Shown here piece after piece: positions 1-64,000 of a stretch of DNA of 64,000 nt. Origin of the DNA: an uncultured Candidatus Saccharibacteria bacterium (GTDB lineage: Bacteria > Patescibacteriota > JABMPQ01 > JAQVVF01). Position 1 is the stretch's first letter. Every line of letters begins with the position of its first letter. A program made the position numbers and the translations under genes. The stretch lies in assembly GCA_964574655.1 (NCBI GenBank), contig CAZNOH010000002.1, positions 108,596 to 172,595 on the forward strand, in the 5' to 3' direction. The notes under the pieces were generated by a model, which did not search any database, was not told the DNA's origin, and saw only the letters and a list, made by a program, of their open reading frames with translations.

Positions 1-468
1 ACATCAAAACCAGTTACTGATAGTCAACCTGGTACTGACCAACCCGGCACTGGCCAGTCAACAGCCGGTACTGTTTGTACTTGTAATAATAATGATACTG
101 ATTCAAGTAAAGATAAAGTTGGTTGCGACACTTTTTGCCAAGGTCAAGGACGTAATGGGGTTAAAACTTTCACACCGCCACAACAAGGCCCTGGACAACA
201 AATATCGGGAACCAGCATCACCAATCCAATCGGAGTTAGTTCGCCGATGGAATTAATCCAAAAAATAATAAATTATGTTTTAGGTATCGTTGGCGCTGTA
301 GCAGTTTTGATTATTATCTATTCAGGCTTTGTCTATATGACATCTCGTGGTAATGAAAAGCAAATAGAATCCGCAAAAAATTCTCTTACTTATGCAATTG
401 TAGGGTTAGTTGTGATTTTTGCTTCAATTATTATTGTTAATGCAGTTATATCGGCTATTGGAGGATAA
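1..468 (+). CDS. 3' part of a larger secreted protein ending in a VirB2/TrbC-like (CPR T4SS-pilin type) two-helix membrane module; 5' end lies outside the window
   Basis: Frame 1 is open from nt 1 to the stop at 466-468. The last ~70 aa carry the IYSGFVYMTSRGNEKQIESAKNSLTYAIVG motif shared with the four downstream pilin genes. The upstream part is Gly/Pro/Thr/Cys-rich. Confidence 0.6.
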   Translation, partial: TSKPVTDSQPGTDQPGTGQSTAGTVCTCNNNDTDSSKDKVGCDTFCQGQGRNGVKTFTPPQQGPGQQISGTSITNPIGVSSPMELIQKIINYVLGIVGAVAVLIIIYSGFVYMTSRGNEKQIESAKNSLTYAIVGLVVIFASIIIVNAVISAIGG

Positions 469-490
469 GAAATAATAATTTTCAATAACC

Positions 491-593
491 AATTTCCAAT
501 TTACAATAAATTTTCAATTCTCAATTTTCAAACTCGAACGGAAAAGGGCTCATTGGAAATTGAGAATTGAAAATTTATTGTAAATTGGAAATT
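491..593. repeat. long inverted repeat: ~37-bp near-perfect arms (aatttccaatttacaataaattttcaattctcaattt / rc), ~29-nt loop with a GC core (aactcgaacgg)
   Basis: Read directly: 491-527 pairs with 557-593. It belongs to the caattt/aaattg word subfamily, also seen at 57081-57217. Confidence 0.85.
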
Positions 594-613
594 GTAAATT
601 ATAACAAAATTAT

Positions 614-1039
614 ATGAAAAAAATATCAATTTTCGTTGCAACATTATTAACAAGTCTTATAACATTTCAAGTAGTCTTTGCAAAATGGGGCCTTGAAAAT
701 TTAGCTGATACAGGCTTGCCACAAGACACACCAGGTGCATTTATCGCTAGAATAGTTAGTTACGCCCTAGGTTTTATTGGCATTATTTTAATAGTAATGA
801 TTATTTACGGCGGATTTTTGTATATGACAGGAGGAGGCAATGAAAAGCAAACAGAAACAGCAAAAAATGTCCTTACCTATGCAATCATTGGCGCTGTTGT
901 AATTTTTTCCGCTTACATTATTGCCAGACTAGTTATTTCTGCTTTGACCTCCGGAGCTACACCAGCTCCAACCACGCAGGAAACAACGCCACCAGCAACA
1001 ACATTGCCGACTACTACGCCACCGGCAACAACACCCTAG
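614..1039 (+). CDS. VirB2/TrbC-like T4SS pilin-module protein with a Thr/Pro-rich C-terminal tail
   Basis: Signal peptide MKKISIFVATLLTSLITFQVVFA. Two hydrophobic helices flank the loop YMTGGGNEKQTETAKNVLTYAIIG. The C-terminus is TPAPTTQETTPPATT. Confidence 0.7.
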   Translation: MKKISIFVATLLTSLITFQVVFAKWGLENLADTGLPQDTPGAFIARIVSYALGFIGIILIVMIIYGGFLYMTGGGNEKQTETAKNVLTYAIIGAVVIFSAYIIARLVISALTSGATPAPTTQETTPPATTLPTTTPPATTP

Positions 1040-1075
1040 TCTAGTCAATTTTAGTCCGTCAATCAAAGTTCTAGT

Positions 1076-1834
1076 TTGCAACAATTAAAAAGAATGTTTA
1101 AAAAAATAATTTTCATTTTCTTATTTATCTTAGTTTTGGGTAACTTATTAGTTCCTCATTTTTCTTTTGCTCAATATGGCTTAGAAGAGGGTCAAAAAAT
1201 TCAAGGATTATCACAAAGCGCGCCAGAAATATTCGTTGGCAGAATAATAAAGGCAGTATTATTAGTTATTGGCGTTATTTTGATAGTCTTAATAATCTAT
1301 GGCGGTTTTACCTATGCGACAGCAATGGGGAACGAACAAAAAATTGAAACAGGCAAAAAAATACTGGTTTACGCTATCATTGGCACGATCATAATCGCTT
1401 TAGCATACGCAATTACTACTTTAGTCATTAATGTTTTATTTCCAAAAGACAAAACAGGAACAACACAAACTCAAGATCCAACAAAAACCGAAGGCCAAGG
1501 GCAAGGCCTTAAGGATCTTCCGGGCTCAAACATGACCATTGATCCTTTTTCTGAAGAAACATGCGTAAAAGTAGGCGAAAAATGTCTTTTTTCTCCGGAA
1601 GCTTCAGTCGAAGATGGAACATTGCATGTTCAAGGCGCAACACCTGCTAATATTTGTTGTAGCGGCCTAGATTGCAATCTCAGCACTCAAACCTGCGTCA
1701 AAAAATGCGCTAATAATGGTGAAAGCTTTGTTAGAGAAACATTAACCAAAAGAGAATATATCCCTTGTTGTTCAGCTGATTTAGTCAGAAACACAGATCT
1801 AAGCAATCCGATATGCTATAAACCAAAATTATAG
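1076..1834 (+). CDS. pilin-module protein with a C-terminal Cys-rich (about 14 Cys) extracellular extension
   Basis: Signal peptide plus IYGGFTYATAMGNEQKIETGKKILVYAIIG motif, then a Cys-rich domain (CVKVGEKC...CCSGLDCN...CVKKC...CCSADL...CY). Confidence 0.65.
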   Translation: MQQLKRMFKKIIFIFLFILVLGNLLVPHFSFAQYGLEEGQKIQGLSQSAPEIFVGRIIKAVLLVIGVILIVLIIYGGFTYATAMGNEQKIETGKKILVYAIIGTIIIALAYAITTLVINVLFPKDKTGTTQTQDPTKTEGQGQGLKDLPGSNMTIDPFSEETCVKVGEKCLFSPEASVEDGTLHVQGATPANICCSGLDCNLSTQTCVKKCANNGESFVRETLTKREYIPCCSADLVRNTDLSNPICYKPKL

Positions 1835-1873
1835 CATATAGCAAAGCCATGATTTTTAATTCTTGATGAATTT

Positions 1874-2278
1874 ATGAATATAGTAAAGAACATAAAAACA
1901 ATATTAATTTGTCTAGTCATATTTTTTAGTTTTCAGATGTTATTGCCAGCACAAGTCTTTTCAGCCGACGATACAGGTGTTCCCGAAATAAATCAACAAA
2001 TGGAGGAATTTGGTTCAACAACTCCAGTCTCAACAGCAGATCTTCCAACATTCGTTGGCAGAATAATAAAATGGGTTATACTAATCATCGGCGTTATTCT
2101 AATCACAGTGATTATTTATGGAGGATTGACCTATGCTACTGCTGCTGGGAGCCAAGAAAAAACAGAGTCAGCCAAAAAGATTTTAGTTTATGCTATAATT
2201 GGTGTGATCATCATTGCCTTGGCCTATGTTCTGACTGATTTTATTATCAATGCTTTATTTGAATCTAGGTCTACATAA
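1874..2278 (+). CDS. VirB2/TrbC-like T4SS pilin-module protein
   Basis: Signal peptide, then IYGGLTYATAAGSQEKTESAKKILVYAIIGVIIIALAYVLTDFIINALF. Confidence 0.7.
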   Translation: MNIVKNIKTILICLVIFFSFQMLLPAQVFSADDTGVPEINQQMEEFGSTTPVSTADLPTFVGRIIKWVILIIGVILITVIIYGGLTYATAAGSQEKTESAKKILVYAIIGVIIIALAYVLTDFIINALFESRST

Positions 2279-2416
2279 AATCCTAAGCTCAAAATCCTAA
2301 AATTCCTAATGTTCAAAACATGGCAATCAATTTATTAGTTATTTAGAATTTTGAATTTATTTAGAATTTTGGATTTAGGATTTAGTATTTTAATTTTAAG
2401 AAAGGGGGTGATAGAA

Positions 2417-2803
2417 TTGACAAAAATATTTGCAAGCATAGCGATCTGCGCAATACTAGTATTATGTGTTGCTCCAGTTTTGGCTGCTCCAGCAAGATCA
2501 AATCCTGGTGATTCAGGACCGCAGAATGCTTTGGAAAACCTTAGAAATGAAGCCAATTATACCACCACTGATTTAATAACATTCATTGGTAGAATCATTA
2601 AATGGGTATTGGGAATAATCGGTGTAGTTATGATTGCTTTATTCGTTTACGGCGGTGTTACATACGCAACTTCAGCTGGTTCTGAAGAAAAAATTGAGAA
2701 TGGTAAGAAAATTATGGTTTACACAATCATTGGTGTTATCATAATTGCTTTGGCATATGTTCTGACAGACTTCATTATTTCAGCTTTATTCCCAACATTC
2801 TAA
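2417..2803 (+). CDS. VirB2/TrbC-like T4SS pilin-module protein (probable TTG start after a strong SD)
   Basis: SD aaagggggtga is followed by in-frame TTG at 2417. Signal peptide LTKIFASIAICAILVLCVAPVLA. Motif VYGGVTYATSAGSEEKIENGKKIMVYTIIG. The track ORF starting at 2351 is probably over-extended. Confidence 0.65.
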   Translation: MTKIFASIAICAILVLCVAPVLAAPARSNPGDSGPQNALENLRNEANYTTTDLITFIGRIIKWVLGIIGVVMIALFVYGGVTYATSAGSEEKIENGKKIMVYTIIGVIIIALAYVLTDFIISALFPTF

Positions 2804-2832
2804 GGCATAATAAAAATATATTTTTATTCAAG

Positions 2833-2868
2833 ACAGGCCACTATCAATTTAGCGAGCCTGTTTTTATT
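2833..2868 (+). terminator. intrinsic terminator hairpin (acaggc...gcctgt plus T-run) after the pilin array
   Basis: Stem 2833-2838 / 2856-2861 followed by ttttatt. Confidence 0.5.
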
Positions 2869-2988
2869 ATGGTAAAATATAATACGAATACGAGTACGAA
2901 TGATGCGAATGATACAAATTACGAATCGACGCATTCGTAATTCGCAATATTCGCATTATTCGTATTGTCATTCGTATTATATTTAGAC
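2869..2988. repeat. intergenic palindromic element, tacgaat/attcgta word subfamily
   Basis: aatacgaatacgagtacgaatgatgcgaatg...acgaatcgacgcattcgtaattcgcaatattcgcattattcgtattg. It shares ttcgcattattcgta and the terminal cattcgtattat with the copies at 32420-32556 and 57887-58020. Confidence 0.8.
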
Positions 2989-4650
2989 ATGTTCAAAAAA
3001 CAGCCCATAATATTAGCAATGGCCATAATTATTTACGTAGCATTTTTCACAATGTTATGTTTTTTGAAATACGACAATTTTTTATATCAAGAATTAGATT
3101 TAGGCATAATTAATCAAGTTTTTTACAATTTAGCAAACAATATTTCATTTTACTCGGCAATACAAAATCAAAGCTATCTTGGCGACCATTTTTCGCCAAT
3201 CATCATTATATTATTGCCATTTTATTATTTTTTTCAAAGTCCAAAAACATTATTGATTTTGCAGACTATTATTTTAAGTTTAGCAGCAATTCCAATCTAT
3301 CTGATTGCAAAAGAAAAACTCAAAAACAAAAATCTAGCACTAATTGCCGGTCTAATTTTCTTAGCTAATCCAGCATTGCATAGCGTTAATTTATATGAGT
3401 TTAGTTTTTTGTCTTTTGCCGTTTTTTTATTGCTAGTTACATATCATTCATTCCAGAAGAAAGTGTTTTCTTATTTTCTTGTTTTCTTATTGCTATGTTT
3501 GCTAGTTCGTGAAGATCTCGCTCTAATTATATTCATGTTTGGAATCTATGCTTTATTAAAAAAACGCCAACTAAAATGGATTCTGCCACCAATGATTATA
3601 AGCATTATTTACTTTATTTTAAGTTTAAAAATAATTAGTTATTTTAATGTTGATAATAGTTACAAATTTATAATTCACTATTCATGGCTGGGGAATAGCA
3701 TCAGGGATTTATTCATTAATTTTTTTCTAAAATTTCCAGATATCTTTTTACACTTTCTAAATTTAGAAAACATAATATTTATTTTATACTTATTAATTCC
3801 AGTTTTTTTCTTACCAGTTTTTGGAAAAAAGACGCTTATATTTTTTATTCCAATTCTACTCCAATTTGGCTTGGCAAATTCTGGATTTAAAGGCATCTTT
3901 TTTACTCATTATCTATCATTATTTGTTCCATTTATTTTTATATCCGCAATCTATGGTGTTTCTCTAATTCTATCTCCAATACGTCTAATGCCATCTCGAA
4001 TTCAGTCATCAAAGATTTATAAGAAAATTTGTTTTGGTAAAATAAAAATAAATTTAGGCAGAAAAGAATACATTTTAATTTTATTTCTATTAATTTTTAT
4101 AACAATTTCTAGCAATATTGGTTTTAGTCCCTCATACAATTTGCCCAAAAAGCTAATAAAAGTTGATTCAGAAAAAGGTAAAAACAAACAAAATCTAGTT
4201 GATGAAATTCCAAAATGCCGATGCTCTAAAAATTACATTTTAGCCACAAATGATTTCTTGCCAGTCTTATCTAACAACGAAAATTTATACTCAGCTTTTT
4301 ATTTGGTAAAAGGAAAAAAGCAATATTCAAATCAGGATTATGATATTCCAAAATTAAATTATGCTTTAATCAATTATGAGCAATTTATTAAGAGCTGTCA
4401 GAATCAAGAAAATTTATCGCAGAATAAAAACATTTGTAAACAGGCAAAAAAGAGATTAAAAAATGTATTATTGCAAAACAAGCTTTCGCCAAAAAAAATA
4501 ATTGAAAATAATGTTTTATATTCTAGCAATTATCAATCTGAAAAAACATTTCAATCTTTGCAAAAAAAAGAATCAGATATTATCATTAATCTAAGCAAAA
4601 AGAAATATAATGTTATGCTTGACGAATCATCATTAGAAATTGAAAATTAA
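2989..4650 (+). CDS. polytopic membrane protein, DUF2079-like (putative GT-C-type envelope glycosyltransferase)
   Basis: At least 10 hydrophobic segments. N-terminal motifs LDLGIINQVFYNL and YLGDHFSPIIIILLP resemble the DUF2079 family. ATG 2989 is preferred because the upstream TTG start lies inside the palindromic element. Confidence 0.5.
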   Translation: MFKKQPIILAMAIIIYVAFFTMLCFLKYDNFLYQELDLGIINQVFYNLANNISFYSAIQNQSYLGDHFSPIIIILLPFYYFFQSPKTLLILQTIILSLAAIPIYLIAKEKLKNKNLALIAGLIFLANPALHSVNLYEFSFLSFAVFLLLVTYHSFQKKVFSYFLVFLLLCLLVREDLALIIFMFGIYALLKKRQLKWILPPMIISIIYFILSLKIISYFNVDNSYKFIIHYSWLGNSIRDLFINFFLKFPDIFLHFLNLENIIFILYLLIPVFFLPVFGKKTLIFFIPILLQFGLANSGFKGIFFTHYLSLFVPFIFISAIYGVSLILSPIRLMPSRIQSSKIYKKICFGKIKINLGRKEYILILFLLIFITISSNIGFSPSYNLPKKLIKVDSEKGKNKQNLVDEIPKCRCSKNYILATNDFLPVLSNNENLYSAFYLVKGKKQYSNQDYDIPKLNYALINYEQFIKSCQNQENLSQNKNICKQAKKRLKNVLLQNKLSPKKIIENNVLYSSNYQSEKTFQSLQKKESDIIINLSKKKYNVMLDESSLEIEN

Positions 4651-4653
4651 TTT

Positions 4654-6246
4654 ATGTTAAGTAGCATTACGAAAAAAGAATGGCTCGTAGTTTCATTAAT
4701 TGCTTTAATAACAATTACTATTGTTATTGCGCCATATTTATTTGGCTATTTTACTACTCCTCAAAACATGATTTTTACTGGCGTTACTTTTGATCAGGAT
4801 TATTCCTATTTCTCCATGATGGAGCAAGCAAAAGAAGGAAAAATACTATTCAAAAATCTTTATACGTCAGAAGACCATCAGGCAATTTTTTTCAGGCCGT
4901 TGTTTTTATTTATGGGGCTATTTGCAAAATTTTTGCATCTGTCCAATTTTTTTGTTTTCCATTTATTTAAAATAATTTTTGTTGCCATTTTTATATTTTT
5001 GGCTTACAAGTTCATCTCAATCTTCTTTAGCGAAAAAATAAATCGCATAATTTGTTTGATAATTCTTCTATTTTCATCAGGTTTTGGTTTTTTAGGGCAG
5101 AGATTATTTAGTTATCTATCAACAGATCTTTGGATACCAGAATCACAGACCTTTGCTTCATTTTTCACTCAGCCTCATTTTGTTTTATCGCAAATTTTAA
5201 TTCTAGTTTGTTTTATTTGTTTATTAAAGAAAGAGCTTCGTTTTGCTCTCTTGGCAGGTCTGGCAAATTTTATTTTAGGTTTAGAGCATCCATTCGATTT
5301 GCCTGTCACGCTTTTAGTCCCATTTATTTATTTCATAATTTTATTCTTCTGGAAAAAAGAAAACAGAATTATGAATTATCTAATTTATTGCGCTATCTCA
5401 GTCGTACCAGTTATCTATCAATATTGGACAATGAAGATTGAGCCTATTGCCAAAGCCTGGAATGATCAAAACATTTTGAAATCGCCAGAAATTTTAGCCT
5501 GGATAGTCGGTTATGGCATCATCACAATCTTTGCAATTATTGGTTTCTTAAAATTTTTCAAAAATAAAAATAAAAATTTATTATTAATTAATATTTGGGC
5601 AATTGTTAATGTCTGTTTGCTATATTTGCCAGTCAATTTTCAAAGGCGAATGTCTGAAGGCTTGCATATTCCCTTGACTATTTTGGCAACTTTCGGTATT
5701 CTCATGGTTTATAATTTTTTGAATAAAAAAAGCATTAAGCACAAAATTCACACCCATATTCCAAAGATTGCTTTTTTATGGGTAATCGCTTTATCTCTGC
5801 CTTTTAGCAATATAAATCGCGTTGCTAATTATTTCAATAATTATGCTAAAGCAAAAGCATTGCCTTATTATTTCAGCCAGGACTTTTTTCAAGCTACAAA
5901 ATACTTTAACGACAATAAAATATTTGATCAAACAATTTTGGCTTCGCAAAAAAATGGTCCATTCATTTCAGGTCTGACAACAAACAGAGTTTATCTTGGA
6001 TTTGTTTTTCAGACCAAAGATTATTCTATCAAAAAAGATACTGTTGCATGGTTCTTCAAAGATAATCAGAAAATTAAACAAAAACAAGAATTTTTGCAGA
6101 AGAGAAATATCAAATATATCTTGTACGGTCCAGAAGAAAAAAAGCTTGGCAAAATTAATTTAGACAAAAAAGACTTCTTGGAAAAAGTCTATCAGAATGG
6201 TAGTTATGCTATTTACAAGATAAATGACAAAAAAACAAAAACTTAA
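4654..6246 (+). CDS. polytopic membrane protein with a C-terminal soluble domain (GT-C-like glycosyltransferase candidate)
   Basis: Many transmembrane segments followed by a hydrophilic ~150-aa tail. It lies 4 nt after the previous gene. Confidence 0.45.
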   Translation: MLSSITKKEWLVVSLIALITITIVIAPYLFGYFTTPQNMIFTGVTFDQDYSYFSMMEQAKEGKILFKNLYTSEDHQAIFFRPLFLFMGLFAKFLHLSNFFVFHLFKIIFVAIFIFLAYKFISIFFSEKINRIICLIILLFSSGFGFLGQRLFSYLSTDLWIPESQTFASFFTQPHFVLSQILILVCFICLLKKELRFALLAGLANFILGLEHPFDLPVTLLVPFIYFIILFFWKKENRIMNYLIYCAISVVPVIYQYWTMKIEPIAKAWNDQNILKSPEILAWIVGYGIITIFAIIGFLKFFKNKNKNLLLINIWAIVNVCLLYLPVNFQRRMSEGLHIPLTILATFGILMVYNFLNKKSIKHKIHTHIPKIAFLWVIALSLPFSNINRVANYFNNYAKAKALPYYFSQDFFQATKYFNDNKIFDQTILASQKNGPFISGLTTNRVYLGFVFQTKDYSIKKDTVAWFFKDNQKIKQKQEFLQKRNIKYILYGPEEKKLGKINLDKKDFLEKVYQNGSYAIYKINDKKTKT

Positions 6247-6355
6247 AAAACAAACAAAACACAAATAACAAAAAACAAACTATAATTCAAAGTTTGTTTT
6301 TTTTGTAGTTTGTAATTTGGAATTTGTTTGTTTTTTGTCTTTTTGTAATTTTATT
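6247..6355. repeat. intergenic palindromic element, acaaaca/tgtttgt word subfamily
   Basis: aaaaacaaacaaaacacaaataacaaaaaacaaact...agtttgttttttttgtagtttgtaatttggaatttgtttgttttttg. Same subfamily as 31454-31597. Confidence 0.75.
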
Positions 6356-6358
6356 TTT

Positions 6359-7945
6359 TTATTTCAGTTTATAAATTCTGCAATATTTTGAATCAAATAC
6401 TTTTTCAAATCTATCATCATCATTAAACATACTAAAAACTTTCTTATTCTTATTATTAACTAAAACATAATTAGATTTAAAGTCGTTTTTTATAGTCAAA
6501 TAAGCATCATCTTCTTCTTTTGAAATATTTTGCCATTTATTATACAAATCCAGATTATAATTATAAGTAAAAGTAGGGTCTAAGCCAAAGCCATAATAAT
6601 TTTCACTATTATTCAAAAATAATGGTGGAAAATCGCTCCAATCTAGATTCAAAATAATAGTATTTTTGGGTGTATTATTTTTAATCCAAAGAGCAGCTTT
6701 CTCTAAATCTGGCACATTTTTGGCCGAAGAATTGCCAATGCTGGCTTGTGCAGAAATCATATTGCTTACCCCAATAGAGATGATAGCAACTAAAACAAAA
6801 AGAAAAGCAAAAGACTTAAAAAATAAAAGAAAATATTGTTTTAGCCATGTTCTAATAGAATAAAAATGTTGTTTATTTTCTAAGACAATCAAAATTTGCT
6901 TAAACCATTTTTGATAATCTATTCTCTCCAATAAATCGCTCAAACAAAAAGCGCCAAAAAGTAAACAAAGAGGAACCATTAATTCAACAAATCTTTGTGA
7001 TCGCAGAGTCAAAGCAAAAAACAAAGTTGAAATAACAAAAAGAGTTATTTTAAAAGCAAATAGCTCTTTTTTTATTTTGTATTTTTTCAAAATAATATCT
7101 ATTATCAAAACAACAATTCCAGCAACATATGCGACAACTGCTAAAAAATTATTGGTCAAAAAATCCCAATCTTTGAACGGAGACCATTCTGCCCCAACTG
7201 GAATTTTTGTAAATGGCCCAGTTCCCAAAACTTGAATTTTCAAAAAAGAATAGAAATTTCTAGCATAGGGATTAGTCAAAATACTTAAAACAATTGCGCC
7301 TAAACAAATCAATATTTCTTTCCATTCAAATCTTTTTACAAAAATTAATCTAGTTAAATAAAAAATAAAAGCAAAAATAATTAAAAATATAAAACCGCCA
7401 TATAGCCAAACATAAAAGAAAGAAAACAAGGCAATCAAAAAATATTTCAGCCATTTAATTTTAAAATCATAATAAAAGCTAAACAAAATCATAATCAAAA
7501 AAAACAAAGATAAGGCAGGCACGCGGATCAAAATCATTCTAAACAAAAAAGAGCTTGAACTAAACAATAATAAAATCGCCCACCAAAAAGAAAAAGAAAT
7601 CTTATTTTTTTCTAGAATTAAATAAAAAGCCAGAACAGCTAAAGACGCAAACAGAATATCAGCAATCTTTGCGCCAATTATTGGATCTATTGCAACGAAA
7701 GGGATTAACAGAATATGAAACAAAAAATGATGATCAACGTAATGATCTTTCAAGGTAGAGAATTGCATCCACGGAAAATCTTGAAAAACAAATTTTCCGT
7801 CAATCATCATCTCCGTAATTTTGACATGATAATAAGAATCAGGACACAAAAATAATTCCAGCGAAAATTGCAGAATAGAAAAAACAGTTACAGCAATTAA
7901 GAAAACTAAAATATACTTTAAAATTTTGAAATTTCTTTGTTTCAT
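6359..7945 (-). CDS. polytopic membrane protein, ArnT/PMT-like GT-C glycosyltransferase candidate
   Basis: 12+ hydrophobic segments and a C-terminal periplasmic-type domain. Family assignment is by architecture only. Confidence 0.45.
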   Translation of the reverse strand: MKQRNFKILKYILVFLIAVTVFSILQFSLELFLCPDSYYHVKITEMMIDGKFVFQDFPWMQFSTLKDHYVDHHFLFHILLIPFVAIDPIIGAKIADILFASLAVLAFYLILEKNKISFSFWWAILLLFSSSSFLFRMILIRVPALSLFFLIMILFSFYYDFKIKWLKYFLIALFSFFYVWLYGGFIFLIIFAFIFYLTRLIFVKRFEWKEILICLGAIVLSILTNPYARNFYSFLKIQVLGTGPFTKIPVGAEWSPFKDWDFLTNNFLAVVAYVAGIVVLIIDIILKKYKIKKELFAFKITLFVISTLFFALTLRSQRFVELMVPLCLLFGAFCLSDLLERIDYQKWFKQILIVLENKQHFYSIRTWLKQYFLLFFKSFAFLFVLVAIISIGVSNMISAQASIGNSSAKNVPDLEKAALWIKNNTPKNTIILNLDWSDFPPLFLNNSENYYGFGLDPTFTYNYNLDLYNKWQNISKEEDDAYLTIKNDFKSNYVLVNNKNKKVFSMFNDDDRFEKVFDSKYCRIYKLK

Positions 7946-7963
7946 AAAATATATTCTAACATA

Positions 7964-8013
7964 AAAAAATCAACAAAAAAATCAACAAAAAAATCAACAA
8001 AAATGTTGATTTA
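7964..8013 (-). terminator. 3x 12-nt tandem repeat (aaaaaaatcaac) ending in an aaatcaac/gttgattt hairpin; terminator of the GC-rich operon
   Basis: On the minus strand it reads as stem aaatcaac-attttt-gttgattt followed by a T-rich run, with two extra gttgattttttt copies. Confidence 0.55.
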
Positions 8014-8838
8014 ACCAATGAGCCATTTTGGAGAAGAATGAAATTTTGGATCTTCGTGTTTAAAGCTAACCTCTACTGGAAATTCCTGTCCGTTGTCCCT
8101 GAAACGAAAGACAATTTTTCGGGTAAGTTCATAATAAGCTCTCAGTTTTTTATTTTCTTCTGCTCTTTCGAAGTCGTCACGAGTAACCGGTTTCTCACCA
8201 TACCATTTTGAAATAAAGCCATGAAAAACGCCGTTGGCAAGAACATCATCTACGGCAACTGTAACAACATAACTAATTTGTTGATCATTATGCAGAACTA
8301 AAGAATCAATTAATTTATCGTGCAGATAAACATCTAAAAAAATACCTTCCCACAAATGAGTTGCATCATTAAATCTATATAGTCTTAACAGTATCATCCT
8401 TACAGCGTTTTCTCCATCAACAACTCGATTAGTAATTTTTTTAATTACACGAACTTTTTCATCGAGAGCTAGACTATGTATCTTATGTCCTTTTTTTACA
8501 TCAGTACTGCCATTTTTCTTCGGATGTGCTTTCTTTTCGACAGGAATATCAAGATAAAGAGCATTATTACCTGCAAATACCCCCTTTGAATCAAAAACAA
8601 AAGCATCTGCGTGCACTCCGCAAACATCATTTGGAATAAGAATATAATCTGTTACCGCTTCTCCTGTCTCATCTGTCGTAATCGTTGTTACAATTTTACC
8701 ATCAATTTTTATAATCACATCTTTATTTACACAGGGAATGCCTTCGTCAGAAAACAGTAACACAGACAAATAGATTCTCCACTTTTCCAGTTGCGAATCC
8801 CATTCGTTTTTTAGATGTCTTAATTGTATTCGCATCAT
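8011..8838 (-). CDS. hypothetical protein, last gene of the GC-rich operon
   Basis: 275-aa ORF with clearly higher GC than its surroundings. It overlaps the upstream gene by 4 nt (ATGA). I see no recognisable motif. Confidence 0.55.
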   Translation of the reverse strand: MMRIQLRHLKNEWDSQLEKWRIYLSVLLFSDEGIPCVNKDVIIKIDGKIVTTITTDETGEAVTDYILIPNDVCGVHADAFVFDSKGVFAGNNALYLDIPVEKKAHPKKNGSTDVKKGHKIHSLALDEKVRVIKKITNRVVDGENAVRMILLRLYRFNDATHLWEGIFLDVYLHDKLIDSLVLHNDQQISYVVTVAVDDVLANGVFHGFISKWYGEKPVTRDDFERAEENKKLRAYYELTRKIVFRFRDNGQEFPVEVSFKHEDPKFHSSPKWLIG

Positions 8839-9950
8839 TGCCTCCTTTGAGCCTCTAGTTGCTCTATGGCTCGACTTACTCTTCTCGCCTCATAATCTGC
8901 TCCGGCAGAGCTTTTTTCTGCCAAGACCTTTCTTGCCAGGGTAGTCAGTAAATTATTCAAAAAACCAGACTCAATATTAGATTTAGGCAAATATTTTAAA
9001 ACACCATCAATGTTTCTTGAAATTGCTCTTTGTAACACTTCTTGTCCAAGATACAATCTTCCATGAATTAAGCAAAAAATACCAAACATTGTCATAAAAT
9101 AAATATCTTGCTGATATCTTTTTCGCAAAATAACAAAAAAATAATTAGTAATTTTGTTCGCATAAATTCCCAAATCTTTTTCAACTATCATTCTTAATAA
9201 AAATTCAGGATTTTCTGACAAAAAATCAAAGAAAGATTCAAGAATATTATGTCCTGCTAGAATTCCATAATGAAACCATTCATAAGCAGAATCTAGCGTG
9301 TATTCTTCGCGTAAAGCCTGATTAGCATAATCAACAGCTTGCTTATAATTTCCTCTAGAATATTCTATTCGTGACAAAAACAATAAAGCTTTGCTTTTAC
9401 AATCCGGAGTTTTTGCATTTGACACCGCTCTTTGAAAAGAAATATGGGCATCATCAAAAAAACCACTTTGCAAAAAACACATTGCTAGATCAATATCAAT
9501 GCAATAATCAGTTGGATTTAATTCTTGATCCAATCTAAATAGCCTTAATGCTTCTTTGACATTTCCTCGCGCAAAAGCAATTTCTCCTAGCTTCTTTTTT
9601 TGTTCAGCTGAAATCTCATCCGGTCTGCTTAAAATATCGGAAATTCTTAACAATTCAGCTATTTGTTTTTGATGTTCCAAGATCAAAGCGCTGTGCGACC
9701 AACGTAAAAATCCTTCAATGCTTTCCAGTTTTTCAATCATATCTAATTTCAATGATGCTAATTCATCTGCCAAAAGAGTTTGGTCTGGAATTTCTACCAC
9801 AATTCGTGAAGTATCGCTAGGTGAATTTGCATTTAAAGTTGCAACAATTCCTTTTTGAGAGGCAATCAGCCTTCCTGTTCTTTCGCAATTTGGGCAAGTA
9901 AAAATATTCCAGCCATCATGTGATGAACCGCAAGAAAAACAATGGGACAT
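8835..9950 (-). CDS. N-terminal zinc-ribbon (CxxC...CxxC) protein with TPR-like helical repeats
   Basis: MSHCFSCGSS...FTCPNCERTG, then repeated helical hairpins (ARGNVKEALRLF, SRGNYKQAVDYANQAL). GC elevated. Confidence 0.55.
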   Translation of the reverse strand: MSHCFSCGSSHDGWNIFTCPNCERTGRLIASQKGIVATLNANSPSDTSRIVVEIPDQTLLADELASLKLDMIEKLESIEGFLRWSHSALILEHQKQIAELLRISDILSRPDEISAEQKKKLGEIAFARGNVKEALRLFRLDQELNPTDYCIDIDLAMCFLQSGFFDDAHISFQRAVSNAKTPDCKSKALLFLSRIEYSRGNYKQAVDYANQALREEYTLDSAYEWFHYGILAGHNILESFFDFLSENPEFLLRMIVEKDLGIYANKITNYFFVILRKRYQQDIYFMTMFGIFCLIHGRLYLGQEVLQRAISRNIDGVLKYLPKSNIESGFLNNLLTTLARKVLAEKSSAGADYEARRVSRAIEQLEAQRRQ

Positions 9951-10118
9951 TTCTCCACCTCCTCTTTGGATTTGGTTGTAAAAGGACGATCAGTAATTGA
10001 CAGCGTATCATAATGGTTATTAATTATTTTGTCAACATTTACGAACGCATTTATATTCATTTTCCATAAAAAAACAGGTCAGTGACTCGCTTTCGCAAGT
10101 TTGACCTGTCAAAGAACG

Positions 10119-11039
10119 TCAATAAACAACATATTCAATGGCGAAGCCTCCGGAATTATCCTCCCACCACTCGGGATGGAAGTGATTCTCCCTGTCAGCT
10201 GTCGCCTCATTTACGGTCATAAGAATGTTGGCATCCTCGTTACCTGCATTTGCGACTTCACAGCCGTTTCCGCAGTACTGCCAAGGCCCAGGATTAACCT
10301 TGACACACAACGCTAGCCAACTTCCTCCGCATCTATACTGTCTGCCGTCTCGAAGCCAGAGCGGAGGATCAATTCCCCTTGGTCCGCTATTCAAGTCAGC
10401 CATCAAATCCCTTACCTTGCCACTTGCGCTGATCTTCATCTTCTGACCAGCCTTGAGCTTCATTGGCAAGGTAATGCCAGCGTAGTTGGGAGCTACGAAT
10501 GTAGTCTCCTCTCCAGGCTCATGCATCATCTGCTGGAACGGCGAAGGTTGAAGATTGAGACCCTTCTTTTCCAGTTCTTCTCTGCCGCCCTCTCCTTGAA
10601 CCAGTTCTGTTCCATCTTCGGAGCAGAATTTCGTGCCAAGAGAGAACTCTCTTCCGCACATTGGACAAACGGCTTTCACCGATTTCCCAGTCTTAGTATC
10701 AAAGAGTTGCCCCTTGCCCGAGGCAATGGAGACAGGCTTAATGAATGAATAGGGCAGGAAGAACTTGGAAATGCCGATCAAGCAATAGAAGCAGACCGCA
10801 ATCACCACGCCAGTCTTGATATAAGTCTGAGTGATGATCAGGTGCTTCAGAAAAAAATAGACGACGCCGAAGCAGAACAGGAACCCGATTGGTCCAGCCA
10901 GATAGCTGAACCACGAGCCCTTGCCAGTCTGCCAGTCAACAATCGCAACAATAACACGCAATACAATCAAAACCAGAATTGCTGCAACGAAGAGCAGGCC
11001 TTTAGCCTGGCTTCGTTGCTTTTTTGTCATCTTGGCCAT
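10119..11039 (-). CDS. membrane protein (3 TM) with a central zinc ribbon (CPMCGREF...CSEDG) and a Cys/Trp-rich C-terminal domain
   Basis: The N-terminus has hydrophobic helices and the middle has a CxxC-x11-CxxDG ribbon. GC elevated. Confidence 0.55.
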   Translation of the reverse strand: MAKMTKKQRSQAKGLLFVAAILVLIVLRVIVAIVDWQTGKGSWFSYLAGPIGFLFCFGVVYFFLKHLIITQTYIKTGVVIAVCFYCLIGISKFFLPYSFIKPVSIASGKGQLFDTKTGKSVKAVCPMCGREFSLGTKFCSEDGTELVQGEGGREELEKKGLNLQPSPFQQMMHEPGEETTFVAPNYAGITLPMKLKAGQKMKISASGKVRDLMADLNSGPRGIDPPLWLRDGRQYRCGGSWLALCVKVNPGPWQYCGNGCEVANAGNEDANILMTVNEATADRENHFHPEWWEDNSGGFAIEYVVY

Positions 11040-11059
11040 TTCATCCTCCCATATGTTTG

Positions 11060-11695
11060 TCAGCCTGTGATTTTATCCAGTTTATCGCAGAACCAATCCC
11101 AGCCACGCTTGAGCTTGCCAGGACCGGACTTTTTCTTGGGGCAGGGCTCTTCTTCTTCAGACTCCGACGGAGCCTGATCAGAACAGGTCGGCACCTGCTT
11201 TTCAGCTTCTGCTTCAGGCTCTGCCCCTGCCCCTGCCTTGATCTTGGCTTTCGCCGGGGTCTTGGCTCTCGGCTTTGCCTTAGACTCAGTAGGAGTCTTC
11301 TTCTTTCTGCCCTTGCCACCACCAGCCGGTGGGGTAGCAGCAGCCGCGTGAGCGGGTGCAGCAGCGGGAGCAGCCGGAGCGCGAGCAGGCGCAACAACCG
11401 GAGCCGGAGCAGCAGGAGCTACACCCGGACGAGCCGGGCGAGCTGCCACGCGCACCGGAACCGGTGCATCATCGTCGTCATCATCATCGTCGTCGTCAAT
11501 CACAACACCGCCACGCGGTGCAACGACCGGAGCCGCAACCACCAATGCATCCAAATCACCCAAATCCAAATCGCCAGCCGCAGGCTCTGGTGCATCAACG
11601 ACAGCATTACGCTTGTCGCCATTGCAAACCGGACAAATAAAACCACCTCTAAAATCAACATCTGAACCACAAATAGGGCATTGTTCACGTGCCAT
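11060..11695 (-). CDS. zinc-ribbon protein with a poly-Asp run (10 D), an Ala/Pro-rich region and a Lys-rich region; first gene of the GC-rich operon
   Basis: The start ATG at 11693-11695 is preceded by AGGAGGAG. N-terminal CPICGSDVDFRGGFICPVCNG. DDDDDDDDDD is encoded at about 11468-11497. Very GC-rich, GCC/CCG/GCG codons. The track's 11060..11875 version is over-extended. Confidence 0.6.
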   Translation of the reverse strand: MAREQCPICGSDVDFRGGFICPVCNGDKRNAVVDAPEPAAGDLDLGDLDALVVAAPVVAPRGGVVIDDDDDDDDDDAPVPVRVAARPARPGVAPAAPAPVVAPARAPAAPAAAPAHAAAATPPAGGGKGRKKKTPTESKAKPRAKTPAKAKIKAGAGAEPEAEAEKQVPTCSDQAPSESEEEEPCPKKKSGPGKLKRGWDWFCDKLDKITG

Positions 11696-11753
11696 GTTTC
11701 TCCTCCTCGTATTGTGAAGTTTCTTGCCAAATCTTGGACTTTGTAGTATAGCA

Positions 11754-11782
11754 TATGAGCATAAAAAAGTCAATGCAAAATA
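11754..11782 (-). promoter_or_regulatory. near-consensus sigma70 promoter (TTGACT-N17-TATACT) for the GC-rich operon
   Basis: The reverse complement reads ttgacttttttatgctcatatgctatact. This puts a TSS about 50 nt upstream of ATG 11695. Confidence 0.55.
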
Positions 11783-11875
11783 TGAATTAGGGCTTATTTT
11801 AGGAAAAAAAGCCTCAAAATAGCCAAAAAGACTGGATTTTATTAAAGCTTTGAAGTATACTTTGAATATATTCAA

Positions 11876-12010
11876 AATTCTAAACTCTAAATCCTAAATA
11901 AATCCAAAATTCAAATAACCAAAAATAAGAATATCGCCGAACTTTGAAAATTTGGATTTTGAGTTTTTAATTTGTTTAGAGTTTAGAATTTAGTATTTGG
12001 AGTTTTAAAA
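11876..12010. repeat. intergenic palindromic element, ctaaat/atttag word subfamily
   Basis: ttctaaactctaaatcctaaataaatccaaaattcaaataacc...gaatatcgccgaactttg...ttggattttgagtttttaatttgtttagagtttagaatttagtatttggag. Confidence 0.75.
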
Positions 12011-12014
12011 ATGT

Positions 12015-12097
12015 GCGGACGTGGTGAAATGGCAGACATGCTAGCCTTAGGAGCTAGTGGGGTAAAACCCATGAGAGTTCGAGTCTCTCCGTCCGCA
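12015..12097 (+). tRNA. tRNA-Leu (anticodon UAG), class II with a long variable arm
   Basis: Acceptor GCGGACG/CGTCCGC plus discriminator A. Anticodon arm CUAGC-CUUAGGA-GCUAG gives UAG. Variable arm ggg-gtaaaa-ccc. T arm GAGAG-TTCGAGT-CTCTC. CCA is not encoded. Confidence 0.85.
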
Positions 12098-12272
12098 AAT
12101 AAATTAACATAGAGTTTTCCGCAGAACCCTGCCTTCATGGCAGGGCGAGTCTCTTCCTCGGCAACTAATAATTCTCAAATCGAAAATTATTAATGAGTTC
12201 AAATATCAAATTATAATTATCAAAAGAGAAGCGATTAACGCTTCTTTTTCTTGCTCAATAAATTTTACGATT

Positions 12273-12917
12273 TTATCCAATTAGTTTATAAACATCTTTA
12301 AATTCAATTTTTTCAAAACTCTTGCAAATTAAGTCTGCCTTTTTTACATCATTAATATTTCCAGAAGCAAATCCAACAACTTTCATTTTTGCTTTTTTTC
12401 CTGCTTCAACTCCCAAGACCGCATCTTCAAAAACTACACATTCATTAGGTTTAACTTCTAATTCTTTAGCAGCTGTCAAAAATATTTCTGGATTTGGTTT
12501 CGGTTTTTTAAAATCATAACCAGTTATCACTTTGTCAAAGCGATCATAAATTTTTATTTTCTTTAAAATAAATTCTGTATTTTTAGAAGATGATGCAGCT
12601 GCAATTTTAATTTTTTTTCTTTTTAATTGCGTAATAAATTCTCTAAATCCTGGAAATGTTTTTGGCAAATTAGCCTCAATTGCTTCTTTAAAGAATATTT
12701 GTTTTTCTTCCATCATTTTTTTAAGTCTCTCCTTTGGAACTTTCCCCAAAATATTAGTAATCCCATCTTTTCTTGGAATGCCATTCACTTTTTTTTCGTA
12801 ATCGCGTTTAGTTAAATTTACTCCTTGTTGTTTAAAAAATTTTTTCCAAGCTAAAAAATGATGCGGAACCGTATCAGTGATAACACCATCCATGTCAAAA
12901 ATAATTGCTTTAAGCAT
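12273..12917 (-). CDS. HAD-superfamily hydrolase, beta-phosphoglucomutase-like
   Basis: MLKAIIFDMDGVITDT (DxDG motif I) and later DAVLGVEAGKKA. Native low GC. The start is taken at the internal ATG (12915-12917). Confidence 0.7.
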   Translation of the reverse strand: MLKAIIFDMDGVITDTVPHHFLAWKKFFKQQGVNLTKRDYEKKVNGIPRKDGITNILGKVPKERLKKMMEEKQIFFKEAIEANLPKTFPGFREFITQLKRKKIKIAAASSSKNTEFILKKIKIYDRFDKVITGYDFKKPKPNPEIFLTAAKELEVKPNECVVFEDAVLGVEAGKKAKMKVVGFASGNINDVKKADLICKSFEKIEFKDVYKLIG

Positions 12918-13003
12918 AAAGTTTATTAACAATTAATTAATATAAACTAACAAAATAATTAATTTTTGTCAAAGAAAAAACAGCCCAATTGAGCTGTTAT
13001 AGT

Positions 13004-14050
13004 TTAAGAGTGCTTTGCGACCAGTTTTACAATTTCTCCCCACAAAGGAACAATCAGCGAAGGAGCGAGATTTCTTCTCTGAAGAAGTACAATCTCTCTC
13101 AAAAAAGAAGCTGCCAAGTAGAAGTCAAACCTTCTTTCCCAATTTTGATCTTTACCTTGGAGGACATTCGCATTGAACTCAGTTCCAAAGCGTCTGGCTC
13201 CAAGCTGCATTTTTTTACACATTTCCTTATGTCTTACCTGATAATGAAGAGTGACAACGCCGTCGCGACGATCATACCTTGGCGTGCCATCAACCAAGCT
13301 CGTTTTTGACGAACAATATTTTCCAACACGCATTAAAGCTTCACACCAATCAATTCTTCCAGCCCATTCCAGATCAATAATCTTGACACCCCAGCGATTC
13401 CCTCTGCGTACCTTGTAGACCAAGATGTTCTCGCCTTTGAGATCACCGTGTGCCAAAACTGTCCAGGGCAGATCTTCTTCCAAAAATTTCTTCAAAATTT
13501 TAATGCAAGATTGAAGAGATGGATAAGTCTTGCCTCTTACAACAACCGGGCATTCAGTTTCGTTTCCAAAAACACTGCTCAAAGCTGCTACAGTATCTGC
13601 CATCTCCAATCTGATAATCGAATTTTCGCTTTGGCCGCCTTCTTGGACAGTTTGCGACCAGATACTATGCTTTACCTTCAAAATATTCTGATACATTTCC
13701 CAGAACTGATCCGCCGGAATTCCACGATGGTCAGGATCGAAAGCAAGTTCCTTGAATGTCGCCCGAACCTCTTTTACAAATTGGATGATAATGTAATCAT
13801 CTCCAACATGCAAAAGCTCCGGGATTTGATTACCAAAATGTGGCTTCAATAGTTTATAGCCGTGGACTTCCTTTGCAATTCTTGCCGGAGTCCCAACTTT
13901 TACAACGATTGCTCGGCGATCGCCATTGGTCTGATTTAATATGACATGGACAACCTGTGCACCAGTTACGCTGTCATGGGCCAAAGACGTTACGCTTCTT
14001 ACTTTTCTCCCAGGAAAATGATTTCTAATAGCATCATAGATTCTCTGCAT
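13004..14050 (-). CDS. APH/choline-kinase-family phosphotransferase (possibly an anomeric sugar kinase)
   Basis: Kinase-like HGDLKGENILV motif and IIDLEWAG. SD ggaggtaagg lies before the ATG. GC elevated. Confidence 0.65.
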   Translation of the reverse strand: MQRIYDAIRNHFPGRKVRSVTSLAHDSVTGAQVVHVILNQTNGDRRAIVVKVGTPARIAKEVHGYKLLKPHFGNQIPELLHVGDDYIIIQFVKEVRATFKELAFDPDHRGIPADQFWEMYQNILKVKHSIWSQTVQEGGQSENSIIRLEMADTVAALSSVFGNETECPVVVRGKTYPSLQSCIKILKKFLEEDLPWTVLAHGDLKGENILVYKVRRGNRWGVKIIDLEWAGRIDWCEALMRVGKYCSSKTSLVDGTPRYDRRDGVVTLHYQVRHKEMCKKMQLGARRFGTEFNANVLQGKDQNWERRFDFYLAASFLREIVLLQRRNLAPSLIVPLWGEIVKLVAKHS

Positions 14051-14055
14051 TTTCC

Positions 14056-15063
14056 TTACCTCCAGAGAGCGCGCATCATTTCAATCGGAACTATTTTGAT
14101 TCCACGTGCGCAAGAGAGAGGGACATCAGTGATCGTATCATGCTGAATTGCAACCATTCTGCCAAAATTACCAGCTTCCGCAAGACTCAAAGCATGTTTT
14201 GCAAATCTTCTCGCCAAAATGCGATCAAAAGCGTTTGGAAATCCACCGCGCACAGAATCAGCAAGCTGAGTCCAGCGGGTTTCAATGCCAGTTCTCTTTT
14301 GAAGAATATCAGCTAAAGTTTTTGCAACACCTCTTTCACGCAACAACTCATGATCGAATCCATCCAAAGATGTTGTTTCCTTGCATCCAGCAGGTTTTGC
14401 ATTTTCTGCGCAAACAACCAAACCAGATTCGCAATCGTGATCAATGAAATATCTGCACATAGCATCAATGTCAAGAGGGAATTCAGGCAGAACAATCCAA
14501 TCAGCGTGAGATCCAGCACCAGCATACAGAGCAACCCATCCAGCATGTCTGCCCAGAGTTTCGACAACTGCGATTCTCTGATGGGCAAAAGCCGAATCTC
14601 GAGCAGAGAGAATTGCATGGATCGAGTTATCAACAACAGACATGAATCCAATCGAGTAATCAGTTTCTGGCAAATCATTGTCCAAAGTCTTTGGAATCCC
14701 AATTACCGGCAGACCAAGATCTGACAGCTTTGAAGCAACTCCAAGAGTATCTTCACCGCCAATAGCAATCAAGACATCGAAATCACCCAAAACTACCTTA
14801 ATGGTTTCCAAACGATCTTCATTGCCAGGCTTGAATGGATCAAGTCTCGAAGTGCCCAGATAGGATAGAGTAGTAGCAGTAATTGCTACAGCTAGATTTT
14901 TGTCAGACAGATCTGCGTTATTTCCATATTCAGCAAGACCTTTCCAGCCGTTACGAAAGCCAGTCAAATTATGCTCCTGCATGAAAATTATCAGATTTGC
15001 AATCACATCGTTGATCCCTGGACAATGCCCACCGCCCGTAAGCACCGCGATCCGAAGTAACAT
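14056..15063 (-). CDS. 6-phosphofructokinase family protein
   Basis: TGGGHCPGIN, GGEDT (GGDGS-like), PKTLDND and LGRHAGW motifs. The start at MLLRIAV is preceded by aggaaggagga. GC elevated. Confidence 0.7.
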   Translation of the reverse strand: MLLRIAVLTGGGHCPGINDVIANLIIFMQEHNLTGFRNGWKGLAEYGNNADLSDKNLAVAITATTLSYLGTSRLDPFKPGNEDRLETIKVVLGDFDVLIAIGGEDTLGVASKLSDLGLPVIGIPKTLDNDLPETDYSIGFMSVVDNSIHAILSARDSAFAHQRIAVVETLGRHAGWVALYAGAGSHADWIVLPEFPLDIDAMCRYFIDHDCESGLVVCAENAKPAGCKETTSLDGFDHELLRERGVAKTLADILQKRTGIETRWTQLADSVRGGFPNAFDRILARRFAKHALSLAEAGNFGRMVAIQHDTITDVPLSCARGIKIVPIEMMRALWR

Positions 15064-15271
15064 CTTGTCCTCCTTCCTTTTTCCTCCGCGTTTCAATTAT
15101 TTTTAAGGTTCAATGCAGACAATTTTCATATACTATCATATAGGTATATATAATTATAAACGAGTACCCAACCATGCGTCAATATCATGGTGTGGATAAT
15201 TATTCAAAAACAAAAAAAGCCCAAATCCAGGCTTTTACTTTACAAACTTTAAAAACATTATAACTTTAGAA

Positions 15272-16105
15272 CTACGCCCATTCTTTCAAAACTCTTTCAT
15301 AAATTTCTGGCGTGCTGATGTCATACCAATCTCCATCAAAATGATAACCATGCAAATTTCCTTCAGCAGCTAATTTTGGCAACACATCTTCTTCAAGTTT
15401 TGAGTATTCTTTTTTCGGTATCAATTTAATAATCTTTGGATCTATAACAAACACTCCAGCTGAAATTAATCTTGAAAGGTTTGGTTTTTTTTCTGGTTTT
15501 TCCAAAAATCCTAATATTTTACTGCCACGAAGTTTCACTACTCCATAACCTTCAGGATTCGGAACTGAAGTCAAAGCAACTGTTGCCAATCCGCCTTCTT
15601 CCTTATGGAATAAAAGCATATCTTTCAAATCAACTCTTGCCAATGTATCGCCATATAGCATCAAAAATGACTCGTCAGTTAAATATTTTTTAGCTTTTAA
15701 TAATGCTTTCGCAGTTCCGATTTTTTTCTTGCACATTACATAAGTAATTGATACGCCGAATCTTTTGCCGTCGCCAAAATATTTTTTAATTTTTTCAGCC
15801 ATATGGCCAACCAAAATAATAATGTCTTTAATGTCATTATCTCTCAATTGCTCAATGATATGTTGTAGAATTGGCTTACCTTTTACCGGCAACATTGATT
15901 TTGGCATTTCATAAGTAAAAGGACGCATCTTGATTCCTTGTCCAGCTGCAAGAATATAGGCTTTTTTGACTCTTGATCTTAAGCTTTTCAAAATCAAATA
16001 CTCAATCGCGTGGGAGCGGTTTCTTATTTTTTCACCATCAATAACCTTGTCAATTTGTGGCAAAATATCTTTGCGAAGTGTAATTGTTAATCTTGATCTT
16101 TCCAT
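15272..16105 (-). CDS. NDP-sugar pyrophosphorylase (RmlA/GlmU-N-like nucleotidyltransferase) with an N-terminal ribbon-helix-helix domain
   Basis: Residues 1-45, TITLRKDILPQIDKVIDGEKIRNRSHAIEYLILKSL, are RHH-like. The NTase domain then starts KAYILAAGQGIKMRPFTYEMPKSMLPVKGKPIL. Confidence 0.65.
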   Translation of the reverse strand: MERSRLTITLRKDILPQIDKVIDGEKIRNRSHAIEYLILKSLRSRVKKAYILAAGQGIKMRPFTYEMPKSMLPVKGKPILQHIIEQLRDNDIKDIIILVGHMAEKIKKYFGDGKRFGVSITYVMCKKKIGTAKALLKAKKYLTDESFLMLYGDTLARVDLKDMLLFHKEEGGLATVALTSVPNPEGYGVVKLRGSKILGFLEKPEKKPNLSRLISAGVFVIDPKIIKLIPKKEYSKLEEDVLPKLAAEGNLHGYHFDGDWYDISTPEIYERVLKEWA

Positions 16106-16120
16106 ATCATTATTTTATGT

Positions 16121-16143
16121 AGTGAACAAACAATGTTTGTTCA
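16121..16143. promoter_or_regulatory. perfect 11-1-11 palindrome gtgaacaaaca-a-tgtttgttcac, 15 nt upstream of the RHH-NTase start; candidate operator
   Basis: Read directly. It sits in the divergent promoter region between 16105 (-) and 16264 (+). Confidence 0.45.
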
Positions 16144-16263
16144 CAATTATTTTCCGTTGTTTTATACCTTAAATTATACTATCATATAAATAGTTCAACT
16201 TCAATATTTTATGACATTTAAAAATTTTGGATTGCAAAATTTTAAAAAAAATAATAAAAAAGT

Positions 16264-17271
16264 ATGATAAATATCGATAAATCAAATTTTAAAGACGTTG
16301 TTAAAAATTATCCAAAACAATTTGCCAAAGCTTTAAATTTTGCCAAGGATGTCGAAATCAGCGGCGAATTCAGTAATGTTATAGTTTGCGGTATGGGCGG
16401 ATCTGCATTGCCAGCTGATATGGTAATTTCATATCTCAAATCAAAAAATATTAATTTTCCAATCACAGTTTGCCGAAATTATACCTTGCCAGTCGAGGCA
16501 AATGAAAAAAGCTTGATTATTGCTTCATCTTTTTCAGGGTCAACAGAAGAAACAATCTCTTGTCTCAATGAAGCAATAGCTAAAAATTACAAAGTTATTG
16601 GCTTAGCTCGCGGTAAAGACATTTTAGAAATCTGCCAGTCAAAAAATATTCCATATATTCAATATCCAGATGACGGTCCGACATTCCAGCCTCGCTGTGC
16701 TTCCGGTTATATCTTTACATCAATTTTAACAATTTTAAAAAAAATAGGAGTATTAGAAAACATCGAAAACGATTTAATTTCTCTTGGCGAATTTTTAGAC
16801 AGCATAAATTCAGAGCAAGAAATAGCTGGCCAAGAATTAGCCTTAAAAGTCAAAGGAAATGTTCCGCTAGTTTATACAACTGAATTTTATCGAGATTCTG
16901 TAGCCCGCATTTTCAAAATTAAATTTAACGAAAATGCCAAGACTCAAAGTTTCTTTAACTATTTTCCTGAATTGAATCATAATGAAATGGTTGGCTTTAC
17001 CAATTTAGTCGGCAAATATTTCATTATAGTTATGCAAGACGAGGCAGATCATGAAAGAAACAAAAAAAGAATGAATATTTTTAAAGGCCTTCTAGAACAA
17101 AAAGGAATTAGCGTAGAAATTATTATGATGAAAGGAAATTCTGTTTTAGAAAAAATATTTGCAACGTCTCTTTTAGCTGATTGGACATCATATTATTTAG
17201 CTTTAGCTTATAATCTTGATCCAACTCCAGTTGATATGGTTGAAGAATTCAAAGATTCAATGAAAAAATAA
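16264..17271 (+). CDS. bifunctional phosphoglucose/phosphomannose isomerase (archaeal-type SIS-domain PGI/PMI)
   Basis: VCGMGGSALPADMV and IASSFSGSTEET SIS motifs. About 335 aa. Confidence 0.7.
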   Translation: MINIDKSNFKDVVKNYPKQFAKALNFAKDVEISGEFSNVIVCGMGGSALPADMVISYLKSKNINFPITVCRNYTLPVEANEKSLIIASSFSGSTEETISCLNEAIAKNYKVIGLARGKDILEICQSKNIPYIQYPDDGPTFQPRCASGYIFTSILTILKKIGVLENIENDLISLGEFLDSINSEQEIAGQELALKVKGNVPLVYTTEFYRDSVARIFKIKFNENAKTQSFFNYFPELNHNEMVGFTNLVGKYFIIVMQDEADHERNKKRMNIFKGLLEQKGISVEIIMMKGNSVLEKIFATSLLADWTSYYLALAYNLDPTPVDMVEEFKDSMKK

Positions 17272-17298
17272 ATTTAGCAAAATCAATAAGGCGAAAAA

Positions 17299-17326
17299 AT
17301 AGCCTTATTTTTTTGTCTTGTATTGA
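17299..17326 (+). terminator. intrinsic terminator (aaggc...gcctt plus T7)
   Basis: aaggcgaaaaaatagccttattttttt. Confidence 0.55.
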
Positions 17327-17381
17327 CTTTATATGTAAATTTTGTTTTAATTAAGCCAGTACCTTTGACGAGGAGGACAAG

Positions 17382-17600
17382 ATGCGTACTAGCGATATGT
17401 TTCAAAGATCCATTGACTTAATTCGTGCTCAACTAGAAACAGAAGAAGACCCGAAAGTGATTGAACTTGCTGAAAGACTTATTGTAGGCTTGGAGAGAAA
17501 TAAAAACGCAGTTATTGATTCTGGCATTGATATTGATGAAGAGACTGATCCGATCTTTGCCCAACGCAGGTTTTTAAGAGACAATGGACTAATTACCTAA
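17382..17600 (+). CDS. small acidic hypothetical protein (72 aa)
   Basis: Strong SD gaggaggacaag precedes the ATG. Upstream is TTGACT-N17-TTTAAT, and downstream is the hairpin tctagagcagttatgctcttttttt. Confidence 0.5.
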   Translation: MRTSDMFQRSIDLIRAQLETEEDPKVIELAERLIVGLERNKNAVIDSGIDIDEETDPIFAQRRFLRDNGLIT

Positions 17601-17692
17601 AAATTTGAACATTATCTAGAGCAGTTATGCTCTTTTTTTATTTATCAAAATTTAATATAATAAAAGTAATATAAATTAAATAAGGAGGGGAT

Positions 17693-19933
17693 ATGAAAAA
17701 GATTATTTTTATAATTCTTTTCATTATTTTGGGAGGGTTTTTTATTTGGCCAAATTTTCAAGTTTTCGCCAATTCTTATCACGATGTTGTAATCAACGAA
17801 CTGATGTGGATGGGATCGGCTACCTCGTCTAGTGATGAATGGATAGAATTGAAAAATATGACAGATCAAGATATCGATTTTTCAGTAAACAATTGGACAA
17901 TATATAAAAATGATGTTTTGATGGTGACCCTTAATCAAGGAATTATTAAAGCTAATAGTTATTTCTTAATTTCAAAAAATGATAAAGAAAATTCAATTAT
18001 TAACATCGTCCCAGATTTGAAGGTTGCGTCTTTCAAAAACTCTCTTAATAATTCCGATGTTCAGTATAAACTTTATGATAGCCTGATTAATCTAGAAGAG
18101 AATTTAATAGACATAGCTGATGATGGCACTGGTGCTCCATTAGCAGGTTTAAATGGTGCATTTAAAGTTTCTATGGAAAGAAATTCAGAACCAGAAGATG
18201 GTTCCTTAGCTTCAAATTGGCATAACTCTCAAGAACAGATAAATCTTGATTCAAATTCAACAGACTTCGCAACCCCAAAGGATCAAAATAGTGAGAATAT
18301 GCAAACGCCAACAATTTTTCCAGACCAGATATTTATCAATGAAATATTGCCAAATCCGAAGGATTCAGATGATGCAGAATTTATCGAGCTTTACAATAAT
18401 AATTCATTTGACGTTGATTTAACAAATTGGCAGATAGGCGATAGCACAACTTCGCGTTATGCAATTAAAACTTCTGATTTTGCGGATCCAAAAATTAAAG
18501 CCAAAAGCTATTTTCTTCTGCCAAAATCAATTATTAATATTACTTTAAATAATGATTCTGATTCAGTTAAATTATATCAACCAAATCAGAATTTACTTGA
18601 TCAAATTGATTATTCAGAATGTTTTGAAGGTCAAAGTTATAATAAAGTTAGCGATAATAATTGGCAATGGTCAGAGACTTTAACGCCAAATGCTGTAAAT
18701 ATTATTTCTCAAAGCAATAGCCAAGTTAGCGAGCCCAAATCACCAGAAGCAATTATAGAAATTCCAAAGGGTCCATATTTCAAAAAAATTATAATAACCG
18801 AAATTTTGCCAAATCCAAAAGGTTCTGATAATGAGGCTAAAGGCGAATTTATTGAAATAAAAAACATTGGCTTGAAAACAGTTGACCTTTTTGCCTGGTA
18901 TATTGATGATCAAAAAGATGGTTCAACCCCTTATCAAATCAAAGAGCATTTAAAAATCAAACCACAAAAATATTTAGTTTTTTATAAAGGCAAAACAAAA
19001 TTATCTTTAAATAATTCTAATGAGTCAGTCAGAATTTTATGGCCTGACAAAAAAGTTTTACAGGAAATTAAATTTAAAGAATCAGCAAAAGAAGGACAAT
19101 CATTTAGTCTTAAAGACAATAAATGGTCATGGACTTCTTCTATCACGCCTGGCAGAGATAATATTATAAAATCCGCCTCCGCTAAAGCTCCGGCGGACAA
19201 GCAAGAAAACAAAAAAACAACAAAACAAGAAAACAATGAAACAAATCTTTTTAAAATAAAAGAAGTCAGAGGGCTAAAACGTTACGATTCTTTAAAAACA
19301 TCCGGCATTGTTATTGTTCCTCCAAAAACAATTTCGCAGACTTCTTTTTACATTCAAGACGAAACATCTGGCATTCAAGTTTATTTTTCCAAAAAAGATT
19401 TTCCAGATTTAAAGCTTGGTGACAAAATAGAGGTTAGCGGTAAATTATCAGAAGCCTCAAATGAAAAAAGAATTTTAATTTCAAGTAAAGAAGATATTAA
19501 AATAATTAGCAATAATCAAAGTTTAACTGCAACTCAAATTGAAACTGGCAAAGTCAGCGAAGATTTAGAAGGCAAATTAGTTTTAGCTTCTGGACAAATT
19601 GAAAAATTAGCTGGTTCAACATTGTATATTAATGATGGTTCAGGTACTCTAAAAATTTACATACCTGATTCAAATATTGAAAAGCCGAAACTTAAAAAAG
19701 GCGATTGGGTTACCTATCAAGGCATAATCAGCGAAACTTCCAGCGGTTATCGGCTTTTGCCAAGATTTACAAGCGATATAAAGTCCGGAAAATTTTCATT
19801 TACGCCAGCCCAAGGTTTGACTCAAATTCCAAAAGCCGGATCAAATTTAAATTTATTTTTTTCTCTATTAGTTTTTGCTTCCAGTTTTCTTCTTTTTGCA
19901 ATAAAAAAACCTATCAAAATGATAGGAAATTAA
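17693..19933 (+). CDS. secreted, C-terminally membrane-anchored protein with three lamin-tail-domain (LTD) repeats
   Basis: SD aaggagggg. Signal peptide. Three INE(L/I)...EFIEL.N...DL..W motifs (VVINELMWMG..DEWIELKN; FINEILPNPKDSDDAEFIELYNN; ITEILPNPKGSDNEAKGEFIEIKN). Hydrophobic C-terminal anchor. Confidence 0.6.
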   Translation: MKKIIFIILFIILGGFFIWPNFQVFANSYHDVVINELMWMGSATSSSDEWIELKNMTDQDIDFSVNNWTIYKNDVLMVTLNQGIIKANSYFLISKNDKENSIINIVPDLKVASFKNSLNNSDVQYKLYDSLINLEENLIDIADDGTGAPLAGLNGAFKVSMERNSEPEDGSLASNWHNSQEQINLDSNSTDFATPKDQNSENMQTPTIFPDQIFINEILPNPKDSDDAEFIELYNNNSFDVDLTNWQIGDSTTSRYAIKTSDFADPKIKAKSYFLLPKSIINITLNNDSDSVKLYQPNQNLLDQIDYSECFEGQSYNKVSDNNWQWSETLTPNAVNIISQSNSQVSEPKSPEAIIEIPKGPYFKKIIITEILPNPKGSDNEAKGEFIEIKNIGLKTVDLFAWYIDDQKDGSTPYQIKEHLKIKPQKYLVFYKGKTKLSLNNSNESVRILWPDKKVLQEIKFKESAKEGQSFSLKDNKWSWTSSITPGRDNIIKSASAKAPADKQENKKTTKQENNETNLFKIKEVRGLKRYDSLKTSGIVIVPPKTISQTSFYIQDETSGIQVYFSKKDFPDLKLGDKIEVSGKLSEASNEKRILISSKEDIKIISNNQSLTATQIETGKVSEDLEGKLVLASGQIEKLAGSTLYINDGSGTLKIYIPDSNIEKPKLKKGDWVTYQGIISETSSGYRLLPRFTSDIKSGKFSFTPAQGLTQIPKAGSNLNLFFSLLVFASSFLLFAIKKPIKMIGN

Positions 19934-20202
19934 GGAGCTGGTCTTAAAAAACAATCGGCAAATCTTCCAGTAGCTTCAGATGATAGTTTCGCGCGAACAA
20001 TAAAAGTATTTTTAAAATGGAGGAGACAATCTGAATCATGATGACGATCGCAATAAGTGTCGCACGTGCACCATACATCACGTTCTTTTACAGAAGTTAC
20101 TTCGAATGGTCCGATTCCAAACTCTTGAACAATTTTTCTAGTCTTTGGACAATCAATAACAGTTACTCTTTCTCCAACCGTAAACACATGTTTTTCTGCC
20201 AT
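19930..20202 (-). CDS. small Cys-rich hypothetical protein, paralog of 20233-20544
   Basis: MAEKHVFTVGERVTV..GIGPFEVTSVKERDV..CTCDTYCDRHHDSDC. SD aaggagga. Elevated GC. Confidence 0.5.
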   Translation of the reverse strand: MAEKHVFTVGERVTVIDCPKTRKIVQEFGIGPFEVTSVKERDVWCTCDTYCDRHHDSDCLLHFKNTFIVRAKLSSEATGRFADCFLRPAP

Positions 20203-20232
20203 CTCTTCCTCCTTGTCCGTCGGATAACAGAA

Positions 20233-20544
20233 CTAAGGTACTAGTTCAAAATAAACACCATGCAATCCAATTCTTTCTTCGGTTTGCTCTTCTCCTGTTG
20301 AGATAATCGCTACAGATTGAGGATGGCCATAATATTCTACTCGATAGATTCCGCAACTTCTTGGATGTTTGTTTTTGATTGTTCCGCAATCACATTGAGT
20401 TGGAACATCTTTGACATCCACTACTTCGAATGGACCATCGCCATACTTTAGTCGAAATTTCAGTACCTTCATCGAAAGTTGACGGTCAGGAGCTGAAGTC
20501 CAGTTGACCTTTTCACCAATAGCGAATAAATGCTGTTCTGACAT
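20233..20544 (-). CDS. small Cys-rich hypothetical protein, paralog of 19930-20202
   Basis: MSEQHLFAIGEKVNW..GDGPFEVVDVKDVPTQCDCGT...HPRSCG. SD aggaggagg. Elevated GC. Confidence 0.5.
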   Translation of the reverse strand: MSEQHLFAIGEKVNWTSAPDRQLSMKVLKFRLKYGDGPFEVVDVKDVPTQCDCGTIKNKHPRSCGIYRVEYYGHPQSVAIISTGEEQTEERIGLHGVYFELVP

Positions 20545-20581
20545 TTTGTCCTCCTCCTGTTCTTGCCATCAACAACAACTC

Positions 20582-20610
20582 ATTTTATCTCAAAATAATT
20601 AATTTGTCAA
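20582..20610 (-). promoter_or_regulatory. near-consensus sigma70 promoter (TTGACA-N17-TAAAAT) for the paralog pair
   Basis: The reverse complement reads ttgacaaattaattattttgagataaaat, about 35 nt upstream of the SD/ATG at 20544. Confidence 0.5.
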
Positions 20611-20612
20611 TT

Positions 20613-20744
20613 ATGCCAAAAGAATTAGAACAAAAATTGAAAAAACAAGCTAATAAAAAAGGTTTTAAAGGCAAAAGAGCTAACGCTTATATTTTTGGAA
20701 CATTAAGAAAAACTGGCTGGACACCAAAAAGAAAAAAGAAATAA
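20613..20744 (+). CDS. unannotated small basic protein (43 aa)
   Basis: atgccaaaagaattagaa... translates to MPKELEQKLKKQANKKGFKGKRANAYIFGTLRKTGWTPKRKKK*. It is below the ORF-track length cutoff. Confidence 0.4.
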   Translation: MPKELEQKLKKQANKKGFKGKRANAYIFGTLRKTGWTPKRKKK

Positions 20745-20808
20745 TTGACAAAAACTTTTTTTAGCACTATATTAATCAATCAGCACTTTCAAAAACAAGG
20801 AGGGGAGA

Positions 20809-21204
20809 ATGAGCAGAAAAGTAGAAATATTTTTTGTTTCGTTTATTTTTTTGTTAGCAATTGCTTATGTATCTGGCATTATTTTCAAGCTAAACTATCT
20901 ATTAGCTTTAGCTAACTCTGCGCCTACGCCACAACAAACATTAGCATTTCTTGCAATGCTATTTTTAGGGTTTTTGGTTGGCTATGTCGTCATTACCGTG
21001 TTTGTTAATGTTTTTTTGAAAAAATGTGATTGTTGTCGTGGTCGCGGACTTGTAAAAAAAGTCATCTTTGCAGGTCATCATGCAGATGTGAAAACAAAAG
21101 AATACGAGTTTTGCTTTAGATGTCGCATCCAAGAATCATGGAAAAAGCACGAGGAACTTATTCATATGAAAGATTATTCGATCATTCATATTTCTTTGAT
21201 CTAA
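20809..21204 (+). CDS. membrane protein (2 TM) with a C-terminal Cys cluster (CDCCRGRG...CFRCR)
   Basis: SD aaggagggg. Two hydrophobic helices followed by a CxCC...CxxC tail. Confidence 0.5.
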   Translation: MSRKVEIFFVSFIFLLAIAYVSGIIFKLNYLLALANSAPTPQQTLAFLAMLFLGFLVGYVVITVFVNVFLKKCDCCRGRGLVKKVIFAGHHADVKTKEYEFCFRCRIQESWKKHEELIHMKDYSIIHISLI

Positions 21205-21324
21205 CCCAATTTTGTTGGGTTTTTTTATTTTTCAATGATTTATCCACTTTTAAAAATCATAATTTTATGCTATACTATAAGTAAGAAGATAATTTAATTA
21301 TTTATAATTTTTAATTTTACATTT

Positions 21325-22479
21325 ATGCCGGATCAATTCAAAGAGATTAGCCATCAAGGCTATGGATCAAGAATTATGGGATCGTTTGCTGGAATACTTG
21401 TTGGAATCGTTCTGTTCTTTGCCTCTTTTGTTGTGCTCTATTGGAATGAAAGCAGAGTTGATATGTCTCAAATTGCGAAAACATCAGTTGAAGTTCAATC
21501 TAGCAAAGTTGATGCAAGCTTAGATCAAAAATTGATTTCAGTTACTGGTCCGATAACATCAACAGAAAAATTAAGTGACAACTTATTTTTAAGTGAATCA
21601 GACTATATTGCAATTTATCGTAAATCAGAAATGTTTGCTTGGGAGGAAAAAACTGACACTGATACAACAACGCAAACAGGCGGCAGTCAGACAACTGAAA
21701 CAACTTATACTTATGATACTGCTTGGACTTCAAGTCCAGAAAAATCTTCTAGCTTCAAACAGCCAGAAGGCCATGAAAATCCAAATCAATCTATTACAAG
21801 CGAAACTTTCAAGGCCAATGACGCCAAGATTGATCAATACAAATTAGATATGGCGAATTTAAAACTCGATACAAGCTTATTAGTCGGTGCAGAAAAATTA
21901 CAATTAGATTCAGAAAATACTATTTTGACACCTGCTGACAAAATAGTAGAGAATTACTATGTTTATCAAGGAGCAGGAAATATTGCTAACCCTCAAGTTG
22001 GCGACCAAAAAATAAGCTATTATGTTTTACCGCAAAAAGAAATAATTACAGTTTTTGGAAAATTAAGCAGTGGAAAAATTACAACATATTCTGACGAAAA
22101 AAATAATACCTTATTTAGAGTTTTCTTAGGCGATCGAGCATCTGCAATCTCCACAATGCAAACAGAATATACAATCATGACTTGGATTCTTAGACTTGTT
22201 GGATTTCTAATGATGTGGATTGGTCTATCAGCAATGTTTGGTCCAATCAGTGTTGTTCTAGATTTCTTGCCATTCTTAGGCTCTGCTAGTCGTGCAGTTA
22301 TTGGTTTTATTACGTTCATTGTTGCTTTAGCTTTGTCAGTTTTAACGATTTTGATCTCAATGGTAATTCAAAATATAATTGCCTTAATTATAATTTTAGC
22401 TTTGATAATAGTAACTGCTATAATTATTGCAGTAATTTTTATGAAAAAGAAGAAGGGTGCAAAAAAAGCTACGGCTTAA
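21325..22479 (+). CDS. membrane protein: N-terminal TM, an ~230-aa extracellular region, then a C-terminal 4-TM bundle
   Basis: Hydrophobicity pattern only. No confident family assignment. Confidence 0.5.
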   Translation: MPDQFKEISHQGYGSRIMGSFAGILVGIVLFFASFVVLYWNESRVDMSQIAKTSVEVQSSKVDASLDQKLISVTGPITSTEKLSDNLFLSESDYIAIYRKSEMFAWEEKTDTDTTTQTGGSQTTETTYTYDTAWTSSPEKSSSFKQPEGHENPNQSITSETFKANDAKIDQYKLDMANLKLDTSLLVGAEKLQLDSENTILTPADKIVENYYVYQGAGNIANPQVGDQKISYYVLPQKEIITVFGKLSSGKITTYSDEKNNTLFRVFLGDRASAISTMQTEYTIMTWILRLVGFLMMWIGLSAMFGPISVVLDFLPFLGSASRAVIGFITFIVALALSVLTILISMVIQNIIALIIILALIIVTAIIIAVIFMKKKKGAKKATA

Positions 22480-22508
22480 TAGTTAATAATTAAAATTTAA
22501 TAAATTTA

Positions 22509-22532
22509 AAAACGACCAGAAATGGTCGTTTT
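22509..22532 (+). terminator. intrinsic terminator aaaacgaccagaaatggtcgtttt
   Basis: Stem cgacca/tggtcg plus T-run. Confidence 0.6.
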
Positions 22533-22567
22533 GATTTAAATTACCTGGATTAAAGAGGTTGGAATAA

Positions 22568-22645
22568 AGAGGTCCGACCTCTCACTAGAGGTCGGACCTC
22601 TTCAGACCTTAACAATAAAAAAATCCGTCAAAAACGGATTACAAA
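22568..22645. terminator. two hairpins: a 15-bp perfect palindrome (gaggtccgacctct-cacta-gaggtcggacctct), then atccgt...acggat with a T-run on the minus strand (terminator of 22665-22889)
   Basis: Read directly. Confidence 0.55.
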
Positions 22646-22664
22646 GTACAAAAATAAATAATAT

Positions 22665-22889
22665 TTAACAGCTTTTGCTGTGAATGAGAGCAGGATCGAA
22701 GCTGATTTCATCCTGATGGACGTCGGGATTGATTTCGCCGTTTGCCAATCTCACTCGATAATGCATCTCACGTTGTCCATCTTGCCAATCACCAACAATT
22801 GAAACTACATGCCCAGCAAACAATCCAACTCGACAGTTTGTCAATTCAGGATCATGAATCTGATGTATTCCATGTCCTTGTTCGCGCAT
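22665..22889 (-). CDS. small hypothetical protein (74 aa) with its own promoter and terminator
   Basis: SD aaaaggagcg precedes the ATG. Elevated GC. No recognisable motif. Confidence 0.5.
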   Translation of the reverse strand: MREQGHGIHQIHDPELTNCRVGLFAGHVVSIVGDWQDGQREMHYRVRLANGEINPDVHQDEISFDPALIHSKSC

Positions 22890-22939
22890 TTTACGCTCCT
22901 TTTTTCCTCGGGTGCTGTCTGGTTCGCTACCTTGCAGAG

Positions 22940-22967
22940 ATTATAACACTAAATTTATAGAAGTCAA
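22940..22967 (-). promoter_or_regulatory. near-consensus sigma70 promoter (TTGACT-N16-TATAAT)
   Basis: The reverse complement reads ttgacttctataaatttagtgttataat. It sits at the very 3' end of the GH18 gene. Confidence 0.55.
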
Positions 22968-22969
22968 GT

Positions 22970-25567
22970 CTATTTCTTTTGCCTCAGATCAACCACTCCC
23001 GCTCTGTTATTAACATTTTTTGCAACGTCTGGTTCTGTTCTTGTATGTTCTTTTTTTACAGTTTCTTTAACTCTTTTGCCAATCTCTCTTTTCAATCCAG
23101 AGAATATAAAAATATTAATAATTACAATGCTGAACATCACCAGATAAGGCACTGCTTCAGTTGAAATCAACCTTTTGCCAAAAATCATGCCAGCTGCTTT
23201 CAATTTTTCTTGAGATTTATTTAAACTATCATTAATTCTTTGCCACAGGCTATTTGCTTTTGGCGTTACCTCAACTTCCTTAGTTCTGGCGCTTTCATTA
23301 CCGCTTAAATCAATTGCTGAAATTGATACAAAATAGTGATAATTATTTTCCAAATTTTCTAATATATAAATATTTTTTTCAGGTTTTATTTCGATTGCTT
23401 TATAAAAACTTTTTTCTTGCTTATAATATAATTTATAATATGCTAAATCTTTTTCGCTATTTTTATTCCAGCTTGCTTCGATTTTAGAATCGCCAGCTAA
23501 TAATACAGGCGCGCTTGGAATTTTGGGAGGAATCGTATCAATCGTATTAGCCGAAATTATATTTGAAATTAATGATGGATTTTTTTCTTCATCCAATGTT
23601 TTAACAGCAATAAAATACTTAGTTCCAGGAGTTAAAGTTTTTAGTTGTATTTCTTGTAATGATGGGGGAATTAGCAATTCAGGATAAGCCTTGTATTGAG
23701 TAGCTTGATAAAAATTATTTTCATTAATTAAACTTTCAGAATATCTAATGTCATAATAGCTTGCCAAGCCTTGATCAAAATCATCGCCAGACGCTGTCCA
23801 CTCTAAATTAATCGTTGTATCTGTTGGGTTGAAAGCTTTTAGATCTTTAATTGTGTTAGGAAATGCTAAATCAGTCGGTGTTGTCACAACTTGCGGTTCA
23901 AGATTATCTTCATCAATATCATCATTCAACAAAGCATCCCAAGTTAGAGGCAAAATTGAAATATAATATTCTTCATTATTTTCCAAATTTGGAATCAAAA
24001 TTTCAGTTTCTCTGAAAACACTCAAGAATCTTTGTTCACCGCCTTGTTTCTTGAACAAAATTTTATAACCTTTAAAATTTTTGTTGATCGGACTTTCCCA
24101 TGACAATTTTATTTCGGAATCAAGTGGCTCCACTTTAATATTATAAACCGAATCAACTTCTAAGCGTTTTATATTTTTTAATGGATTAAAATTTCCTTGA
24201 TCTTCATTTCCAAGTCGCCAAATAGCTATTCCTGCAATTCCTAATTTTTTAATGACATTAATTTTTTCAGTAATGCTTCTTTCATTTTCAAAATAAACAG
24301 TATGTGGATTTCCTTTATCATCTTTATAATAGAACCAAGGACATTTTGCTTCATCATCCCATTCAACTTCAATATTATTTTCATCAATTATATTTTTTAC
24401 GCCATCATAAACCAAGCCTCTATTTTCGCACATTCCTTCAGTGCACCAGTCATAAGCATAAAAAGGCAAACCAGCAATTACTTTTAACGGATCAACTTTG
24501 CTTTGAGCATAAGTCAAAGCTTTTACCATCCATTTTATTGGCGCAATTGGACCAGGCTGGGTGTTTGTTCTTGAATGATCATAAGTCATTATCCTAATTT
24601 GATCAGCAACCTCGCCTAATTTTTCAAAATCATAGGCTTGTAACCAAGATTCATCATCAGATTGTTTCGCTTGAAGCGTTACCGACAAGATTTTATCAAT
24701 TTGGTGTATTTCCTTGCCTAGTACTTTAATATATTGGCTAAAATCTTCTCTTGCTTTTGCATCCAAATTTTCAAAATCAATATCAATGCCGTCATAATCA
24801 TTTTCTTTAATTTCCGAAATTATCATGTCAATATTTTTTTTTCTCTTTCGCCAATCCATTACAACAGCAGTTCCTTTTGAGTTATCGTCAAAATTATTTG
24901 TAATTGTTGGAATATTTTTTTTATCCGAATTTTTCAATTTCTCCTTCATTTCCTCATCAAAAATATCGCCATGTTTTTTTATTGTGCCATCAGGTTCAAG
25001 GGAATAAATAAAAGGTGATAAACCGGTAAAAACATCAAAATTATTATTCACAGTGTTTTTTTGATCAGGCACATCAATCATAGGCATCCAGCCAATGACT
25101 TGAAACCCATTGCTGTCTGATGAGTTTGGCGCAATGCCTATTTCTTTTGTTGCTTTGCTTTTATTTCCAGCCTTGTCTTGTGCTTGGATGCTGACAAAGT
25201 AAAATGCGCTCGCCAAATCTTTGATTTGATATGAAAAAACATTATTAGCTACGAAAATAGGATCGCTATCTTCCTTTTCCACCGAAGTCCGCAGATTAAT
25301 TAAATATTTATCAACCTCATCTTCTTTGACACTTACTTTCCAATTTAATTCCAAAGCATTATCTAAAGCCTTTACATTAAAGCCTTGAGGAATATGAGGT
25401 GGGTTAGTGTCATCCTTATCTTTAAGTTGCGTATCAGAAGTATTAGTGCTCGTATTTGTGTCATTAGTGTTTGCATTAGTGTGTAACACAAATAACACCT
25501 GAAATATAATTAGGACTAATACAAAACTGCAGATTATTTTTTTGTTTTTTAGTTTTTTCATCTGCAC
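22970..25567 (-). CDS. surface protein with a GH18-like (chitinase-fold) domain and fibronectin-III-like repeats, C-terminal TM anchor
   Basis: Signal peptide. YDGIDIDFENL (the DGxDxDxE catalytic motif with W replaced by F) and IRIMTYDHS (the MxYD motif). Repeated about 90-aa segments of the Fn3 type (LEWTASGDD, ASWNKNSEKD). Confidence 0.55.
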   Translation of the reverse strand: MQMKKLKNKKIICSFVLVLIIFQVLFVLHTNANTNDTNTSTNTSDTQLKDKDDTNPPHIPQGFNVKALDNALELNWKVSVKEDEVDKYLINLRTSVEKEDSDPIFVANNVFSYQIKDLASAFYFVSIQAQDKAGNKSKATKEIGIAPNSSDSNGFQVIGWMPMIDVPDQKNTVNNNFDVFTGLSPFIYSLEPDGTIKKHGDIFDEEMKEKLKNSDKKNIPTITNNFDDNSKGTAVVMDWRKRKKNIDMIISEIKENDYDGIDIDFENLDAKAREDFSQYIKVLGKEIHQIDKILSVTLQAKQSDDESWLQAYDFEKLGEVADQIRIMTYDHSRTNTQPGPIAPIKWMVKALTYAQSKVDPLKVIAGLPFYAYDWCTEGMCENRGLVYDGVKNIIDENNIEVEWDDEAKCPWFYYKDDKGNPHTVYFENERSITEKINVIKKLGIAGIAIWRLGNEDQGNFNPLKNIKRLEVDSVYNIKVEPLDSEIKLSWESPINKNFKGYKILFKKQGGEQRFLSVFRETEILIPNLENNEEYYISILPLTWDALLNDDIDEDNLEPQVVTTPTDLAFPNTIKDLKAFNPTDTTINLEWTASGDDFDQGLASYYDIRYSESLINENNFYQATQYKAYPELLIPPSLQEIQLKTLTPGTKYFIAVKTLDEEKNPSLISNIISANTIDTIPPKIPSAPVLLAGDSKIEASWNKNSEKDLAYYKLYYKQEKSFYKAIEIKPEKNIYILENLENNYHYFVSISAIDLSGNESARTKEVEVTPKANSLWQRINDSLNKSQEKLKAAGMIFGKRLISTEAVPYLVMFSIVIINIFIFSGLKREIGKRVKETVKKEHTRTEPDVAKNVNNRAGVVDLRQKK

Positions 25568-25746
25568 TAATAATATAGCATATTTACAGTTGTTTAGAAA
25601 TTGGTTATTAGAAATTTAATAGACATTAGGAATTGGTAATTAGAAATTCGTAGCGAAGTTATCAACCATTCATAATTGTCCATTTAAACAATTTTTGCTA
25701 TAATATAATAAACGAAAGAAAATCTTAAAACAAAAGACAATTAATC

Positions 25747-26523
25747 ATGAAAAATTTCAAGCCGTTAGGGGATATTTTTCGCTCAACCTGGAATCAGTTT
25801 GAGAAAAATTGGGGTAATTATGTCGGCATATCAGCAATCTTTACAGTTGCTCAGTTTGTCGTTATTTTTGTTATTGTTTTCTCAATAATATTTTTACAAT
25901 TTGCAGGATTATTGGGCAGTATTCCGTTAATGATTAATCAAGATTCAACAACAGCTGGAATCGGTGGATTGTTGATGATTACAGTTATTGTCACCACATC
26001 ATTACTTTTATTTATAATTATTTTTGGCCTTAGTTTTCTTATCAATGCTTGGTTAATGAGTTCCTTAATTACGATTATTGCAAAAAAGCAGGAAGGTAAT
26101 TTAGATTTTATTCAATTCATCAAATCCTGCTGGCCAAAAGTTTGGAAGGTTTTTGGTGCATTAATTTTAATGGGATTAATAATTTTTGCAGGCTTTATCT
26201 GCTTTATTATTCCTGGAATAATATTTGGATTATGGCTTTCTCAAGTTTTATTCCTAATCATTTTAGAAGACTTGTCTATTGGCGAGGCTTTCAAAAAATC
26301 AAAAGAATTAGTCAAAGGCTATATGGGCACTGTTTTTCTGTATAATTTTGTTTTTATCATTGTCTTAGAAGTTGGAATGATGGCTGTTAATATTATTCCT
26401 TTTCTAGGAACTTTAGCTATGCCTTTCTTGAGTATCGTTGCAACTCCGTTAATTGTAATTTTTCAATATCAAATATTTTTAGAACTTAAAAAAACTAAAC
26501 ATGCCACAAACGCCTCAAATTGA
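25747..26523 (+). CDS. polytopic membrane protein (about 6 TM), hypothetical
   Basis: Hydrophobicity only. Confidence 0.5.
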   Translation: MKNFKPLGDIFRSTWNQFEKNWGNYVGISAIFTVAQFVVIFVIVFSIIFLQFAGLLGSIPLMINQDSTTAGIGGLLMITVIVTTSLLLFIIIFGLSFLINAWLMSSLITIIAKKQEGNLDFIQFIKSCWPKVWKVFGALILMGLIIFAGFICFIIPGIIFGLWLSQVLFLIILEDLSIGEAFKKSKELVKGYMGTVFLYNFVFIIVLEVGMMAVNIIPFLGTLAMPFLSIVATPLIVIFQYQIFLELKKTKHATNASN

Positions 26524-29500
26524 AACAAAAGCAAAAACAAGCCAAATAACAGCCATCATTGCTACCGTTGCCGCAGCAATTGGTATTGGCGCACTTATTT
26601 ATTTTGCTGTTAGTAATAACAACATCAAAGTCGCTACCGAAGCAACCTTGCCGTTATTCGAGCAAGAATATCAGCCAAATGTTGAGCCAGTTACTACGAC
26701 AACAACTGACAAAGCTGTAATTGCCGATACTCAAGCAAAATATCAAACAATTGCAAACTCAGTAATGCCAGTTGTTGAAAAGCAAGCACAAACTACAGGC
26801 AAGACTACTGCTCAAATTATCAACGAAACTCAAAAAGATATTCTTGTGCAACAAGTAGCAGAATTAAACATTGCTAAAACATCAACAATAATTCAAGATC
26901 AAGTCATTGCTTTAGCTGATAAGGGCGCTATTGACAGCTTCCAAGTGCAAGCTGCCGAAGAATTAGCCTTAAGTGCGACGTATGATAACCTGACTAACGC
27001 AACCACAAGCAAAGAGGTTGTGAATCCTTATGTTGAGTTTACAAGCGCTCAAGTAAAAGACATCCAAATTGTTGCTGAAAATGTTGCTAATGAAGTTACT
27101 CAACTCAACACTGCTTCATCTTCAGAAATTGCACAGAAAACAGATAGCAACGAAAATGATGTCAATTCCGTAATGACTGTTGAATTTAACACTCAATTAA
27201 ACAATGCAGTAGAAAGTAATAACGTGGTTAATGATTACGAAGTTAACTATGCGATTAATGCTGAAGCTACTGAAAATGCTAACGAATCAGGAACAGCTTT
27301 TTCTGTTTGCAACACAAACACTAATAATTGTGAAATGACTGGTTCCGTGTTTGCAACAAAAGAACAATGTGAAGAATTATATAAGCAACAAGGTTTAGAC
27401 ATCATTTGTTACAATAGCCCTAATGAATGTATGGCCAATACTGCTTGCGGACAGGCGCAAGAGGCAATCGAAACACAATACGAATTTTTTTATTGCAAGG
27501 ATGGAGCATGGACTAGCCAGAATTTTGTAAGTGATCCTGGTGTGATAAAGCCAATAGCAACTGCGCGTGAAAATTGTCAAAACAGTAATAATGTAGAAAT
27601 ATGTTATCTTGAAAATGAGAACAGTTTTCAAGCAGCTAAGGATGCTTGTCAGCCACAAGCAGTAGTCATTGAAGCTGTTGATGAACCAGCACCAGAACAA
27701 ACTAATCTCAGAGTAATTTGTCAAAATCAAGCTTGTGTTGAAACACAAATCCCTATAGATGCCGAGCCTTGTGCAAATGGCGATCCAATAGAAGAAGCCA
27801 AAGCTGGTTGTTATAGCGATATGGCAAGCTGTCAAGATTCTGATTGCGAGCCAAAACAAGATTATTATTACTGTGAAGAAAATGTTGGCTGTCAAATCAC
27901 TTCATCTACTGAAGAAGCTTGTGCTAGACAATATGGAACTTGTTATCCAACAAATGTTGCTGGCTCAGGTGAAAGCTGTAATACTAGCTGTAATAAACAA
28001 GAATTACAAACCTTTGCTACTGTCCAACAGCCCATGAGGCCATTCCAATTTTGCGATAAACAGCAAAAACAATGTGTAATTACCTCAGTATATTACATTA
28101 GTCCTGAGGCTTGCGCTCAAGCAATGGGAGTTGAAAAATGTTATGAAATAAATGATAATGTTTGCCAAGAAGAGCCTGATTGCAAAAAAGAAGATCCAAT
28201 TTTAGATCCAATTAAAGACGAATGCGACAAAAATCTTCCTAATAATCCTTACTGCCAAGAAGAAGTTGTTAGAATAGTTGAAGAACAAATTAATAATCAG
28301 CAACCTGAAGAGCCTGTTACAATTGAAGATCCAAAACTAGCGCTTGCTTCATCAATAATTTATCGCGGATTAGGCAGAGTTATAATCAAGTTTTGGGCTG
28401 ATCCAAATCAACCATTATATTATGATTACACAAGTAAAAAATTAGCTGATGATCATGAAAATAACAAACTTAGAGTTCGGTTCAGCAGTAAAAAAGAAAA
28501 TTTGACTGACATTTTAAAAGTCTACAAAGATCCGCGCAATCCAAACAAATATTATGCAATTGCTTACAAATTAAATATTGATTATCTTTGGCAAAATAAG
28601 GATGGAAATTACAAAAGCCAAAAACATTTTTATCAAGTCAATTCAGATGTTAAAAAATCAGACTTCTTTGATTTCAAATCTCTTCAAAGAGGTGGTGAAG
28701 TTCTATATGTCAAGAACAGATTATACAATGGCAAATATGATTTAAAGAAATATGGGACAATAGAATTAAACTTTAAAAACAAAGGTCAAGTCGCTGATGA
28801 TGTCAAAAAATTAAATAACAAATTAAAAAATTTCGAAAACGGCGGTGTTTACTTCTGGACTGAAAGCTCAAAAGCCTCGCCTTTTGGTTTAAGAACAGCA
28901 ATGGCCGGTGATCAAAGATATAAACAATTTTATAGCATTTTGAAAAGTCTTCAAAAGAAAAACGATATCAATAAAGCTGTCAAAGTTCTCTATAACTATC
29001 ATGATCGTTTGGTTCCAACAAATATCTACAGCCGATATGATCCAGGTTACAAATTTTGGGTAAAGGAAGTAAATAATGGCAACCTTTCATTTAGCAGTAT
29101 GGTTACTTATGTCATGCTAGGAACAGATGAGCCAAGAACAAATCTTCAGCAATTCTGGGGCACTGGCAAACAAGGTTTGAGAAAAGCTGACATTGAACTA
29201 AGCTTTGTTAAATCATTGAGCCGTGGTATTACCCAAATGTCTGATATTTCAAGATTCATGAATGCATCTAAATACGTTTCTACTGCTAGCATTAGAGCAG
29301 ACTTGAGAAATTCGGATGAATTTAGAAGGTTATTGAAGGATGTTTACAAAAGAGGAGGCGCTTCCGATGCTCTTTCATTGCTTTATATAAATATTTTAGG
29401 AAGACCTATTGATCCAGACGGACAGCCATATTTTGTCAACAAGTTTGACAAGCTAAGAAAAGATGGTCTTAGCGCTACTGACGCTTTTATGGAAATCGAC

Positions 29501-29575
29501 AAAGAAATAACTAACAGTACAGAATTCAAGAATGCGCTAATAAGACCAATAAAAACAGAATCAAATGCCAACTAA
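26501..29575 (+). CDS. large surface protein (1024 aa): N-terminal TM, a central Cys-rich region (about 40 Cys), C-terminal DUF4214-like domain
   Basis: The C-terminus LYINILGRPIDPDGQPYFVNKF...STEFKNA matches the DUF4214 signature (LGRxPDxxGxxYW/F...SxEF). Confidence 0.55.
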   Translation: MPQTPQIETKAKTSQITAIIATVAAAIGIGALIYFAVSNNNIKVATEATLPLFEQEYQPNVEPVTTTTTDKAVIADTQAKYQTIANSVMPVVEKQAQTTGKTTAQIINETQKDILVQQVAELNIAKTSTIIQDQVIALADKGAIDSFQVQAAEELALSATYDNLTNATTSKEVVNPYVEFTSAQVKDIQIVAENVANEVTQLNTASSSEIAQKTDSNENDVNSVMTVEFNTQLNNAVESNNVVNDYEVNYAINAEATENANESGTAFSVCNTNTNNCEMTGSVFATKEQCEELYKQQGLDIICYNSPNECMANTACGQAQEAIETQYEFFYCKDGAWTSQNFVSDPGVIKPIATARENCQNSNNVEICYLENENSFQAAKDACQPQAVVIEAVDEPAPEQTNLRVICQNQACVETQIPIDAEPCANGDPIEEAKAGCYSDMASCQDSDCEPKQDYYYCEENVGCQITSSTEEACARQYGTCYPTNVAGSGESCNTSCNKQELQTFATVQQPMRPFQFCDKQQKQCVITSVYYISPEACAQAMGVEKCYEINDNVCQEEPDCKKEDPILDPIKDECDKNLPNNPYCQEEVVRIVEEQINNQQPEEPVTIEDPKLALASSIIYRGLGRVIIKFWADPNQPLYYDYTSKKLADDHENNKLRVRFSSKKENLTDILKVYKDPRNPNKYYAIAYKLNIDYLWQNKDGNYKSQKHFYQVNSDVKKSDFFDFKSLQRGGEVLYVKNRLYNGKYDLKKYGTIELNFKNKGQVADDVKKLNNKLKNFENGGVYFWTESSKASPFGLRTAMAGDQRYKQFYSILKSLQKKNDINKAVKVLYNYHDRLVPTNIYSRYDPGYKFWVKEVNNGNLSFSSMVTYVMLGTDEPRTNLQQFWGTGKQGLRKADIELSFVKSLSRGITQMSDISRFMNASKYVSTASIRADLRNSDEFRRLLKDVYKRGGASDALSLLYINILGRPIDPDGQPYFVNKFDKLRKDGLSATDAFMEIDKEITNSTEFKNALIRPIKTESNAN

Positions 29576-30146
29576 AGTTTCTACAAAAGTTAATGTTACT
29601 GTTTTGACTGGTACGATTTTAGCCGGCATTGCCATGTTTGCCCTCGCTGGATTCGGTTTCCTTAAAAATGAAATAGAGCCAACTATCAAGAATAATCTGC
29701 CAGGCTGGGCATGGAGTTTCCAAAATCCAGATAACTATGAATTTGATAAAGAAAAAATCAGAATTGAAAATTCAGTTGTTGAACTACAGCAAGGACAAGA
29801 ACAAGGAGAAATAAAAAATATCTATCCGTATTCTTATGGCTGTTATCCCAATCCTGCAGTTGGTTTCCTTGCTGATTTAGACGGCGAAGTTACTTTTCAA
29901 ATTAGCAAAGACAATTTGAATTGGTATTATTGGAATAAAAATTCTTGGAAAAATGTTGCTAACATTGATCAAGCAAATACAGCTTCAGACATTAGCAAGC
30001 ATATAGTTGATTTTTATCCGAGAACACAGAATCAGTTTTATTTTAAAGCTATCCTGAATAAAAAAGATAGTCGCTTGAGAGGAATAGAAATAACTTGCGA
30101 TGAATCAACACTGAACAAATTTGAACTCTATCCGAAAAGTCTCTAG
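29565..30146 (+). CDS. N-terminally anchored hypothetical protein
   Basis: One N-terminal hydrophobic helix. Overlaps the upstream gene by 11 nt. Confidence 0.45.
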   Translation: MPTKVSTKVNVTVLTGTILAGIAMFALAGFGFLKNEIEPTIKNNLPGWAWSFQNPDNYEFDKEKIRIENSVVELQQGQEQGEIKNIYPYSYGCYPNPAVGFLADLDGEVTFQISKDNLNWYYWNKNSWKNVANIDQANTASDISKHIVDFYPRTQNQFYFKAILNKKDSRLRGIEITCDESTLNKFELYPKSL

Positions 30147-30213
30147 TTTACATAAAAGCCAGCAAATTAAAATGCTGGTTTTTTTAAATCATGAATGTTA
30201 TATTATCATAATC

Positions 30214-30322
30214 ACCAAGATACAAGATACAAACAAATTTTAAATTAAAATAATCAAACACGACGACGAGTTTGGTCATTGTAATTTAGATATTGAATAT
30301 TGTTTGTTTCTTGTATCTTGGT
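30214..30322. repeat. intergenic palindromic element (caagataca word arms, centre aaacacgacgacgagtttgg)
   Basis: accaagatacaagatacaaacaaatt...attgtttgtttcttgtatcttggt. Confidence 0.75.
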
Positions 30323-30334
30323 TATTAAGTATTA

Positions 30335-31453
30335 ATGTTTATGTATTTATCTTCTCTACAACTTCAAAACTTTAGAAATTATAAAGATTTTGCTAGTAGT
30401 TTCATCAATGGCCTAATTATTTTGACTGGCCCAAATGCTTCCGGAAAAACCAACCTGCTAGAAGCAGTCCAGCTTTTATCTTTATCAAAGTCATTTCGTG
30501 TCAGAAGTGAATATGATTTAGTTTTGTTTGGTATGGATTTTGCAAAAATTTTAGGCACTGTTCAAAAAAATAGCCAGCAAATAAAATTAGATATTACAAT
30601 TGATTCTCTTACATCTAAAAATCAAAAAACAATAAAAATAGATGGTCTTAAAAGTCGCGCTTTTGATTTGATCGGTGAGTTAGTTACAGTTCTTTTTTCT
30701 CCAGAAGATCTCAATTTAATCAATTCTACACCATCACTTCGTCGGCGTTATCTAGATGTTGTTATCTGTCAAATTGATAAAGATTACTGCCGTAATTTAG
30801 CAGAATACAAGAAAGTATTAATAAACCGCAATCAACTTTTACTGAACATTAAAAATGGCTATTCTACTAAGCAAGAGCTCAGTTTTTGGAATGAAAAACT
30901 AATTGATTTAGGTTCAAAAATCATTGCAAAACGCCAGCAAGCTTTAAAATTTTTAAATTCCAGATTGTCGGAAATTTATAATGACATTTGTGCAACCAAA
31001 GATCAAAAACTTCGGATTATTTACAAACCAAACCTACCATTGATTCAAGATTCTGATATTAAAGCATTGTTCGAACAAGAGCTAAATAATAAATACGAAC
31101 GTGAAATTTATAAAACCTATACTTTAGTCGGTCCGCATCGCGATAATTTTGTTTTTGAACTTAATAAAAAAAGACTCGCTGTTTTTGGCTCGCGAGGAGA
31201 ATATCGAAGTTCAATCTTAGCTTTAAAATCAGCTGAGTTAGATTTTATTGAAAAAAGTTTAGGCGAACGCCCAATACTTTTGCTTGATGATGTTTTTTCC
31301 GAATTAGATGAAAAACGCCGAAATCATATGTTTGAATTAGTTAGACGCCAGCAAACATTCATTACCACAGCTGATTTTGTTGGACTTGAAGTTGGATTTG
31401 TCAGAGAAGCACAAGTGCTACAGATTAAGGAAGGTGAAATCACTAATAAATAA
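30335..31453 (+). CDS. recF: DNA replication and repair protein RecF
   Basis: LQLQNFRNY, Walker A GPNASGKTNLLEAV, and C-terminal LLLDDVFSELD. Confidence 0.85.
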   Translation: MFMYLSSLQLQNFRNYKDFASSFINGLIILTGPNASGKTNLLEAVQLLSLSKSFRVRSEYDLVLFGMDFAKILGTVQKNSQQIKLDITIDSLTSKNQKTIKIDGLKSRAFDLIGELVTVLFSPEDLNLINSTPSLRRRYLDVVICQIDKDYCRNLAEYKKVLINRNQLLLNIKNGYSTKQELSFWNEKLIDLGSKIIAKRQQALKFLNSRLSEIYNDICATKDQKLRIIYKPNLPLIQDSDIKALFEQELNNKYEREIYKTYTLVGPHRDNFVFELNKKRLAVFGSRGEYRSSILALKSAELDFIEKSLGERPILLLDDVFSELDEKRRNHMFELVRRQQTFITTADFVGLEVGFVREAQVLQIKEGEITNK

Positions 31454-31597
31454 AAAACAAAAACACAAAAATGCAAAAAACAAACAAATCCCAAAATACA
31501 AAAAACAAAACACAAATCTTTTCTTTCGTTTTTGTAATTTGGGTTTTGTGATTTGTAATTTATTTGTTTTTTGTCTTTTTGTTTTTTTAGCAAAATT
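31454..31597. repeat. intergenic palindromic element, acaaaca/tgtttgt subfamily
   Basis: aaaaacaaaaacacaaaaatgcaaaaaacaaacaaatcccaaaatacaaaaaacaaaacacaaatc...tttttgtaatttgggttttgtgatttgtaatttatttgttttttg. Confidence 0.75.
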
Positions 31598-31897
31598 ATG
31601 TCAATCTTTTCTCTCAAAGATCTTCTGCCCTTATCAATTAATAGAGCAGGCATTGGAACTCAGCTTGAGGCATCTCAGGTTTGTTTAACTTGCGAAAAAT
31701 TAATTAAAGAATTAGATCAAAAAATTTTTCAAGAAATAAAACCAGTCAGTTTCAAAAACAAAACTTTAACAATCCAAGTTCCGTCATCTTCCCACGCCCA
31801 AGAATTATTAATGCATCAACATATCATCAAACAAAAAATCAACCAGCATTTTAAGAAACAGCTGGTTGATCGTATAAGTTATAAAATTAATTTCTAA
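31598..31897 (+). CDS. DUF721-family protein (recF-associated)
   Basis: Immediately downstream of recF. About 100 aa with the LTCEKL...KTLTIQVPSSSHAQEL pattern typical of DUF721. Confidence 0.55.
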   Translation: MSIFSLKDLLPLSINRAGIGTQLEASQVCLTCEKLIKELDQKIFQEIKPVSFKNKTLTIQVPSSSHAQELLMHQHIIKQKINQHFKKQLVDRISYKINF

Positions 31898-32020
31898 TTT
31901 TCAATTTCTAATTTCTATTAAATTTTTAATGCTTAAAGTCCTAAACCATACGACGAATAGGTTTAAAAATTGATTCATTAGTAATTTAATAGAAATTTAA
32001 AATTAAAAATTAGAAATTCA
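31898..32020. repeat. intergenic palindromic element, ttctaattt/aaattagaa subfamily (centre ccatacgacgaatagg)
   Basis: ttctaattttcaatttctaatttctattaaatttttaatg...cattagtaatttaatagaaatttaaaattaaaaattagaaa. Confidence 0.75.
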
Positions 32021-32356
32021 TTAGATCTTTACCATTTTCTCAATATTAACAATAAAAATAGTTGCTCCTCCAATTCTGATCTTTGTTGCTTCATCAACAT
32101 TCATTCCGCTTTCCATGCCATGAGTCATGTAGGCTGGAGCAGAGATTACTTTTTCTTTTGTTTCGCAGTTTTTCTTGATGATCTCTAAAACTTTATCAAT
32201 CTTTCCGTCCTCAACGCCAACTAAAAAAGTGGTGTTTTTTTTCTCTAAAAATCCGCCTTCTGAAGTCAATTTAGTCAAACTAAAATTTCCAGCAACTAAT
32301 TCTGACTTCAATTTTTTCGTATTTTCTTTAGGAGTGATTATTACTAATAGTTTCAT
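32021..32356 (-). CDS. darA: cyclic-di-AMP receptor DarA (PII-like, DUF970)
   Basis: MKLLVIITPKEN...LTKLTSEGGFLEKKNTTFLVGVEDGKIDKVLEII...IGGATIFIVNIE. I align this by eye to B. subtilis DarA ([36 protein letters not shown]...GGATVFVLPV). Confidence 0.75.
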   Translation of the reverse strand: MKLLVIITPKENTKKLKSELVAGNFSLTKLTSEGGFLEKKNTTFLVGVEDGKIDKVLEIIKKNCETKEKVISAPAYMTHGMESGMNVDEATKIRIGGATIFIVNIEKMVKI

Positions 32357-32419
32357 ATTTTTTATTATATCACAAAATAATTGGAAGACAAAGTCTTTTG
32401 CTTTGACAAAAGCTTAGAA

Positions 32420-32556
32420 ATATAATAAAATAATTATAATACGAATAAAGTACGAATAATGCAAATGTTGCGAATTACGAATCGTCGTATTTGCAATTCG
32501 TATCATTTGCATTATTTGTATCTGCATTCGTATTATATTTTACCATTAACTACAGT
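32420..32556. repeat. intergenic palindromic element, tacgaat/attcgta subfamily (centre gcgaattacgaatcgtcgtat)
   Basis: acgaataatgcaaatgttgcgaattacgaatcgtcgtatt is almost identical to 57900-57945. Confidence 0.8.
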
Positions 32557-34515
32557 ATGAACATATCAACTCTGGCAAAAAAATTAGGTTACCATAGCCA
32601 AGAAATGCGTAAAATGATTGAGGCTATGGGTTATCGAATCCGACCAACAGCGTCGAAGATTTCTGATAAGAAAGCCAAAGAAATTACTAAAAAGATTGAA
32701 AAACTTGAAAAAGAAAAACAAGAAGAAAACGCAGAAGAAAAAAAGAAAACAGAAAAAGAAAAAGAGCCCAAAAAACTTTTTGTTTCGCAGACTATTACGG
32801 TAAAAGATTTTTCCCAAGTTTTAGATTTAGAAGTAACAGAAGTTATTAGGCAATTGATTCAAGAGGGAATAATGGCAACGATCAACGAAGAGATCGATTT
32901 TGAAACAGCCTCAATTATCGCCGAAGAACTAGGTTACAAAATAGAATTAAAAAAAGAAGAAAAAGATTTAGTCAAAGAAAAAGGTGTCAGAAAAAAGATC
33001 TTGGAAGATTTGTTATTAGAAGAAGAAAAAAATCTAAAACCACGTCCTCCAATTGTTGTTGTAATGGGTCATGTCGATCATGGTAAGACAAAATTACTTG
33101 ATACTATCAGGGAAACAAATATTATTGCTACTGAAGCAGGAGGAATTACTCAAAAAATTGGTGCTTATCAAGCAAAATGCAACGGCAAAATTATTACTTT
33201 TTTAGATACTCCAGGACACGAAGCTTTCAAAGCAATGCGCGAACGTGGCGCCAAAGTTACTGATTTAGCGATCCTCGTTGTTGCGGCTGACGATGGAGTT
33301 ATGCCTCAAACTGAAGAAGCAATCGCTCATGCTAAAAATGCCGGTGTGCCGATTATTGTCGCAATTAACAAAATAGATAAAGAGGGTGCAGATCCAGAAA
33401 AAGTAAAAAGACAACTAGCTGATTTAGGTTTACAGCCAGAAGATTGGGGTGGAGATACCATCATGGTAGAAATATCAGCCAAAATGAATACAAATATTGA
33501 TAAGCTTTTAGAAATGGTTTTATTGCAAGCAGAAATTCTAGAATTAAAATCCAATCAAGAATCTAAAGCCATTGGCACAATTATTGAATCAAACAAGGAT
33601 CCAAAGAGAGGTCCGGTAGCAACTGTTCTAATCCAAAATGGTACTTTGAATTTAGGTGATTATGTTACTTGCGGAAGTTACTACGGCAAGATAAAAGCCA
33701 TGGAAAATTTCTTAGGCAAAAGGATAAATCATGCCAAGCCAGCAACTCCTGTTCAAATTTTAGGTTTAACATCTGTCCCAGATTCAGGCGATATTTTGCA
33801 AGAAGAAAAATCTAAAGAATCAGCTAAAGAAAAAGTTGCAAAAATTGCAAAAGCGGAAATTAAAATTAAAAGAAATTTAACGCAAGAAGAAGAAAAGAAA
33901 ATTAAAAAACTTAATATTATTTTAATTGCTGATTTTTACGGATCTCTTGAAGCAATTATAGACGAGCTCAACAAGATTGAATCAAAACAAGTCATGCCTC
34001 ATATAATTGATTATTCTGCGGGCAAAATTACCGAATCAAATGTTATGAATGCTCAATCCTCAAATGCAATCATCTTTGGTTTCAATTCTAAGCCGACTAC
34101 AGTTGCATCTCGTTTTGCCGAAGACAAACATGTCAAGATTTTTTCTTTTGATATTATTTATGAATTAGTTGATGAAATCAAAAAACAATTAAGCTCTTTA
34201 ATAGAGCCAGAGATCATCAAAACTAAATTAGGCAAACTAAATGTTTTAGCAATCTTCCGTTCAGAAAAGAAAAGAAAAATTATTGGCGGTAGAGTATTGT
34301 CAGGTTATTTGCCAAAAGATGTAAAAGTCAAAATTTTTAGAGATGAAGAAGAAATCGGTTCAGGCAAGATTTCTAGCGTTCAAAAGCAAATGGCTGATGT
34401 TCAAAAAGCAGAAGCTGGATCAGAATGTGGAATGTCAATAGAAACAACAACAAAGATTAAAGAAGGAGATGTTGTAGAAGCTTGGAAGGAGGAAATAAAG
34501 AAGATAACACTTTAA
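32557..34515 (+). CDS. infB: translation initiation factor IF-2
   Basis: G domain [27 protein letters not shown] and NKIDK. ATG 32557 is preferred because the track's 32491 start lies inside the repeat element. Confidence 0.95.
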
Positions 34516-34631
34516 ATTAGAAACGATGCCAATCTACAAATTTTATGCCAATCTGCGAATTGCGAATCGTCTAAGCATTAGCAATCTGTAGATTGGCATA
34601 AAATTAGCATATTAGCATCATTTTATTTATT
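34516..34631. repeat. intergenic palindromic element (gccaatct/agattggc arms, centre gcgaattgcgaatcgtc)
   Basis: atgccaatctacaaattttatgccaatctgcgaattgcgaatcgtctaagcattagcaatctgtagattggcataaaattagcat. Confidence 0.8.
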
Positions 34632-34964
34632 ATGTCCCATAGACTTGAAAAATTAAACAGCCTAATTCAGCAAGAATTAGGTTTCATTATTAAAGAAGAA
34701 GTAGAATTGCCAATTGACTCATTGATCACAGTTTCCAAAGTTGATACTTCTGTTGACATCAAGCACACAAACGTGTATATTTCTGTGATCCCAAAAAACA
34801 AAGCAGTCAGCGTAATCAAAAAGCTCAATCACAATGTTTATCACCTCCAGCAAGCTTTAAACAAAAAATTAGTAATCCACTTCGTTCCAAAAATCAGATT
34901 TGTCTTAGACCATTCCGAAGAGCATGCCGCTCGCATCGAGGAAATCCTAAGCACAAAATCCTAA
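34632..34964 (+). CDS. rbfA: ribosome-binding factor A
   Basis: About 110 aa, in the conserved position after infB. LNSLIQQELGFIIKEEV...VSKVDTSVDIKHTNVYISV. Confidence 0.8.
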   Translation: MSHRLEKLNSLIQQELGFIIKEEVELPIDSLITVSKVDTSVDIKHTNVYISVIPKNKAVSVIKKLNHNVYHLQQALNKKLVIHFVPKIRFVLDHSEEHAARIEEILSTKS

Positions 34965-35090
34965 ATTCTAAATAAATTTAAAATCAAAAATATAAATGTT
35001 CAAAATCAGACGAAGAAATTTTGAACATTTGGAAATTTGGTTTTTGGATTTATTTAGAGTTTAGAATTTAGGATTTAGAATTTTGTAATC
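34965..35090. repeat. intergenic palindromic element, ctaaat/atttag subfamily
   Basis: ctaaattctaaataaatttaaaatcaaaaatataaatgttcaaaatcagacgaagaaattttgaacatttgg...ttggatttatttagagtttagaatttaggatttagaa. Confidence 0.75.
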
Positions 35091-36071
35091 ATGTTCAATT
35101 TTAATGACATTCAAATAAATCGCGCGCTTTATCTCATAAAGAAATCTCAAAATATTTTGATTATTTGTCATCGCAAGCCAGATGCTGACACTATTGGATC
35201 AGCATTGGCTTTAGGTAATATTTTGGAAAAACAAAATAAGAAAATTGAATATGCCTGCCAGGATCAAATTCCAGCCAAGTTTTTTTTCTTAAAAAATGCA
35301 AACAAAATAAAAAAAATTGATGAGATCTTAAAGGATTTTATTAATTATCAATTGCTGATTACTTTAGATTGCGGAAGCTTTGAACAAACAGGACTTCATA
35401 ATTTTTTCAGCATCAACGAATTTAAAACGCCAATTATAAATATTGATCATCATCATGACAATCCACATTTTGGCAGATTAAATATTATTAAAGCTAATGC
35501 TTCTTCAACTTCTGAAATTGTTCATAATTTTCTAGTAAAAATGAATGTTGATTTGGACAAGAATATTTCAACCAGTTTATTGAGTGGAATTTTTGCAGAC
35601 ACCGATAGTTTTAAAAATCCCAATACTTCTCATCACACTTTGAAAACTACATCCAGTCTTTTAGCTTCAGGCGCCAATCTAAAAGAAATTACAAAAAACA
35701 CTTTGCAAGATAAATCTTTGTCAACACTCAGACTTTGGGGTAAAATATTATCAGAAATAAAAAAGAATAAAACTTTCGGTATTGTTTACGCAGTCATTAT
35801 CAAAAAAGATTTGCAAGAATGTAATGCCAAGTCAGAAGATCTCGAAGGCATAGCAAATTTTTTGAATTCTATTCCTGATGTCAAAGCCTCATTAGTTTTA
35901 TCAGAAAATGAAAAAGGCGAAATCAAAGGTTCTCTTAGAACCTTGCATGATTATATTGATGTTTCCAAATTAGCGCGCAGTTTAGGAGGAGGAGGACACA
36001 AGAAGGCAGCAGGTTTTACAATTCCTGGCAGATTAATTAAGCAGGATAATGAGGTTAAGATAATAATTTAA
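35091..36071 (+). CDS. nrnA: DHH-family phosphoesterase NrnA (nanoRNase / pAp phosphatase)
   Basis: DHH motifs (ICHRKPDADTIGSALAL, DHHHDN) and a DHHA1 GGGGH motif (LGGGGHKKAAGFT). Confidence 0.75.
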   Translation: MFNFNDIQINRALYLIKKSQNILIICHRKPDADTIGSALALGNILEKQNKKIEYACQDQIPAKFFFLKNANKIKKIDEILKDFINYQLLITLDCGSFEQTGLHNFFSINEFKTPIINIDHHHDNPHFGRLNIIKANASSTSEIVHNFLVKMNVDLDKNISTSLLSGIFADTDSFKNPNTSHHTLKTTSSLLASGANLKEITKNTLQDKSLSTLRLWGKILSEIKKNKTFGIVYAVIIKKDLQECNAKSEDLEGIANFLNSIPDVKASLVLSENEKGEIKGSLRTLHDYIDVSKLARSLGGGGHKKAAGFTIPGRLIKQDNEVKIII

Positions 36072-36202
36072 AATCCTAAATCCTAAACTCTAAATTCTAA
36101 ATAAATTCAAATTACAAAATTAAAAATTCAAACAACGACGATTTTGTATTTTGGATTTTAAATTTATTTAGAATTTAGTATTTAGAGTTTAGAATTTAAT
36201 TT
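36072..36202. repeat. intergenic palindromic element, ctaaat/atttag subfamily (centre caaacaacgacgattttg)
   Basis: aaatcctaaatcctaaactctaaattctaaataaattcaaattacaaaat...attttgtattttggattttaaatttatttagaatttagtatttagagtttagaattt. Confidence 0.75.
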
Positions 36203-36964
36203 ATGTTTAGTAGTATCTCCGCCTATTTCTCAACATTTACTTTAATAAATTACATCACAACAATTTTAGACATTGGAATTGTTGCTGTTTTAATTTACTT
36301 TGTTTTTGCTTTTGTCAAAGGTACAAAAGCAACCAGAATTATTTATGGCATAATTATCTTAAGCATAGTTGTTGTCATTGGCAGATTATTAAGTCTGCAA
36401 ACTTTGAATTGGGTGTTGTCGCATTTAACATTATTAATTATTGTTGCAATACCAGTTGTCTTCCAGCCAGAACTAAGGCGTGCTTTGGAGAGACTAGGCC
36501 GTGCAAAATTCATTGGAAGCAACAAAAAAATGTCATTGAATGTTAAGGACATAATTCAGGCAATCGATATTTTAAAGAAAAATAAAATCGGTGCCTTAAT
36601 AGTTTTACAACGCAAGACCGGATTATTGGAATATATAGAATCTGGCACAGAGCTTAATGCCAATTTATCAACGGCATTATTATTAAATATATTTTTCCCA
36701 AATTCTCCGTTGCATGATGGTGCAGTAATTATATCTTCCAACAAAATTTTAGCAGCAGGTTGCATGTTGCCTCTTACAGAAGGCGAATATTCTTTAACTT
36801 ATGGCACTCGCCACAAAGCAGCTATCGGCGTTACCGAAAATACTGATGCTGTTGCTCTAGTTGTCTCTGAAGAAAGAGGAGAAGTATCTATTGCTGTTGA
36901 TGGCCAACTTGAAGAAAAAATAGGTGTTGATAAATTAGCGAACAAATTAGAACAATTAGTCTAA
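36203..36964 (+). CDS. cdaA: diadenylate cyclase CdaA (DAC domain)
   Basis: Three N-terminal TM helices, then DAC motifs GALIVLQRKTG, LHDGAVII and TRHKAAIGVTENTDAVALVVSEERGEVSIA. Confidence 0.85.
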   Translation: MFSSISAYFSTFTLINYITTILDIGIVAVLIYFVFAFVKGTKATRIIYGIIILSIVVVIGRLLSLQTLNWVLSHLTLLIIVAIPVVFQPELRRALERLGRAKFIGSNKKMSLNVKDIIQAIDILKKNKIGALIVLQRKTGLLEYIESGTELNANLSTALLLNIFFPNSPLHDGAVIISSNKILAAGCMLPLTEGEYSLTYGTRHKAAIGVTENTDAVALVVSEERGEVSIAVDGQLEEKIGVDKLANKLEQLV

Positions 36965-37098
36965 AATTTCTAATTTCTAATTTCTATTAAATTTTCATTG
37001 CTTCAATTTCTAAACTCGTCGACGGCGAACAGGTTTGAAAATTTATGCATTATAAATTTAATAAAAATTAGAAATTAGAAATTGAAAATTAAGTAACC
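36965..37098. repeat. intergenic palindromic element, ttctaattt/aaattagaa subfamily (centre aactcgtcgacggcgaacagg)
   Basis: aaatttctaatttctaatttctattaaattttcattgcttcaatttctaaactcgtcgacggcgaacaggtttgaaaatttatgcattataaatttaataaaaattagaaattagaaattgaaaatt. Confidence 0.8.
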
Positions 37099-38298
37099 AT
37101 GTCTAACAACTTTTATCTAAAAATTCTCGCCATAATCTCTGCAATCTTCCTGTGGTTTTTTGTTATCAATGAAGGTTTTCAGGTCAATAATCTTGATACT
37201 GAAATTCAAATCAAGGTTCATAATCTTTCCGAAGATTTGATGGTCACAAATAATTTAGAATCAGTCAAATTAAAACTTCGCGCGCCAACTGATGTCTGGC
37301 AAAAAAAAGATATTGCTAGCAAAATAAATGCCTCGATTGATTTGCAATATTTGGATCAAGGCGAATACGAAGTTGAAGTACAAGTAGAAACTTTAGACAA
37401 AAGCATTCAAATAATTGAACAAGATCCTGAATCAGTCCATGTTCTTCTATCTCCGATTATTTCAACTGAGGAACAGATTGAACTGGAAACATCAGGAAAT
37501 CTAGGCAAAGACTATGTTGCCGATAAACCAAAGTTTTCTCAAGAAAAAGCTAACGTAGAAAGCGCCCAAGTTATTTTAGACAAGATTGTCAAAGTTGTCG
37601 CGCCAATAAAATATGATAATGAAATGTCAGAAATAAAAAGAACAGTTGAATTAGAAGCAAGAGATAAAGATAATAAAAAAATTGATAAAGTAAATATCAC
37701 TCCAAAAACAATAGAAGTTATCATTCCAGTTAGTAAAGAAAATGGCGAAAAAACAGTTGGCGTTAAAGCTAATATAATTGGCAATCTTCCAGCAGGTGCA
37801 ACAATTGAAAAAATTGAGACCAATCCATCAACAGTTGTTATTAAAGGCAAAAATGAAAAAATAAAAAATATTGATACGGTTGAAACTAGTCAAATTAATT
37901 TAAGTGAAATAACTGAAGATGTTAATACAAAAACAGTTGGTTTGGAACTGGCAGAAGGAATAGAAGCAAAAGACAATCCGCAAATTACCGTTACGATTTA
38001 TCTTAGCCAAGAAAAAATTTCCAAATCATTTTCCGGAATTATTAAATATAAAAATCTTAGCGACCGATTTAAAGTTGGAGGCATTATGCCAAGCCGTATC
38101 CAATTGACAATTGAAGGCCCTTCTGCTAAAATCAATAGCTTGAATGAAGATCAAGTTTTTGTGGAAATTGATTTAGCAAATAAATCAGAAGGAACTCCAG
38201 AATTCAATATTTCGCCTGAGAGTATTTCTGTGCCATCGGGTATTTCTGTCAAAAGTGTTGAAACAAAAAATGTTAAGGTGATAATAATCAGAAAATAA
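37099..38298 (+). CDS. cdaR: CdaA regulatory protein CdaR (YbbR-like domain repeats)
   Basis: Immediately after cdaA. N-terminal TM followed by repeated YbbR-type beta modules. Assigned by operon context and architecture. Confidence 0.6.
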   Translation: MSNNFYLKILAIISAIFLWFFVINEGFQVNNLDTEIQIKVHNLSEDLMVTNNLESVKLKLRAPTDVWQKKDIASKINASIDLQYLDQGEYEVEVQVETLDKSIQIIEQDPESVHVLLSPIISTEEQIELETSGNLGKDYVADKPKFSQEKANVESAQVILDKIVKVVAPIKYDNEMSEIKRTVELEARDKDNKKIDKVNITPKTIEVIIPVSKENGEKTVGVKANIIGNLPAGATIEKIETNPSTVVIKGKNEKIKNIDTVETSQINLSEITEDVNTKTVGLELAEGIEAKDNPQITVTIYLSQEKISKSFSGIIKYKNLSDRFKVGGIMPSRIQLTIEGPSAKINSLNEDQVFVEIDLANKSEGTPEFNISPESISVPSGISVKSVETKNVKVIIIRK

Positions 38299-38302
38299 TT
38301 CA

Positions 38303-38331
38303 CGTAGAGACGTTGCAATGCAACGTCTCTA
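38303..38331 (+). terminator. perfect palindrome gtagagacgttgca-a-tgcaacgtctctac
   Basis: Read directly, between cdaR and clpP. Confidence 0.55.
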
Positions 38332-38351
38332 CCAAGAAATAATTTTTAAAC

Positions 38352-38924
38352 ATGCTAATCCCAACAGTCATCGAAAAATCTAACTATGGCGAACGTGCCT
38401 ACGATATTTATTCAAGACTTTTGAAAGATAGAATTGTTTTTTTAGGTGGAGAAATTGATGATAATTTAGCTAATACAGTTATCGCTCAATTATTATTCTT
38501 AGAATCAGAAGATAAAACAAAAGATATAAAACTATATATTAATTCAAATGGCGGATCAGTTAGCGCTGGACTAGCAATTTATGATACAATGCAATATATC
38601 AAGCCAGATGTGTCAACTATTTGTGTTGGCTTAGCTGCATCAATGGGAGCAACACTTTTATTAGCTGGCGCAAAAAATAAAAGACTATCTCTGCCAAATT
38701 CGGAAATAATGCTTCACCAAATCATGGGAGGAGTTCAAGGTCAAGCTTCTGATATTGAAATCACTGCCAAACAAATCCTAAAGCTTAAAGAAAGATTGAA
38801 CAAAATTATTGCCAAGCACACTAATCAAAAATTAAGCCAAATTGAGCAAGATACAGACCGAGATTTTTATATGACTGCCGAAGATGCCAAGAAATATGGC
38901 ATCGTTGATCAAATAATAAAATAA
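38352..38924 (+). CDS. clpP: ATP-dependent Clp protease proteolytic subunit
   Basis: [25 protein letters not shown], catalytic Ser in GLAASMGA, and His in MLHQ. Confidence 0.9.
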
Positions 38925-38926
38925 AA

Positions 38927-39055
38927 ATGAAAAAAATCACCAATATTTTAAGGTCAATGCCAGTCGTTATTATAGGTTTTATTTCTGGTATATTTTTATT
39001 TGGAATCTTGGGTTTGCTTTGGCGAAGAAAGAAGAAGAAAGAAATTAAAAAATAA
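38927..39055 (+). CDS. unannotated small membrane protein (42 aa)
   Basis: MKKITNILRSMPVVIIGFISGIFLFGILGLLWRRKKKKEIKK*. Starts 2 nt after the clpP stop. Below the ORF-track cutoff. Confidence 0.4.
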   Translation: MKKITNILRSMPVVIIGFISGIFLFGILGLLWRRKKKKEIKK

Positions 39056-39071
39056 TTTATTTTATCGCGTA

Positions 39072-39130
39072 GGGGCGGAGTTTATCTCCGCCTTTTTCAA
39101 TAAAAAAAATCTCACCAGGTGGTGAGTTTT
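39072..39130. terminator. convergent terminator pair: ggcggag-tttat-ctccgcc plus T-run (plus strand) and ctcaccaggtggtgag (minus-strand terminator of 39158-39535)
   Basis: Read directly. Confidence 0.55.
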
Positions 39131-39157
39131 ATATTTAAGGTGCATTTTTTAGTTTTT

Positions 39158-39535
39158 TTATCTTGGTACTTCGCGATAAGTAGGTTCACTATGCGGGGTC
39201 AAATCTGCTACAGCAATGATTTTACCATTTTTTCTGCCAATATGAATTGTTACCTGGCATCTTTCTTGCGCTCCGATTATTTCAATAATTTCACGATCAA
39301 AACCTCTCTGTTCCCAACGCGTTCCTCGATAAATACTTACAACAGCTTCATTGCCATCAAAACCAGTAAAGACTCCTTGATAAGACTGAAGATAACCATC
39401 TTTATCAAACTTTCCCATTGATTCTAACTCTTCCGGCGTTCTTGCCCAAAAGGAGCCATCAATGAAAGTTCTTCTTTTAGATTCTGCAAGATGATAAAGA
39501 AAATCCTCATCAATTACAACTTGCAGTTCAGACAC
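39158..39535 (-). CDS. hypothetical protein (125 aa), GTG start
   Basis: SD ggaggaaagaga then GTG. Elevated GC. No recognisable motif. Confidence 0.5.
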   Translation of the reverse strand: MSELQVVIDEDFLYHLAESKRRTFIDGSFWARTPEELESMGKFDKDGYLQSYQGVFTGFDGNEAVVSIYRGTRWEQRGFDREIIEIIGAQERCQVTIHIGRKNGKIIAVADLTPHSEPTYREVPR

Positions 39536-39569
39536 TCTCTTTCCTCCTTTTGTTTCAGACTGGCTTAAA

Positions 39570-39596
39570 TTTATAATATTTTGCCTTAATAGTCAA
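39570..39596 (-). promoter_or_regulatory. sigma70-like promoter (TTGACT ... TATAAA) for 39158-39535
   Basis: The reverse complement reads cttgactattaaggcaaaatattataaattt. Confidence 0.4.
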
Positions 39597-39903
39597 GTTT
39601 GCTTAACCAATCTAACTAGTTTAACTTTTCTAACCAGTCTAACCTTTTAATCTTGCCAAAAAAATTTATTTCTGCTATACTAAAAGAGTTAGATAACAAA
39701 TTCTAACATTATTAAATTAATTAACAGTCGCATCTGTAAATTGTTGAATTAAATCAAAATTTTACTTTAAGAATTATGTTTGATCTTGAAAAACATCTTT
39801 ATTCAAGCCAAAATCACTCAGAAATTACACTTATCAAGCTGATAAGCTCGTTTTAAAACCAAAGAAGAAATTTATTCACTTTTTATGGATGTGATGCAAT
39901 GAA

Positions 39904-41436
39904 ATGAATAGTCTAGTATTAATTGCAGTTGCTTCTGTTCTTGCGCTGGCCTTAGGCCTAGTAATCGGCTACATCTTAAGAAAGCTAATTGCCAAAAGCA
40001 GGCAAGATTCAGTTGAAGCAAAAACTCAAAATTTAGTAGAAACTGCAAAAGTAAAACAAAGAGAAATCCTATTAGAAACAAAGACTCAAGCTCTCGAAAT
40101 TAAAGAAAACGCTGAAAAAGAACAGCGAGAAGGAAGAGCCAAGCTTTTAGATTTTCAAGGAAAATTATCCCAAAGAGAAGGGATTTTGAATCAGAAATTA
40201 GAATCAATATCTCAAAAAGAAGAACAGCTAGAAAAAGGCAATCACACAGTCCAAAGAAAAACTCAAGAATTAGTCGAAATCCGCAAAAAGCAAATGGCAA
40301 CATTAGAAAAAGTTGCTTCTTTATCACGAGAAAAAGCCAAGGAAGTTCTTTTAGAAATGGTTGAAAAAGATCAGCAAGATCGTGTTTTAGAAATTGTCAA
40401 AAGAGCGGAAGACCGTGCCAAGGACGAGGCAGATACAAAGGCTCGCAATATTATTTCCCAAGCTATTGAAAAATATGCTCGATCTCAAGCTTCCGAATCA
40501 ACAGCTACAACCGTATCTTTGCCTTCTGATGAAATGAAGGGCAGAATTATCGGTCGTGAAGGCAGGAACATCAAGAAAATAGAAGAGCTTTGCGGTATTG
40601 AAATTGTTGTTGATGACACGCCAGAGGCAATCGTCATTTCTGGGTTCAATCCAATCAGGCGCCACGTAGCCAAGAGAACATTAGAAAAATTAATTCAAGA
40701 TGGTCGTATTCATCCAGCCAAAATTGAAGAAACAGTTGAGCAGGTCAAAAAAGAGATTGCTCGTGAAATCAAAGAAGCTGGCGAGCAAACAGTTTACGAA
40801 CTTGGTATTGCCGACTTAGATACAAAATTAGTTCAGTTATTAGGTCGTTTGCAATTCAGATCATCTTATGGCCAAAATGTTTTAAAGCACTCAATTGAAG
40901 TTGCGAATTTTTCCAAAATAATCGCTTCCGAGTTAGGAGCTGATGTTGAAATTGCTAAAAGAGCTGGCTTGCTTCATGATATTGGCAAGGCTGTTGATCA
41001 TGAAATTGAAGGAACGCATATTGAAATTGGTAAAAATATCTTGAAAAAGTTTGGCGTTTCCGAAGCAATCATTCATGCAATGGAATGTCATCATGAAGAT
41101 TATGAGCCAAAAACAGTTGAAGCAGTAATCGTTAAAGCTGCTGATGGAATTTCAGGTGCCAGACCAGGAGCTCGAAAAGACACTTATGAAAATTACATAA
41201 AACGTTTAACTGATCTTGAAAACATTGCGTTAAGTTTTGAAGGCGCTGAAAAAGCTTATGCTATTCAAGCTGGCCGTGAAGTTCGTGTTTTTGTCACTCC
41301 TGACCAAGTTGATGATTTAGCGGCTAAGAAATTATCTCAGAACATTGCTGACAAAATAGAAAAAGAATTAAAATATCCAGGCGAAATTAAAATCAGTGTA
41401 ATCCGTGAAACTAGAGCTGTGGATTTTGCTAGATAA
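39904..41436 (+). CDS. rny: ribonuclease Y
   Basis: N-terminal TM, coiled coil, KH domain (GRIIGREGRNIKKIEELCG) and HD domain (LHDIGKAVDHE). Confidence 0.9.
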   Translation: MNSLVLIAVASVLALALGLVIGYILRKLIAKSRQDSVEAKTQNLVETAKVKQREILLETKTQALEIKENAEKEQREGRAKLLDFQGKLSQREGILNQKLESISQKEEQLEKGNHTVQRKTQELVEIRKKQMATLEKVASLSREKAKEVLLEMVEKDQQDRVLEIVKRAEDRAKDEADTKARNIISQAIEKYARSQASESTATTVSLPSDEMKGRIIGREGRNIKKIEELCGIEIVVDDTPEAIVISGFNPIRRHVAKRTLEKLIQDGRIHPAKIEETVEQVKKEIAREIKEAGEQTVYELGIADLDTKLVQLLGRLQFRSSYGQNVLKHSIEVANFSKIIASELGADVEIAKRAGLLHDIGKAVDHEIEGTHIEIGKNILKKFGVSEAIIHAMECHHEDYEPKTVEAVIVKAADGISGARPGARKDTYENYIKRLTDLENIALSFEGAEKAYAIQAGREVRVFVTPDQVDDLAAKKLSQNIADKIEKELKYPGEIKISVIRETRAVDFAR

Positions 41437-41567
41437 AAAAATAACTCGCTAATAGTTTGCGAATATTTGCTAATCTTTTGCTAATAAAGTTTATTTCATG
41501 GTCATTGTCTTTTACTTTATTCGCAAACTATTCGCAAATATTAGCAAATTATTAGCGATCAACTTTT
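41437..41567. repeat. intergenic palindromic element, tagcaaat/atttgcta subfamily
   Basis: It shares tcattgtcttttactttatt and ttagcaaattattagcgat with the copy at 43582-43745. Confidence 0.8.
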
Positions 41568-42359
41568 ATGATAATCTTATTCTTCGGCGATATCGTTGGC
41601 CGTTCAGGACGTAGTGCCATCAAAAAAATATTGCCGGAATTGAAAGCAAAATATAATCCTGATTTAGTAATAGCCAATGGCGAAAATCTCGCCCATGGTC
41701 TTGGCATAACCAAAAAAACTGTCCAAGAAGTTTTAGACGCCGGCGTTGATATTTTAACTTCTGGAAATCATGTCTATGACAAAACAGAAGGGGTTGAAAT
41801 GTTAGACCAAGACAAAGATTTGCCAATCGTTAGACCAGCCAATTATCCAAAAGAAAATCCAGGCAAGTCATACATCATCAAGCAGGTCCGCACCAAAAAA
41901 GTTTTGGTCACTAATGTTCTAGGCCGTGTTTTCATGAAAGAAGATTTAGACTGCCCATTCAAAACTGTTGACTCCATTTTAGAAGAGACAAAAAACGAAA
42001 AAATAGATTTTAGCATTGTAGATTTTCACAAAGAAGCTACGTCAGAAGTAAAAGCATTGGGTTTTTATTTGGACGGAAAAGTTTCTGCTGTCTTAGGTAC
42101 TCATACCCATGTTCAAACTTCTGATGAGGAAGTATTAGAAAAAGGTACTGCCTACATTACTGATGTTGGCATGGTTGGAATCAAGGATTCTGTTTTAGGC
42201 GTTCAAAAAGAAAAAGTCATCAGCCAATTTATGACTCAAATGACTCACAGATGGGAAGTTGATGAAACTGGGAATTGCATTGTTAATGCTGTTGTTCTGG
42301 AATTAGATAAAGATAATAAAACAAAAATTACCAGAATCAATGAAGAAGTAGAGATTTAA
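41568..42359 (+). CDS. ymdB: YmdB-family metallophosphoesterase (TIGR00282, 2',3'-cyclic-nucleotide phosphodiesterase)
   Basis: MIILFFGDIVGRSGR...ANGENLAHGLGIT...TSGNHVYDK. Conserved position after rny. Confidence 0.8.
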   Translation: MIILFFGDIVGRSGRSAIKKILPELKAKYNPDLVIANGENLAHGLGITKKTVQEVLDAGVDILTSGNHVYDKTEGVEMLDQDKDLPIVRPANYPKENPGKSYIIKQVRTKKVLVTNVLGRVFMKEDLDCPFKTVDSILEETKNEKIDFSIVDFHKEATSEVKALGFYLDGKVSAVLGTHTHVQTSDEEVLEKGTAYITDVGMVGIKDSVLGVQKEKVISQFMTQMTHRWEVDETGNCIVNAVVLELDKDNKTKITRINEEVEI

Positions 42360-42510
42360 AGAATAAAAATTCTAAATTCTAAATCCCAAACTCTAAATAA
42401 ATTCAAAATTTAAATTTCCAAAAGTTTCAAAAATTTAGAATTTTGGATTTTATATTTATTTAGAATTTAGAATTTAGTGTTTAGGATTTTTTTTAAAATA
42501 AAAATAATTT
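42360..42510. repeat. intergenic palindromic element, ctaaat/atttag subfamily
   Basis: aaattctaaattctaaatcccaaactctaaataaattcaaaatttaaatttccaaaagtttcaaaaatttagaattttggattttatatttatttagaatttagaatttagtgtttaggatt. Confidence 0.75.
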
Positions 42511-43581
42511 ATGTCAAATAAAACAAATCAACATCCATCAGAATTACGCCAAGACATTGTTTCTAAAAACTGGGTTGTCATTGCATCTGGAAGATCTAAG
42601 AGGCCAAAATCTTATGAAGGTCTTAAATCAGCAGTTTTAGAACAACCAAAAAAAGATTGTCCATTTTGTAATTTCGATAAACAGCAAGATGTCCAAGTCT
42701 CTTTAATCCATAAATTATCACAAAATGATCCTTATGTTAGCGAATTAAAAAAAGAAGGTAATCCTTTGCCGACTTGGAAAAAAGAGCCTTATAGCATTAT
42801 AGATATCCAAAACAAATTTCCTGCTTTTGTGAAAAATGTAAATTTTAAAGAAAAACAAGTTGGGCCGTATAAGGTATTGCCAGGCTATGGTTATCACGAA
42901 GTCATAATTCCAGCATCTCATGACAAAACTTATGGCCAGTTGCCTAATCAGAGAGTGAAAGAAATTATTGATGTTTTTCAAGCTCGCTATCTAGCTTTAG
43001 CAAAAGAACCGCACATTGATTATATTTCCATAATTCATAATCATCGGCCAGAAGCCGGCGCATCTATTGCTCATCCTCATTCACAGCTTTTTGCAATTCC
43101 AGTAATTCCCAAAGACATTAGAAATTCTCTGCATGGTTCTAGGAAATATTTTGAAGAACATGGCAAATGTCCGCATTGTGAAATATTAGAATGGGAAAGA
43201 AAAGAAAAAGCTCGTGTTATTTATGAAAACGAAGATTTTATCTGCGTTTGTCCGTTCACTTCAGTTGTTGCTTTTGAAGTAAGAATTTATCCCAAGCTCC
43301 ACTCGCCATATTTTGAAAGAATTGAAGATAACGAAAAGATAAGTTTAGCTAAAGCCTTGAAAGCTAGTTTAAGCAAAATTTTCAAGGCTTTGAATGATCC
43401 GCCATTCAATTTTTTCATACATACAGCGCCAGCTGATGAGCAAAATCATGATCATTATCATTGGCATATTGAGATATTGCCGAAAGTTACAATTTGGGCA
43501 GGATTTGAATTATCAACCGGAATTGAAATATCAACCGTTGAACCAGAACAAGCAGCAAAAACATTACGCGAGATTAAGTAA
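42511..43581 (+). CDS. galT: galactose-1-phosphate uridylyltransferase-family (HIT-like) enzyme
   Basis: Zinc site CPFCNFD, and later HPHSQLFAIP (the H-P-H-x-Q nucleotidyl-His motif). A second His cluster is HDHYHWHIE. Confidence 0.7.
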   Translation: MSNKTNQHPSELRQDIVSKNWVVIASGRSKRPKSYEGLKSAVLEQPKKDCPFCNFDKQQDVQVSLIHKLSQNDPYVSELKKEGNPLPTWKKEPYSIIDIQNKFPAFVKNVNFKEKQVGPYKVLPGYGYHEVIIPASHDKTYGQLPNQRVKEIIDVFQARYLALAKEPHIDYISIIHNHRPEAGASIAHPHSQLFAIPVIPKDIRNSLHGSRKYFEEHGKCPHCEILEWERKEKARVIYENEDFICVCPFTSVVAFEVRIYPKLHSPYFERIEDNEKISLAKALKASLSKIFKALNDPPFNFFIHTAPADEQNHDHYHWHIEILPKVTIWAGFELSTGIEISTVEPEQAAKTLREIK

Positions 43582-43745
43582 GAAAGTTATTAACATTTGA
43601 TCATTTGCTATTATATTTTGGCTTAGTTATAATAAAAACAACTTCGCTAATCATTTGCTAATACTTGCGAATAATTTGCTAATAAAAATTATTTTATGAT
43701 CATTGTCTTTTACTTTATTAGCAAATTATTAGCGATTAATGAAGG
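43582..43745. repeat. intergenic palindromic element, tagcaaat/atttgcta subfamily (sister copy of 41437-41567)
   Basis: cgctaatcatttgctaatacttgcgaataatttgctaataaaaattattttatgatcattgtcttttactttattagcaaattattagcgat. Confidence 0.8.
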
Positions 43746-43757
43746 GTGGTGATAAAC

Positions 43758-44039
43758 ATGACAAAAATGGCTTTAATTGAAAAATTATCCGCCAAATTAG
43801 GAATCTCAAAAAGAGAAACAGATAAATACATTTCAACATTCATTGAAATTGTTACTGAAGAATTAAAACAAGACAATAAAGTTGCTGTCACTGGTTTCGG
43901 TACTTTCTCAGTTTCAGATAGAAAAGCAAGAGAAGGTGTTAATCCACAAAATCCAAAACAAAGAATCACAATTCCTGCTATGAAATTACCAAAATTTACA
44001 GCCGGAAAAACGCTTAAAGATAATTTACGTGCTATTTAA
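43758..44039 (+). CDS. hup: HU-family DNA-binding protein
   Basis: SD gggtggtga. MTKMALIEKLSAKLGISKRETDKYISTFIEIVTEELK...GFGTFSVSDRKAREGVNPQNPKQRITIPAMKLPKFTAGKTLKD. Confidence 0.85.
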   Translation: MTKMALIEKLSAKLGISKRETDKYISTFIEIVTEELKQDNKVAVTGFGTFSVSDRKAREGVNPQNPKQRITIPAMKLPKFTAGKTLKDNLRAI

Positions 44040-44095
44040 AACTTAAAATTTTAATATATTTTTAAAGACGAGAATTTGCTTCTCGTCTTTTTAAT

Positions 44096-44190
44096 TATTG
44101 CGTTCCGACCCCTGCCATGGGCAGGGTAGAATTTTCGCCCACTTGTCAAAAAAATAGCAACTTCTACCCTCCCCATGGGAGGGGTAAAGA
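44096..44190. terminator. GC-rich compound hairpin region: ccctgcc-atg-ggcaggg, gggtagaa...ttctaccc, ccctccc-cat-gggaggg
   Basis: Read directly. The same ccctgcc/ggcaggg stem occurs after tRNA-Leu at 12128-12146. Confidence 0.5.
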
Positions 44191-44232
44191 AAGTTTTTTT
44201 AGTTTTTTAATTTTTTATGTTAAAATCATTTC

Positions 44233-46422
44233 ATGAATCAAATCCTAGATCAACTTAATCCAATTCAACGCGAGGCTGTTTTGCATCAAAATGGTCCTCT
44301 TTTAATTTTAGCTGGTGCCGGTTCTGGCAAAACAAAAACACTCACTCATCGCATTGCTTATCTGGTTTCGCAAGGCGTTTCGCCTTACCACATTTTAGCA
44401 GTTACTTTTACCAATAAAGCTGCGCAAGAGATGAAAAGCCGTGTTAGTAAATTAATGCGAGGAATTCAGAATAGAGAAAAGAGAATAGAGAAAAAATTCC
44501 CAATCTTGCCAACCTTGCCTATTGGCCAGGCAGGCAACAGACAAGTTCTCAATTCTCAATTCTCAATTCCGTTTCTTGGCACCTTTCATTCAGTTTGCGT
44601 TAAAATATTGCATCATGAAATTCATCATCTCGGTTATAGCAGAAATTTCAATATTTACGATTCCGAAGACCAGCTGTCGGCAATCAAACAATCAATGCGC
44701 AAATTGAATTATAATACTAACGAAATAAATCCAAGAATTATTCACTCAATAATTTCTAGTGCTAAGAATGACCTTTTAGATTTTAATGATTTGAAGAATA
44801 GATCTAACGAATTTATTGAAGAGGTTGCCGGAGAAACTTATGCCGTTTATCAAGCTTTTTTGAAAGAAAATAATGCTTTAGATTTTGATGATTTGATTAT
44901 GATGACAATCAAAATTTTCCAGAAATTTCCAAAAATATTAGCAAAATATCAAAATCAATTCAAATATATTTTAGTCGATGAATATCAGGATACCAACAAA
45001 GCGCAATATTTATTAATTAATCTTTTATCAAAACGCTATCAAAACATTACTGTTGTTGGTGATGACTGGCAATCAATTTATAGCTGGCGCGGCGCTGATA
45101 TTTCTAATATTTTAAATTTTGAAAAAGATTTTAAAAAAGCAAAAACATTAAAACTAGAACAAAATTATCGTTCTACTCAAAATATTCTGGATGTTGCGCA
45201 TTGCATAATCTCCAAAAATAAAAATAAAAAAAACAAAAAATTATGGACAGATAATGAAAAAGGAGATAAGCCAGTTTTGTTTGAAGCCGAAGACGAACGA
45301 GAAGAAGCAAATTACATAATAAACGAAATAAAAGATTCACAACAGCAATATAACAGATTTGTTGTTTTGTATCGCACCAATGCCCAATCACGATCTTTGG
45401 AAGAAAATTTTTTAAAGCATAACATTCCATACAAAATAATCGGTGGCTTAAAATTTTACGAACGAAAGGAAATCAAAGATATTCTTGCTTATCTTAGAGT
45501 TATCAATTCTTTCAAAGACACAGTTGGATTAAGCCGGATAATCAATACTCCGCCAAGAAGAATTGGCGCTAAAACTTTGGGAGCATTAGAAAAATATGCT
45601 AAACAAAATAAAATTGATTATATCAAAGCTTCAATCGCTTCTGAAAATATCTCAGGAGTATCAGCTCAAACCAAAAATAATCTCAACCAATTTGGCTTGA
45701 TTATGGAATATTTGAATAAGAAATCAAAAACAATTAACCTAACTTCTTTAATTGACCTATTATTAGCAAAAATAAATTACAAAGAATTTATTTTAGATGG
45801 AACAGAAGAAGGGGAATATCGTTGGGAGAATGTTCAAGAATTAAAAACTGTTGCTTCAAAATTTGATAAAAACACAGAAGGCTTGTCCAAATTTCTAGAA
45901 GAAGTTGCGCTAGTTTCAGATACAGATGAAGTTAATGACAAAAACAATGCTGTCACTTTAATGACTATGCATGCTACAAAAGGACTGGAATTTAGTAATG
46001 TTTTTATTGTCGGATTAGAAGAAAATCTTTTTCCTCATTCAAGAGCTTTAGCATCGCAAGAAGAGCTTGAAGAGGAGAGAAGATTGTGTTATGTTGCTAT
46101 GACCCGTGCCAAAGAAAAATTATACCTAACTTTTGCTAGAACGCGCGAGATTTATGGTCAAATGCAATCCAATCCGCAATCTCGTTTTATTGAGGATATT
46201 CCCAAAAAAAATCTTAATAGCCATTCAAAAAGTTTTAATGCAAAAACAATTTATCAAGACAATAAAAAAGATTGTGAATTTAAGTCCGGAGACAAGGTCA
46301 GGCATTCGCAATTTGGCAAAGGATTAGTTATTGGCTTTTCCGAAGATTTGATAACAGTAATATTCGAAAAAATTGGAATAAAGAAACTTGCACTTGAATA
46401 TGCCAAGTTGAAAAAATTTTGA
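44233..46422 (+). CDS. pcrA: ATP-dependent DNA helicase PcrA/UvrD family
   Basis: LNPIQREAV, Walker A AGAGSGKTKTLTHRIA, TFTNKAAQEM, GTFHS, VDEYQDTN. It contains an about 29-aa insertion between motifs I and Ia (see findings). Confidence 0.9.
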   Translation: MNQILDQLNPIQREAVLHQNGPLLILAGAGSGKTKTLTHRIAYLVSQGVSPYHILAVTFTNKAAQEMKSRVSKLMRGIQNREKRIEKKFPILPTLPIGQAGNRQVLNSQFSIPFLGTFHSVCVKILHHEIHHLGYSRNFNIYDSEDQLSAIKQSMRKLNYNTNEINPRIIHSIISSAKNDLLDFNDLKNRSNEFIEEVAGETYAVYQAFLKENNALDFDDLIMMTIKIFQKFPKILAKYQNQFKYILVDEYQDTNKAQYLLINLLSKRYQNITVVGDDWQSIYSWRGADISNILNFEKDFKKAKTLKLEQNYRSTQNILDVAHCIISKNKNKKNKKLWTDNEKGDKPVLFEAEDEREEANYIINEIKDSQQQYNRFVVLYRTNAQSRSLEENFLKHNIPYKIIGGLKFYERKEIKDILAYLRVINSFKDTVGLSRIINTPPRRIGAKTLGALEKYAKQNKIDYIKASIASENISGVSAQTKNNLNQFGLIMEYLNKKSKTINLTSLIDLLLAKINYKEFILDGTEEGEYRWENVQELKTVASKFDKNTEGLSKFLEEVALVSDTDEVNDKNNAVTLMTMHATKGLEFSNVFIVGLEENLFPHSRALASQEELEEERRLCYVAMTRAKEKLYLTFARTREIYGQMQSNPQSRFIEDIPKKNLNSHSKSFNAKTIYQDNKKDCEFKSGDKVRHSQFGKGLVIGFSEDLITVIFEKIGIKKLALEYAKLKKF

Positions 46423-46425
46423 ATA

Positions 46426-46513
46426 TTCTACCTGGCTTTAGCCAAGGGGTTAAAGGACTTTAGTCCTCGTTGGAGCTAAAGCTCCACGACCCTTCGGCTA
46501 AAGCCGAGTAGAA
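46426..46513. other. structured element: four consecutive mini-hairpins with cTTTAg/cTAAAg loops, enclosed by the outer stem ttctac/gtagaa
   Basis: ggctttagcc, ggactttagtcc, ggagctaaagctcc, cggctaaagccg. Hairpins 1/4 and 2/3 are mutual reverse complements. Confidence 0.6.
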
Positions 46514-46524
46514 AAATTTACATT

Positions 46525-47310
46525 ATGTTTCCCAACAAATTTCTCGGACAAAATTTTTTAGAAAATGAAGAAGTCGTTGACAAGATATTATCAGTCGCTG
46601 ATTTGTCATCTCAAGATACTGTATTGGAAGTTGGTCCAGGACAAGGCGCGATTACAGAAAAGTTATGCCCAAAAGTTAAACAAGTTATCGCAATAGAAAA
46701 AGATAAAGAATTAGTTGAATATTTACAAAACAAATTTAAAAGCACAAAAAACCTAAAAATTATCGCAGGCGATATTTTACAACAGCAATATTCAATATTT
46801 AATATTAAAGATTATAAGATAATATCGAACTTGCCATTTTATCTTACCTCGCGTTTTTTACGAATATTTCTTGAATTAGAAAACAAGCCAACCATGATGG
46901 TTTTAATAATTCAAAAAGAAGTTGCTCAGAGAATCTGCGACGAAGCTCCGCAGGCTAGTCTTCTTTCAAATTCTGTCCAATTCTATGCCAAGCCAGAAAT
47001 TATCGCTTTTGTATCAAAGAAAAATTTTAATCCAGCTCCAGAAGTTGATACTGCAATTATAAAAATAAATGTTTTACAAGAGCCGAGAATAAAAGTTGAC
47101 GATGTAAATAAATTTTTTAAAATATTAAAAATTGGCTTTTCTCAAAAGAGAAAACAACTTCATAACAATTTTTCTTCAGGTCTGCATATTAGCAAAGAAG
47201 AAACAAAAGAATTATTGCAAAAAGCAGGCATTGATTCAGAAAGAAGAGCTCAAACATTGAGTTTAGAAGAGTGGGCAAAATTATATCGAATATTGAATAT
47301 TAAAGATTAA
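46525..47310 (+). CDS. rsmA: 16S rRNA (adenine1518-N6/adenine1519-N6)-dimethyltransferase RsmA/KsgA
   Basis: LGQNFLENEEVVDKIL, SAM-binding VLEVGPGQGAITEKL, and ISNLPFYLTS. Confidence 0.85.
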   Translation: MFPNKFLGQNFLENEEVVDKILSVADLSSQDTVLEVGPGQGAITEKLCPKVKQVIAIEKDKELVEYLQNKFKSTKNLKIIAGDILQQQYSIFNIKDYKIISNLPFYLTSRFLRIFLELENKPTMMVLIIQKEVAQRICDEAPQASLLSNSVQFYAKPEIIAFVSKKNFNPAPEVDTAIIKINVLQEPRIKVDDVNKFFKILKIGFSQKRKQLHNNFSSGLHISKEETKELLQKAGIDSERRAQTLSLEEWAKLYRILNIKD

Positions 47311-47485
47311 ATATTATAGTTATACACACCTATCAAAAATCAAAGTAATTATTAATCTATTTAGGCTTTAACAAGGAAAAATAACTAATATTCAATATTA
47401 AATATTCAGTATTCTCGTCTTTGACACAAATTGGTAAAATTGGTATTATTAAGCCAAGCAAAAAAATCTTTAAAACAAAAAACAA

Positions 47486-48529
47486 ATGGCAAAAAGAAAG
47501 TTCAAGCTATTTCTGCTTGTTATTTCCGGCCTGTTTATCTTTGGCGTAGGCTATATTTTTGCGCAAAAATATCAAAACAATGATTCAAGTTCTCAGAGCT
47601 CTATTTTCCAATCCAGTCTTGATTCAGATGACGATGGAATAATTGATGATCAAGAAAGAAAGCTTGGCACCAATCCTTATCTGGCTGATTCAGATACAGA
47701 TGGCTTTACTGACAAACAAGAGATGGACACAAAACATGACCCAAACAAAGCCGAATCAAAAGATTTAATTGATCAAGATAATGATGGCTTGATAGGCAGT
47801 GATGAAGAAAAATATGGCACTGATCAAAATAGCGCTGATACTGATTTCGATGGCTATGCTGATGGCGAAGAAATTGCCAATGGATTTGATCCAACAGTTG
47901 CCAACTTATCAAATATCAAAGCTTTGCTTAGCCAAATTCCAGATGACAAAAAACAAGAAGCAAAGGATATTACTGGTGTCGATTTTACATCTAGCTCGTC
48001 AGTTGATTCCTTAGAAGGAGTTTTAAATTCAGAGCAAGCCGGGGAATTACAAAAATACGTTGATCAAATAGTGAGCTCCACTAATCAGGAATTAACTCTA
48101 GTAGAAGTGCCAGATTCTGAAATAAAAATATCCGAAGAGTCTGCTAATACTTCAAGCAAGAATAGCTATTTTGAATCTTTCAATAATATTACAAAACAAA
48201 ACTTAAATTTCATAATTGATCCAAATATTCAAGATGAGATGATTGCTGAATATGGTGATATAGAGACTGCTAATCAAATTTCGCAATCTTTTGAAAAAAC
48301 AGCCAATGAATTAGAAAAAGTTGCAGTTCCAAATGATTCAGAGTTCATTGCTGTCCACAAAAAAACAATTTCTGTTTTCAAAACTTTATCTCAAAAATAT
48401 GATATTCTTGCCAATTCTCAGAACAATAATATGTCAACTCTTTCTCAGGCCTTGAGAGACATTTTGTCTTTAAATAAAATTTTATATGAAGATATTTTTG
48501 TTAAAATAAAAGAATTATCAAACTATTAA
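47486..48529 (+). CDS. membrane-anchored secreted protein with thrombospondin-type-3-like Ca-binding Asp repeats
   Basis: N-terminal TM, then DSDDDGIIDDQE, DSDTDGFTDKQE, DQDNDGLIGSDEE and DTDFDGYADGEE (DxDxDG motifs). Confidence 0.5.
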   Translation: MAKRKFKLFLLVISGLFIFGVGYIFAQKYQNNDSSSQSSIFQSSLDSDDDGIIDDQERKLGTNPYLADSDTDGFTDKQEMDTKHDPNKAESKDLIDQDNDGLIGSDEEKYGTDQNSADTDFDGYADGEEIANGFDPTVANLSNIKALLSQIPDDKKQEAKDITGVDFTSSSSVDSLEGVLNSEQAGELQKYVDQIVSSTNQELTLVEVPDSEIKISEESANTSSKNSYFESFNNITKQNLNFIIDPNIQDEMIAEYGDIETANQISQSFEKTANELEKVAVPNDSEFIAVHKKTISVFKTLSQKYDILANSQNNNMSTLSQALRDILSLNKILYEDIFVKIKELSNY

Positions 48530-49371
48530 TGTTAAAAAAGCTTTCCGTATTATTTTTAATCTTAGCACTATTCATTACCTACAATGCTACTCTTTTAACT
48601 GTAAAAAAAGCCGATGCAATCCCAGTCACAGTCCTTGCTGACGTTCCAAGAGATACGGTTGATCGTATTGGAATTACATTATGGAAAATGATTGGTTATC
48701 CTCTTTTGAGAGATCAGGTGATTAATTTTGTTACAACTGGTGATTTTAAGATGAGCTGGAGCAGTGTTAAATATTGGCTTATTCATGATCTCGCTTTTCA
48801 GACTGCCAATCTTATTTTGAAAGATTACATTGGCTTTGATCTTTGTACAACAATTAGTGGAGACATTATTTTTGCTCTTGGGCAAATGTATGCTCCCAAC
48901 TATCCAGGGCCTGATTGTACATTCGACCAAAGTCAGCTTGCTCAAACCGCTGAAAAATTATTTACCGGAGATTCAGATCAAGCTTGGCAAGACGTAAAAA
49001 ATTATTATTATCAAAATTTTCACATGAGCCTTTATGGCGAGGCTAATCAATTTGGCACGTGGTTCAAAATTCGTGATAACATTGATACCCAAATTAACCA
49101 AAAACAGCAGAATTTTCGTTTTGAAATGCTAATCAATGATGGATTCTTAGGCAATTATGATTGCGCAGGTGTTCCAGAAAGTCAGCGTCCAGACAATTGC
49201 CGTCTTCTGACACCAGGAATGATTGTTGCTGATGTAGTCAAAACTAGCATCAGTGCCCCGATGGATTCAGCTCTAAAGGCTCAGATGATCAATGACGTGG
49301 CCGCTTTAGCTGGAGTTGTTGTAGATATGCTAAAAAATAAGTTTATTTATTCTGTTTATGAAAAAATGTAA
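48529..49371 (+). CDS. secreted hypothetical protein
   Basis: Signal peptide MLKKLSVLFLILALFITYNATLLTVKKADA. No recognisable motif. Confidence 0.5.
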   Translation: MLKKLSVLFLILALFITYNATLLTVKKADAIPVTVLADVPRDTVDRIGITLWKMIGYPLLRDQVINFVTTGDFKMSWSSVKYWLIHDLAFQTANLILKDYIGFDLCTTISGDIIFALGQMYAPNYPGPDCTFDQSQLAQTAEKLFTGDSDQAWQDVKNYYYQNFHMSLYGEANQFGTWFKIRDNIDTQINQKQQNFRFEMLINDGFLGNYDCAGVPESQRPDNCRLLTPGMIVADVVKTSISAPMDSALKAQMINDVAALAGVVVDMLKNKFIYSVYEKM

Positions 49372-49455
49372 AATTTAAAGATAGTTTTATTAGATTCCTG
49401 CGTCTTAAACGCTCACATTTCTAACGCAGAATCAAAAATTATCATAACAAAATTT

Positions 49456-51846
49456 TTGACGCAAAATATTACGCAGAAATACGTTGAAAAAAATAGCCAT
49501 ATCAATTTGTTAAAAAATAAAGCAAAAATTAAAAAAATACTAATTATTGCAATCTCGCTTGCTTTGATTTTAATACCAACTATTTTTGTTTTTGCGCAAG
49601 GAGCTAGCACACCAACTCCTGAGGGAGCTGGAGCTATCGGAGGAGGTGTTTTGTGGTTGGTGAATTTAATTGTTGGTGGCCTTTGCTACATTTCCGTGGC
49701 AGTGATTTCCTTATTCTTATGGTTGATTGGTACAATCTTTGATTGGATTATTGGTGGCACAACAATAAATGCCAGCGCCATGAATGAAATCGTCACAGCC
49801 GGCTGGGTTATTGTTCGAGACATTCTTAACATTATTTTTGTTCTAGCATTATTAGGAATTGCTTTTGCTACAATCCTAAGAATTGAGTCGTATCATTTTA
49901 AGGCTTTATTGCCAAAATTATTAGTCGCTGCCTTATTAGTTAATTTCAGCAAGACAATTGCTTTAACATTGGTTGATTTTTCAAACGCCATCATGAGCGG
50001 CATAATGGGAACGCAAAATGGCGCCACAGCTTCTGCTTCGCTTTTAGCCTTATTTAATATTTCGAACTTTTTTGAGCTAAGCGCCGTTTTAGGCAAACAG
50101 CTGACTGTATCAAGCACTGAGCCTGCAGTATTGGCAACAAACGTCGCAATTGTAATGTTTTTGGCTATGTTCACGATGGCTTTGGCAGGATTAGCAGTCT
50201 TATTAGTTATCCGTACTGTTGTTTTAATGATTTTAACAGTTTTCTCGCCAGTTGCTTTTGTTTTAAATGTATTGCCAGTAACACAAAAATACGCTTCAAA
50301 ATGGTGGGAAGAATTTACAAAATATTTATTTGTTGGACCAGTAGTTTGTATTTGTTACCTTTTAGCTTTACTTTTTGCTGTCAAATTCTCGCAAGGTGGC
50401 GGTATGCAGGGTCTTAGTAACAATCTCACCTCGCAAGCTTCAAGCAATGTTGGCATGTCTGCAGGCACTATCGGTCAATTTTTTGGTCTAGCCATTGCTT
50501 GTGGAATTATGTTTGTCGGATTTACTTTTGCCAAAGAAGCTGCCGGCGGTCTTGCTGGAGCAGCGATGGGATTAGTGAAAAAGGGATTGTTAGGAGCCGG
50601 TGCCTTGGCTGGTGGATTTGCTTGGAGAAAAGGAAATGAGTCGTTGGCTAGCGGTTCAAAAGGCGCGCTAGGCAGGCTTACTTCTTTAATTGGACAAAAA
50701 GTCTTCAGACGTTCGGCAGAAAAATCTGACAAGTTTGCTGATAATACAAAATTATTAAGTCCAACAGTGCTTGCTGGAATGTGGAAAGAAAGACAAGCTA
50801 TCAGAACATCTAGAGCTATGTCAGGCGCAGCTGGTTTTGCTCATAGCAAATTTAATAAGATTACTAATCGGCTATGGGGTATGGGCGAAGATACAGCTGA
50901 TTATGAACGCCGAGGCCAGCTTGAATCTGTTGATCATCATATGGCAGAAGGAAAGAAATATGGCAAGGGTAATCATTCATATTATCGAAAAGAGCAACGC
51001 GAGGCTTTAGAAAGCAAAGATTACGACAAGGCAGAAGCCATGGACAATTTACTTGCCCAAGATGGCAATATAAATGAAGCGCATAGAGAAGAGGAATTGG
51101 GTAGCAATGTTTCTAACTTTGAATATGATGAAAATGGGGATCCAATAAAAGATTCTGCAGGAAATGCAATTAAAATTCCAGAGAGACAAATTGGAAAAGA
51201 TGCAAGTGGAAAACCAATTATGGTCGGTGGCAATGTTCGAAGCTTTAATAAGGAAGCCTATATAGATCGTTTGATTACCACTTTTGGCAAAAAGAGAGGT
51301 ATTGAAATTATGGCTGGTCAAAACGAGAGTCATCGAAGAAATGGCAACTGGGCTTTTGCCGAAATTGTCGATGTAGATGAAAAAGGGGAATTAAAAATAA
51401 ATGCAAAACAAGCAGACAATTCTGCTGGAGAATGGAATAAAAAAGCAGGCCGGCAAGGTTTGGATGGACAAAGATTTCCACTGTTCAAGGAAAGCTATGG
51501 CACCGATGGCAGTGTAGTTGATGTCCAAGTTGATCCAGTGCTTATAGCAAAAATCAAAAATTCTGGTATTGGCGAAGACTGGACAAAGAATATCGGTTTT
51601 GCGCCTGATGCCAACAAGAGAATGCTAAATCAATTTAGAGGAAAATTGTACAAACAAATACAAGATACTGCCATGCCTCAGTCACATAAGGATTCCGCCG
51701 TAAAAATGATTCAAGCGGCAGTAAAAGCAACCGGCGGGGCAGGAAAGGCTGTCCATTATAAAGGAGTTAAAATGACTTCTGATGAGCTAGATGCCGAAAT
51801 TGATTTTGATGCAATTCTACCTCCAACGCCACCTCCAACGCCTTAA
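49456..51846 (+). CDS. polytopic membrane protein with a long hydrophilic C-terminal region; VirB6/TrbL-like T4SS channel candidate
   Basis: About 8 hydrophobic segments in the first 400 aa, then a 400-aa soluble tail. Its position at the head of the VirB3/VirB4 cluster is why I suggest VirB6. I see no sequence motif I can name. Confidence 0.4.
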   Translation: MTQNITQKYVEKNSHINLLKNKAKIKKILIIAISLALILIPTIFVFAQGASTPTPEGAGAIGGGVLWLVNLIVGGLCYISVAVISLFLWLIGTIFDWIIGGTTINASAMNEIVTAGWVIVRDILNIIFVLALLGIAFATILRIESYHFKALLPKLLVAALLVNFSKTIALTLVDFSNAIMSGIMGTQNGATASASLLALFNISNFFELSAVLGKQLTVSSTEPAVLATNVAIVMFLAMFTMALAGLAVLLVIRTVVLMILTVFSPVAFVLNVLPVTQKYASKWWEEFTKYLFVGPVVCICYLLALLFAVKFSQGGGMQGLSNNLTSQASSNVGMSAGTIGQFFGLAIACGIMFVGFTFAKEAAGGLAGAAMGLVKKGLLGAGALAGGFAWRKGNESLASGSKGALGRLTSLIGQKVFRRSAEKSDKFADNTKLLSPTVLAGMWKERQAIRTSRAMSGAAGFAHSKFNKITNRLWGMGEDTADYERRGQLESVDHHMAEGKKYGKGNHSYYRKEQREALESKDYDKAEAMDNLLAQDGNINEAHREEELGSNVSNFEYDENGDPIKDSAGNAIKIPERQIGKDASGKPIMVGGNVRSFNKEAYIDRLITTFGKKRGIEIMAGQNESHRRNGNWAFAEIVDVDEKGELKINAKQADNSAGEWNKKAGRQGLDGQRFPLFKESYGTDGSVVDVQVDPVLIAKIKNSGIGEDWTKNIGFAPDANKRMLNQFRGKLYKQIQDTAMPQSHKDSAVKMIQAAVKATGGAGKAVHYKGVKMTSDELDAEIDFDAILPPTPPPTP

Positions 51847-51870
51847 TATTTAGTAATTTCTCTGACCAAA

Positions 51871-53286
51871 ATGTTAAAAATAGACCCAAACAATTTAAAA
51901 AATCCACAAGAATTTGAAAAAATATCCAAAGAAGCGCAGGAGTGCGATCATTTTAATTATGTTGGTGAATATGGAGTGAGATCTTATCAAACAATGTTAG
52001 CAATTGACGAAGCTCTAGAAAAAAATCCTCAATTCAAAAATGAAGACCAAGAACTATACAAAAAATATTGCGATCTTAGTCTTTATCTAAAATTTCATAA
52101 TTTAGAACGCTTACCAGAAGATAATAATGTTTTAGAATTACTAGAAAAAAATTTTTGTGATGCTTTAAAGAAAAATCTTAATTTAGAAGAATGGCTCAGA
52201 GCAAAAGTAATGATGATCGGTCTTCCTTTTCGAAATGAATTTCTCGAAAAGACACTTTCTGCCATCAAAAAAAATCTGCAAAAAATTGGCACAAAAAACA
52301 TTATAATTAGCAATAAAGAAGTAGAACCAACTATTCAAAATTGGATCAAAGATTATGAATATACTTCTGAGCCAGGCATTCACTCTTTGCTTGAACGCAA
52401 TGACTATTTTATCCATTCTAAAAACGTTAGAAATTTAAATGAAGATGAAAAAAAGCAAATCAAAATGCTTTTGCAACTTTATGATAAATTACATCTGAAA
52501 GTAACTGATATTGGAGGCTTGGGGAGCTATCCGCCGTCAATGTACGGCATTGATCTAAAAAAGCCAGTTGCAGTCGAAGATTTTACTACTAAAGAATTAC
52601 AAAAAGTTAACAAATCAGTTCAGGAATCAGCCGGAACTGTTCATCCCATTCCTTTTCCAACTTCAAAAACAGAAAAACGAGAAAAAATGCTAGCTGAAAA
52701 CAAAAAAGAAGCTGAAAAAGCAATGCAAGGCGCTGTTGATATAAAAAAGCTAGAAGCACAAGAGCCAGGAAATAAATTTATCACGTCTTTGAAAAAAATT
52801 GGCAAACCAAGAAAAAAAAATGAAAAAATAAAAACAGCAGAAACAAAAGTAATTAAAGCAGTGCCTGAAAAAGAAGTTGTTGAGGAAATTTCAAAACCAG
52901 AAACAGAGCTACCAAATCCTCCTAAAAAAGTTTTTCATAAAGAACACAAAGTTTTAACATCCTCAAAGCCAGTTTCAGCAGAAATCAGCAAAATTAAAAA
53001 TATAAATTTGCTAGAATTCAAAAAACTTGGCGCAACAGCAAAACAAGCTGCTCAAGTTTTGCTTAACAATATCCGCGAAGTTGCGAAAACTCATGATGAG
53101 CGAAAAGCAGCGCAAGAAAATTTTATGAAAAGTCCTTTATTCAAATTATACGAAGCAATCGCAAATCAAAGCACATCAGAAAAGAAATCAGTCAGTCAGA
53201 TAGCAGAGGATAGAAAAAAACAAGGAACAGAGTTTCTTACTGAAGACGAATATATTGCGGTTAAAAGCATCAGTAAGCTAATTTAA
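51871..53286 (+). CDS. hypothetical charged (K/E-rich) protein in the T4SS-like cluster
   Basis: 471-aa ORF, no recognisable motif. Confidence 0.5.
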   Translation: MLKIDPNNLKNPQEFEKISKEAQECDHFNYVGEYGVRSYQTMLAIDEALEKNPQFKNEDQELYKKYCDLSLYLKFHNLERLPEDNNVLELLEKNFCDALKKNLNLEEWLRAKVMMIGLPFRNEFLEKTLSAIKKNLQKIGTKNIIISNKEVEPTIQNWIKDYEYTSEPGIHSLLERNDYFIHSKNVRNLNEDEKKQIKMLLQLYDKLHLKVTDIGGLGSYPPSMYGIDLKKPVAVEDFTTKELQKVNKSVQESAGTVHPIPFPTSKTEKREKMLAENKKEAEKAMQGAVDIKKLEAQEPGNKFITSLKKIGKPRKKNEKIKTAETKVIKAVPEKEVVEEISKPETELPNPPKKVFHKEHKVLTSSKPVSAEISKIKNINLLEFKKLGATAKQAAQVLLNNIREVAKTHDERKAAQENFMKSPLFKLYEAIANQSTSEKKSVSQIAEDRKKQGTEFLTEDEYIAVKSISKLI

Positions 53287-53458
53287 AATTTCGAATTTTA
53301 AATTTTAAATAAATTTCGAAATAAGAATTTTAAAATTCGTTGCAGAGTTTTAAGCTACTGGTTCTGCATAAAATGGTAAAGAAGCAAGTAGTAGTCATTA
53401 GAAATTAAAGAATTTAAAATTTATTTTAAATTTGAAATTATAAATTTGAAATTAACGT
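53287..53458. repeat. intergenic palindromic element, aaattt/ttaaaat word subfamily
   Basis: aaaatttcgaattttaaattttaaataaatttcgaaataagaattttaaaattcg...attagaaattaaagaatttaaaatttattttaaatttgaaattataaatttgaaatt. Confidence 0.7.
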
Positions 53459-53893
53459 ATGCAATACCCAATTCCACAATTTGTTGAAATAGAGGACCAG
53501 ATTATTGGCCCGCTCACTCTCAAACAGTTTTTCTTTTTGCTTGGTGGTGGAATATTTCTATTGATTTCCTGGTCTTTTGTTGATCTCGCATTATTTATTT
53601 TTTTAGCAGTTATCGTTGGTTTCATAGTCGTGCCATTGGCTTTTGTCAAGCCATACGGACGTCCGTTGACAAATTATCTTTCCGCAGTTTTTAAATATAT
53701 ACTTGGCCCAAAGATACTAGTCTGGCACAAAAGTAGCAGAGCTCCAAGAGTAAAAGCTTATGATCTTGCAAATAAAAAGAAAGGTCCTGAAAAAATTACA
53801 ATCGGCGAAAAAAAGTATACACCGAGCAGTATTCACCGATTGGCAAGGCAATTAGATTTTAAGACAGTAATGAGCGAAGACGAAAAGAAGTAA
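53459..53893 (+). CDS. PrgI-family / VirB3-like small T4SS membrane protein
   Basis: MQYPIPQFVEIEDQIIGPLTLKQFFFLLGGGIFLLI, then a second TM. This matches the PrgI-family N-terminal signature and precedes VirB4. Confidence 0.55.
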   Translation: MQYPIPQFVEIEDQIIGPLTLKQFFFLLGGGIFLLISWSFVDLALFIFLAVIVGFIVVPLAFVKPYGRPLTNYLSAVFKYILGPKILVWHKSSRAPRVKAYDLANKKKGPEKITIGEKKYTPSSIHRLARQLDFKTVMSEDEKK

Positions 53894-53956
53894 TTTTAAA
53901 TTTCGAATTTTAAATTTTAAATAAATTTTAAAGTTTCTAATTTTAAAATAATATAA
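53894..53956. repeat. short intergenic palindromic element (ttttaaattt words)
   Basis: aattttaaatttcgaattttaaattttaaataaattttaaagtttctaattttaaaat. Confidence 0.6.
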
Positions 53957-54313
53957 ATGCTTAAAGAAAAAGATAAGCAATACGATTTAGAAGAAAGAAC
54001 CGCAAAATTTGCAGAAGGCATAATCGATCTTTGCCAAGGCCTACCGCAAACAGCAATTACTAAGTCAACGATAAGCCAGATAATTCGTTCAAGCTCAAGT
54101 ATCGGCGCAAACTATTGCGAAGCAAACGGCGCAAGCTCAAAAAAAGATTTTAGGAACAAAATATTTATCTGTAAGAAAGAAGCTCAGGAAACACGATATT
54201 GGATAAGAATATTGGCTAAATGTTTACCAAACAAAAAAGAAGACTTGCGAAATCATTGGAAGGAGTGTCAAGAATTAACACTAATTTTTGGTAAAATTGC
54301 ATCAAAGTTATAG
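53957..54313 (+). CDS. four-helix-bundle protein (TIGR02436, 23S-rRNA-IVS-type family)
   Basis: About 118 aa. EERTAKFAEGIIDLCQGLP...IIRSSSSIGANYCEANGASSKKDFRNKIFICKKEAQETRYWIRIL. Confidence 0.7.
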   Translation: MLKEKDKQYDLEERTAKFAEGIIDLCQGLPQTAITKSTISQIIRSSSSIGANYCEANGASSKKDFRNKIFICKKEAQETRYWIRILAKCLPNKKEDLRNHWKECQELTLIFGKIASKL

Positions 54314-54377
54314 CAATTTAAAATTAAGTAATTTGAAATTTAATTAAAATTCGAAATTTTAAATTTAAAATTGAGTA
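54314..54377. repeat. short intergenic palindromic element
   Basis: caatttaaaattaagtaatttgaaatttaattaaaattcgaaattttaaatttaaaattg. Confidence 0.6.
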
Positions 54378-55121
54378 ATGCTTAAAAAAGAAAAAAAAGA
54401 AGAAAAGAAAGTTGAAGTAAAACAAGAAGAAGAAACAATGCTTTCAAGTAAAGCAGCAAAGAAAGAAGAAGAGTCAACTCAGAAATTTTTGAATGTCGCT
54501 GGAATCAGAGATGGAATTATAATTCTAAAAAACAAAGCATTGCGGGCAATAGTGATGTGTTCATCAATTAATTTTGCTTTGATGTCTGAAGATGAACAAA
54601 AAGCTAAGGTTTTTGGCTATCAAGATTTTTTAAATTCATTAAATTTTCCAGTGCAAATCGTTATCCAAACTAGAAAGCTAAACATCGCAGGCTATCTAGA
54701 AAAAGTCAAAGAAGCTGAAAGAATGCAAGACAATGAATTGTTAAGAATGCAGACAGCTGAATACGCTGAATTTATAAAATCAATGGTAGAATTAGGAAAT
54801 ATTACTACTTCTCATTATTATGTTTCAATACCTTATTCTCCAGCTGGAATTGAAGCAACTGAATCAATAATGGATAAAATCAAAGGAATTATTTCGCCAG
54901 CGTCAAAAATAAAAGAAGAACAAGTTGGTTTCCAAAAACAACAAGAGGAGCTTTTGCTTCGCGTAAATACAGTAATCAGCGGACTTGGAGGAGTTGGAAT
55001 TCAATCCGCGCAACTTAATACTCAAGAAGTAGTTGAGCTCTTGTATTCATGGTATAATCCAGATGAAAGCACTACTGAAATACTTGGAGAATTGGAAAAG
55101 CTTAAGATTGAACAAGCCTAA
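54378..55121 (+). CDS. VirB4/TrbE/CagE-family protein, N-terminal domain only (split gene, part 1)
   Basis: FLNVAGIRDGIIILKNKALRAIVMCSSINFALMSEDEQKAKVFGYQDFLNSLNFPVQIVIQTRKL resembles the VirB4 N-terminal (CagE_TrbE_VirB) region. The ORF ends at a stop before the repeat element. Confidence 0.55.
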   Translation: MLKKEKKEEKKVEVKQEEETMLSSKAAKKEEESTQKFLNVAGIRDGIIILKNKALRAIVMCSSINFALMSEDEQKAKVFGYQDFLNSLNFPVQIVIQTRKLNIAGYLEKVKEAERMQDNELLRMQTAEYAEFIKSMVELGNITTSHYYVSIPYSPAGIEATESIMDKIKGIISPASKIKEEQVGFQKQQEELLLRVNTVISGLGGVGIQSAQLNTQEVVELLYSWYNPDESTTEILGELEKLKIEQA

Positions 55122-55244
55122 GAACAATTTTAAATTATAAAATTTTAAAACTAGAAAAACGAAACTAGTCAAAAAATGGTTTTGAAATTAAATATTTAAA
55201 ATTTATTTGAAATTTGAAATTGAAAATTTGAAATTAGCAAAACT
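55122..55244. repeat. intergenic palindromic element separating the two VirB4 parts
   Basis: caattttaaattataaaattttaaaactagaaaaacgaaactagtcaaaaaatggttttgaaattaaatatttaaaatttatttgaaatttgaaattgaaaatttgaaatt. Confidence 0.7.
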
Positions 55245-57080
55245 ATGCAAGATAAAGACTTACCAATCGGTAAAAAAAATATTGAAAATATAAGTCAAGC
55301 CGAGCAAGAAGAGATTCTTAAGGCTGAAGAAATTTACAGAAAGGGTCTGGTTTCGATTCGCGATATTATTGCGCCAAGTGCTTTGCAAGTCAATCCAAAT
55401 TATCTTAAATTAGGTGATAAGTTCGTCAGAACTATATTCATTTTTACTTATCCTCGTTTTGTCAATACTGGCTGGTTTGCTCCAGTCATTAATATGAATA
55501 TTGAAGCTGATATGGCAATGTATATTTCACCTGTTGAATCAGAAAAAATATTAAAAACATTAAAAAATAAAGTAGGACAAATTCAGTCAACTATTGCCGG
55601 AAAACAGGAAAAAGGTGATGTCCGAGATCCAATGCTAGAAACAGCATTAAATGATGTTGAAGAACTTCGTGATCGTTTAATTCAGGGCACAGAAAGATTT
55701 TTCCATTTTGCATTATATATCACTCTTTATGAGAATTCTGAAAAAAAACTAGATAAAACCACCAAAGAAATAGAGGATCTATTAGGTCAAAGACTGATCT
55801 ATTCAAAGCGAGCATTTTTTCAAGCTGAACAAGGATTTAATACCACAACGCCATTAGGTCTTGACGAGCTTGGCGTTCTTAACAATTTTAATACTTCACC
55901 TTTATCAACTAGTTTTCCATTTGTTTCTTCGGAATTGACTTCTGATGAAGGCATTCTTTATGGAATCAACCGCCACAATAATAGCTTGATTTTATTTGAT
56001 CGTTTCTCCTTGCCAAATGCCAATTCAGTAGTATTCGCCACATCTGGTGCTGGTAAAAGTTACGCCGTTAAATTAGAAATATTAAGGTCTTTAATGTTTG
56101 GTACAGAAGTTATAGTCATTGATCCAGAAAATGAATATAAATATTTATGTGAATCAGTCGGCGGAACATTTTTGAAAATGTCTCTAGAGTCAGAATACAG
56201 ATTGAATCCTTTTGATCTGCCATCTGCAATTTCTGGAATGAAAACCAAAGATATTATTCGGTCAGCAGTTATTAATATAAAAGGTTTGCTTAGAATTATG
56301 CTTGGTCGTTTGACAAAAGAAGAAGATGCTTTGCTTGATAGCGCAATTATTCAAACTTACGCCAAAAAAGATATAACTCCAGATTCTGATTTATCAAAAA
56401 TAGAAGTTCCAACAATGAAAGATTTGCAAGAAATTCTTGAAGGCATGCAAGGAGCAGAAGACATTGTTCCAAGAATAAAAAAATATACAGAAGGAACTTT
56501 TGCCGGTCTTTTGAATCAGGCAACCAATGTCCAAATTGACAATCCATTTGTTGTTTTTAGCATTAGAGATTTAGAGGACGAGTTACGTCCAATTGCCATG
56601 TATGTTATTTTAAATCACATCTGGAATATCGTCAGAGCTCAAATGAAAAAAAGAATTCTAGTTGTCGATGAAGCATGGTGGATGATGCAATATGAAGAAT
56701 CAGCCAGATTTATGTATGGCATTGCCAAAAGAGGAAGAAAATATTATCTAGGCACAACAACAATTTCTCAAGATGTTAATGATTTCTTAACATCAGATTA
56801 TGGAAAAGCAATCGTAACAAATTCCGCATTGCAATTGTTATTAAAGCAGTCTCCAGCCTCTATTGATTTATTAAAAAAAACTTTTTATTTAACTGAAGAA
56901 GAAAAATATTTATTATTAGAATCAGATGTTGGTGAAGGAATTTTCTTTGCAGGTTCAAAACATGTTGCAATAAAAATAGTTGCCTCATATTCTGAAGATC
57001 AGATTATTACAACAGATCCAAAACAATTACTAGAGCTAGAACAGGCTAAGAAAAATTACGAAGAAGAGCAAAACGCATAA
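55245..57080 (+). CDS. VirB4/TrbE-family T4SS ATPase, central and C-terminal ATPase part (split gene, part 2)
   Basis: IIAPSALQVNPNYLKLGDKFVRTIFIFTYPRFV, Walker A FATSGAGKSYAV, Walker B ILVVDEAWWMM. Confidence 0.65.
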   Translation: MQDKDLPIGKKNIENISQAEQEEILKAEEIYRKGLVSIRDIIAPSALQVNPNYLKLGDKFVRTIFIFTYPRFVNTGWFAPVINMNIEADMAMYISPVESEKILKTLKNKVGQIQSTIAGKQEKGDVRDPMLETALNDVEELRDRLIQGTERFFHFALYITLYENSEKKLDKTTKEIEDLLGQRLIYSKRAFFQAEQGFNTTTPLGLDELGVLNNFNTSPLSTSFPFVSSELTSDEGILYGINRHNNSLILFDRFSLPNANSVVFATSGAGKSYAVKLEILRSLMFGTEVIVIDPENEYKYLCESVGGTFLKMSLESEYRLNPFDLPSAISGMKTKDIIRSAVINIKGLLRIMLGRLTKEEDALLDSAIIQTYAKKDITPDSDLSKIEVPTMKDLQEILEGMQGAEDIVPRIKKYTEGTFAGLLNQATNVQIDNPFVVFSIRDLEDELRPIAMYVILNHIWNIVRAQMKKRILVVDEAWWMMQYEESARFMYGIAKRGRKYYLGTTTISQDVNDFLTSDYGKAIVTNSALQLLLKQSPASIDLLKKTFYLTEEEKYLLLESDVGEGIFFAGSKHVAIKIVASYSEDQIITTDPKQLLELEQAKKNYEEEQNA

Positions 57081-57217
57081 TGAATTTACAATCTTCAATA
57101 ATCAATTTTCAATAAATTTCCAATTTACAATTTCCAAATCGCGAAAGTTTTTGAAAAATTGATCATTGATAATTTATTGAAAATTGGTAATTGAAAATTA
57201 GAAATTAATTTATAACT
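57081..57217. repeat. intergenic palindromic element, caattt/aaattg subfamily (sister of 491-593)
   Basis: caattttcaataaatttccaatttacaatttccaaatcgcgaaagtttttgaaaaattgatcattgataatttattgaaaattggtaattgaaaattag. Confidence 0.8.
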
Positions 57218-57886
57218 ATGTTCAAAAAATCTTATGTTGTCATTTTAATCGCATTTTTAGCGTTAACAACAACTGCCTTTGGCTGTAAAAAAGCAACGCC
57301 TCCAGCTAATAGTCAGACAGCTAATCAAAATACAAATGTTGTTGCCAACAACACAGCTACGACTGGAAATGAAAACGAATTTCCAATTGTCAATGCCAAT
57401 GAGGTAGCAAATGCAAACATAAATGCCGAGCTAAACATTAATACGCCAGAAAATACTGGCAGTGAAAATATAAATGCAATCGAAAATCAAGGCGAAATAA
57501 AAGTAGAAGAAGATCAAGAAAAAACAGTTTTAGCTCTTGCTTCAAAAATTGCTGAAATCTATGGCACTTTTACCAATAAAGACAAAGAAGCCTACAAGAA
57601 TTTAAAAACAATCAAAACATATTCTACTGACAAAATGAAAAGCTGGATTGATGATCAAGTTGCCAAGCCCATAGATCCAAAAGCCGCTTTCTACGGCGCA
57701 ACAACAAAAACAATCAGCACTGGAATCTCAGATACAAAAGATAAAGAAATGACAGCAATCGTAACCTGCAAAAGAGAAGAAATTACTGCTCAAAACAATA
57801 AGCCAACAGTAAAATATCAAATCTTAAAACTTGAATTTTCTAAAGTCGGAGAAGAATGGAAAGTAAACGGCGCCTATTGGTTATAA
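57218..57886 (+). CDS. lipoprotein (lipobox TTAFG-C) in the T4SS-like cluster
   Basis: MFKKSYVVILIAFLALTTTAFGCKK, an Asn/Ala-rich linker, then a globular domain. Confidence 0.55.
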   Translation: MFKKSYVVILIAFLALTTTAFGCKKATPPANSQTANQNTNVVANNTATTGNENEFPIVNANEVANANINAELNINTPENTGSENINAIENQGEIKVEEDQEKTVLALASKIAEIYGTFTNKDKEAYKNLKTIKTYSTDKMKSWIDDQVAKPIDPKAAFYGATTKTISTGISDTKDKEMTAIVTCKREEITAQNNKPTVKYQILKLEFSKVGEEWKVNGAYWL

Positions 57887-58020
57887 AAATAATAATACGA
57901 ATGCGGATACGAATAATGCAAATGTTGCGAATTGCGAATCGTCGTATTCGTAATTCGTATCATTCGCATCATTCGCATTATTCGTACGTTTATTCGTATT
58001 ATGTATAGACGATTTATAAA
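57887..58020. repeat. intergenic palindromic element, tacgaat/attcgta subfamily (centre gcgaattgcgaatcgtcgtattcg)
   Basis: taatacgaatgcggatacgaataatgcaaatgttgcgaattgcgaatcgtcgtattcgtaattcgtatcattcgcatcattcgcattattcgtacgtttattcgtattat. Confidence 0.8.
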
Positions 58021-58046
58021 AAACAGACATATTTTACAAGGAAAGC

Positions 58047-58697
58047 ATGAAAAATATATCTAGCAATATTAACAGAGAACTATTTTATTATGAAAAACTA
58101 AAGGAGATTAAACACAAAAAAAAATCATCCCCTGATTTTGGGAATTACAAAAACTCTTTTTCAACTAATTATGGAGCGCATCTCATTAATCAAAAAAACA
58201 TTATTAAATTTGATGGCGCTGAAGCAGTTGAGGATTATGAGCAAGATGTAGAATCAATGCCCAATACTGTTGCCAGAGGTCAAGAAGGTGGTAATTATGA
58301 GCAATTCAATCGGCTGAAGAACGAAGCAATGAAAAGAGCAAAAAAAAGCAAAGGCGCAACTGAAAAAGCCACGAAAGTTGCCAAAGCTGCAAAACAGCTT
58401 AAGAGCATGAAAAATATAAAAAATTTATATAATTTAGTAAAAATTGCCTTTACCGTTGATCTTGTAACAGTTGTAGTCACATTAGTAATTATGTTCATTC
58501 AATTCTTCGGTGGAAATGTTTTTAAATCAAAATACATTCCTCCGCTTGGTAAAATAGAATTGCTTCTCTTTATTCCAATTCTACTCTCTGCTTCAGCCTC
58601 TACGCTTGTTTTTGTACTACCGACGATTATAGGCACAGGATTGCTTGGCAGTGCCTATGCAGGCCTTGCAAATTTAATTGGTAATGTTGGTATATAA
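58047..58697 (+). CDS. hypothetical protein with C-terminal TM helices (T4SS-like cluster)
   Basis: Lys-rich middle. C-terminal hydrophobic segments VTVVVTLVIMFIQFF and LLLFIPILLSASASTLVFVLPTIIGTGLLG. Confidence 0.5.
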   Translation: MKNISSNINRELFYYEKLKEIKHKKKSSPDFGNYKNSFSTNYGAHLINQKNIIKFDGAEAVEDYEQDVESMPNTVARGQEGGNYEQFNRLKNEAMKRAKKSKGATEKATKVAKAAKQLKSMKNIKNLYNLVKIAFTVDLVTVVVTLVIMFIQFFGGNVFKSKYIPPLGKIELLLFIPILLSASASTLVFVLPTIIGTGLLGSAYAGLANLIGNVGI

Positions 58698-58700
58698 AAT

Positions 58701-60185
58701 ATGAACAAAAACAAAATAATCATTTTTCTAGGTCTATTATTGTTATTAATAGGCTTCAACCAATCCTTCGCGCAAGAAGAAGGCGAGTTTGTGGTGCCTG
58801 ATGAGTTCAAAAAGATTATCAATATTGATCCAAACAACATAACTGGCAAGGATATCATAAGCATCATGCCCTTGAGTGTTACGCTAGACTATTCACCACA
58901 GCCAGTTTCTGCAACTAGCCCAGTTAAAGTAACAGCCCAAGTAATTAGTAGCACTAAATCAGATGGTGTTAGTTTTCGTTGGTTTTTGGATGGTCAAGAA
59001 AAAAAAGCTAGCAATTCTGTTTTTCAGTTTAATATGAACGAGGGGTTAGTGAATCAAGACTTGCGTTGTGGCGATTATCGGGAAGTGAAAGTTGAAGCAA
59101 TAAATTCTAATACCAAAGAAAAAGCTATTTCTATTTTAAAAATTCCAATTGGATTAAATCTATCATTTAACAAGAGATCTATTGGCGTTGCTGACCAAAA
59201 CAATCCAAATACCATAAATTTTAATTTATACAAAGCTGATATATCAACTGACAGTATTGCTTTGCAAGTTCCTGATATTTTTCTAAAACCAACGTCTACT
59301 CAAAATCAATTTCGTTTCAGTGACATTGTGCAAGTTGAAGCCATTGATTTGAGAAATACATACAATAATCAGGCTTGCGGTTCAACATCAAGTTATACTA
59401 ATTTAGATAGCTATTTAAATAGTCTTACTTATCAATGGTCTTATAATGGAACTTCACAGCAAGGAAAAAGTGGAAAAGGCGAAAATTTTAAGAAAGCTTC
59501 ATTCGTTATTAGCACTTTGCCATCGCAATTAATTCAAAATGACTTAGCATCCTGCGGTGCTTCAGAATCTCAGAATATTAATATCGTTGGTCTGACAATT
59601 ACTGATTCTTATGGCAAGGTATTGGCCCAAAAAGAAGAATCTCTAGATGTTATTGCTCCTCAAATCAATGTCAAGCCTATTTGTGGCGCATTTGGAAAGA
59701 ATATTCAATGCGTTAATATCAATTCCACAAACCTAAAATCATCTTACGGTGTTTCCCAAAGTTATCAGCTCAATCCAAATCAAGAAATCAATTTGCAAGC
59801 AAGTTTAGGTAGCTTTCAACCTTCTCAAAAATTAGATATAACATGGAAGGTTAATAACCAAGAGATTGATAATAAAATAGTTGAAGATCCCAATACGCCA
59901 TATTTTACTTCACCAAGCATCAAGATGGGAAGTCAAATTCAAATTGTTGAAGTAAGCGTTATAAATAGTGTTTATAACTCTAATCAAACAGAAAATGCTT
60001 CCCAAAAAATTGTCTTAACGCCAAGCCAAGAAAGAGCGCAGGTATCTACAGCTGGAACACTTGGGTCACTGCAAAAATTCTTGCCGAAAAACTTTAAAAG
60101 TTTATATAATTATATTGCAGTTGCCGGTTTGTTAGGAATAATTATTTTATTAATAACCATAAAAGAAAAGAAAAAAAATGGATAG
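58701..60185 (+). CDS. secreted protein with a C-terminal TM anchor (T4SS-like cluster)
   Basis: Signal peptide MNKNKIIIFLGLLLLLIGFNQSFA and C-terminal IAVAGLLGIIILLITI. Confidence 0.5.
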   Translation: MNKNKIIIFLGLLLLLIGFNQSFAQEEGEFVVPDEFKKIINIDPNNITGKDIISIMPLSVTLDYSPQPVSATSPVKVTAQVISSTKSDGVSFRWFLDGQEKKASNSVFQFNMNEGLVNQDLRCGDYREVKVEAINSNTKEKAISILKIPIGLNLSFNKRSIGVADQNNPNTINFNLYKADISTDSIALQVPDIFLKPTSTQNQFRFSDIVQVEAIDLRNTYNNQACGSTSSYTNLDSYLNSLTYQWSYNGTSQQGKSGKGENFKKASFVISTLPSQLIQNDLASCGASESQNINIVGLTITDSYGKVLAQKEESLDVIAPQINVKPICGAFGKNIQCVNINSTNLKSSYGVSQSYQLNPNQEINLQASLGSFQPSQKLDITWKVNNQEIDNKIVEDPNTPYFTSPSIKMGSQIQIVEVSVINSVYNSNQTENASQKIVLTPSQERAQVSTAGTLGSLQKFLPKNFKSLYNYIAVAGLLGIIILLITIKEKKKNG

Positions 60186-61419
60186 AAAAAGAATTTTAAT
60201 TATTATCGGAATAATTGCATTGATTATTGCTTTCGCAGTAACAATTTATTTTGTAATTTTTCGTCAACAAAAAAAAGTAGCTTCAGATCTTCCGCCTTTG
60301 ACAACAGAAGAGCAACAAAGATTAAAATTAACAACTGAAGAAAGGCAAGCAGGCATCACTGAAGATAAAAAAATTCAGCAATATGTCGCTGAAAAAAGGC
60401 AGGAAATTGCCGTACAAAAAGCAGTAACTGATACAAACAAGTACAAAGTCATTCCAGTCTTAAACCAAAAAACAATCAGTCCAACATTATCAGCTGATTT
60501 CAGCAAGCTTATTTTTTATAGTCCAGAAAATAAAGATTTTTATGTCGCAAATTTAGACGGCAGCCAGCCGTCTCCAATTACATCAAGCGGAATTGACAAA
60601 GTCTATGATATATCATGGTCCAAGAAAAAAGATCGCGCAGTAATGACATTGTCTGACAATCAGGGTTTGACTAGAAATTATTTAATCTTTGACATTAATA
60701 ATCAAAAACAAACAACAGTTGATTCCAGTATCAAATCTCCGACATTGTCGCCTGATGGTGAAAAAATCGCTTATTTATTCTTAGATAAAGCATCCGGCAC
60801 CTCAAATATTTCTGTCTCAAACCTTGACGGTTCTAACTGGAACAGCGTTTCTCCTTTTGAAGGCGAATTTCCAATTATCAATTGGAATTTAGAATCAAAA
60901 TTAATTTATTATAGTAAGCCTGATACTCAAAATAATGCCATTGCCTTTGCCGCCAATATTATTGGCAAGAGCTTCAATCAGTTAGTTAGCAATTATGGTC
61001 TTAATGTCAATGTATCAAATGATGGTAATAAAATTGTTTATTCTGGTCAAAATGTTGCAAGTGCGACAACAACGAATTTGCAATTTTATGATATGCAGGC
61101 TAGCAAAAATATTGATTTAGGCGTTCAAACTTTTGCTGATAAGTGTACTTGGTTGCCAGATAACAAAAATTTAATTTGCGCTATCCCAGAAAATTTAAGC
61201 AAATGTATGATTATGCCAGATGCCTATAATAATTATAATTTTATTTCCAAAGATTCTTTCTATATAGTTGATACTCAAAATAATAAGACCACAAAATTAG
61301 CAAGTACTAGTCAATTCTCGCAAGACTATGATGTCTACAAGCCTTTTATGCTTGGCGAAAAAATAATGTATTTCACAAGACGGCAGGATGGATTATTGTA
61401 TGCGTTTGTAATACCATGA
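60178..61419 (+). CDS. N-terminally anchored protein with a TolB/PD40-like beta-propeller-type periplasmic domain
   Basis: TM at residues 6-27. Repeated segments such as LSPDGEKIAYLF, NLDGSNWNSVSP and VSNDGNKIVYSG resemble PD40 blades. Confidence 0.45.
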   Translation: MDRKRILIIIGIIALIIAFAVTIYFVIFRQQKKVASDLPPLTTEEQQRLKLTTEERQAGITEDKKIQQYVAEKRQEIAVQKAVTDTNKYKVIPVLNQKTISPTLSADFSKLIFYSPENKDFYVANLDGSQPSPITSSGIDKVYDISWSKKKDRAVMTLSDNQGLTRNYLIFDINNQKQTTVDSSIKSPTLSPDGEKIAYLFLDKASGTSNISVSNLDGSNWNSVSPFEGEFPIINWNLESKLIYYSKPDTQNNAIAFAANIIGKSFNQLVSNYGLNVNVSNDGNKIVYSGQNVASATTTNLQFYDMQASKNIDLGVQTFADKCTWLPDNKNLICAIPENLSKCMIMPDAYNNYNFISKDSFYIVDTQNNKTTKLASTSQFSQDYDVYKPFMLGEKIMYFTRRQDGLLYAFVIP

Positions 61420-61558
61420 AGTTAAAACACAAAATCCTAAATTCTAAATACTAAACAAATTCAAATTAAAAAAATAAAAATCCAAAAGTTGTTTTATATT
61501 TTGAGTTTTGGACATTTAGATTTGTTTAGGATTTAGAATTTAGTGCTTAGGATTTTTT
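61420..61558. repeat. intergenic palindromic element, ctaaat/atttag subfamily
   Basis: aaatcctaaattctaaatactaaacaaattcaaattaaaaaaataaaaatccaaaagttgttttatattttgagttttggacatttagatttgtttaggatttagaatttagtgcttaggatt. Confidence 0.75.
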
Positions 61559-63208
61559 TTGGATATGATCACAAAGCTCAAAAAATTAATTTATACATTA
61601 ATAATATTTCTATATATTCTTCTTTTTGTATCTCCTTTTCTTTCTGCCCAAGCTGCTTGTCCACAAGGAAAAGTAGTATTAGTCGGAGATTCGGTTACAA
61701 ATGCTTATGGACCTGTCTTTAAGTCGCAATGTCCTGATGCTCAAGTTGATATTTATGCAACTGATGGTCAATCAACAAGCAGTATGCGATCATCATTTGA
61801 TAGCAACATATTGAATAAGGGTTACAGCCAAGTAATCATACTGGGTGGTGTAAACAATATCGGAAATGTCAGTGCAGTTGAAAATGATCTTCAATATATG
61901 TACAGCAAAGCAAAACAATCTGGTATTGCTGTTACAGCTGTAACAATCACTCCGTGGAAAGGTTATAGCACTTGGAGCGACGACAAACAAAGAAATACCG
62001 AGAATATTAATAATTGGATTTTAGGGTCGGCTAAGGATGTTGATAATAGAGTTAATGCTTATCAATCATTAGTAGATCCTAATAATCCTGGTGCTTTACG
62101 ACCAGAATATACTACAGATAAGCTACATCCAAATACTTCAGCTGGAAAACAAGCTCTATCTTCAACAATCTCTGGTTCATCTTTTTCAGCTCCAACCGGT
62201 CAGACTCAATCACCAATTCCTGGCACTGATGGTACAGCGCCAATTACAGCAACAGATACAACAGCCGCGCCGCCTACCTATGAACGGACATCAACATTGA
62301 TTTCTGGTAATAGCGCTTGCGAAATCTGGAAGAACGCATTTAATCTAGGCATCTCATTCATCGGCGTTATTGCATTAGCTGGAGTAATTTGGGGCGGATT
62401 TGGTTATATTACTTCTTATGGCAATCAGGAAAAAGTAACTTCTGCAAAAGAAACAATTTGGGGATCAGTTACTGGATTATTTATTGGACTTTTTGCTTAT
62501 GTCTTATTCTCAATGATTAATCCTTATGTTTTACAATGTAAAATAGAAGCGCCGTTTAAATTGAGTAAAAACGGGTCTGGGACTAATAATCCTTCTGGAA
62601 ATAATGGAACAGATACGGGACCTGGCGCAACGCCCACGACAGGAGAAATAAAAGATTGTGAAAATGCTTTTGTTGTAAAATTGCCTTATGACACTGTAAT
62701 AAAGCAAGCTGCAGAAGCAAACAGAATTGATCCGCATTTTTTGAAAGCTATAATAAGAATAGAATCAGGCTTTGGCGCAAACATTGGTCCTTCTAGTGCT
62801 GGAGCTTATGGTATTTCTCAATTTATGCCAGGCACTTTTGCTGGCATGGCACCTTCTGGAGTTCCTGACTCTTGCAAAAAAAAATCTGGCCAAAGTACAG
62901 CTATCGGTGGCTATTGCGTAAATGAAAAAGGTAGAAATCCAGCTTGTTGCCAAGCAAGTCCAAAAAGCTGTCAGCAGGAATATGCACCGGATTGTATGGC
63001 TTGGATAAAAAATCATCCTAACGAAATGATATATGTATCAGCAAAATTACTAGCTATAAACAAAAGGAATTCAAATGGTAGCTATTTTGATGCTGCTGCA
63101 AAATATAATGGCGGTGCTGGTTATTATCGGCAAGCTGGTCCGCAAGGCTATGCCCGAAGTGCTGCCAATTACGATGCTACGTATTGCAAGCAATCAGGCG
63201 GACAGTAA
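61559..63208 (+). CDS. composite protein: SGNH/GDSL-like hydrolase, internal pilin-type two-helix membrane module, and a C-terminal lytic-transglycosylase (SLT, VirB1-like) domain
   Basis: GDSVTNAYG (GDS(L) motif). The internal module is VIWGGFGYITSYGNQEKVTSAKETIWGSVTGLFIG. The SLT signature is IIRIESGFGANIGPSSAGAYGISQFMPGTF. Confidence 0.6.
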   Translation: MDMITKLKKLIYTLIIFLYILLFVSPFLSAQAACPQGKVVLVGDSVTNAYGPVFKSQCPDAQVDIYATDGQSTSSMRSSFDSNILNKGYSQVIILGGVNNIGNVSAVENDLQYMYSKAKQSGIAVTAVTITPWKGYSTWSDDKQRNTENINNWILGSAKDVDNRVNAYQSLVDPNNPGALRPEYTTDKLHPNTSAGKQALSSTISGSSFSAPTGQTQSPIPGTDGTAPITATDTTAAPPTYERTSTLISGNSACEIWKNAFNLGISFIGVIALAGVIWGGFGYITSYGNQEKVTSAKETIWGSVTGLFIGLFAYVLFSMINPYVLQCKIEAPFKLSKNGSGTNNPSGNNGTDTGPGATPTTGEIKDCENAFVVKLPYDTVIKQAAEANRIDPHFLKAIIRIESGFGANIGPSSAGAYGISQFMPGTFAGMAPSGVPDSCKKKSGQSTAIGGYCVNEKGRNPACCQASPKSCQQEYAPDCMAWIKNHPNEMIYVSAKLLAINKRNSNGSYFDAAAKYNGGAGYYRQAGPQGYARSAANYDATYCKQSGGQ

Positions 63209-63230
63209 ACACGTTTTTTAATCAAAAAAT

Positions 63231-64000
63231 ATGAAGATAAGATCAAAAATTTTAATAATTTCAATTGTACTTCTTATTACGGTAATAATAGGATCTTTAG
63301 TGATACAATATTTTTTTAAAAACAGAAGTGAAAATCAGCTAAATGCCGCATTGGAACAAGTCAATAGCGGCAACCCATTATCTGTAGAGGAAAATAATAT
63401 AATAAAGCGCTTGGTATCTGGCGAATCAATTTATTATCCAAATTTATCAAACGATGGAAAAGAGCTCGTTTATTTTTCAAACGATAAAAATAATTTTGTA
63501 ATTGCAAACCTAGATACAAAAAAAAGTCTTCTCCCTATGCCATTCGAAAAAATTGATAAAATTCTTGACATTACCTGGCTAGCAAATAATAAAATTGCTT
63601 TAGTAAAAAGTGCGAAAGAAAATTTAGAAGAAGGAACAGCTACACAAGAGTATTCAATTTACGATTTAAATAACAAAAAAAGGATTTCTTTGACGAATTT
63701 TAACAACGGATTAATAATTAATGATTCTCAATTCATTTATCAAAATTCAGAAGACGGTGCATTATATCTTTCTGATTACGAACAACAAAATCCCGAAGTG
63801 CTTATCAGATTTAATAATCCAGAGGATGCATTAAAAATTGTTTTTATCAGTACAAATAGCCAGTTCCTTTATTATTTGTATCCAGCTCAAGGCTCAGATA
63901 AATATAGTTTGCATCGTTTTGAATATGCCAACAGGGAGGATAAGATAATCACCGAAAATATCAATGCCACGCTATCTGACAAAAGTGGCACAAAAATATT
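63231..64000 (+). CDS. 5' part of a paralog of 60178-61419 (TM plus PD40-like repeats); runs off the window
   Basis: MKIRSKILIISIVLLITVIIGSLVI, then LSNDGKELVYFS. Open to nt 64000. Confidence 0.5.
   Translation, partial: MKIRSKILIISIVLLITVIIGSLVIQYFFKNRSENQLNAALEQVNSGNPLSVEENNIIKRLVSGESIYYPNLSNDGKELVYFSNDKNNFVIANLDTKKSLLPMPFEKIDKILDITWLANNKIALVKSAKENLEEGTATQEYSIYDLNNKKRISLTNFNNGLIINDSQFIYQNSEDGALYLSDYEQQNPEVLIRFNNPEDALKIVFISTNSQFLYYLYPAQGSDKYSLHRFEYANREDKIITENINATLSDKSGTKI

What the first reader, a model, noticed from the sequence alone, without database searches (positions are those of the whole stretch)
44455..44580. In-frame insertion inside pcrA composed of the same repeat words as the intergenic elements
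Between helicase motif I (GSGKT) and motif Ia (GTFHS) this PcrA has about 40 residues: RGIQNREKRIEKKFPILPTLPIGQAGNRQVLNSQFSIPFLG. I know E. coli UvrD has about a dozen here (RIGQLMGTSQGGMWVGTFH). So roughly 29 extra residues are present.

The encoding DNA is built from ggaattc-agaatagagaaaagagaatagagaaaa-aattcc and gttctcaattctcaattctcaattcc. These are tandem words of the caattt/ctcaatt type found in the intergenic elements (compare ttttcaattctcaattttc at 511-530), bounded by a ggaatt/aattcc inverted pair.

This looks like a palindromic-element fragment inserted into a coding region with the reading frame preserved. Such an insert is tolerated in a surface loop of the 1A domain. It shows the repeat family can invade genes.
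Basis: partly seen in the sequence, partly recalled or inferred. Interest (0 to 1): 0.55.

Follow-up and report, generated by a model that had tools for sequence, protein, structure and literature searches.

The report
In-frame hairpin repeat inside pcrA
A hairpin-forming repeat of about 110 bases sits in frame inside the DNA-helicase gene pcrA of an uncultured Patescibacteria (CPR) bacterium, adding about 31 probably disordered residues to a loop that is a recurrent landing site for small palindromic repeats in this group, much like the 'selfish DNA in proteins' known from Rickettsia.

Summary
This segment is 16-18 residues in about 50 non-CPR PcrA genes but 16-67 in 117 CPR homologues.

The DNA folds into a long imperfect hairpin (-44.2 kcal/mol, z = -5.7). 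Its arms are 7-nt word arrays, as in the roughly 20 long intergenic hairpins of the window.

It looks composite rather than a copy of an intergenic element:
- The 3' word array (TTCTCAA x3) sits where the closest relatives (88-69% identity) also have heptamer arrays.
- The GC-rich tip belongs to a small palindrome family (…CCTTGCCTACCGGCAGGCAGG…). That family occurs at three or more other sites of pcrA in other genomes, including a clean filled-versus-empty site in this clade.
- The 5' arm is an inverted, stop-codon-free version of the 3' arm and has no relative elsewhere.

AlphaFold2 predicts an intact PcrA fold with the insert disordered.

Best reading: translated, neutral or selfish repeat DNA tolerated in a permissive loop. 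It resembles Rickettsia palindromic elements and cyanobacterial heptamer/small-dispersed repeats. I found no CPR report in the held paper library. Whole-genome copy number, translation and the spreading enzyme were not tested.

The parts
44233..46422 (+). pcrA/uvrD-type SF1 helicase gene, 729 aa, all helicase motifs intact
   Evidence: PF00580, PF13361, PcrA_UvrD_tudor; it shares all invariant columns of 117 homologues; the model matches 3PJR_A (TM 0.89 normalised to the target, 45% identity).
44404..44424 (+). helicase motif Ia (TFTNKAA, residues 58-64), upstream boundary landmark
   Evidence: Translation; alignment to PcrA 1PJR.
44458..44565 (+). inserted coding segment (residues 76-111, RGIQNREKRIEKKFPILPTLPIGQAGNRQVLNSQFS); net +31 aa relative to canonical PcrA
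   Evidence: 35 residues replace 4. (48 aa against a 16-18 aa baseline). (residues 86-108 have pLDDT <50).
44456..44581 (+). full extent of the predicted long imperfect hairpin (RNA or single-stranded DNA)
   Evidence: -44 kcal/mol, z = -5.7; the most stable fold wholly inside an AT-rich ORF of the window.
44461..44494 (+). 5' arm: GGAATT, then the heptamer words AGAATAG AGAAAAG AGAATAG AGAAAA (a 14-nt unit twice). It is an inverted, diverged copy of the 3' arm, with all three would-be TGA triplets changed.
   Evidence: searches (D2, I1-I3; lag-7 segment 44458-44498), (no relative elsewhere), and direct reading of the sequence.
44495..44545 (+). inner module: AATTCCCAATCTTGCCAACC, then the GC palindrome TTGCCTATTGGCCAGGCAGGCAA, then CAGACAAG. 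The tip hairpin spans 44507-44537. It encodes PILPTLPIGQAGNRQ.
   Evidence: it aligns over about 80 nt with elements in P0010, P0028 and P0115 pcrA (nhmmer E = 7e-18); core CCTTGCCTACCGGCAGGCAGG; a related 33-nt module at a filled-versus-empty site in P0003.
44546..44570 (+). 3' arm: (TTCTCAA)x3 then TTCC. This heptamer array occupies the same position as the arrays in the closest relatives (CAATWTC x4 in P0003, CGAYYTC x4 in P0004).
   Evidence: D3; alignment A1; lag-7 segment 44531-44578; 17/18 match to 509-526 and 558-575.
44578..44592 (+). helicase motif Ib (GTFHS, residues 116-120), downstream boundary landmark

Best explanation
The segment is translated repeat DNA. It is a composite, hairpin-forming insertion in a permissive loop of PcrA domain 1A. 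It was produced by the same fast repeat dynamics that fill this genome's intergenic regions with long hairpins made of 7-nt words.

**Most likely history (inferred).**
1. The clade's ancestor already had a short heptamer-word array in the Ia-Ib loop.
2. In the window's lineage a small GC-rich palindromic module of about 30 nt landed inside that array. It belongs to the dispersed family …CCTTGCCTACCGGCAGGCAGG…, which encodes LP(A/T)GRQ.
3. An inverted copy of the 3' word array, about 40 nt, arose on the 5' side and created the long hairpin. The likely route is intrastrand template switching or recombination.

**Filter.** Only variants whose length is a multiple of 3 and that lack in-frame stops survive. 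That explains why the 5' arm departs from perfect complementarity at the would-be TGA triplets.

**Consequence.** The peptide is a disordered excursion with no required function. The hairpin is a by-product of how the repeat is built, not a conserved regulatory signal for pcrA. In effect this is selfish or neutral DNA remodelling a protein loop, as with Rickettsia palindromic elements. How the modules are copied is unknown.
For: **Shown.**
- The insertion is real and in frame: +31 aa relative to solved PcrA and about 50 non-CPR orthologues.
- It forms a strong hairpin (z = -5.7) whose arms are heptamer words, like the intergenic hairpins. It is the only such structure inside any of 51 ORFs.
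- The loop is hypervariable only in CPR. It is 16-67 aa in 117 homologues and exceeds 19 aa in 92 of them. The peptides are unrelated and word-derived or palindrome-derived.
- Relatives at 88, 78 and 69% identity have 30-, 23- and 30-aa versions, with heptamer arrays at the 3' end in P0003 and P0004 (less clearly in P0002). They lack the 5' arm, the GC tip and the hairpin.
- The GC module is copied between sites. An 85-nt element is about 90% identical between the Ia-Ib loop of P0010 and residue ~472 of P0028. P0007, 75% identical to P0010, has no insert.
- P0003 has a 33-nt in-frame module at residue ~345 where the window, P0002 and P0004 are empty.
- A profile of four elements detects the window's copy at E = 7e-18.
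- The 5' arm has no relative anywhere in the data. Three of its four mismatches to the 3' arm remove the three TGA triplets a perfect complement would carry, including the in-frame one at 44473-44475. This is read directly from the sequence; by my own count the chance probability is about 0.04.
- Only 10 of 108 reading frames through the intergenic hairpins are stop-free. The pcrA insert is open only in the frame that is used.
- AF2 gives an intact fold (mean pLDDT 85.7) with insert residues 86-108 below 50, and the model matches 3PJR at TM 0.89.
- Hairpin elements turn over fast. Orthologous intergenic slots in the sister contig hold entirely different hairpins between conserved flanks.
Against: - Only 64 kb of the genome was available, so other copies of the whole element or of its 5' arm cannot be excluded.
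- The order of events rests on four sequences and on alignments of low-complexity DNA. Loss of a full ancestral hairpin in three relatives is mechanistically easy. As MAFFT places them, the two 'gained' pieces are 41 and 34 nt, and only their sum (75) is a multiple of 3.
- Translation of the insert is inferred from the open frame, not observed.
- No transposase, RAYT or integrase is encoded in the window, so no copying mechanism is identified.
- The exact protein is known from a single contig, so assembly or population heterogeneity could not be checked.
- The whole-insert peptide has no relatives in 1.84 billion representative proteins. That fits rapid evolution but gives no independent support.
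Confidence: 0.68

Rival explanations
1. Single-event MITE-like insertion. The complete hairpin of about 110 nt (arms plus tip) inserted once in the ancestor of the clade. P0002, P0003 and P0004 then lost the 5' arm and tip by palindrome-stimulated deletions, keeping remnants.
For: - The ends form an inverted pair, GGAATT...AATTCC.
- Length and shape match the intergenic hairpins.
- All four clade members are longer than the 17-aa baseline at this site.
- Palindromes are deletion-prone (general knowledge).
Against: - It needs three independent in-frame losses against one gain on the tree ((window, P0002), P0003), P0004.
- There is no second copy and no target-site duplication in the window.
- The tip module is demonstrably mobile on its own.
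- The arms are not related to any other element in the data.
Confidence: 0.17
2. Selected nucleic-acid structure. The hairpin acts within the pcrA transcript or DNA, for example as an RNase III site, a translational pause, an attenuator or a protein-binding site.
For: The fold is very stable. The genome encodes RNase Y (39904-41436) and is rich in long hairpins that probably act at the RNA level between genes.
Against: - The hairpin is absent from the three closest orthologues (z of -0.8 and +0.4 for the two that were folded).
- There is no T-run and no terminator-like call.
- There is no Rfam family; the best hit is 18.5 bits against a gathering score of 99.
- Other CPR inserts at this loop are mostly one-armed arrays that cannot fold.
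Confidence: 0.05
3. Adaptive protein loop. The extra 31 residues provide a new interaction or regulatory surface on PcrA.
For: The first third of the insert is predicted to extend the motif-Ia helix (helix 61-85). One CPR subclade has a conserved 29-30-aa non-repetitive insert at this site (YPEADKNYKYSLYGNSNLP, 34 homologues), so the loop can be domesticated.
Against: - The sequence is unique to one contig.
- Residues 86-108 have pLDDT <50.
- The peptide is dictated by DNA word repeats.
- Relatives at 88% identity have an unrelated sequence at the site.
Confidence: 0.05
4. Artefact or non-translated segment: an assembly chimera at a repeat, or a segment bypassed or removed before or during translation.
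For: Repeats and hairpins are classic sites of misassembly. The protein is seen on one contig only. Hairpin-associated translational bypass exists in phage T4 gene 60 (my own knowledge).
Against: - The segment is exactly in frame and stop-free only in the gene's frame.
- Independent assemblies of related organisms carry comparable inserts at the same codon positions.
- There is no stop after a take-off codon and there are no matched take-off and landing codons (direct reading).
Confidence: 0.05

Closest known systems
Rickettsia palindromic elements (RPEs; Ogata et al. 2000, as summarised in PMC10969869)
   Same: Palindromic repeats of about 100-150 bp found both between genes and in frame inside unrelated housekeeping genes. 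They are translated as extra peptide segments compatible with the protein fold, and are interpreted as selfish DNA.
   Different: - Different phylum, with no sequence relationship tested or expected.
- RPE copies within a genome are recognisably homologous over their whole length and encode a conserved peptide. Here no second full copy is seen in 64 kb.
- The arms here are low-complexity heptamer arrays that differ from element to element.
- The insert here looks assembled from parts at a pre-existing variable array.
Cyanobacterial STRR heptanucleotide tandem repeats and 'small dispersed repeats' (SDR; Elhai et al. 2008, Genome Res 18:1484). The reference is listed in PMC3116915 but the paper is not held, so its content is from my memory.
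   Same: - Tandem 7-nt words, often arranged as hairpins between genes.
- Very small palindromic modules (about 20-30 nt) nested inside those arrays, present or absent between close relatives.
- As I recall, STRR arrays also extend a helix inside the RNase P RNA gene of heterocystous cyanobacteria.
   Different: - Different phylum and different word sequences.
- STRR and SDR are described mainly in non-coding DNA and RNA genes. Here the array plus module lies in frame in a protein-coding gene.
- No mechanism is established for either system.
REP/REPIN elements mobilised by RAYT transposases (PMC3116915; PMC3733652)
   Same: Short GC-rich imperfect palindromes, dispersed mostly between genes, sometimes forming larger hairpins as doublets. 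They are often nested and located near terminators.
   Different: - No GTAG/CGTC head is visible by direct reading of the ~19-nt core.
- No RAYT gene in the window.
- REPs are extragenic by definition.
- The core here occurs in contigs of GC 0.31-0.68 with unrelated stems.
Bacterial MITEs that create in-frame fusions (ERIC, BOX, Correia, Anabaena MITEs; PMC10969869)
   Same: Small non-autonomous inverted-repeat elements that can sit inside ORFs and add peptide segments.
   Different: No terminal inverted repeats matching an IS, no target-site duplication and no parent transposase could be identified here.

Membership tests
PcrA/UvrD SF1A helicase (host gene) | UvrD-helicase N- and C-terminal domains with motifs Q, I, Ia, Ib, II-VI and the four-subdomain fold | tested here: met
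   (PF00580 1e-90, PF13361 2e-77). (all invariant columns shared). (model TM 0.89 to 3PJR_A).
RPE-like in-frame palindromic repeat | A hairpin-forming sequence of about 100-150 nt | tested here: met
   126 nt, arms 84% complementary, z = -5.7.
RPE-like in-frame palindromic repeat | Inserted in frame in a conserved protein-coding gene without disrupting it | tested here: met
   +31 aa, stop-free only in the gene's frame, motifs intact.
RPE-like in-frame palindromic repeat | Member of a multi-copy family with homologous copies elsewhere in the same genome | tested here: inconclusive
   There is no second copy of the whole unit in the 64-kb window and the rest of the genome is not available. The inner module has homologues in other genomes.
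RPE-like in-frame palindromic repeat | Sequence homology to the described RPE-1 to RPE-10 families | not tested
   No RPE reference sequences were compared. Homology is not expected across phyla.
RPE-like in-frame palindromic repeat | Encoded peptide lies on the protein surface, away from the catalytic core | tested here: inconclusive
   AF2 models the insert as a low-confidence loop (residues 86-108 pLDDT <50) on an otherwise confident fold. Solvent exposure and distance to the DNA/ATP sites were not computed from coordinates.
MITE | Terminal inverted repeats plus a target-site duplication | tested here: inconclusive
   The ends GGAATT/AATTCC are inverted. No convincing direct duplication flanks the unit: only AAT/AATT in AT-rich DNA. 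The P0003 module is flanked by a direct TTTCCGAA, which may be a duplication or part of the element.
MITE | A related autonomous IS or transposase in the genome | tested here: inconclusive
   No transposase, integrase or Y1 transposase Pfam hit at E <= 1e-5 in 50 window ORFs besides pcrA. Only the 64-kb window was tested, not the genome.
REP/REPIN | A 20-40-nt imperfect palindrome with a GTAG/CGTC head, extragenic, associated with a RAYT gene | tested here: not met
   The core is a ~19-nt palindrome with no GTAG/CGTC head (direct reading). It lies within a gene here. There is no RAYT in the window.
STRR/SDR-type heptamer arrays with nested small palindromes | Tandem heptanucleotide words, strongly enriched over other periods | tested here: met
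   23 lag-7 segments against 0-4 at other lags; 31 per 197 kb in CPR loci against 13 per 611 kb in non-CPR loci.
STRR/SDR-type heptamer arrays with nested small palindromes | A small (~20-30 nt) palindromic module nested within the arrays and present or absent between close relatives | tested here: met
   (words, then core, then words in the same orientation). (33-nt filled-versus-empty site). (tip absent in P0003).
STRR/SDR-type heptamer arrays with nested small palindromes | Cyanobacterial origin and the described unit sequences (e.g. CCCCAGT; SDR1-8) | tested here: not met
   The host is a Patescibacteria-type genome (homologue names). The words here are TTCTCAA, AGAAWAG, AAATCCT and GCGAAT. 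The resemblance is one of kind, not of membership.

The most novel reading that the evidence does not exclude
CPR/Patescibacteria genomes may harbour a transposase-independent, structure-targeted copying process. It would make heptamer-word arrays, nest small GC palindromes such as CCTTGCCTACCGGCAGGCAGG into them, and grow them into long hairpins. Such a process would continuously replace intergenic hairpins and also rewrite surface loops of essential proteins. Which word families can enter genes would be set by a simple rule: because 7 is coprime to 3, only words without stop codons in any cyclic phase can sit in an ORF. The pcrA insert would then be a snapshot of all three steps at one site.
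Probability: 0.3. Interest if true: 0.75.

Novelty: new variant of a known kind. Interest (0 to 1): 0.57.

Why it matters
- **New host group.** In-frame palindromic repeats in housekeeping genes are a textbook oddity of Rickettsia. Seeing the same outcome in CPR bacteria, with a different architecture, suggests that repeat-driven remodelling of protein loops is a general feature of small, host-dependent genomes. I found no report of it for CPR in the held library.
- **Practical consequences.** These inserts inflate the apparent divergence of CPR proteins. They create lineage-specific low-complexity loops such as LPAGRQ, NPSPYKGEGG and DANxRMxSESAN that can mislead alignments, phylogenies and domain calls.
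- **Annotation and strain markers.** The Ia-Ib loop of PcrA is a hot spot and could be masked. Conversely it could serve as a fast-evolving strain marker.
- **An entry point to the mechanism.** The filled-versus-empty site and the complete turnover of hairpins between genomes whose PcrA proteins are 88% identical give a concrete way to look for the unknown process that makes heptamer hairpins.

Tried and rejected
- **Word-indexed protein search with the insert peptide.** One call failed on the E-value limit, one on the 40-aa minimum, and the valid one found no candidate sharing three 5-mers.
- **Exhaustive HMMER search of the 42-aa peptide against 1.84 billion representatives.** The only hit was a 1345-aa spurious ORF through a tandem repeat containing LPAGR. 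It is not informative about gene invasion.
- **The window's own genome in the GTDB representative set.** It is not there; the best PcrA match is 49% identical. Genome-wide copy number could therefore not be measured.
- **Rfam.** The whole window at gathering thresholds gave only a tRNA. The insert at E <= 10 gave only chance miRNA-precursor look-alikes. A known RNA family is rejected.
- **Intrinsic terminator inside pcrA.** There is no T-run and the scan does not call one. Rejected.
- **Translational bypass or an intron-like element.** The frame is open, and there are no take-off/landing codon pair and no stop. Rejected by inspection.
- **'Same words as the intergenic elements' at k-mer level.** Only the 3' arm is modestly enriched in intergenic DNA (2.0 against 0.75 per kb). 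The 5' arm and the tip are not.
- **A second intragenic case in ksgA (46780-46822).** It is a short word array in a variable loop with a 3-aa indel against the sister genome, not a hairpin insert.
- **Elhai et al. 2008.** The paper could not be read; it is not held. Comparison with SDRs therefore rests on my memory.
Full report
**1. What is at the coordinates**

The ORF 44233-46422 (+) encodes a 729-aa UvrD/PcrA-type helicase. The segment lies between motif Ia (TFTNKAA, residues 58-64) and motif Ib (GTFHS, residues 116-120), not between I and Ia.

- Against solved G. stearothermophilus PcrA the alignment splits. Query 2-78 matches PcrA 6-83 and query 114-222 matches 88-196. So 35 residues stand where PcrA has 4, a net gain of 31.
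- The stretch from FTNKAAxEM to GTFH is 48 aa here.
- In loci retrieved from GTDB representative genomes it is 16-18 aa in essentially every Bacillota, Chloroflexota, Actinomycetota or other non-CPR genome, and 22 aa in Atribacterota.

The insertion is therefore real and corresponds to nt 44458-44565.

**2. The DNA is a long hairpin with heptamer-word arms**

- The arms 44461-44485 and 44546-44570 are 84% complementary. Each arm is internally repetitive: AGAATAGAGAAAA twice and TTCTCAATTC twice, both at a spacing of 14.
- The 141-nt region folds at -44.2 kcal/mol against -25.2 +/- 3.3 for 200 dinucleotide shuffles (z = -5.7; none as stable).
- The window holds about 20 long hairpins of 70-190 nt (mostly 100-140) whose arms are also built from 7-nt words. 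Several sub-families are visible: AAATCCT/TCTAAAT, CAATTTC, ACAAAAA and GCGAAT.
- Segments with at least 20/28 self-matches number 23 at lag 7 and 0-4 at every other lag from 3 to 14. Twenty are intergenic arms, two are the two pcrA arms, and one is a short array in ksgA.
- In a GC-corrected sliding fold, all 42 windows with z < -4 are not wholly inside any ORF. The pcrA insert is the most stable structure inside any AT-rich ORF (z = -3.5).

The architectural link to the intergenic elements is solid. The sequence link is weak:
- Only the 3' arm matches one element (490-594), 17 of 18 nt.
- 8-mers of the 5' arm and the tip are not enriched in intergenic DNA.
- No second copy of the unit exists in the 64 kb.

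**3. The loop is a CPR-specific hot spot**

- Among 117 homologues, mostly annotated Moranbacteria, Parcubacteria or Patescibacteria, the Ia-Ib segment ranges from 16 to 67 aa. It exceeds 19 aa in 92 of them.
- Many inserts are obviously translated repeats:
  - IPTLPTGRQVSNEFSN (P0010)
  - PASPAGRQATSKISNSQFSN (P0115)
  - NPSPYKGEGG (P0016, P0052)
  - HPELVSGSQ (P0090)
  - DANQRMNSNSRIN, DANNANKHANDAN and similar (P0014, P0026, P0028, P0043, P0080), which is what GCGAAT-type words encode
- Where DNA was fetched, the same building blocks appear: heptamer arrays just upstream of the LP(T/F)(V/L)-GTFH codons, with or without a GC palindrome. Examples are ACAAGCT x4 in L013, CCAAGCT x5 in L023, AATACCN x5 in L034 and AAGAACT x4 in L006.
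- Four or more other loops of PcrA show the same kind of insert in other species: after residues ~367, ~472, ~545 and ~671 of the window protein.
- One subclade of 34 sequences has a conserved, non-repetitive 29-30-aa insert (YPEADKNYKYSLYGNSNLP). It is unrelated to the window's insert.

**4. The closest relatives**

Pairwise identities give ((window, P0002) 88%, P0003 78%, P0004 69%). This clade is about 50% identical to the Moranbacteria group.

At the site the relatives have 30, 23 and 30 aa. Their DNA shows the following:
- P0003 and P0004 have four heptamer words each (CAATWTC and CGAYYTC), in the same position as the window's TTCTCAA x3. P0002's 3' segment is only loosely word-like.
- No 5' arm and no GC tip. 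The P0002 and P0004 segments that were folded show no significant structure (z of -0.8 and +0.4).
- Relative to P0003, the window has two extra pieces: 41 nt (the 5' arm) and 34 nt (the GC tip), 75 nt in total.

Four members of the P0002 cluster keep the 30-aa version but change residues in it.

**5. The tip is a member of a dispersed, mobile small palindrome family**

- An ~85-nt element (words, then CCTTGCCTACCGGCAGGCAGG, then words in the same orientation) is about 90% identical between the Ia-Ib loop of P0010 and a different loop (residue ~472) of P0028. P0007, 75% identical to P0010, has no insert at the Ia-Ib site.
- A profile built from four such elements, the window's among them, recovers the window's copy (44491-44571) at E = 7e-18. 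It also finds a copy in P0003's pcrA at yet another site.
- That site gives a clean filled-versus-empty comparison within the window's own clade. P0003 has 33 extra in-frame nucleotides, ATTTCCGAACCTTGCCTACCGGCAGGCAGGTTT, flanked by a direct TTTCCGAA. The window, P0002 and P0004 have none.
It usually sits at the tip of a longer hairpin whose stem differs from contig to contig. Only 5 of 124 occurrences lie inside long ORFs.
- A copy also sits between galT and the HU gene in the sister contig L001.

**6. The 5' arm looks locally derived and filtered by the reading frame**

- It has no relative in any fetched sequence.
- A perfect complement of the 3' arm would read GGAATTGAGAATTGAGAATTGAGAAC, with three TGA triplets, one of them in frame at 44473-44475. 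The real arm has TCA, AGA and AGA at those places. These account for 3 of the 4 mismatches between the arms (read from the sequence). By simple counting, four random mismatches hit all three triplets with probability about 0.04.
- More generally, a heptamer array of 21 nt or more is read in all three phases. Only words free of stop codons can sit in genes.
- Only 10 of 108 frame readings of the window's intergenic hairpins are open. Those belong to the GCGAAT and ACAAAAA families.

**7. Consequence for the protein**

- AlphaFold2 with the 117-sequence alignment gives mean pLDDT 85.7.
- The motif-Ia helix is extended to residue 85. Residues 86-108 are below 50, and the strand at 114-117 resumes the canonical fold.
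- The model superposes on the PcrA-DNA complex 3PJR_A with TM 0.89 (normalised to the target) and rmsd 3.4 Å.

This fits a tolerated, disordered loop. Exposure was not computed from coordinates.

**8. Context: rapid turnover**

Four orthologous intergenic regions were compared with the sister contig L001: galT-HU, HU-pcrA, pcrA-ksgA and ksgA-next. Promoter-proximal flanks and a simple terminator are conserved. The large hairpin element in each slot is completely different or absent. Hairpin elements are therefore replaced on the time scale that separates genomes whose PcrA proteins are 88% identical. That fits a recent origin of the pcrA hairpin.

No transposase, RAYT or integrase is encoded in the window. 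There is no Rfam family and no terminator-like call in the insert.

**9. Interpretation**

Shown:
- a real, in-frame, hairpin-forming, heptamer-word insertion in a CPR-specific hypervariable loop;
- a tip module that is copied between sites and genomes;
- no conservation of the hairpin among close relatives.

Inferred:
- stepwise assembly (array, then module, then inverted arm);
- translation into a neutral disordered loop;
- filtering by frame and stop codons.

Unknown:
- the copying mechanism and the origin of the 7-nt period.

**10. Comparison with known systems**

- The outcome matches Rickettsia palindromic elements: in-frame palindromic repeats in housekeeping genes (PMC10969869).
- The building blocks match, in kind, the cyanobacterial STRR heptamers and small dispersed repeats. 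The Elhai 2008 reference was confirmed, but its content is from my memory because the paper is not held.
- It is not a member of either family by sequence or host. It fails the REP/REPIN criteria.
- Full-text searches found no paper describing such elements in CPR/Patescibacteria. That covers only the held library.

I rate it a new variant of a known kind, of moderate interest in itself. The interest would be higher if the heptamer-hairpin process behind it proves to be a distinct mechanism.

Noticed in passing
window 490-594, 2861-2998, 6222-6360, 11870-11996, 30209-30327, 31459-31588, 31885-32022, 32451-32520, 34521-34623, 34942-35083, 36071-36197, 36956-37092, 41437-41567, 42362-42494, 53274-53459, 57079-57210, 57892-58002, 61405-61575: Many intergenic gaps carry a long (70-190 nt) imperfect hairpin whose arms are tandem 7-nt words. 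Several word sub-families occur, and loops are often CG-containing (CGACG/CGTCG). Some are flanked by A-runs and T-runs like bidirectional terminators. Lag-7 periodicity is about ten times commoner than any other lag.
   Followed up: partly
window 43582-43745, 44040-44232, 46423-46524, 47311-47485 versus L001 1254-1508, 1791-1993, 4130-4215, 5008-5270: Orthologous intergenic slots in a sister genome (PcrA 88% identical) hold entirely different hairpin elements, or none, while the surrounding intergenic flanks and a simple terminator are conserved. The elements are replaced rather than slowly diverging.
   Followed up: partly
L003 about 1085-1130 (P0003 pcrA, residues ~339-349): A 33-nt in-frame insert, ATTTCCGAACCTTGCCTACCGGCAGGCAGGTTT (ISEPCLPAGRF), is flanked by a direct TTTCCGAA. 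It is absent at the same place in the window, P0002 and P0004. This is a clean filled-versus-empty site for a very small palindromic module.
   Followed up: partly
metagenome loci L089-L208: The exact 19-mer CTGCCTACCGGCAGGCAGG occurs in more than 120 contigs with GC from 0.31 to 0.68. It typically sits at the tip of a longer hairpin with unrelated stems, sometimes nested in CCTGCC repeats or in 'ccctctcccc…ggggagaggg' palindromes. Only 5 of 124 occurrences are in long ORFs.
   Followed up: partly
window 46780-46822 (ksgA/RrnaAD ORF 46525-47310): A short heptamer-like array (CAATATT CAATATT TAATATT…) encodes QQQYSIFNIKDY in a variable loop. The sister protein has FPNFSISEYQKY there, with a 3-aa indel. 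Related words recur just downstream of the gene (47277-47416).
   Followed up: partly
window 44108-44185: Just upstream of pcrA, two small GC-rich palindromes (CCCCTGCCATGGGCAGGG and CCCTCCCCATGGGAGGGG) pair with each other through TAGAA/TTCTA flanks. The sister genome has a heptamer-word hairpin in this slot instead.
   Followed up: partly
window 46425-46512: The pcrA-ksgA spacer is one nested, GC-rich multi-stem hairpin (-50.6 kcal/mol for 102 nt) built from GGCTTTAGCC/GGCTAAAGCC-type units. It is unrelated to the 'GTCATTCTGAG…' hairpin in the same slot of the sister genome.
   Followed up: no
window 10100-11900: This is a GC-rich island (0.48 over 10001-12000, locally 0.57-0.61, against about 0.32 elsewhere). 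It has overlapping ORFs on both strands, none with a Pfam hit, and no Rfam hit. It lies next to a heptamer hairpin (11870-11996) and a tRNA (12015-12097). It could be foreign DNA or an unrecognised structured RNA.
   Followed up: no
proteins P0075, P0105, P0118: Some CPR PcrA homologues are 1096-1128 aa and carry an intein-type domain (PF14890). PcrA in this group therefore hosts several kinds of selfish insertion.
   Followed up: no
proteins in alignment A2: 34 CPR PcrA homologues share a conserved, non-repetitive 29-30-aa version of the Ia-Ib segment (…YPEADKNYKYSLYGNSNLPTI). It may be an old insert that became fixed.
   Followed up: no
window 53957-54313: A gene for a '23S rRNA-intervening sequence protein' family member (PF05635, E = 7e-18) sits inside a type-IV-secretion-like cluster (PrgI 53459-53893, TraG/VirB4-like 55245-57080), far from any rRNA.
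   Followed up: no
window 614-2803 and 61559-63208: Four tandem paralogues of T4SS pilin (PF18895), each separated by short spacers, plus a fifth pilin domain fused to SLT and GDSL domains at the other end of the window.
   Followed up: no
protein P0121: A 1345-aa 'protein' in the representative library is a translated tandem DNA repeat of about 50-55 codons per unit. Each unit contains LPSLPAGRSQ, the same GC palindrome read in frame. It is an example of repeat DNA being called as a gene.
   Followed up: no

Follow-up and report, generated by a model that had tools for sequence, protein, structure and literature searches.

A TrsD-type gene and a short VirB4 gene lie one after the other in the window, by which we mean the whole 64-kb stretch of DNA analysed here. 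We are highly confident that these are separate, functional genes of a Patescibacteria T4SS, that the split between them is ancient, and that a hairpin cassette colonised their junction at a later stage. Such a pairing of TrsD with a short VirB4 in separate genes is already known, from across Patescibacteria and from Gram-positive plasmids. The genes should be annotated as TrsD and VirB4 (TraE type) instead of as a disrupted VirB4 pseudogene, and the locus counts as an intact Patescibacteria T4SS. The split itself is of low interest; it is the putatively mobile IVS-like cassettes that merit follow-up.

A TrsD-type protein and a short VirB4 are encoded by adjacent genes

The two ORFs described in the sequence-only reading, ORF1 (54378–55121, 247 aa) and ORF2 (55245–57080, 611 aa), are both present on the + strand and share a reading frame. 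ORF2 encodes a short VirB4-type T4SS ATPase of the TraE/TrsE type, as judged by comparison with NCBIfam, Pfam, the PDB and pSK41 TraE. The NCBIfam model NF045971 (conju_CD1110) matched ORF2 with 353.6 bits, above its cut-off of 325, over profile positions 171–734 of 752, while TIGR00929 and other VirB4 models scored under their cut-offs. Pfam placed P-loop_TraG, AAA_10, DUF87 and CagE_TrbE_VirB domains on the protein (E of 3.9e-26 for PF19044), and the C-terminal domain of VirB4 (PDB 4ag5) aligned with an E of 2e-45. The Walker A motif GAGKSY (ORF2 residues 268–273, 56046–56063, + strand) and the Walker B motif DEAW (residues 475–478, 56667–56678, + strand), both named in the sequence-only reading, were read at these positions and align to the P-loop and to VVDEAW of 4ag5, respectively.

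Relative to full-length VirB4 models, ORF2 lacks the initial ~170–275 positions, its match beginning at position 171 of 752 (CD1110), 276 of 894 (Mbov_0397) or 238 of 792 (TIGR00929). Residues 13–588 cover Mbov_0397 positions 276–893. Residues 1–230 form the rest of an N-terminal domain (Pfam CagE_TrbE_VirB positions 62–191 of 204), and the ATPase domain follows. Thus, ORF2 is without a complete N-terminal domain, and the absent stretch is supplied by ORF1.

ORF1 (+ strand) is of the TrsD/TraD type ('TraC-like', PF26593), on the combined evidence of NCBIfam, the AlphaFold2 (AF2) fold, hhalign and dN/dS. The NCBIfam matches to ORF1 run collinearly along both TrsD and the VirB4 N-terminus. Among the VirB4 models, TIGR00929 was matched at positions 3–136 of 792, and ORF1 residues 27–234 correspond to positions 97–283 of 894 in Mbov_0397. 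A phmmer search of PDB sequences with ORF1 found no match, and only fold comparison gave one: in a Foldseek comparison of the AF2 model of ORF1 (pLDDT 72) with the PDB, TrwK/VirB4 chains were the only significant matches, with E of 4.6e-4 to 4e-3 and 180–210 columns aligned. By sequence profile and predicted fold, ORF1 is approximately equivalent to the initial ~200 residues of full-length VirB4 and is remotely homologous to its N-terminus. Passages of the Patescibacteria T4SS paper (PMC12102498, Microb Genom 2025) likewise report a remote homology between TrsD and the N-terminus of VirB4.

ORF1 is placed within the narrow TrsD family on the basis of synteny, remote homology and a Pfam annotation that was precomputed. 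The TrsD model NF041427 matched ORF1 residues 25–149 at profile positions 6–140 of 201, with an E of 1.3e-5 and 25.1 bits, far under the curated cut-off of 200. The hhalign comparison with pSK41 TrsD aligned ORF1 residues 32–228 to residues 32–217 of 227, over 175 columns at 17% identity, with an E of 1.6e-4 and a probability of only 51%. PF26593 is precomputed in the database for a protein identical to ORF1 (P0001) and for all 120 listed homologues; our own hmmscan of ORF1 did not return it, and the local Pfam copy, which may be without that model, gave nothing useful, the best match being TraC_F_IV (E of 0.023).

Joined conceptually, ORF1 and ORF2 align in a single stretch to full-length VirB4, with residues 27–835 of the concatenation covering Mbov_0397 positions 97–893 and residues 29–809 covering TIGR00929 positions 3–729 of 792. 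The pair is collinear from end to end with R388 TrwK, the CD1110 family and the Mycoplasma ICE Mbov_0397 family; TrwK chains fit the predicted fold of ORF1, and 4ag5 fits the ATPase domain of ORF2. However, full-length VirB4 is one polypeptide whereas the window encodes two, and the break falls inside the N-terminal domain rather than at the boundary between the N- and C-terminal domains. ORF1 had been described as the VirB4 N-terminal domain. This holds for the first half of the domain, while the remainder sits on ORF2 residues 1–230. ORF1 provides the first ~200 residues of that domain, and ORF2 provides its remainder together with the RecA-like ATPase domain.

The gene boundary is shared with relatives and with Gram-positive plasmids

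We compared the locus with related loci from many Patescibacteria classes. A separate TrsD-like ORF, followed by a VirB4-like ORF, was found in all 80 that could be evaluated. The gap between the two has a median of 6 nt and is at most 30 nt in 61 of these loci. In L084 (75% identity) the junction reads TAA-AAAAC-ATG, only 5 nt from stop to start, which identifies the spacer of the window as a recent insertion into an old boundary. In most lineages the stop of TrsD and the start of VirB4 are no more than a few bases apart, suggesting coupled translation.

The best 120 homologues of ORF1, down to 37% identity, are 195–352 aa long, all carry PF26593, and all end ~20 residues past a conserved YNP motif. 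A profile search with the ORF1 family gave 4452 matches, and 149 of the best 150 representatives are stand-alone proteins of 170–480 aa. The remaining one of these 150, P0261 (797 aa), shows that a fused form exists. Fusion is thus possible, and the very first event may have been either a fission or a fusion. A further candidate for a fused ORF, L015, was rejected; its sequence has a TAA at 4637–4639 and an ATG at 4643.

The PrgI/VirB3-like small membrane protein is encoded at 53459–53893 (+ strand; Pfam PF12666 PrgI, E of 1.1e-8) and is the first of a conserved PrgI–TrsD–VirB4 trio. PrgI occupies the same position upstream of TrsD in L001, L003, L091, L093, pJFP838A and pSK41; this position was checked in annotated loci only, while the order of TrsD-like then VirB4-like ORF holds in all 80. 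The TrsD/TraD and TrsE/TraE genes of pGO1/pSK41 (MPF-FATA, pGO1 subclass) show the same arrangement, with a small VirB3/PrgI-like gene, a TrsD of ~230 aa and a VirB4-like ATPase of ~670 aa. In pSK41, trsD (227 aa) is followed by a 14-nt gap and TraE (672 aa). ORF2 residues 40–578 align to TraE 36–617 (E of 6e-42), and the split point is the same, since ORF2 residue 40 aligns to TraE residue 36 and the C-termini of ORF1 and TrsD align. The sequences nevertheless have very little in common (17% identity between ORF1 and TrsD, and an NCBIfam score under the cut-off), the 14-nt gap contrasts with a 123-nt spacer containing a hairpin, and the locus in the window is chromosomal and belongs to an epibiont lineage, whereas pGO1 and pSK41 are conjugative plasmids. 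On the C. perfringens plasmid pJFP838A, PrgI is followed by an ORF of 312 aa and then by a DUF87 protein of 641 aa, the order seen in the window. Judged by these sequence comparisons, the split is ancient and common to the TrsD–TrsE (TraD–TraE) pairs of pGO1/pSK41 and to clostridial and bacillar plasmids.

The locus also fits the Patescibacteria T4SS as presented in passages of PMC12102498, which has the same components: VirB4, TrsD, PrgI/VirB3 and a VirB6-like protein. According to these passages, TrsD next to VirB4 is the commonest T4SS component in Patescibacteria, with 2,272 TrsD copies of which 1,664 adjoin VirB4; TrsD is essential in S. epibionticum, and virB4 is essential for its epibiotic growth. 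A T4SS of this kind is thereby reported as essential to the epibiotic lifestyle. We propose that TrsD joins the VirB4 hexamer in trans and may link VirB4 to the membrane protein PrgI/VirB3, by analogy with the covalently attached N-terminus of R388 TrwK.

Alternative explanations for the split

The sequence-only reading had offered two views of the locus: a VirB4 genuinely made as two polypeptides, as known from some Gram-positive systems, and a continuous gene into which a palindromic element was inserted, translation restarting at the downstream ATG. The former is borne out by the identical boundary in pSK41 and its retention in all 80 loci. The latter could appeal to the shared frame of the two ORFs, to a spacer that is an exact multiple of three and has hairpin potential, and to the abundance of the element family in this genome. 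It is refuted, however, by the condition that the sequence-only reading had itself set, because in orthologues the split falls at the same residue and no repeat intervenes: the boundary is free of the element in the 61 loci with short gaps, in L084 and in pSK41, and the comparison of orthologues indicates that the element entered a pre-existing boundary. Moreover, all three relative frames occur among the TrsD/VirB4 pairs, and a shared frame is seen in 27 of 80, about the one third that chance would give. The C-terminus of ORF1 and the N-terminus of ORF2 also fit the conserved termini of the stand-alone families.

That the stop is a sequencing or assembly error, or that the locus is a decaying pseudogene, might be suspected of a metagenome-assembled genome with an AT-rich, low-complexity spacer, of a type prone to misassembly. 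Four independent assemblies from separate sequencing runs, however, contain ORF1 exactly, the spacer base for base and an identical 161-nt junction, so an erroneous stop, which the sequence-only reading had kept in view, can be set aside. The spacer holds five in-frame stops (including that of ORF1) rather than one, and the same two ORFs are found in a sister genome. The dN/dS values relative to L001 are 0.05 for ORF1 and 0.03 for ORF2, indicating that both are functional and under strong purifying selection. We give error or decay almost no credence, and the same applies to a programmed read-through or recoding that fuses both ORFs into a single VirB4 polypeptide. The frame shared in the window, and the 18 related loci in which same-frame ORFs are separated by a single stop codon, would suit such recoding, but the five stops over 123 nt, the different frames or overlaps in about two thirds of loci, and the conserved start of ORF2's own, M(P)QDKDLP, argue against it.

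The spacer between TrsD and VirB4

In the two-gene arrangement that we favour, an IVS-like hairpin cassette entered the stop–start junction later, in the sub-lineage of the window, widening a gap that was already there. Cassettes of this kind consist of two inverted arms, usually with a gene for a '23S rRNA intervening-sequence protein' (IVP) between them. The spacer (55122–55244, + strand, 123 nt) contains a degenerate hairpin element, recognised from its fold, from arm alignment and from relatives, whose 24-nt arms (55126–55149 and 55180–55203) are 75% complementary. The minimum free energy (MFE) is −17.8 kcal/mol (z = −3.2), and none of 200 shuffles folded equally well; the last ~40 nt are unpaired. 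The spacer had been described as an inverted-repeat or palindromic element, and it does possess complementary arms and a stem that beats shuffled sequence. This stem is weak, however, relative to the neighbouring intergenic hairpins, which are much stronger.

The TrsD–VirB4 junction, here termed site B, holds an IVP gene in L001, L091, L093 and L094 and the start of an IVP-like ORF in L095; the relatives with IVP-type ORFs in this spacer show 78–94% identity, and inverted arms enclose the IVP gene there. The unpaired run 55195–55244 of the spacer is homologous to the right arm of the junction IVP cassette of L001 (z of 6.7, 0 of 2000 shuffles), whereas homology between the two left arms is not above chance (z of 1.3). 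The spacer holds neither an ORF nor similarity to IVP (PF05635). An early alignment had suggested that its middle was the 3′ remnant of a deleted IVP gene; this was dropped after a shuffle test (z of 0.8). From these sequence similarities, the spacer is identified as an ORF-less, partly decayed copy of an IVS-like cassette.

The hairpin could also set the ratio of TrsD to VirB4 through regulation or RNA processing, acting for instance as an attenuator, an RNase III site or an mRNA stabiliser. Hairpins of like architecture occur in ~20 of the 34 intergenic regions of at least 100 nt in the window, the cassettes invariably run in the direction of the operon, and classical IVS stems of the same architecture are cut by RNase III (PMC4990558). 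Yet the junction is empty or nearly so in most lineages, its content varies among close relatives (different IVP lineages, or no ORF), and the hairpin here is weak with a left arm that is not conserved. A promoter and terminator scan gave no signal above shuffle expectation, and Rfam gave no match at E ≤ 1 over 49–62 kb. We therefore regard a regulatory function as rather unlikely, though a good deal less so than the alternatives to the split weighed above. Such a function would be compatible with the two-gene TrsD and VirB4 explanation.

IVS-like cassettes at operon junctions

An IVS-like cassette occupies the gap between PrgI and TrsD (53894–54377, + strand). It contains a 23S_rRNA_IVP gene (53957–54313) for a four-helix-bundle, S23p-type protein (Pfam PF05635, E of 7e-18), flanked by inverted AT-rich arms (53894–53956 and 54314–54377) that pair at −32.1 kcal/mol, compared with a shuffle mean of −10.9 (z of −5.9, 0 of 200 shuffles). 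Past VirB4 there is a strong ORF-less intergenic hairpin (57081–57217, + strand) with 55-nt arms that are 80% complementary (MFE −32.9 kcal/mol, z of −5.6). The orthologous site in L001 holds an IVP cassette (IVP gene at L001 8094–8483), and the arms of the hairpin resemble those of the L001 site-B cassette, with z of 6.1 and 8.4. The same cassette is found at different intergenic sites in different genomes. Vertical inheritance of orthologous site-B IVP genes across the relatives was rejected, since these genes belong to at least three lineages, which favours repeated insertion or replacement.

Like the 23S rRNA IVSs of Coxiella and Leptospira that carry an S23p ORF (PMC4990558), the cassettes have complementary terminal arms that pair into a long stem, and their loop contains a four-helix-bundle ORF (PF05635) encoded on the transcribed strand. 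They differ in location, as the IVSs sit in an rRNA helix and these cassettes separate protein-coding genes of an operon, and in having arms built of degenerate 6–7-nt tandem repeats; the spacer copy in the window has moreover lost its ORF. There is no rRNA in the 64-kb window, and the spacer separates two protein-coding genes rather than interrupting a 23S rRNA helix. The passages covered of the Patescibacteria T4SS paper (PMC12102498) describe neither IVP cassettes within the operon nor its intergenic spacers, and a search of the literature (PF05635, TIGR02436, IVS with Patescibacteria) found no description of intergenic IVP cassettes.

These comparisons raise a wider proposal, for which we see the case as evenly balanced: the spacer would be a decayed member of a class of mobile IVS-like cassettes that occupy stop–start junctions between co-directional genes in Patescibacteria, and not only rRNA, inserting right after the stop and always co-oriented with the operon. 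The literature searched gave no account of such a class. A cassette would consist of inverted arms of 6–7-nt repeats, with or without a four-helix-bundle S23p/IVP gene in the loop, and the many ORF-less intergenic hairpins in the genome would be MITE-like derivatives. Cassettes would travel on operon transcripts and might be excised by RNase III, in analogy to rRNA IVSs, whose excision from the transcript by this enzyme is known in Coxiella, Leptospira and Salmonella (PMC4990558).

S23p/IVP cassettes, so far described mainly inside rRNA genes, would in that case occupy operon junctions here as mobile elements, and would account for the genome-wide inverted-repeat elements of the sequence-only reading. 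Sites that differ in cassette presence or absence offer a tractable set for studying IVS movement and the role of the S23p protein. The comparison at the TrsD–VirB4 locus also shows that a tightly coupled stop–start junction in an essential operon can take up insertions of 120 to 500 nt, with strong purifying selection still acting on both genes.

Two adjacent genes are jointly equivalent to one VirB4

The two open reading frames, ORF1 (54378-55121, + strand, 247 aa) and ORF2 (55245-57080, + strand, 611 aa), share a reading frame, and the 123-nt spacer between them (55122-55244) contains five in-frame stops, including that of ORF1. ORF1 and the junction are base-for-base identical in four independent assemblies from separate sequencing runs, and therefore the stop is not an assembly error, a possibility left open by the sequence-only reading. 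The arrangement which that reading had described, two ORFs with a stop and a spacer between them, is real.

ORF2 includes the Walker A (GAGKSY, 56046-56063, + strand) and Walker B (DEAW, 56667-56678, + strand) motifs and matches P-loop_TraG, AAA_10, DUF87 and part of CagE_TrbE_VirB in Pfam. It scores 353.6 bits against the NCBIfam conju_CD1110 model, exceeding the cut-off of 325, and the solved structure of the VirB4 C-terminal domain (4ag5) matches it over residues 231-589 (E 2e-45). By these matches we assign ORF2 as a VirB4-type ATPase. Every full-length VirB4 model is covered by ORF2 only from about position 170-275 onward.

ORF1 showed no convincing match in the local Pfam copy and none among PDB sequences. 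The NCBIfam VirB4 models align to it over positions 97-283 of 894 (Mbov_0397), 11-137 of 752 (CD1110) and 3-136 of 792 (TIGR00929), and the NCBIfam TrsD/TraD family model matches at E 1.3e-5, under its cut-off. When ORF1 and ORF2 are conceptually joined, residues 27-835 follow Mbov_0397 positions 97-893 and residues 29-809 follow TIGR00929 positions 3-729, each as a single unbroken alignment. An AlphaFold2 model of ORF1, built from an alignment of 24 sequences, has a mean pLDDT of 72 (core ~80-90); its only significant PDB matches are R388 TrwK/VirB4 chains (E 4.6e-4 to 4e-3, 180-210 aligned columns), with the following matches at E > 0.3. From the collinearity with the NCBIfam models, the joined alignment and the fold matches we therefore conclude that the VirB4 N-terminal domain is divided: its first part is ORF1, and the remainder lies on ORF2 residues 1-230. 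The earlier assignment of ORF1 to this domain holds for the first part, not for the whole.

The gene boundary is conserved among relatives

Next, we compared ORF1 with its relatives. The 120 best homologues (down to 37% identity) are stand-alone proteins of 195-352 aa, labelled PF26593 'TraC-like', and in the alignment all terminate ~20 residues past a conserved YNP motif. A profile search of 1.84 billion representatives with the ORF1 family gave 4452 relatives, 652 of them at E ≤ 1e-30; among the best 150 of the 4452, 149 are 170-480 aa long and one is fused. This database protein (P0261, 797 aa), the only fused TrsD–VirB4 among the 150 best representatives, is missing at its junction the ~25 residues with which VirB4 usually begins; it may have arisen by secondary fusion or reflect a sequencing artefact.

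A locus scan with one genome per species yielded 80 loci from many Patescibacteria lineages (Magasanik-, Uhr-, Morani-, Buchanan-, Falkow- and Nomurabacteria, and Saccharimonadia). The evaluable set, also of 80 loci, comprised the 78 scan loci with downstream DNA plus L003 and the sister genome, L001. In all 80, a TrsD-like ORF stands before a VirB4-like ORF and is separate from it. The two overlap or abut at 10 loci and lie 1-30 nt apart at 51. All three relative frames occur, the same frame in 27 of the 80, the one third expected by chance. One apparent fusion (L015) was rejected as a script artefact. Relative to the sister genome, dN/dS is 0.05 for TrsD and 0.03 for VirB4; both genes are under strong purifying selection. 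Typical Patescibacteria TrsD–VirB4 loci were also found in MAG records (L005, L008, L009, L011, L016 and many others) whose titles, 'uncultured Gammaproteobacteria bacterium' or 'Bdellovibrionales', look taxonomically wrong.

The boundary also exists outside Patescibacteria. Plasmid pSK41 has it as in the window, with trsD (227 aa), a 14-nt gap and then the VirB4-like TraE (672 aa). ORF2 residues 40-578 align with TraE residues 36-617 (E 6e-42), and the ORF1 family profile aligns with TrsD residues 32-217 of 227 (hhalign E 1.6e-4, probability 51%). The Clostridium perfringens plasmid pJFP838A encodes, in the order of the window, PrgI, an ORF1-like protein of 312 aa and a DUF87 ATPase of 641 aa.

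Two explanations had been offered for the paired ORFs, a genuine two-polypeptide VirB4 and a gene split by an inserted palindromic element. The orthologue comparison, chosen beforehand as able to refute the latter, found the genes separate at the same boundary, with a median gap of 6 nt and in all three frames, and a split by the element is refuted. The two-polypeptide explanation is correct and corresponds to TrsD plus VirB4, an arrangement already documented: published work (PMC12102498) counts 2,272 TrsD homologues, 1,664 of them VirB4-associated, and reports TrsD as essential in Ca. Southlakia epibionticum.

Origin of the spacer

The related locus L084 (75% TrsD identity) has a 5-nt gap (...GCT TAA AAAAC ATG CCT...), and the window junction reads ...GCC TAA, about 118 extra nt, then AAAACT ATG CAA.... 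Short gaps being the norm among related loci, the long spacer is a derived insertion into a pre-existing boundary. Five relatives closer than L084 all have an ORF inside the spacer. In L001 (94% identity) this is a 123-aa PF05635 '23S_rRNA_IVP' (intervening-sequence protein, IVP) gene; L091 (93%), L093 (88%) and L094 (83%) also have an IVP gene, and in L095 (78%) an IVP-like ORF begins but is cut off by the contig end.

The window spacer itself forms a modest hairpin with 24-nt arms at 55126-55149 and 55180-55203 (75% complementarity) and ~40 nt outside the pairing at its 3' end. Its fold (MFE -17.8 kcal/mol, z = -3.2) was equalled by 0 of 200 dinucleotide shuffles. The right-hand 50 nt are homologous to the right arm next to the L001 IVP gene (z 6.7, 0/2000 shuffles); similarity of the left arm to the L001 cassette is within chance in the shuffle test, as is that of a suspected IVP 3' end remnant, which was dropped. 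On the most economical reading, we infer that the spacer derives from an IVP cassette that has partly decayed and no longer holds an ORF.

Proposed roles of TrsD and the junction

The two conserved genes are jointly collinear with one VirB4 and lie in a conserved PrgI–TrsD–VirB4 order. By analogy with the R388 structures and cited literature, TrsD would dock in trans on the VirB4 N-terminal region and could link the ATPase hexamer with PrgI/VirB3 at the membrane. In most lineages the stop and start almost abut, which would permit coupled translation; in the window lineage the inserted element would uncouple the two, and ORF2 would have to start translation by itself. The sequence before ORF2 (...GCAAAACT ATG) shows no evident Shine-Dalgarno-like element, and the AAAACT ATG context recurs at neighbouring starts. 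The sequence (A)AAACT ATG, without a Shine-Dalgarno-like purine run, was seen past hairpins at window 55236-55247 and 57209-57220 and at L001 6204-6215 and 8538-8549; either the element's right end or a local initiation context may account for it. Terminator and promoter signals were not above chance, and Rfam gave no match. The spacer hairpin may be processed, mRNA-stabilising or inert.

IVP cassettes at operon junctions

In L001, every IVP gene is flanked by inverted arms of degenerate 6-7-nt repeats, for example AATTTCTAATTTCTAATTC...GAAATTAGAAATT. The flanks pair better than all 200 shuffles for 13 of the 19 IVP-type genes with enough flank in the fetched loci, and all 22 detected IVP genes point in the direction of the T4SS genes. 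Classical 23S rRNA intervening sequences share this architecture: inverted arms at the ends and, in the loop between them, an S23p/IVP ORF on the transcribed strand; they are excised by RNase III (PMC4990558). CPR rRNA insertions, too, are known to contain IVP ORFs (PMC11270868). We found no description of IVP cassettes at operon junctions in the searched literature, the coverage of which is incomplete.

IVP genes of at least three lineages occupy the TrsD|VirB4 site across close relatives, which suggests mobility or replacement. The cassettes at this site in L093 (1410-1938) and L094 (820-1320) share 82% nucleotide identity, arms included, with one after VirB4 in L001 (8040-8560), and all three start directly past the TAA of the host gene. 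This is evidence that cassettes move, or are copied, as a whole from one intergenic site to another. The split as stated is already documented; what merits its own follow-up is the putative colonisation of stop–start junctions by mobile, IVS-like cassettes with an IVP gene and by the ORF-less hairpins derived from them.

PF05635 IVP genes in the loops of long hairpins, with degenerate 6-7-nt repeats as arms, were observed between co-directional T4SS operon genes at window 53894-54377, at L001 4531-5000, 5736-6212 and 8052-8546, and in L045, L047, L037, L057 and L070. The AT-rich left arm of the L093 cassette holds a GC-rich insertion of ~45 nt (GGGTTGCTACCCGTTGAAAGC..., 1450-1497), which may be a nested element. 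Upstream of TrsD in L084, a decaying IVP gene (5-420) carries an in-frame TGA at a position that is Arg in relatives. Its stop codon is gone, and gene callers consequently join its tail to TrsD (P0007, 316 aa).

Hairpins in distant lineages and across the window

Analogous structures occur in the long TrsD–VirB4 spacers of distant lineages. That of L047 encodes a different four-helix-bundle ORF with inverted arms on both sides, and those of L055, L028 and L081 form hairpins. The L045 spacer (Falkowbacteria MAG, 4646-4837) has no ORF and folds into a hairpin. Its left arm consists of perfect tandem repeats, (CGCATAA)×12, and this heptamer also makes up the arms on either side of an IVP gene lying 1.6 kb upstream (2614-3108).

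Roughly 20 of the 34 window intergenic regions of ≥100 nt contain strong hairpins, which are long and imperfect (arms 40-66 nt, z -3.6 or stronger), as at 490-594, 2861-2998, 31885-32022, 36071-36197, 41437-41567, 42362-42494, 46423-46524 and 57081-57217. Their arms comprise several repeat types (CTAAAT, TTCAAT, ACAAAA, GCGAAT), and many of the hairpins have almost no G in the 5' arm and almost no C in the 3' arm. Only one IVP gene is left in the window (53957-54313). An exact 31-nt run, AAATTTCGAATTTTAAATTTTAAATAAATTT, is common to its left flank (53894-53930) and, ~620 nt away, to the left arm (53274-53316) of an ORF-less hairpin (53274-53459), linking solo hairpins to IVP cassettes within the same genome.

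Elsewhere in the window, the region 10001-12272 stands out by its unusually high GC content (0.48, against about 0.32 for the window). ORF calls overlap in it, a tRNA-Leu lies at 12014-12098, and one intergenic stretch of 397 nt is highly structured (MFE -106.6 kcal/mol, z -5.3).

Follow-up and report, generated by a model that had tools for sequence, protein, structure and literature searches.

A gene of a Patescibacteria T4SS locus joins a predicted SGNH esterase and a predicted lytic transglycosylase around a VirB2-like pilin hairpin

A single gene in the window analysed here (the whole 64,000-nucleotide stretch of DNA) encodes a predicted SGNH/GDSL esterase, a VirB2-like pilin hairpin and a predicted GH23 lytic transglycosylase in one polypeptide. 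The best explanation of the encoded product is a membrane-anchored, extracytoplasmic protein with two enzymes, belonging to a T4SS locus on the chromosome of a Patescibacteria (CPR) bacterium. With a probability of roughly 55%, this protein is a pilin-docked, VirB1-equivalent wall-remodelling enzyme that would remove O-acetyl groups and then cleave the glycan.

Results

Gene structure and domain content

The gene is a single long open reading frame at 61559..63208 on the + strand, giving 549 aa from a TTG start in the ORF listing (Table 1). An ATG lies two codons in, at 61565, and yields the 547-aa protein numbered here; this is the start used in the public gene call P0001, which is 100% identical. 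The initial annotation described one 549-aa protein with three motifs, and all three strings are present in the translation of the one frame: VVLVGDSVTNAYG with the GDS motif, IWGGFGYITSYGNQEKVTSAKETIWG in the central two-helix segment and ESGF...SSAGAYGISQFMPGTF in the SLT domain. Its combination of SGNH domain, pilin-type module and SLT domain is borne out by the agreement of Pfam, catalytic residues, AlphaFold models and Foldseek, and the Pfam search, named beforehand as a possible refutation of the SLT and SGNH assignments, refuted neither of them.

The fusion gene is real and under selection; orthologues occupy a syntenic position in five further loci and the dN/dS of the hairpin is 0.07. 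An artefactual origin, be it from a chimera in the assembly, from genes called as one or from a pseudogene in decay, is effectively refuted: the tri-module frame also occurs in independent assemblies from NCBI, JGI, ENA and Logan, the catalytic residues of the protein are invariant, and purifying selection on the hairpin is strong, with synonymous sites saturated.

Table 1. Features of the fusion gene and of its T4SS locus, in window coordinates
Feature	Position	Strand	Residues	Basis or remark
Whole fusion gene	61565..63208	+		Signal/anchor, SGNH, linker, pilin hairpin, linker, SLT; alternative TTG start 61559
N-terminal signal peptide or membrane anchor	61565..61651	+	1–29	KLKK n-region, hydrophobic helix, SAQA↓A
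Predicted SGNH/GDSL esterase ectodomain	61652..62179	+	30–205	Pfam, residue conservation, AF2, Foldseek, PDB phmmer
Linker 1, Thr/Pro/Gly-rich, disordered	62180..62308	+	206–248	pLDDT <50 for residues 210–252
VirB2-like T4SS_pilin helix-loop-helix hairpin	62309..62560	+	249–332	PF18895, phmmer, AF2
Linker 2, Gly/Thr/Asn-rich, disordered	62561..62656	+	333–364	pLDDT <50
Predicted GH23 (SLT, family-1-type) ectodomain	62657..63205	+	365–547	Pfam, catalytic residues, AF2, Foldseek
Array of five VirB2-like T4SS_pilin paralogues	1..2803 (<1–465, 614–1039, 1076–1834, 1874–2278, 2351–2803)	+		phmmer, common signature
796-aa polytopic membrane protein, cluster head	49456..51846	+		VirB6-like, from position and topology only
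PrgI (VirB3-like) T4SS protein	53459..53893	+		Pfam PrgI 35.9 bits
TraC-like T4SS accessory protein	54378..55121	+		L002 orthologue, 87% identical, carries PF26593 TraC-like
VirB4-type T4SS ATPase	55245..57080	+		Pfam P-loop_TraG 92 bits and CagE_TrbE_VirB; 95% identity to L002 orthologue
Upstream membrane-anchored β-propeller, 413 aa, PD40/Tricorn-like	60178..61419	+		Pfam; conserved paralogue of the downstream propeller
Downstream partner gene, N-terminally membrane-anchored PD40/TolB-like β-propeller	63231..64000, runs off the window	+		Weak PD40 match

The two enzyme domains

The N-terminal ectodomain carries SGNH blocks I (G41-D42-S43), II (G68), III (G95-x-N97) and V (D185-x-x-H188). An alignment of 13 sequences, reaching down to 21% identity, shows no variation at G41, S43, G68, G95, N97 and H188; the block-V Asp (D185) is not kept in the closest homologues, P0002–P0005. 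The Pfam score for Lipase_GDSL_2 is 30.4 bits, slightly below the cutoff of 32.9, which is passed by the homologues P0002 (40.3 bits), P0007 (59.2 bits) and P0016 (54.9 bits). A flavodoxin-like α/β/α SGNH fold, and with it membership of the SGNH/GDSL superfamily, is predicted by the AF2 model (pLDDT 87–94, about 90), which Foldseek matches to ~200-aa SGNH structures with probability 1.0, E values of 4.5e-8 to 1e-4 and target TM-scores of ~0.7. These include the polyvinyl-alcohol (PVA) esterase 9kr1 (E 4.5e-8), the CE20 acetyl-xylan esterase 7toh and the sialate O-acetylesterase 6njc, and a phmmer comparison with the PDB matches 9kr0 (E 7e-8).

The best solved relatives of this domain are PVA esterase, CE20 acetyl-xylan esterase and Bacteroides acylhydrolases. 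The C. jejuni protein CJ0610C (8gr2, a candidate Ape1) matches the model at a Foldseek E of 1.7e-4, and the C-terminal transferase domain of OatA at 4.2e-4. Ape1 is described as bi-modular, SGNH plus CBM35, in 10.1101/2021.09.23.461501, whereas Pfam and AF2 reveal the SGNH domain only, and no CBM35 module, between the signal helix and linker 1 of the fusion protein; because it lacks this architecture, the protein was not filed as a member of the Ape1 family. The SGNH domain is not specifically Ape1-like, its solved neighbours being generic polymer and carbohydrate esterases. Its closest outside relative, P0007, is a fusion with an M23 peptidoglycan peptidase.

Identification of the C-terminal domain as a GH23 lytic transglycosylase with a predicted goose-lysozyme-like α-helical fold is supported by several lines of evidence. 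Pfam SLT (PF01464) is matched at 40.4 bits (E 2.5e-10), above its cutoff of 21.3, positions 2–106 of the 117 in the profile are covered in the homologues P0004 and P0005, and NCBIfam returns a partial match to a flagellar LT model and nothing else. The catalytic E400-S401, G-I-S-Q419 and K-Y514-N-G-G517 motifs are present, together with a Cys-rich insert at ~437–477; E400 and Q419 are invariant and S401 nearly so in alignments of 13 and 38 sequences, G517 is invariant in the former, and Y514 is conserved. The AF2 model (pLDDT 96–98) has as its best 50 Foldseek matches in the PDB exclusively lytic transglycosylases or phage lysins, including Slt70, LtgA (5mpq, 5o2n and 6h5f, among the best), MltE, MltF, MltC, MltD, T7 gp16 and φKZ gp144. 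It should be noted that some 'SLT' domains of Gram-positive T4SS are muramidases, according to PMC12102498 (its reference 76).

The pilin hairpin and membrane topology

The segment between the two enzymes scores 26.6 bits for T4SS_pilin (PF18895), exactly at the cutoff of 26.6, and is modelled by AF2 as two long helices (pLDDT 84–93). It displays the VirB2-like pilin feature of two hydrophobic helices separated by a short polar loop, and is flanked by Cys252 and Cys325, both invariant in the close family. The signature common to this hairpin and the genome's own pilin array, which the initial annotation had pointed out, was recovered for all five paralogues (phmmer E 1e-9 to 2e-7); the supposed adjacency of the array was not, as it lies 59 kb from the fusion gene. 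No solved pilin structure was matched by the sequence profile of the hairpin, and to our knowledge there is no structure of any CPR T4SS pilus. A stand-alone pilin subunit was considered and rejected, as the hairpin is internal, with an enzyme domain on either side (176 and 183 aa); a pilin module is thus part of the protein, which is not itself a pilin.

The topology check proposed in the initial annotation finds three hydrophobic segments by hydropathy, at residues 1–33 (AF2 helix 2–22), 257–284 and 297–323, so that both enzymes are predicted to lie outside the cell. The hairpin would then run out-in-out, and the signal peptide is probably cleaved at SAQA↓A. All 12 Cys of the protein fall in segments predicted to be outside.

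The T4SS locus and its synteny

The T4SS cluster context that had been proposed for the fusion gene holds and is syntenic. In this chromosomal CPR T4SS cluster, virB4 precedes the gene by 4.5 kb and shares its strand, as do the genes for PrgI and a TraC-like protein, which are likewise upstream. The VirB6-like protein at the head of the cluster gave no Pfam match and has a 748-aa counterpart at its position in locus L002. Gene order, including virB4, is the same in L002, L005 and L008, and in L004 it is the same as far as the contig reaches, which is short of virB4. In L016, virB4 is ~10 kb from the hairpin module on the opposite strand. The hairpin-hydrolase module is also found beside radA/recG where virB4 is 10 kb away or off the contig, and the T4SS linkage could therefore be positional and not functional; short contigs are uninformative on virB4 linkage. 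In L012, a hairpin-SLT gene adjoins alanyl-tRNA synthetase on a 5.5-kb contig without a T4SS gene. Neither a coupling protein nor pat genes were seen among the ORFs scanned.

The fusion gene is bracketed by two β-propeller genes. The upstream propeller is 87% identical to its L002 orthologue and has further orthologues in L008, L015 and L016. The downstream propeller, 373 aa at full length in L001, is 35% identical (dN 0.67) between the window and L002, has homologues in L002, L004, L005, L008 and L012 and weak ones in L011/L015, and follows the hairpin-hydrolase gene in L001, L002, L004, L005, L008, L011, L012 and twice in L015. It has no similarity to known immunity proteins.

Recurrence of pilin-hydrolase fusions

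Approximately 70 of the best 149 representatives from a search of 1.84 billion proteins carry the pilin hairpin, and in most of these it is joined to SLT, to SGNH or to both. Pfam run on 71 hairpin-bearing proteins assigned T4SS_pilin to 62, SLT to 57 and GDSL_2 to 23, and TrbC/VirB2 (PF04956) was also matched by 4 of the related hairpin proteins. The domain orders counted were SGNH-hairpin-SLT (10), hairpin-SLT (at least 30), hairpin-SLT-SGNH (2), hairpin-..-SGNH (9), SGNH-SLT (5) and SLT-SGNH (4). Some polypeptides (P0014, P0066, P0022 and P0067) have 2–4 pilin hairpins followed by SLT. L015 has a tandem duplication of the hydrolase-plus-propeller unit in which the enzymes differ, the neighbouring paralogue consisting of pilin, SLT-like and Amidase_2 parts. 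Judged by these sequences, the pilin-anchored hydrolase design is widespread in CPR bacteria, and the recurrence of fused SGNH, SLT and hairpin in several orders gives Rosetta-stone support to the wall-remodelling reading. The architecture had been considered unusual and without a known equivalent; its rarity does not stand, since it turns up repeatedly in different CPR lineages, with the domains in several orders, and no paper describing pilin-hydrolase fusions was found in the literature searched.

Evolutionary rates and cassette exchange

Between the window and L002, dN is 0.04–0.10 for the T4SS core, the hairpin and the upstream propeller, 0.14–0.26 for other genes of the cluster (471-aa, 222-aa, 216-aa and 494-aa) and 0.67–0.76 for both ectodomains and the downstream propeller. 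The last group evolves ~10 times faster than the T4SS core and hairpin, with dN/dS of 0.32–0.42, which is below 1, at saturated synonymous sites. The hairpin (dN 0.07, ~90% conserved between relatives) matches VirB4 and PrgI in conservation, an argument that it interacts with conserved partners.

Four-taxon trees gave three mutually incongruent topologies, each with 96–100% bootstrap. These incongruent histories indicate that the ectodomains have been exchanged as cassettes around the conserved hairpin, and P0006 is a natural mosaic, P0005-like in its N-terminal part and P0003-like in its C-terminal part. The SLT domain and the downstream propeller share one topology, recovered for the propeller in 905 of 1000 replicates; with this topology and its high dN, the propeller is an adjacent gene that co-varies and is co-inherited with the potentially toxic domain. 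Fast ectodomain evolution and cassette exchange are atypical of a housekeeping VirB1, and a target-facing role fits better.

Discussion

A pilin-docked remodelling enzyme would operate as follows. The N-terminal signal/anchor helix would export the SGNH esterase, and the VirB2-like hairpin (out-in-out) would re-anchor the chain in the membrane so that the GH23 domain also faces outward, each enzyme being tethered by a disordered stretch of about 30–45 residues. The hairpin may dock the protein in the platform that handles the genome's VirB2-like pilins (VirB4, VirB3/PrgI and VirB6-like). The SGNH domain would strip O-acyl, most likely O-acetyl, groups from glycan strands, with peptidoglycan O-acetyl as the presumed substrate, and the transglycosylase, needing a free MurNAc C6-OH, would then cut the strand, making a local opening for the T4SS or pilus in the wall, be it the cell's own wall or that of a host. 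The protein would in effect do the work of VirB1/PrgK and an Ape1-like helper together, as one covalent and pilin-tethered unit. The sequence of de-O-acetylation followed by cleavage would be a sound expectation from known LT and esterase biology: O-acetylation blocks lytic transglycosylases, Ape1 lifts this block, and LtgA and Ape1 form a complex with mutual stimulation (PMC7083599). A conserved protein in which a pilin module is covalently united with two wall-modifying enzymes gives the pilin system a physical link to cell-wall breaching. The reading predicts that the enzymes act in synergy when the peptidoglycan is O-acetylated, that the protein docks to the VirB4/VirB6 platform or to the pilus, and that it is bound by the downstream β-propeller.

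Several observations weigh against this preferred reading and bear on its alternatives. The solved neighbours of the SGNH domain are generic esterases and not Ape1, CBM35 is absent, the block-V Asp is not conserved in P0002–P0005, and the GDSL_2 score is just under its Pfam cutoff. It is unlikely, but worth weighing, that the SGNH domain acts on another envelope polymer (teichoic or teichuronic acid, capsule/EPS or a host glycolipid) or is a PatB/OatA-C-type O-acetyltransferase, leaving only the SLT domain to act on peptidoglycan. The polyvinyl-alcohol, acetyl-xylan and sialate esterases at the top of the structural matches, the OatA match, the missing CBM35 and the lack of pat genes among the ORFs scanned would suit such a domain, but homologous domains are repeatedly joined to peptidoglycan hydrolases (SLT, M23, 'pilin + unknown + SGNH'). 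SGNH-fold O-acetyltransferases require an MBOAT or AT3 membrane partner; neither the fusion protein nor its neighbours provide one, and the full S/G/N/H set, typical of hydrolases, is invariant. The T4SS_pilin score only at its cutoff, the lack of a sequence match between the hairpin and any solved pilin, and the module's occurrence beside radA/recG with virB4 10 kb away or off the contig likewise count against the pilin-docked reading. A housekeeping autolysin, one of the few wall hydrolases in a reduced genome and serving growth and division, for which the hairpin would be a convenient two-helix anchor and T4SS proximity historical, is improbable; it would account for the conserved position beside radA and recG across Parcubacteria, Doudnabacteria and Falkowbacteria loci, for the L012 gene next to alanyl-tRNA synthetase, and for VirB1 homologues not being strongly virB4-associated in most Patescibacteria classes (PMC12102498). 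Yet a housekeeping hydrolase would not be expected to recombine and to evolve faster than the rest of its locus, the anchor is specifically a T4SS_pilin conserved like VirB4 and PrgI, and same-strand contiguity with virB4 is maintained in the window, L002, L005 and L008, with the order in L004 kept up to the contig end.

The rapid evolution and cassette exchange of the ectodomains also speak against a pilin-docked remodeller and would favour a host-directed weapon borne on the pilus. In that case the hairpin would be a carrier signal that lets the VirB4 machinery pull the protein out of the membrane like a pilin and insert it at the tip of the pilus or, sparsely, along its shaft; both pilin termini face outward in a pilus, and the esterase and transglycosylase would therefore be displayed on tethers to breach the host's O-acetylated wall, with the downstream β-propeller as a cognate immunity protein or regulator protecting the producer. 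This is a possible but doubtful explanation. Besides the contrast in dN, the incongruent topologies with one shared by SLT and propeller, the P0006 mosaic and the tandem L015 units, it draws on the polypeptides with 2–4 hairpins, which fit incorporation into a pilin polymer, on the essential role of pilins and the T4SS when Southlakia grows as an epibiont, and on the proposal of a pilus conduit to the host (PMC10633639, PMC12857230). It also presumes a T4SS pilus with minor pilins, neither of which CPR bacteria are known to have; pilus packing may leave no steric room for two ~20-kDa passengers on every subunit, fast evolution at dN/dS below 1 (0.32–0.42) and saturated synonymous sites can also mean relaxed constraint, and the β-propeller is unlike known immunity proteins. 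A broader version, similarly tentative, would make the VirB2-like hairpin a universal CPR carrier module, handled like a pilin by the T4SS, for interchangeable, fast-diversifying SLT, SGNH and Amidase_2 ectodomains that would open the host wall from a position at or on a T4SS pilus, each cassette with a cognate, co-evolving protective or regulatory propeller. Should this be true, it would provide a concrete molecular route by which epibionts breach their hosts. The Patescibacteria T4SS is essential for epibiotic growth in the sole species in which this was testable (PMC10633639, PMC12857230).

The pilin-docked remodeller can be set against several described systems. Processed VirB1* binds the T-pilus non-covalently, whereas the pilin-like part of the fusion is covalent. 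The anchor is an internal VirB2-like hairpin between the enzymes in place of the plain N-terminal TM helix of VirB1-type systems, and the second domain is an SGNH esterase in place of CHAP, LytM or NlpC/P60. In having an SLT/GH23-type domain encoded with a T4SS, the fusion resembles VirB1 (A. tumefaciens), PrgK (pCF10), TraG (pIP501) and CwlT (ICEBs1), and in being membrane-anchored with a second wall-active domain it resembles the monoderm VirB1-type hydrolases, as these are presented in PMC12102498 and PMC12857230. The Neisseria LtgA–Ape1 pair likewise unites a GH23 LT with an SGNH de-O-acetylase, de-O-acetylation being a prerequisite for the LT (PMC7083599), but LtgA and Ape1 occur as distinct proteins in the periplasm of a diderm and the fusion is one polypeptide of a monoderm CPR bacterium. 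The fusion gene would represent a natural covalent version of this partnership.

Antibacterial T4SS effector–immunity pairs are known as X-Tfe/X-Tfi in Xanthomonas, where the X-Tfes are soluble and carry a C-terminal signal read by VirD4. The fusion locus is similar in that a T4SS-associated peptidoglycan degrader has an adjacent gene, which here co-varies with the SLT cassette; unlike X-Tfes, the fusion has a pilin hairpin, no coupling protein was found among the ORFs scanned, and the neighbour is a membrane-anchored β-propeller. Within the CPR, the PF18895 arrays of Southlakia epibionticum and Nanosynbacter lyticus TM7x belong to the same family as the fusion hairpin and have the same signature. 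Such arrays are widespread in Patescibacteria and essential in Southlakia (PMC12102498, PMC10633639), but their pilins are small and stand-alone, with ~25% identity within an array, whereas the fusion hairpin is internal to a two-enzyme protein and ~90% conserved between relatives. Southlakia also encodes SEML1_0006, a multi-domain peptidoglycan glycosidase which, like the fusion protein, belongs to a CPR T4SS locus; this Saccharibacteria T4SS cluster hydrolase is essential by Tn-seq, according to PMC12102498 and PMC10633639. It combines a phage-tail lysozyme domain (PF18013) with a glucosaminidase domain (PF01832), and neither a pilin nor an SGNH domain is listed for it in PMC10633639. Modular, recombining hydrolase cassettes of the kind described here are hidden in databases under annotations such as 'SLT domain-containing protein', 'GDSL-type esterase' and 'hypothetical'.

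Domain composition and predicted topology

The fusion gene is the single long ORF at 61559..63208 (+) in the ORF listing of the window, where a TTG start gives a protein of 549 aa; an ATG at 61565, two codons past the TTG, gives 547 aa and is the start used in an identical public gene call (P0001) on a 251-kb contig. Residues are numbered here in the 547-aa form. The three peptide strings quoted in the initial annotation were all found in the ORF translation, and its reading of the protein as an SGNH hydrolase, a pilin module and an SLT transglycosylase is supported by Pfam matches, catalytic residues and folds. Pfam identified SLT at aa 378–429 (40.4 bits; cutoff 21.3), T4SS_pilin (PF18895) at aa 253–317 with a score equal to the cutoff (26.6 bits) and Lipase_GDSL_2 at aa 41–191 (30.4 bits; cutoff 32.9). 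When 13 tri-module proteins with identities down to 21% were aligned, the invariant columns were the catalytic ones: G41 and S43 (block I), G68 (block II), G95 and N97 (block III) and H188 (block V, reading D185-x-x-H188 in the fusion protein) in the SGNH domain, and E400, Q419 and G517 of K-Y-N-G-G in the SLT domain, with S401 nearly so. E400 and Q419 were invariant again among 38 aligned hairpin+SLT sequences. By motif and fold, the fusion protein belongs to the GH23/SLT and SGNH superfamilies, and it contains a PF18895 pilin module, yet is not a stand-alone pilin.

The full-length AlphaFold2 model resolved the SGNH domain with a pLDDT of 87–94 and left linkers 210–252 and 326–360 disordered, while remodelling of aa 245–547 with a deeper alignment returned a two-helix hairpin (pLDDT 84–93) and an SLT core (96–98). 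The nearest PDB fold of the SGNH domain is a polyvinyl-alcohol esterase (9kr1, Foldseek E 4.5e-8), followed by neighbors that include the CE20 acetyl-xylan esterase PbeAcXE, Bacteroides acylhydrolases and a sialate O-acetylesterase, with which a phmmer search of the PDB concurs. Foldseek also matched C. jejuni CJ0610C (8gr2), a possible Ape1 that is not counted as evidence here. For the SLT domain, all 50 of the 50 best Foldseek PDB matches are lytic transglycosylases or phage lysins, among them Slt70, Neisseria LtgA, MltE, MltF, MltC, MltD, T7 gp16 and φKZ gp144. A PDB search with the pilin profile returned no pilin and nothing else significant. Hydropathy delimits three hydrophobic segments (1–33, 257–284 and 297–323), and with an N-in signal/anchor helix this parity would place both the SGNH and SLT domains outside the membrane; we infer this orientation, as well as any signal-peptide cleavage. 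All 12 of the cysteines fall within segments predicted to be outside, and C252 and C325, which flank the hairpin, are invariant in the close family.

Genomic context

At a GC content of about 0.32 the window is AT-rich, and its genes for IF-2, RNase Y, RecF, a UvrD-like helicase, KsgA and PFK mark it as chromosomal. The fusion gene lies in a T4SS cluster, between two paralogous β-propeller genes and 59 kb from the pilin array.

Features of the window, in window coordinates
Feature	Position	Strand
Five T4SS_pilin paralogues with the hairpin signature (pilin array)	1–2800	
Array ORF (partial) with additional N-terminal Cys-rich extracellular extension	1–465	
Array ORF (252 aa) with additional C-terminal Cys-rich extracellular domain, about 110 aa	1076–1834	
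Region of elevated GC	10001–12000	
Main ORF of GC-rich region	10119–11039	-
Main ORF of GC-rich region	11060–11875	-
tRNA-Leu	12014–12098	
Secreted-type protein with three lamin-tail domains and OB fold, 746 aa	17693–19933	+
Secreted-type GH18 chitinase-like protein with fn3 repeats, 865 aa	22970–25567	-
796-aa polytopic protein, VirB6-like by position only	49456–51846	+
471-aa protein	51871–53286	+
PrgI (VirB3-like)	53459–53893	+
23S-rRNA-IVP-type small protein, 118 aa	53957–54313	+
TraC-like protein	54378–55121	+
VirB4 ATPase	55245–57080	+
Three envelope proteins (222, 216, 494 aa)	57218–60185	+
Upstream membrane-anchored PD40/Tricorn-like β-propeller	60178–61419	+
Fusion gene	61565–63208	+
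Downstream membrane-anchored β-propeller, paralogue of the upstream one	63231 to past window end	+
Palindromic element copies	2275–2400; 11863–12010; 34944–35095; 36059–36209; 42355–42494; 61420–61565	

Neither a coupling protein nor a relaxase was seen among the window ORFs scanned, and most CPR T4SS loci have likewise been reported without them (PMC12102498; PMC10633639). The gene order running from virB4 through the fusion gene to its downstream partner is conserved at three related loci, L002 (a 645-kb contig), L005 and L008, although the L008 protein, from Parcubacteria, is only 34% identical to the one described here; a fourth, L004, has the matching order along a 7-kb contig that ends short of virB4. 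A promoter and terminator scan around the fusion gene gave nothing above chance.

Several features of these loci are of separate interest. The Cys-rich extensions on two of the array pilins show the hairpin scaffolding passenger domains within the array as well. Within the T4SS cluster, the PrgI and TraC-like genes are separated by one of the 23S_rRNA_IVP four-helix-bundle type, whose 40%-identical L002 homologue comes after the TraC-like gene. The VirB4 orthologue of L002 (L002:3646-5480) was called as two ORFs (514 and 83 aa) that jointly match the 611-aa VirB4 of the window at 95–99% identity; the gene is either frameshifted, misassembled or genuinely split.

Distribution and architectures

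Searched exhaustively with a profile, 1.84 billion representatives yielded 15,397 matches at E below 1e-3, chiefly single-domain SGNH or SLT proteins, and module HMMs assigned architectures to 149 of the best 150. Among these 149, hairpin–SLT proteins were the most numerous (30, plus variants), followed by SGNH–hairpin–SLT (10), hairpin–…–SGNH (9), SGNH–hairpin (4) and hairpin–SLT–SGNH (2); the two enzymes also occur without the hairpin, as SGNH–SLT (5) and SLT–SGNH (4). Four proteins carry two to four hairpins and then SLT (P0014, P0066, P0022 and P0067), and seven consist of three to six tandem hairpins alone (P0072, P0098, P0079, P0096, P0134, P0077 and P0123). The tandem-hairpin proteins are covalent pilin concatemers in single polypeptides; one multi-hairpin protein carries the erroneous label 'succinate dehydrogenase hydrophobic anchor subunit'. 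As an independent check, curated Pfam models matched T4SS_pilin in 62 of 71 hairpin-bearing proteins, SLT in 57/71 and Lipase_GDSL_2 in 23/71. In P0007, the closest outside relative of the SGNH domain is joined to an M23 peptidase.

All named homologues derive from Patescibacteria (CPR) metagenome-assembled genomes, with members in the Parcubacteria group, Doudnabacteria, Andersenbacteria and Falkowbacteria, and are labelled only 'SLT domain-containing', 'GDSL-type esterase' or 'hypothetical'. Locus L015 of Doudnabacteria (JAGQLO010000003.1) has a hairpin–SLT–SGNH gene and its propeller, then a second fusion (L015:5009-6829, 606 aa) that joins T4SS_pilin (44 bits) to an SLT-like segment and Amidase_2 (77 bits), and the downstream-type propeller belonging to it (L015:6832-8043); this is a 'hydrolase + propeller' unit duplicated in tandem. 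The close tri-module family is rare. A word-index search of a 5.8-billion-sequence set found the same seven proteins with a single-sequence query and with a 13-sequence profile; such a search misses the wider family, which the exhaustive representative search reached. Among about 185,000 species genomes, the tri-module family was found in one MAG, on two contigs. This MAG, STF1_73, holds two tri-module alleles or paralogues, P0006 at a contig end and P0004 (L006/L007: JAQVVF010000008.1, JAQVVF010000022.1).

Evolutionary rates and mosaic history

Pairwise comparison of the window with L002 separates the locus into slowly and rapidly evolving parts, with synonymous sites close to saturation throughout (pS 0.52–0.75).

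Divergence between the window and L002 (dN, Jukes-Cantor)
Gene or domain	Identity	dN
VirB4	95%	0.04
PrgI	89%	0.10
TraC-like	87%	0.07
Upstream propeller	87%	0.07
Hairpin of fusion protein	88%	0.07
Other cluster genes (471-aa, 222-aa, 216-aa, 494-aa)	62–78%	0.14–0.26
SGNH domain	40%	0.67
SLT domain	35%	0.76
Downstream propeller	35%	0.67

The hairpin could be regarded as exceptionally conserved (91% against about 43% for the enzyme domains), but its identity is the norm of a cluster in which VirB4 reaches 95% and PrgI 89%; the rate anomaly of the locus lies in the fast-evolving ectodomains and not in the hairpin. Synonymous sites of the hairpin are also near saturation (pS 0.40–0.57), so its conservation reflects purifying selection and not a recent exchange of DNA.

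Four-taxon bootstrap tests (1000 replicates; window, L002, L004 and L005) recovered three topologies along the locus. Three upstream genes and the first linker plus hairpin supported (win,L005|L002,L004) in 959–1000 of 1000 replicates, the SGNH domain (win,L002|L004,L005) in 1000/1000 and the SLT domain (win,L004|L002,L005) in 1000/1000, a grouping shared by the downstream propeller in 905/1000. Additionally, P0006, which ends at a contig edge, is like the homologue P0005 in its N-terminal part and like P0003 at the start of its SLT region, and looks like a recombinant of the two types. The three topologies and P0006 together indicate that the fusion gene is a mosaic. In this saturated, distance-based comparison of four loci, ectodomain cassettes appear to have been swapped on both sides of the conserved hairpin, and the SLT cassette appears to move together with the downstream propeller.

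Proposed function

The fusion protein is proposed to be an outward-facing esterase–transglycosylase, anchored by a pilin hairpin, that serves as the VirB1-equivalent of the T4SS locus (probability about 0.55). The hairpin would dock against conserved parts of the T4SS machine, as suggested by a pilin homologue conserved as much as VirB4 and PrgI, and the SGNH domain would act on the cell wall, as suggested by its repeated, order-independent fusion with SLT, M23 and pilin modules; the target may be the wall of the producer or that of a host. O-acetylation at C6 of MurNAc blocks lytic transglycosylases and the SGNH esterase Ape1 lifts this block, and Neisseria LtgA and Ape1 form a complex with mutual stimulation (PMC7083599). 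The fusion protein would work like VirB1, PrgK or TraG with an Ape1-like helper. Unlike Ape1, which has an SGNH and a CBM35 domain (10.1101/2021.09.23.461501), it has no CBM35, and its best-matching solved structures are esterases of other kinds, so it is not assigned to that family.

The fast-evolving and recombining ectodomains, the co-inherited neighboring propeller, the tandem units of L015 and the existence of multi-hairpin–SLT proteins would also suit a host-directed hydrolase displayed on a pilus, with the propeller as its cognate immunity or regulator protein, but pilus and binding are both hypothetical and this reading is considered unlikely, if a serious contender. Slightly less probable is an SGNH domain that targets another polymer or is a transferase: its structural neighbors are generic and include OatA-C, but its fusion partners argue against this, as does the lack of an MBOAT or AT3 donor. 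It is more doubtful still that the protein is a housekeeping autolysin and its hairpin no more than an anchor. In keeping with that role, the gene has a conserved position next to radA/recG and, at some loci, is weakly linked to the T4SS, but the rate pattern of the locus and the conservation of the pilin module speak against it. An artefact is excluded by independent assemblies and selection, to a degree that makes it barely credible. The esterase–transglycosylase of the T4SS is the reading preferred here.

Published work on CPR T4SS covers VirB2 arrays and VirB1 homologues with M23 or LysM (PMC12102498; PMC10633639), and these papers mention neither pilin–hydrolase fusions nor GDSL domains. 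No other description of pilin–hydrolase fusions was found in the literature searched, which is no proof of absence. The T4SS cluster of Southlakia encodes an essential hydrolase, SEML1_0006, that differs from the fusion protein in its domains, with no pilin module listed for it. The fusion protein adds to the known T4SS-associated wall hydrolases one that has a pilin module as its scaffold and an esterase as its second enzyme; the initial annotation is extended by the breadth of the family across CPR, by ectodomains exchanged as modules and by a downstream propeller that co-evolves with them. For T4SS and CPR specialists, a covalent VirB2–VirB1-type link combined with these cassette dynamics is surprising and testable, with a function that we infer in lineages that are uncultured.

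Other features of the window

An inverted repeat just 5' of the fusion gene was considered as a gene-specific operator and rejected, as the element is dispersed genome-wide. It is a palindromic intergenic element of about 140 nt with an AT-rich center, a left arm of 3–4 AAATYCT-type heptamers and a right arm of 3–4 TTTAGRA heptamers; one copy ends at the start codon of the fusion gene and another lies ahead of a pilin gene. Allowing up to 3 mismatches, the 17-mer TAGGATTTAGAATTTAG has 27 matches where 0.69 are expected. The element may be REP/MITE-like, or a terminator or regulatory hairpin.

The GC-rich region (0.48 against about 0.32) has ORFs overlapping on both strands. An Rfam search rejected rRNA or another Rfam family as its identity, the sole match being the adjacent tRNA-Leu, and its two main ORFs had no Pfam match; the region may be foreign DNA. 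The GH18-like and lamin-tail proteins may act on the cell surface or on a host.
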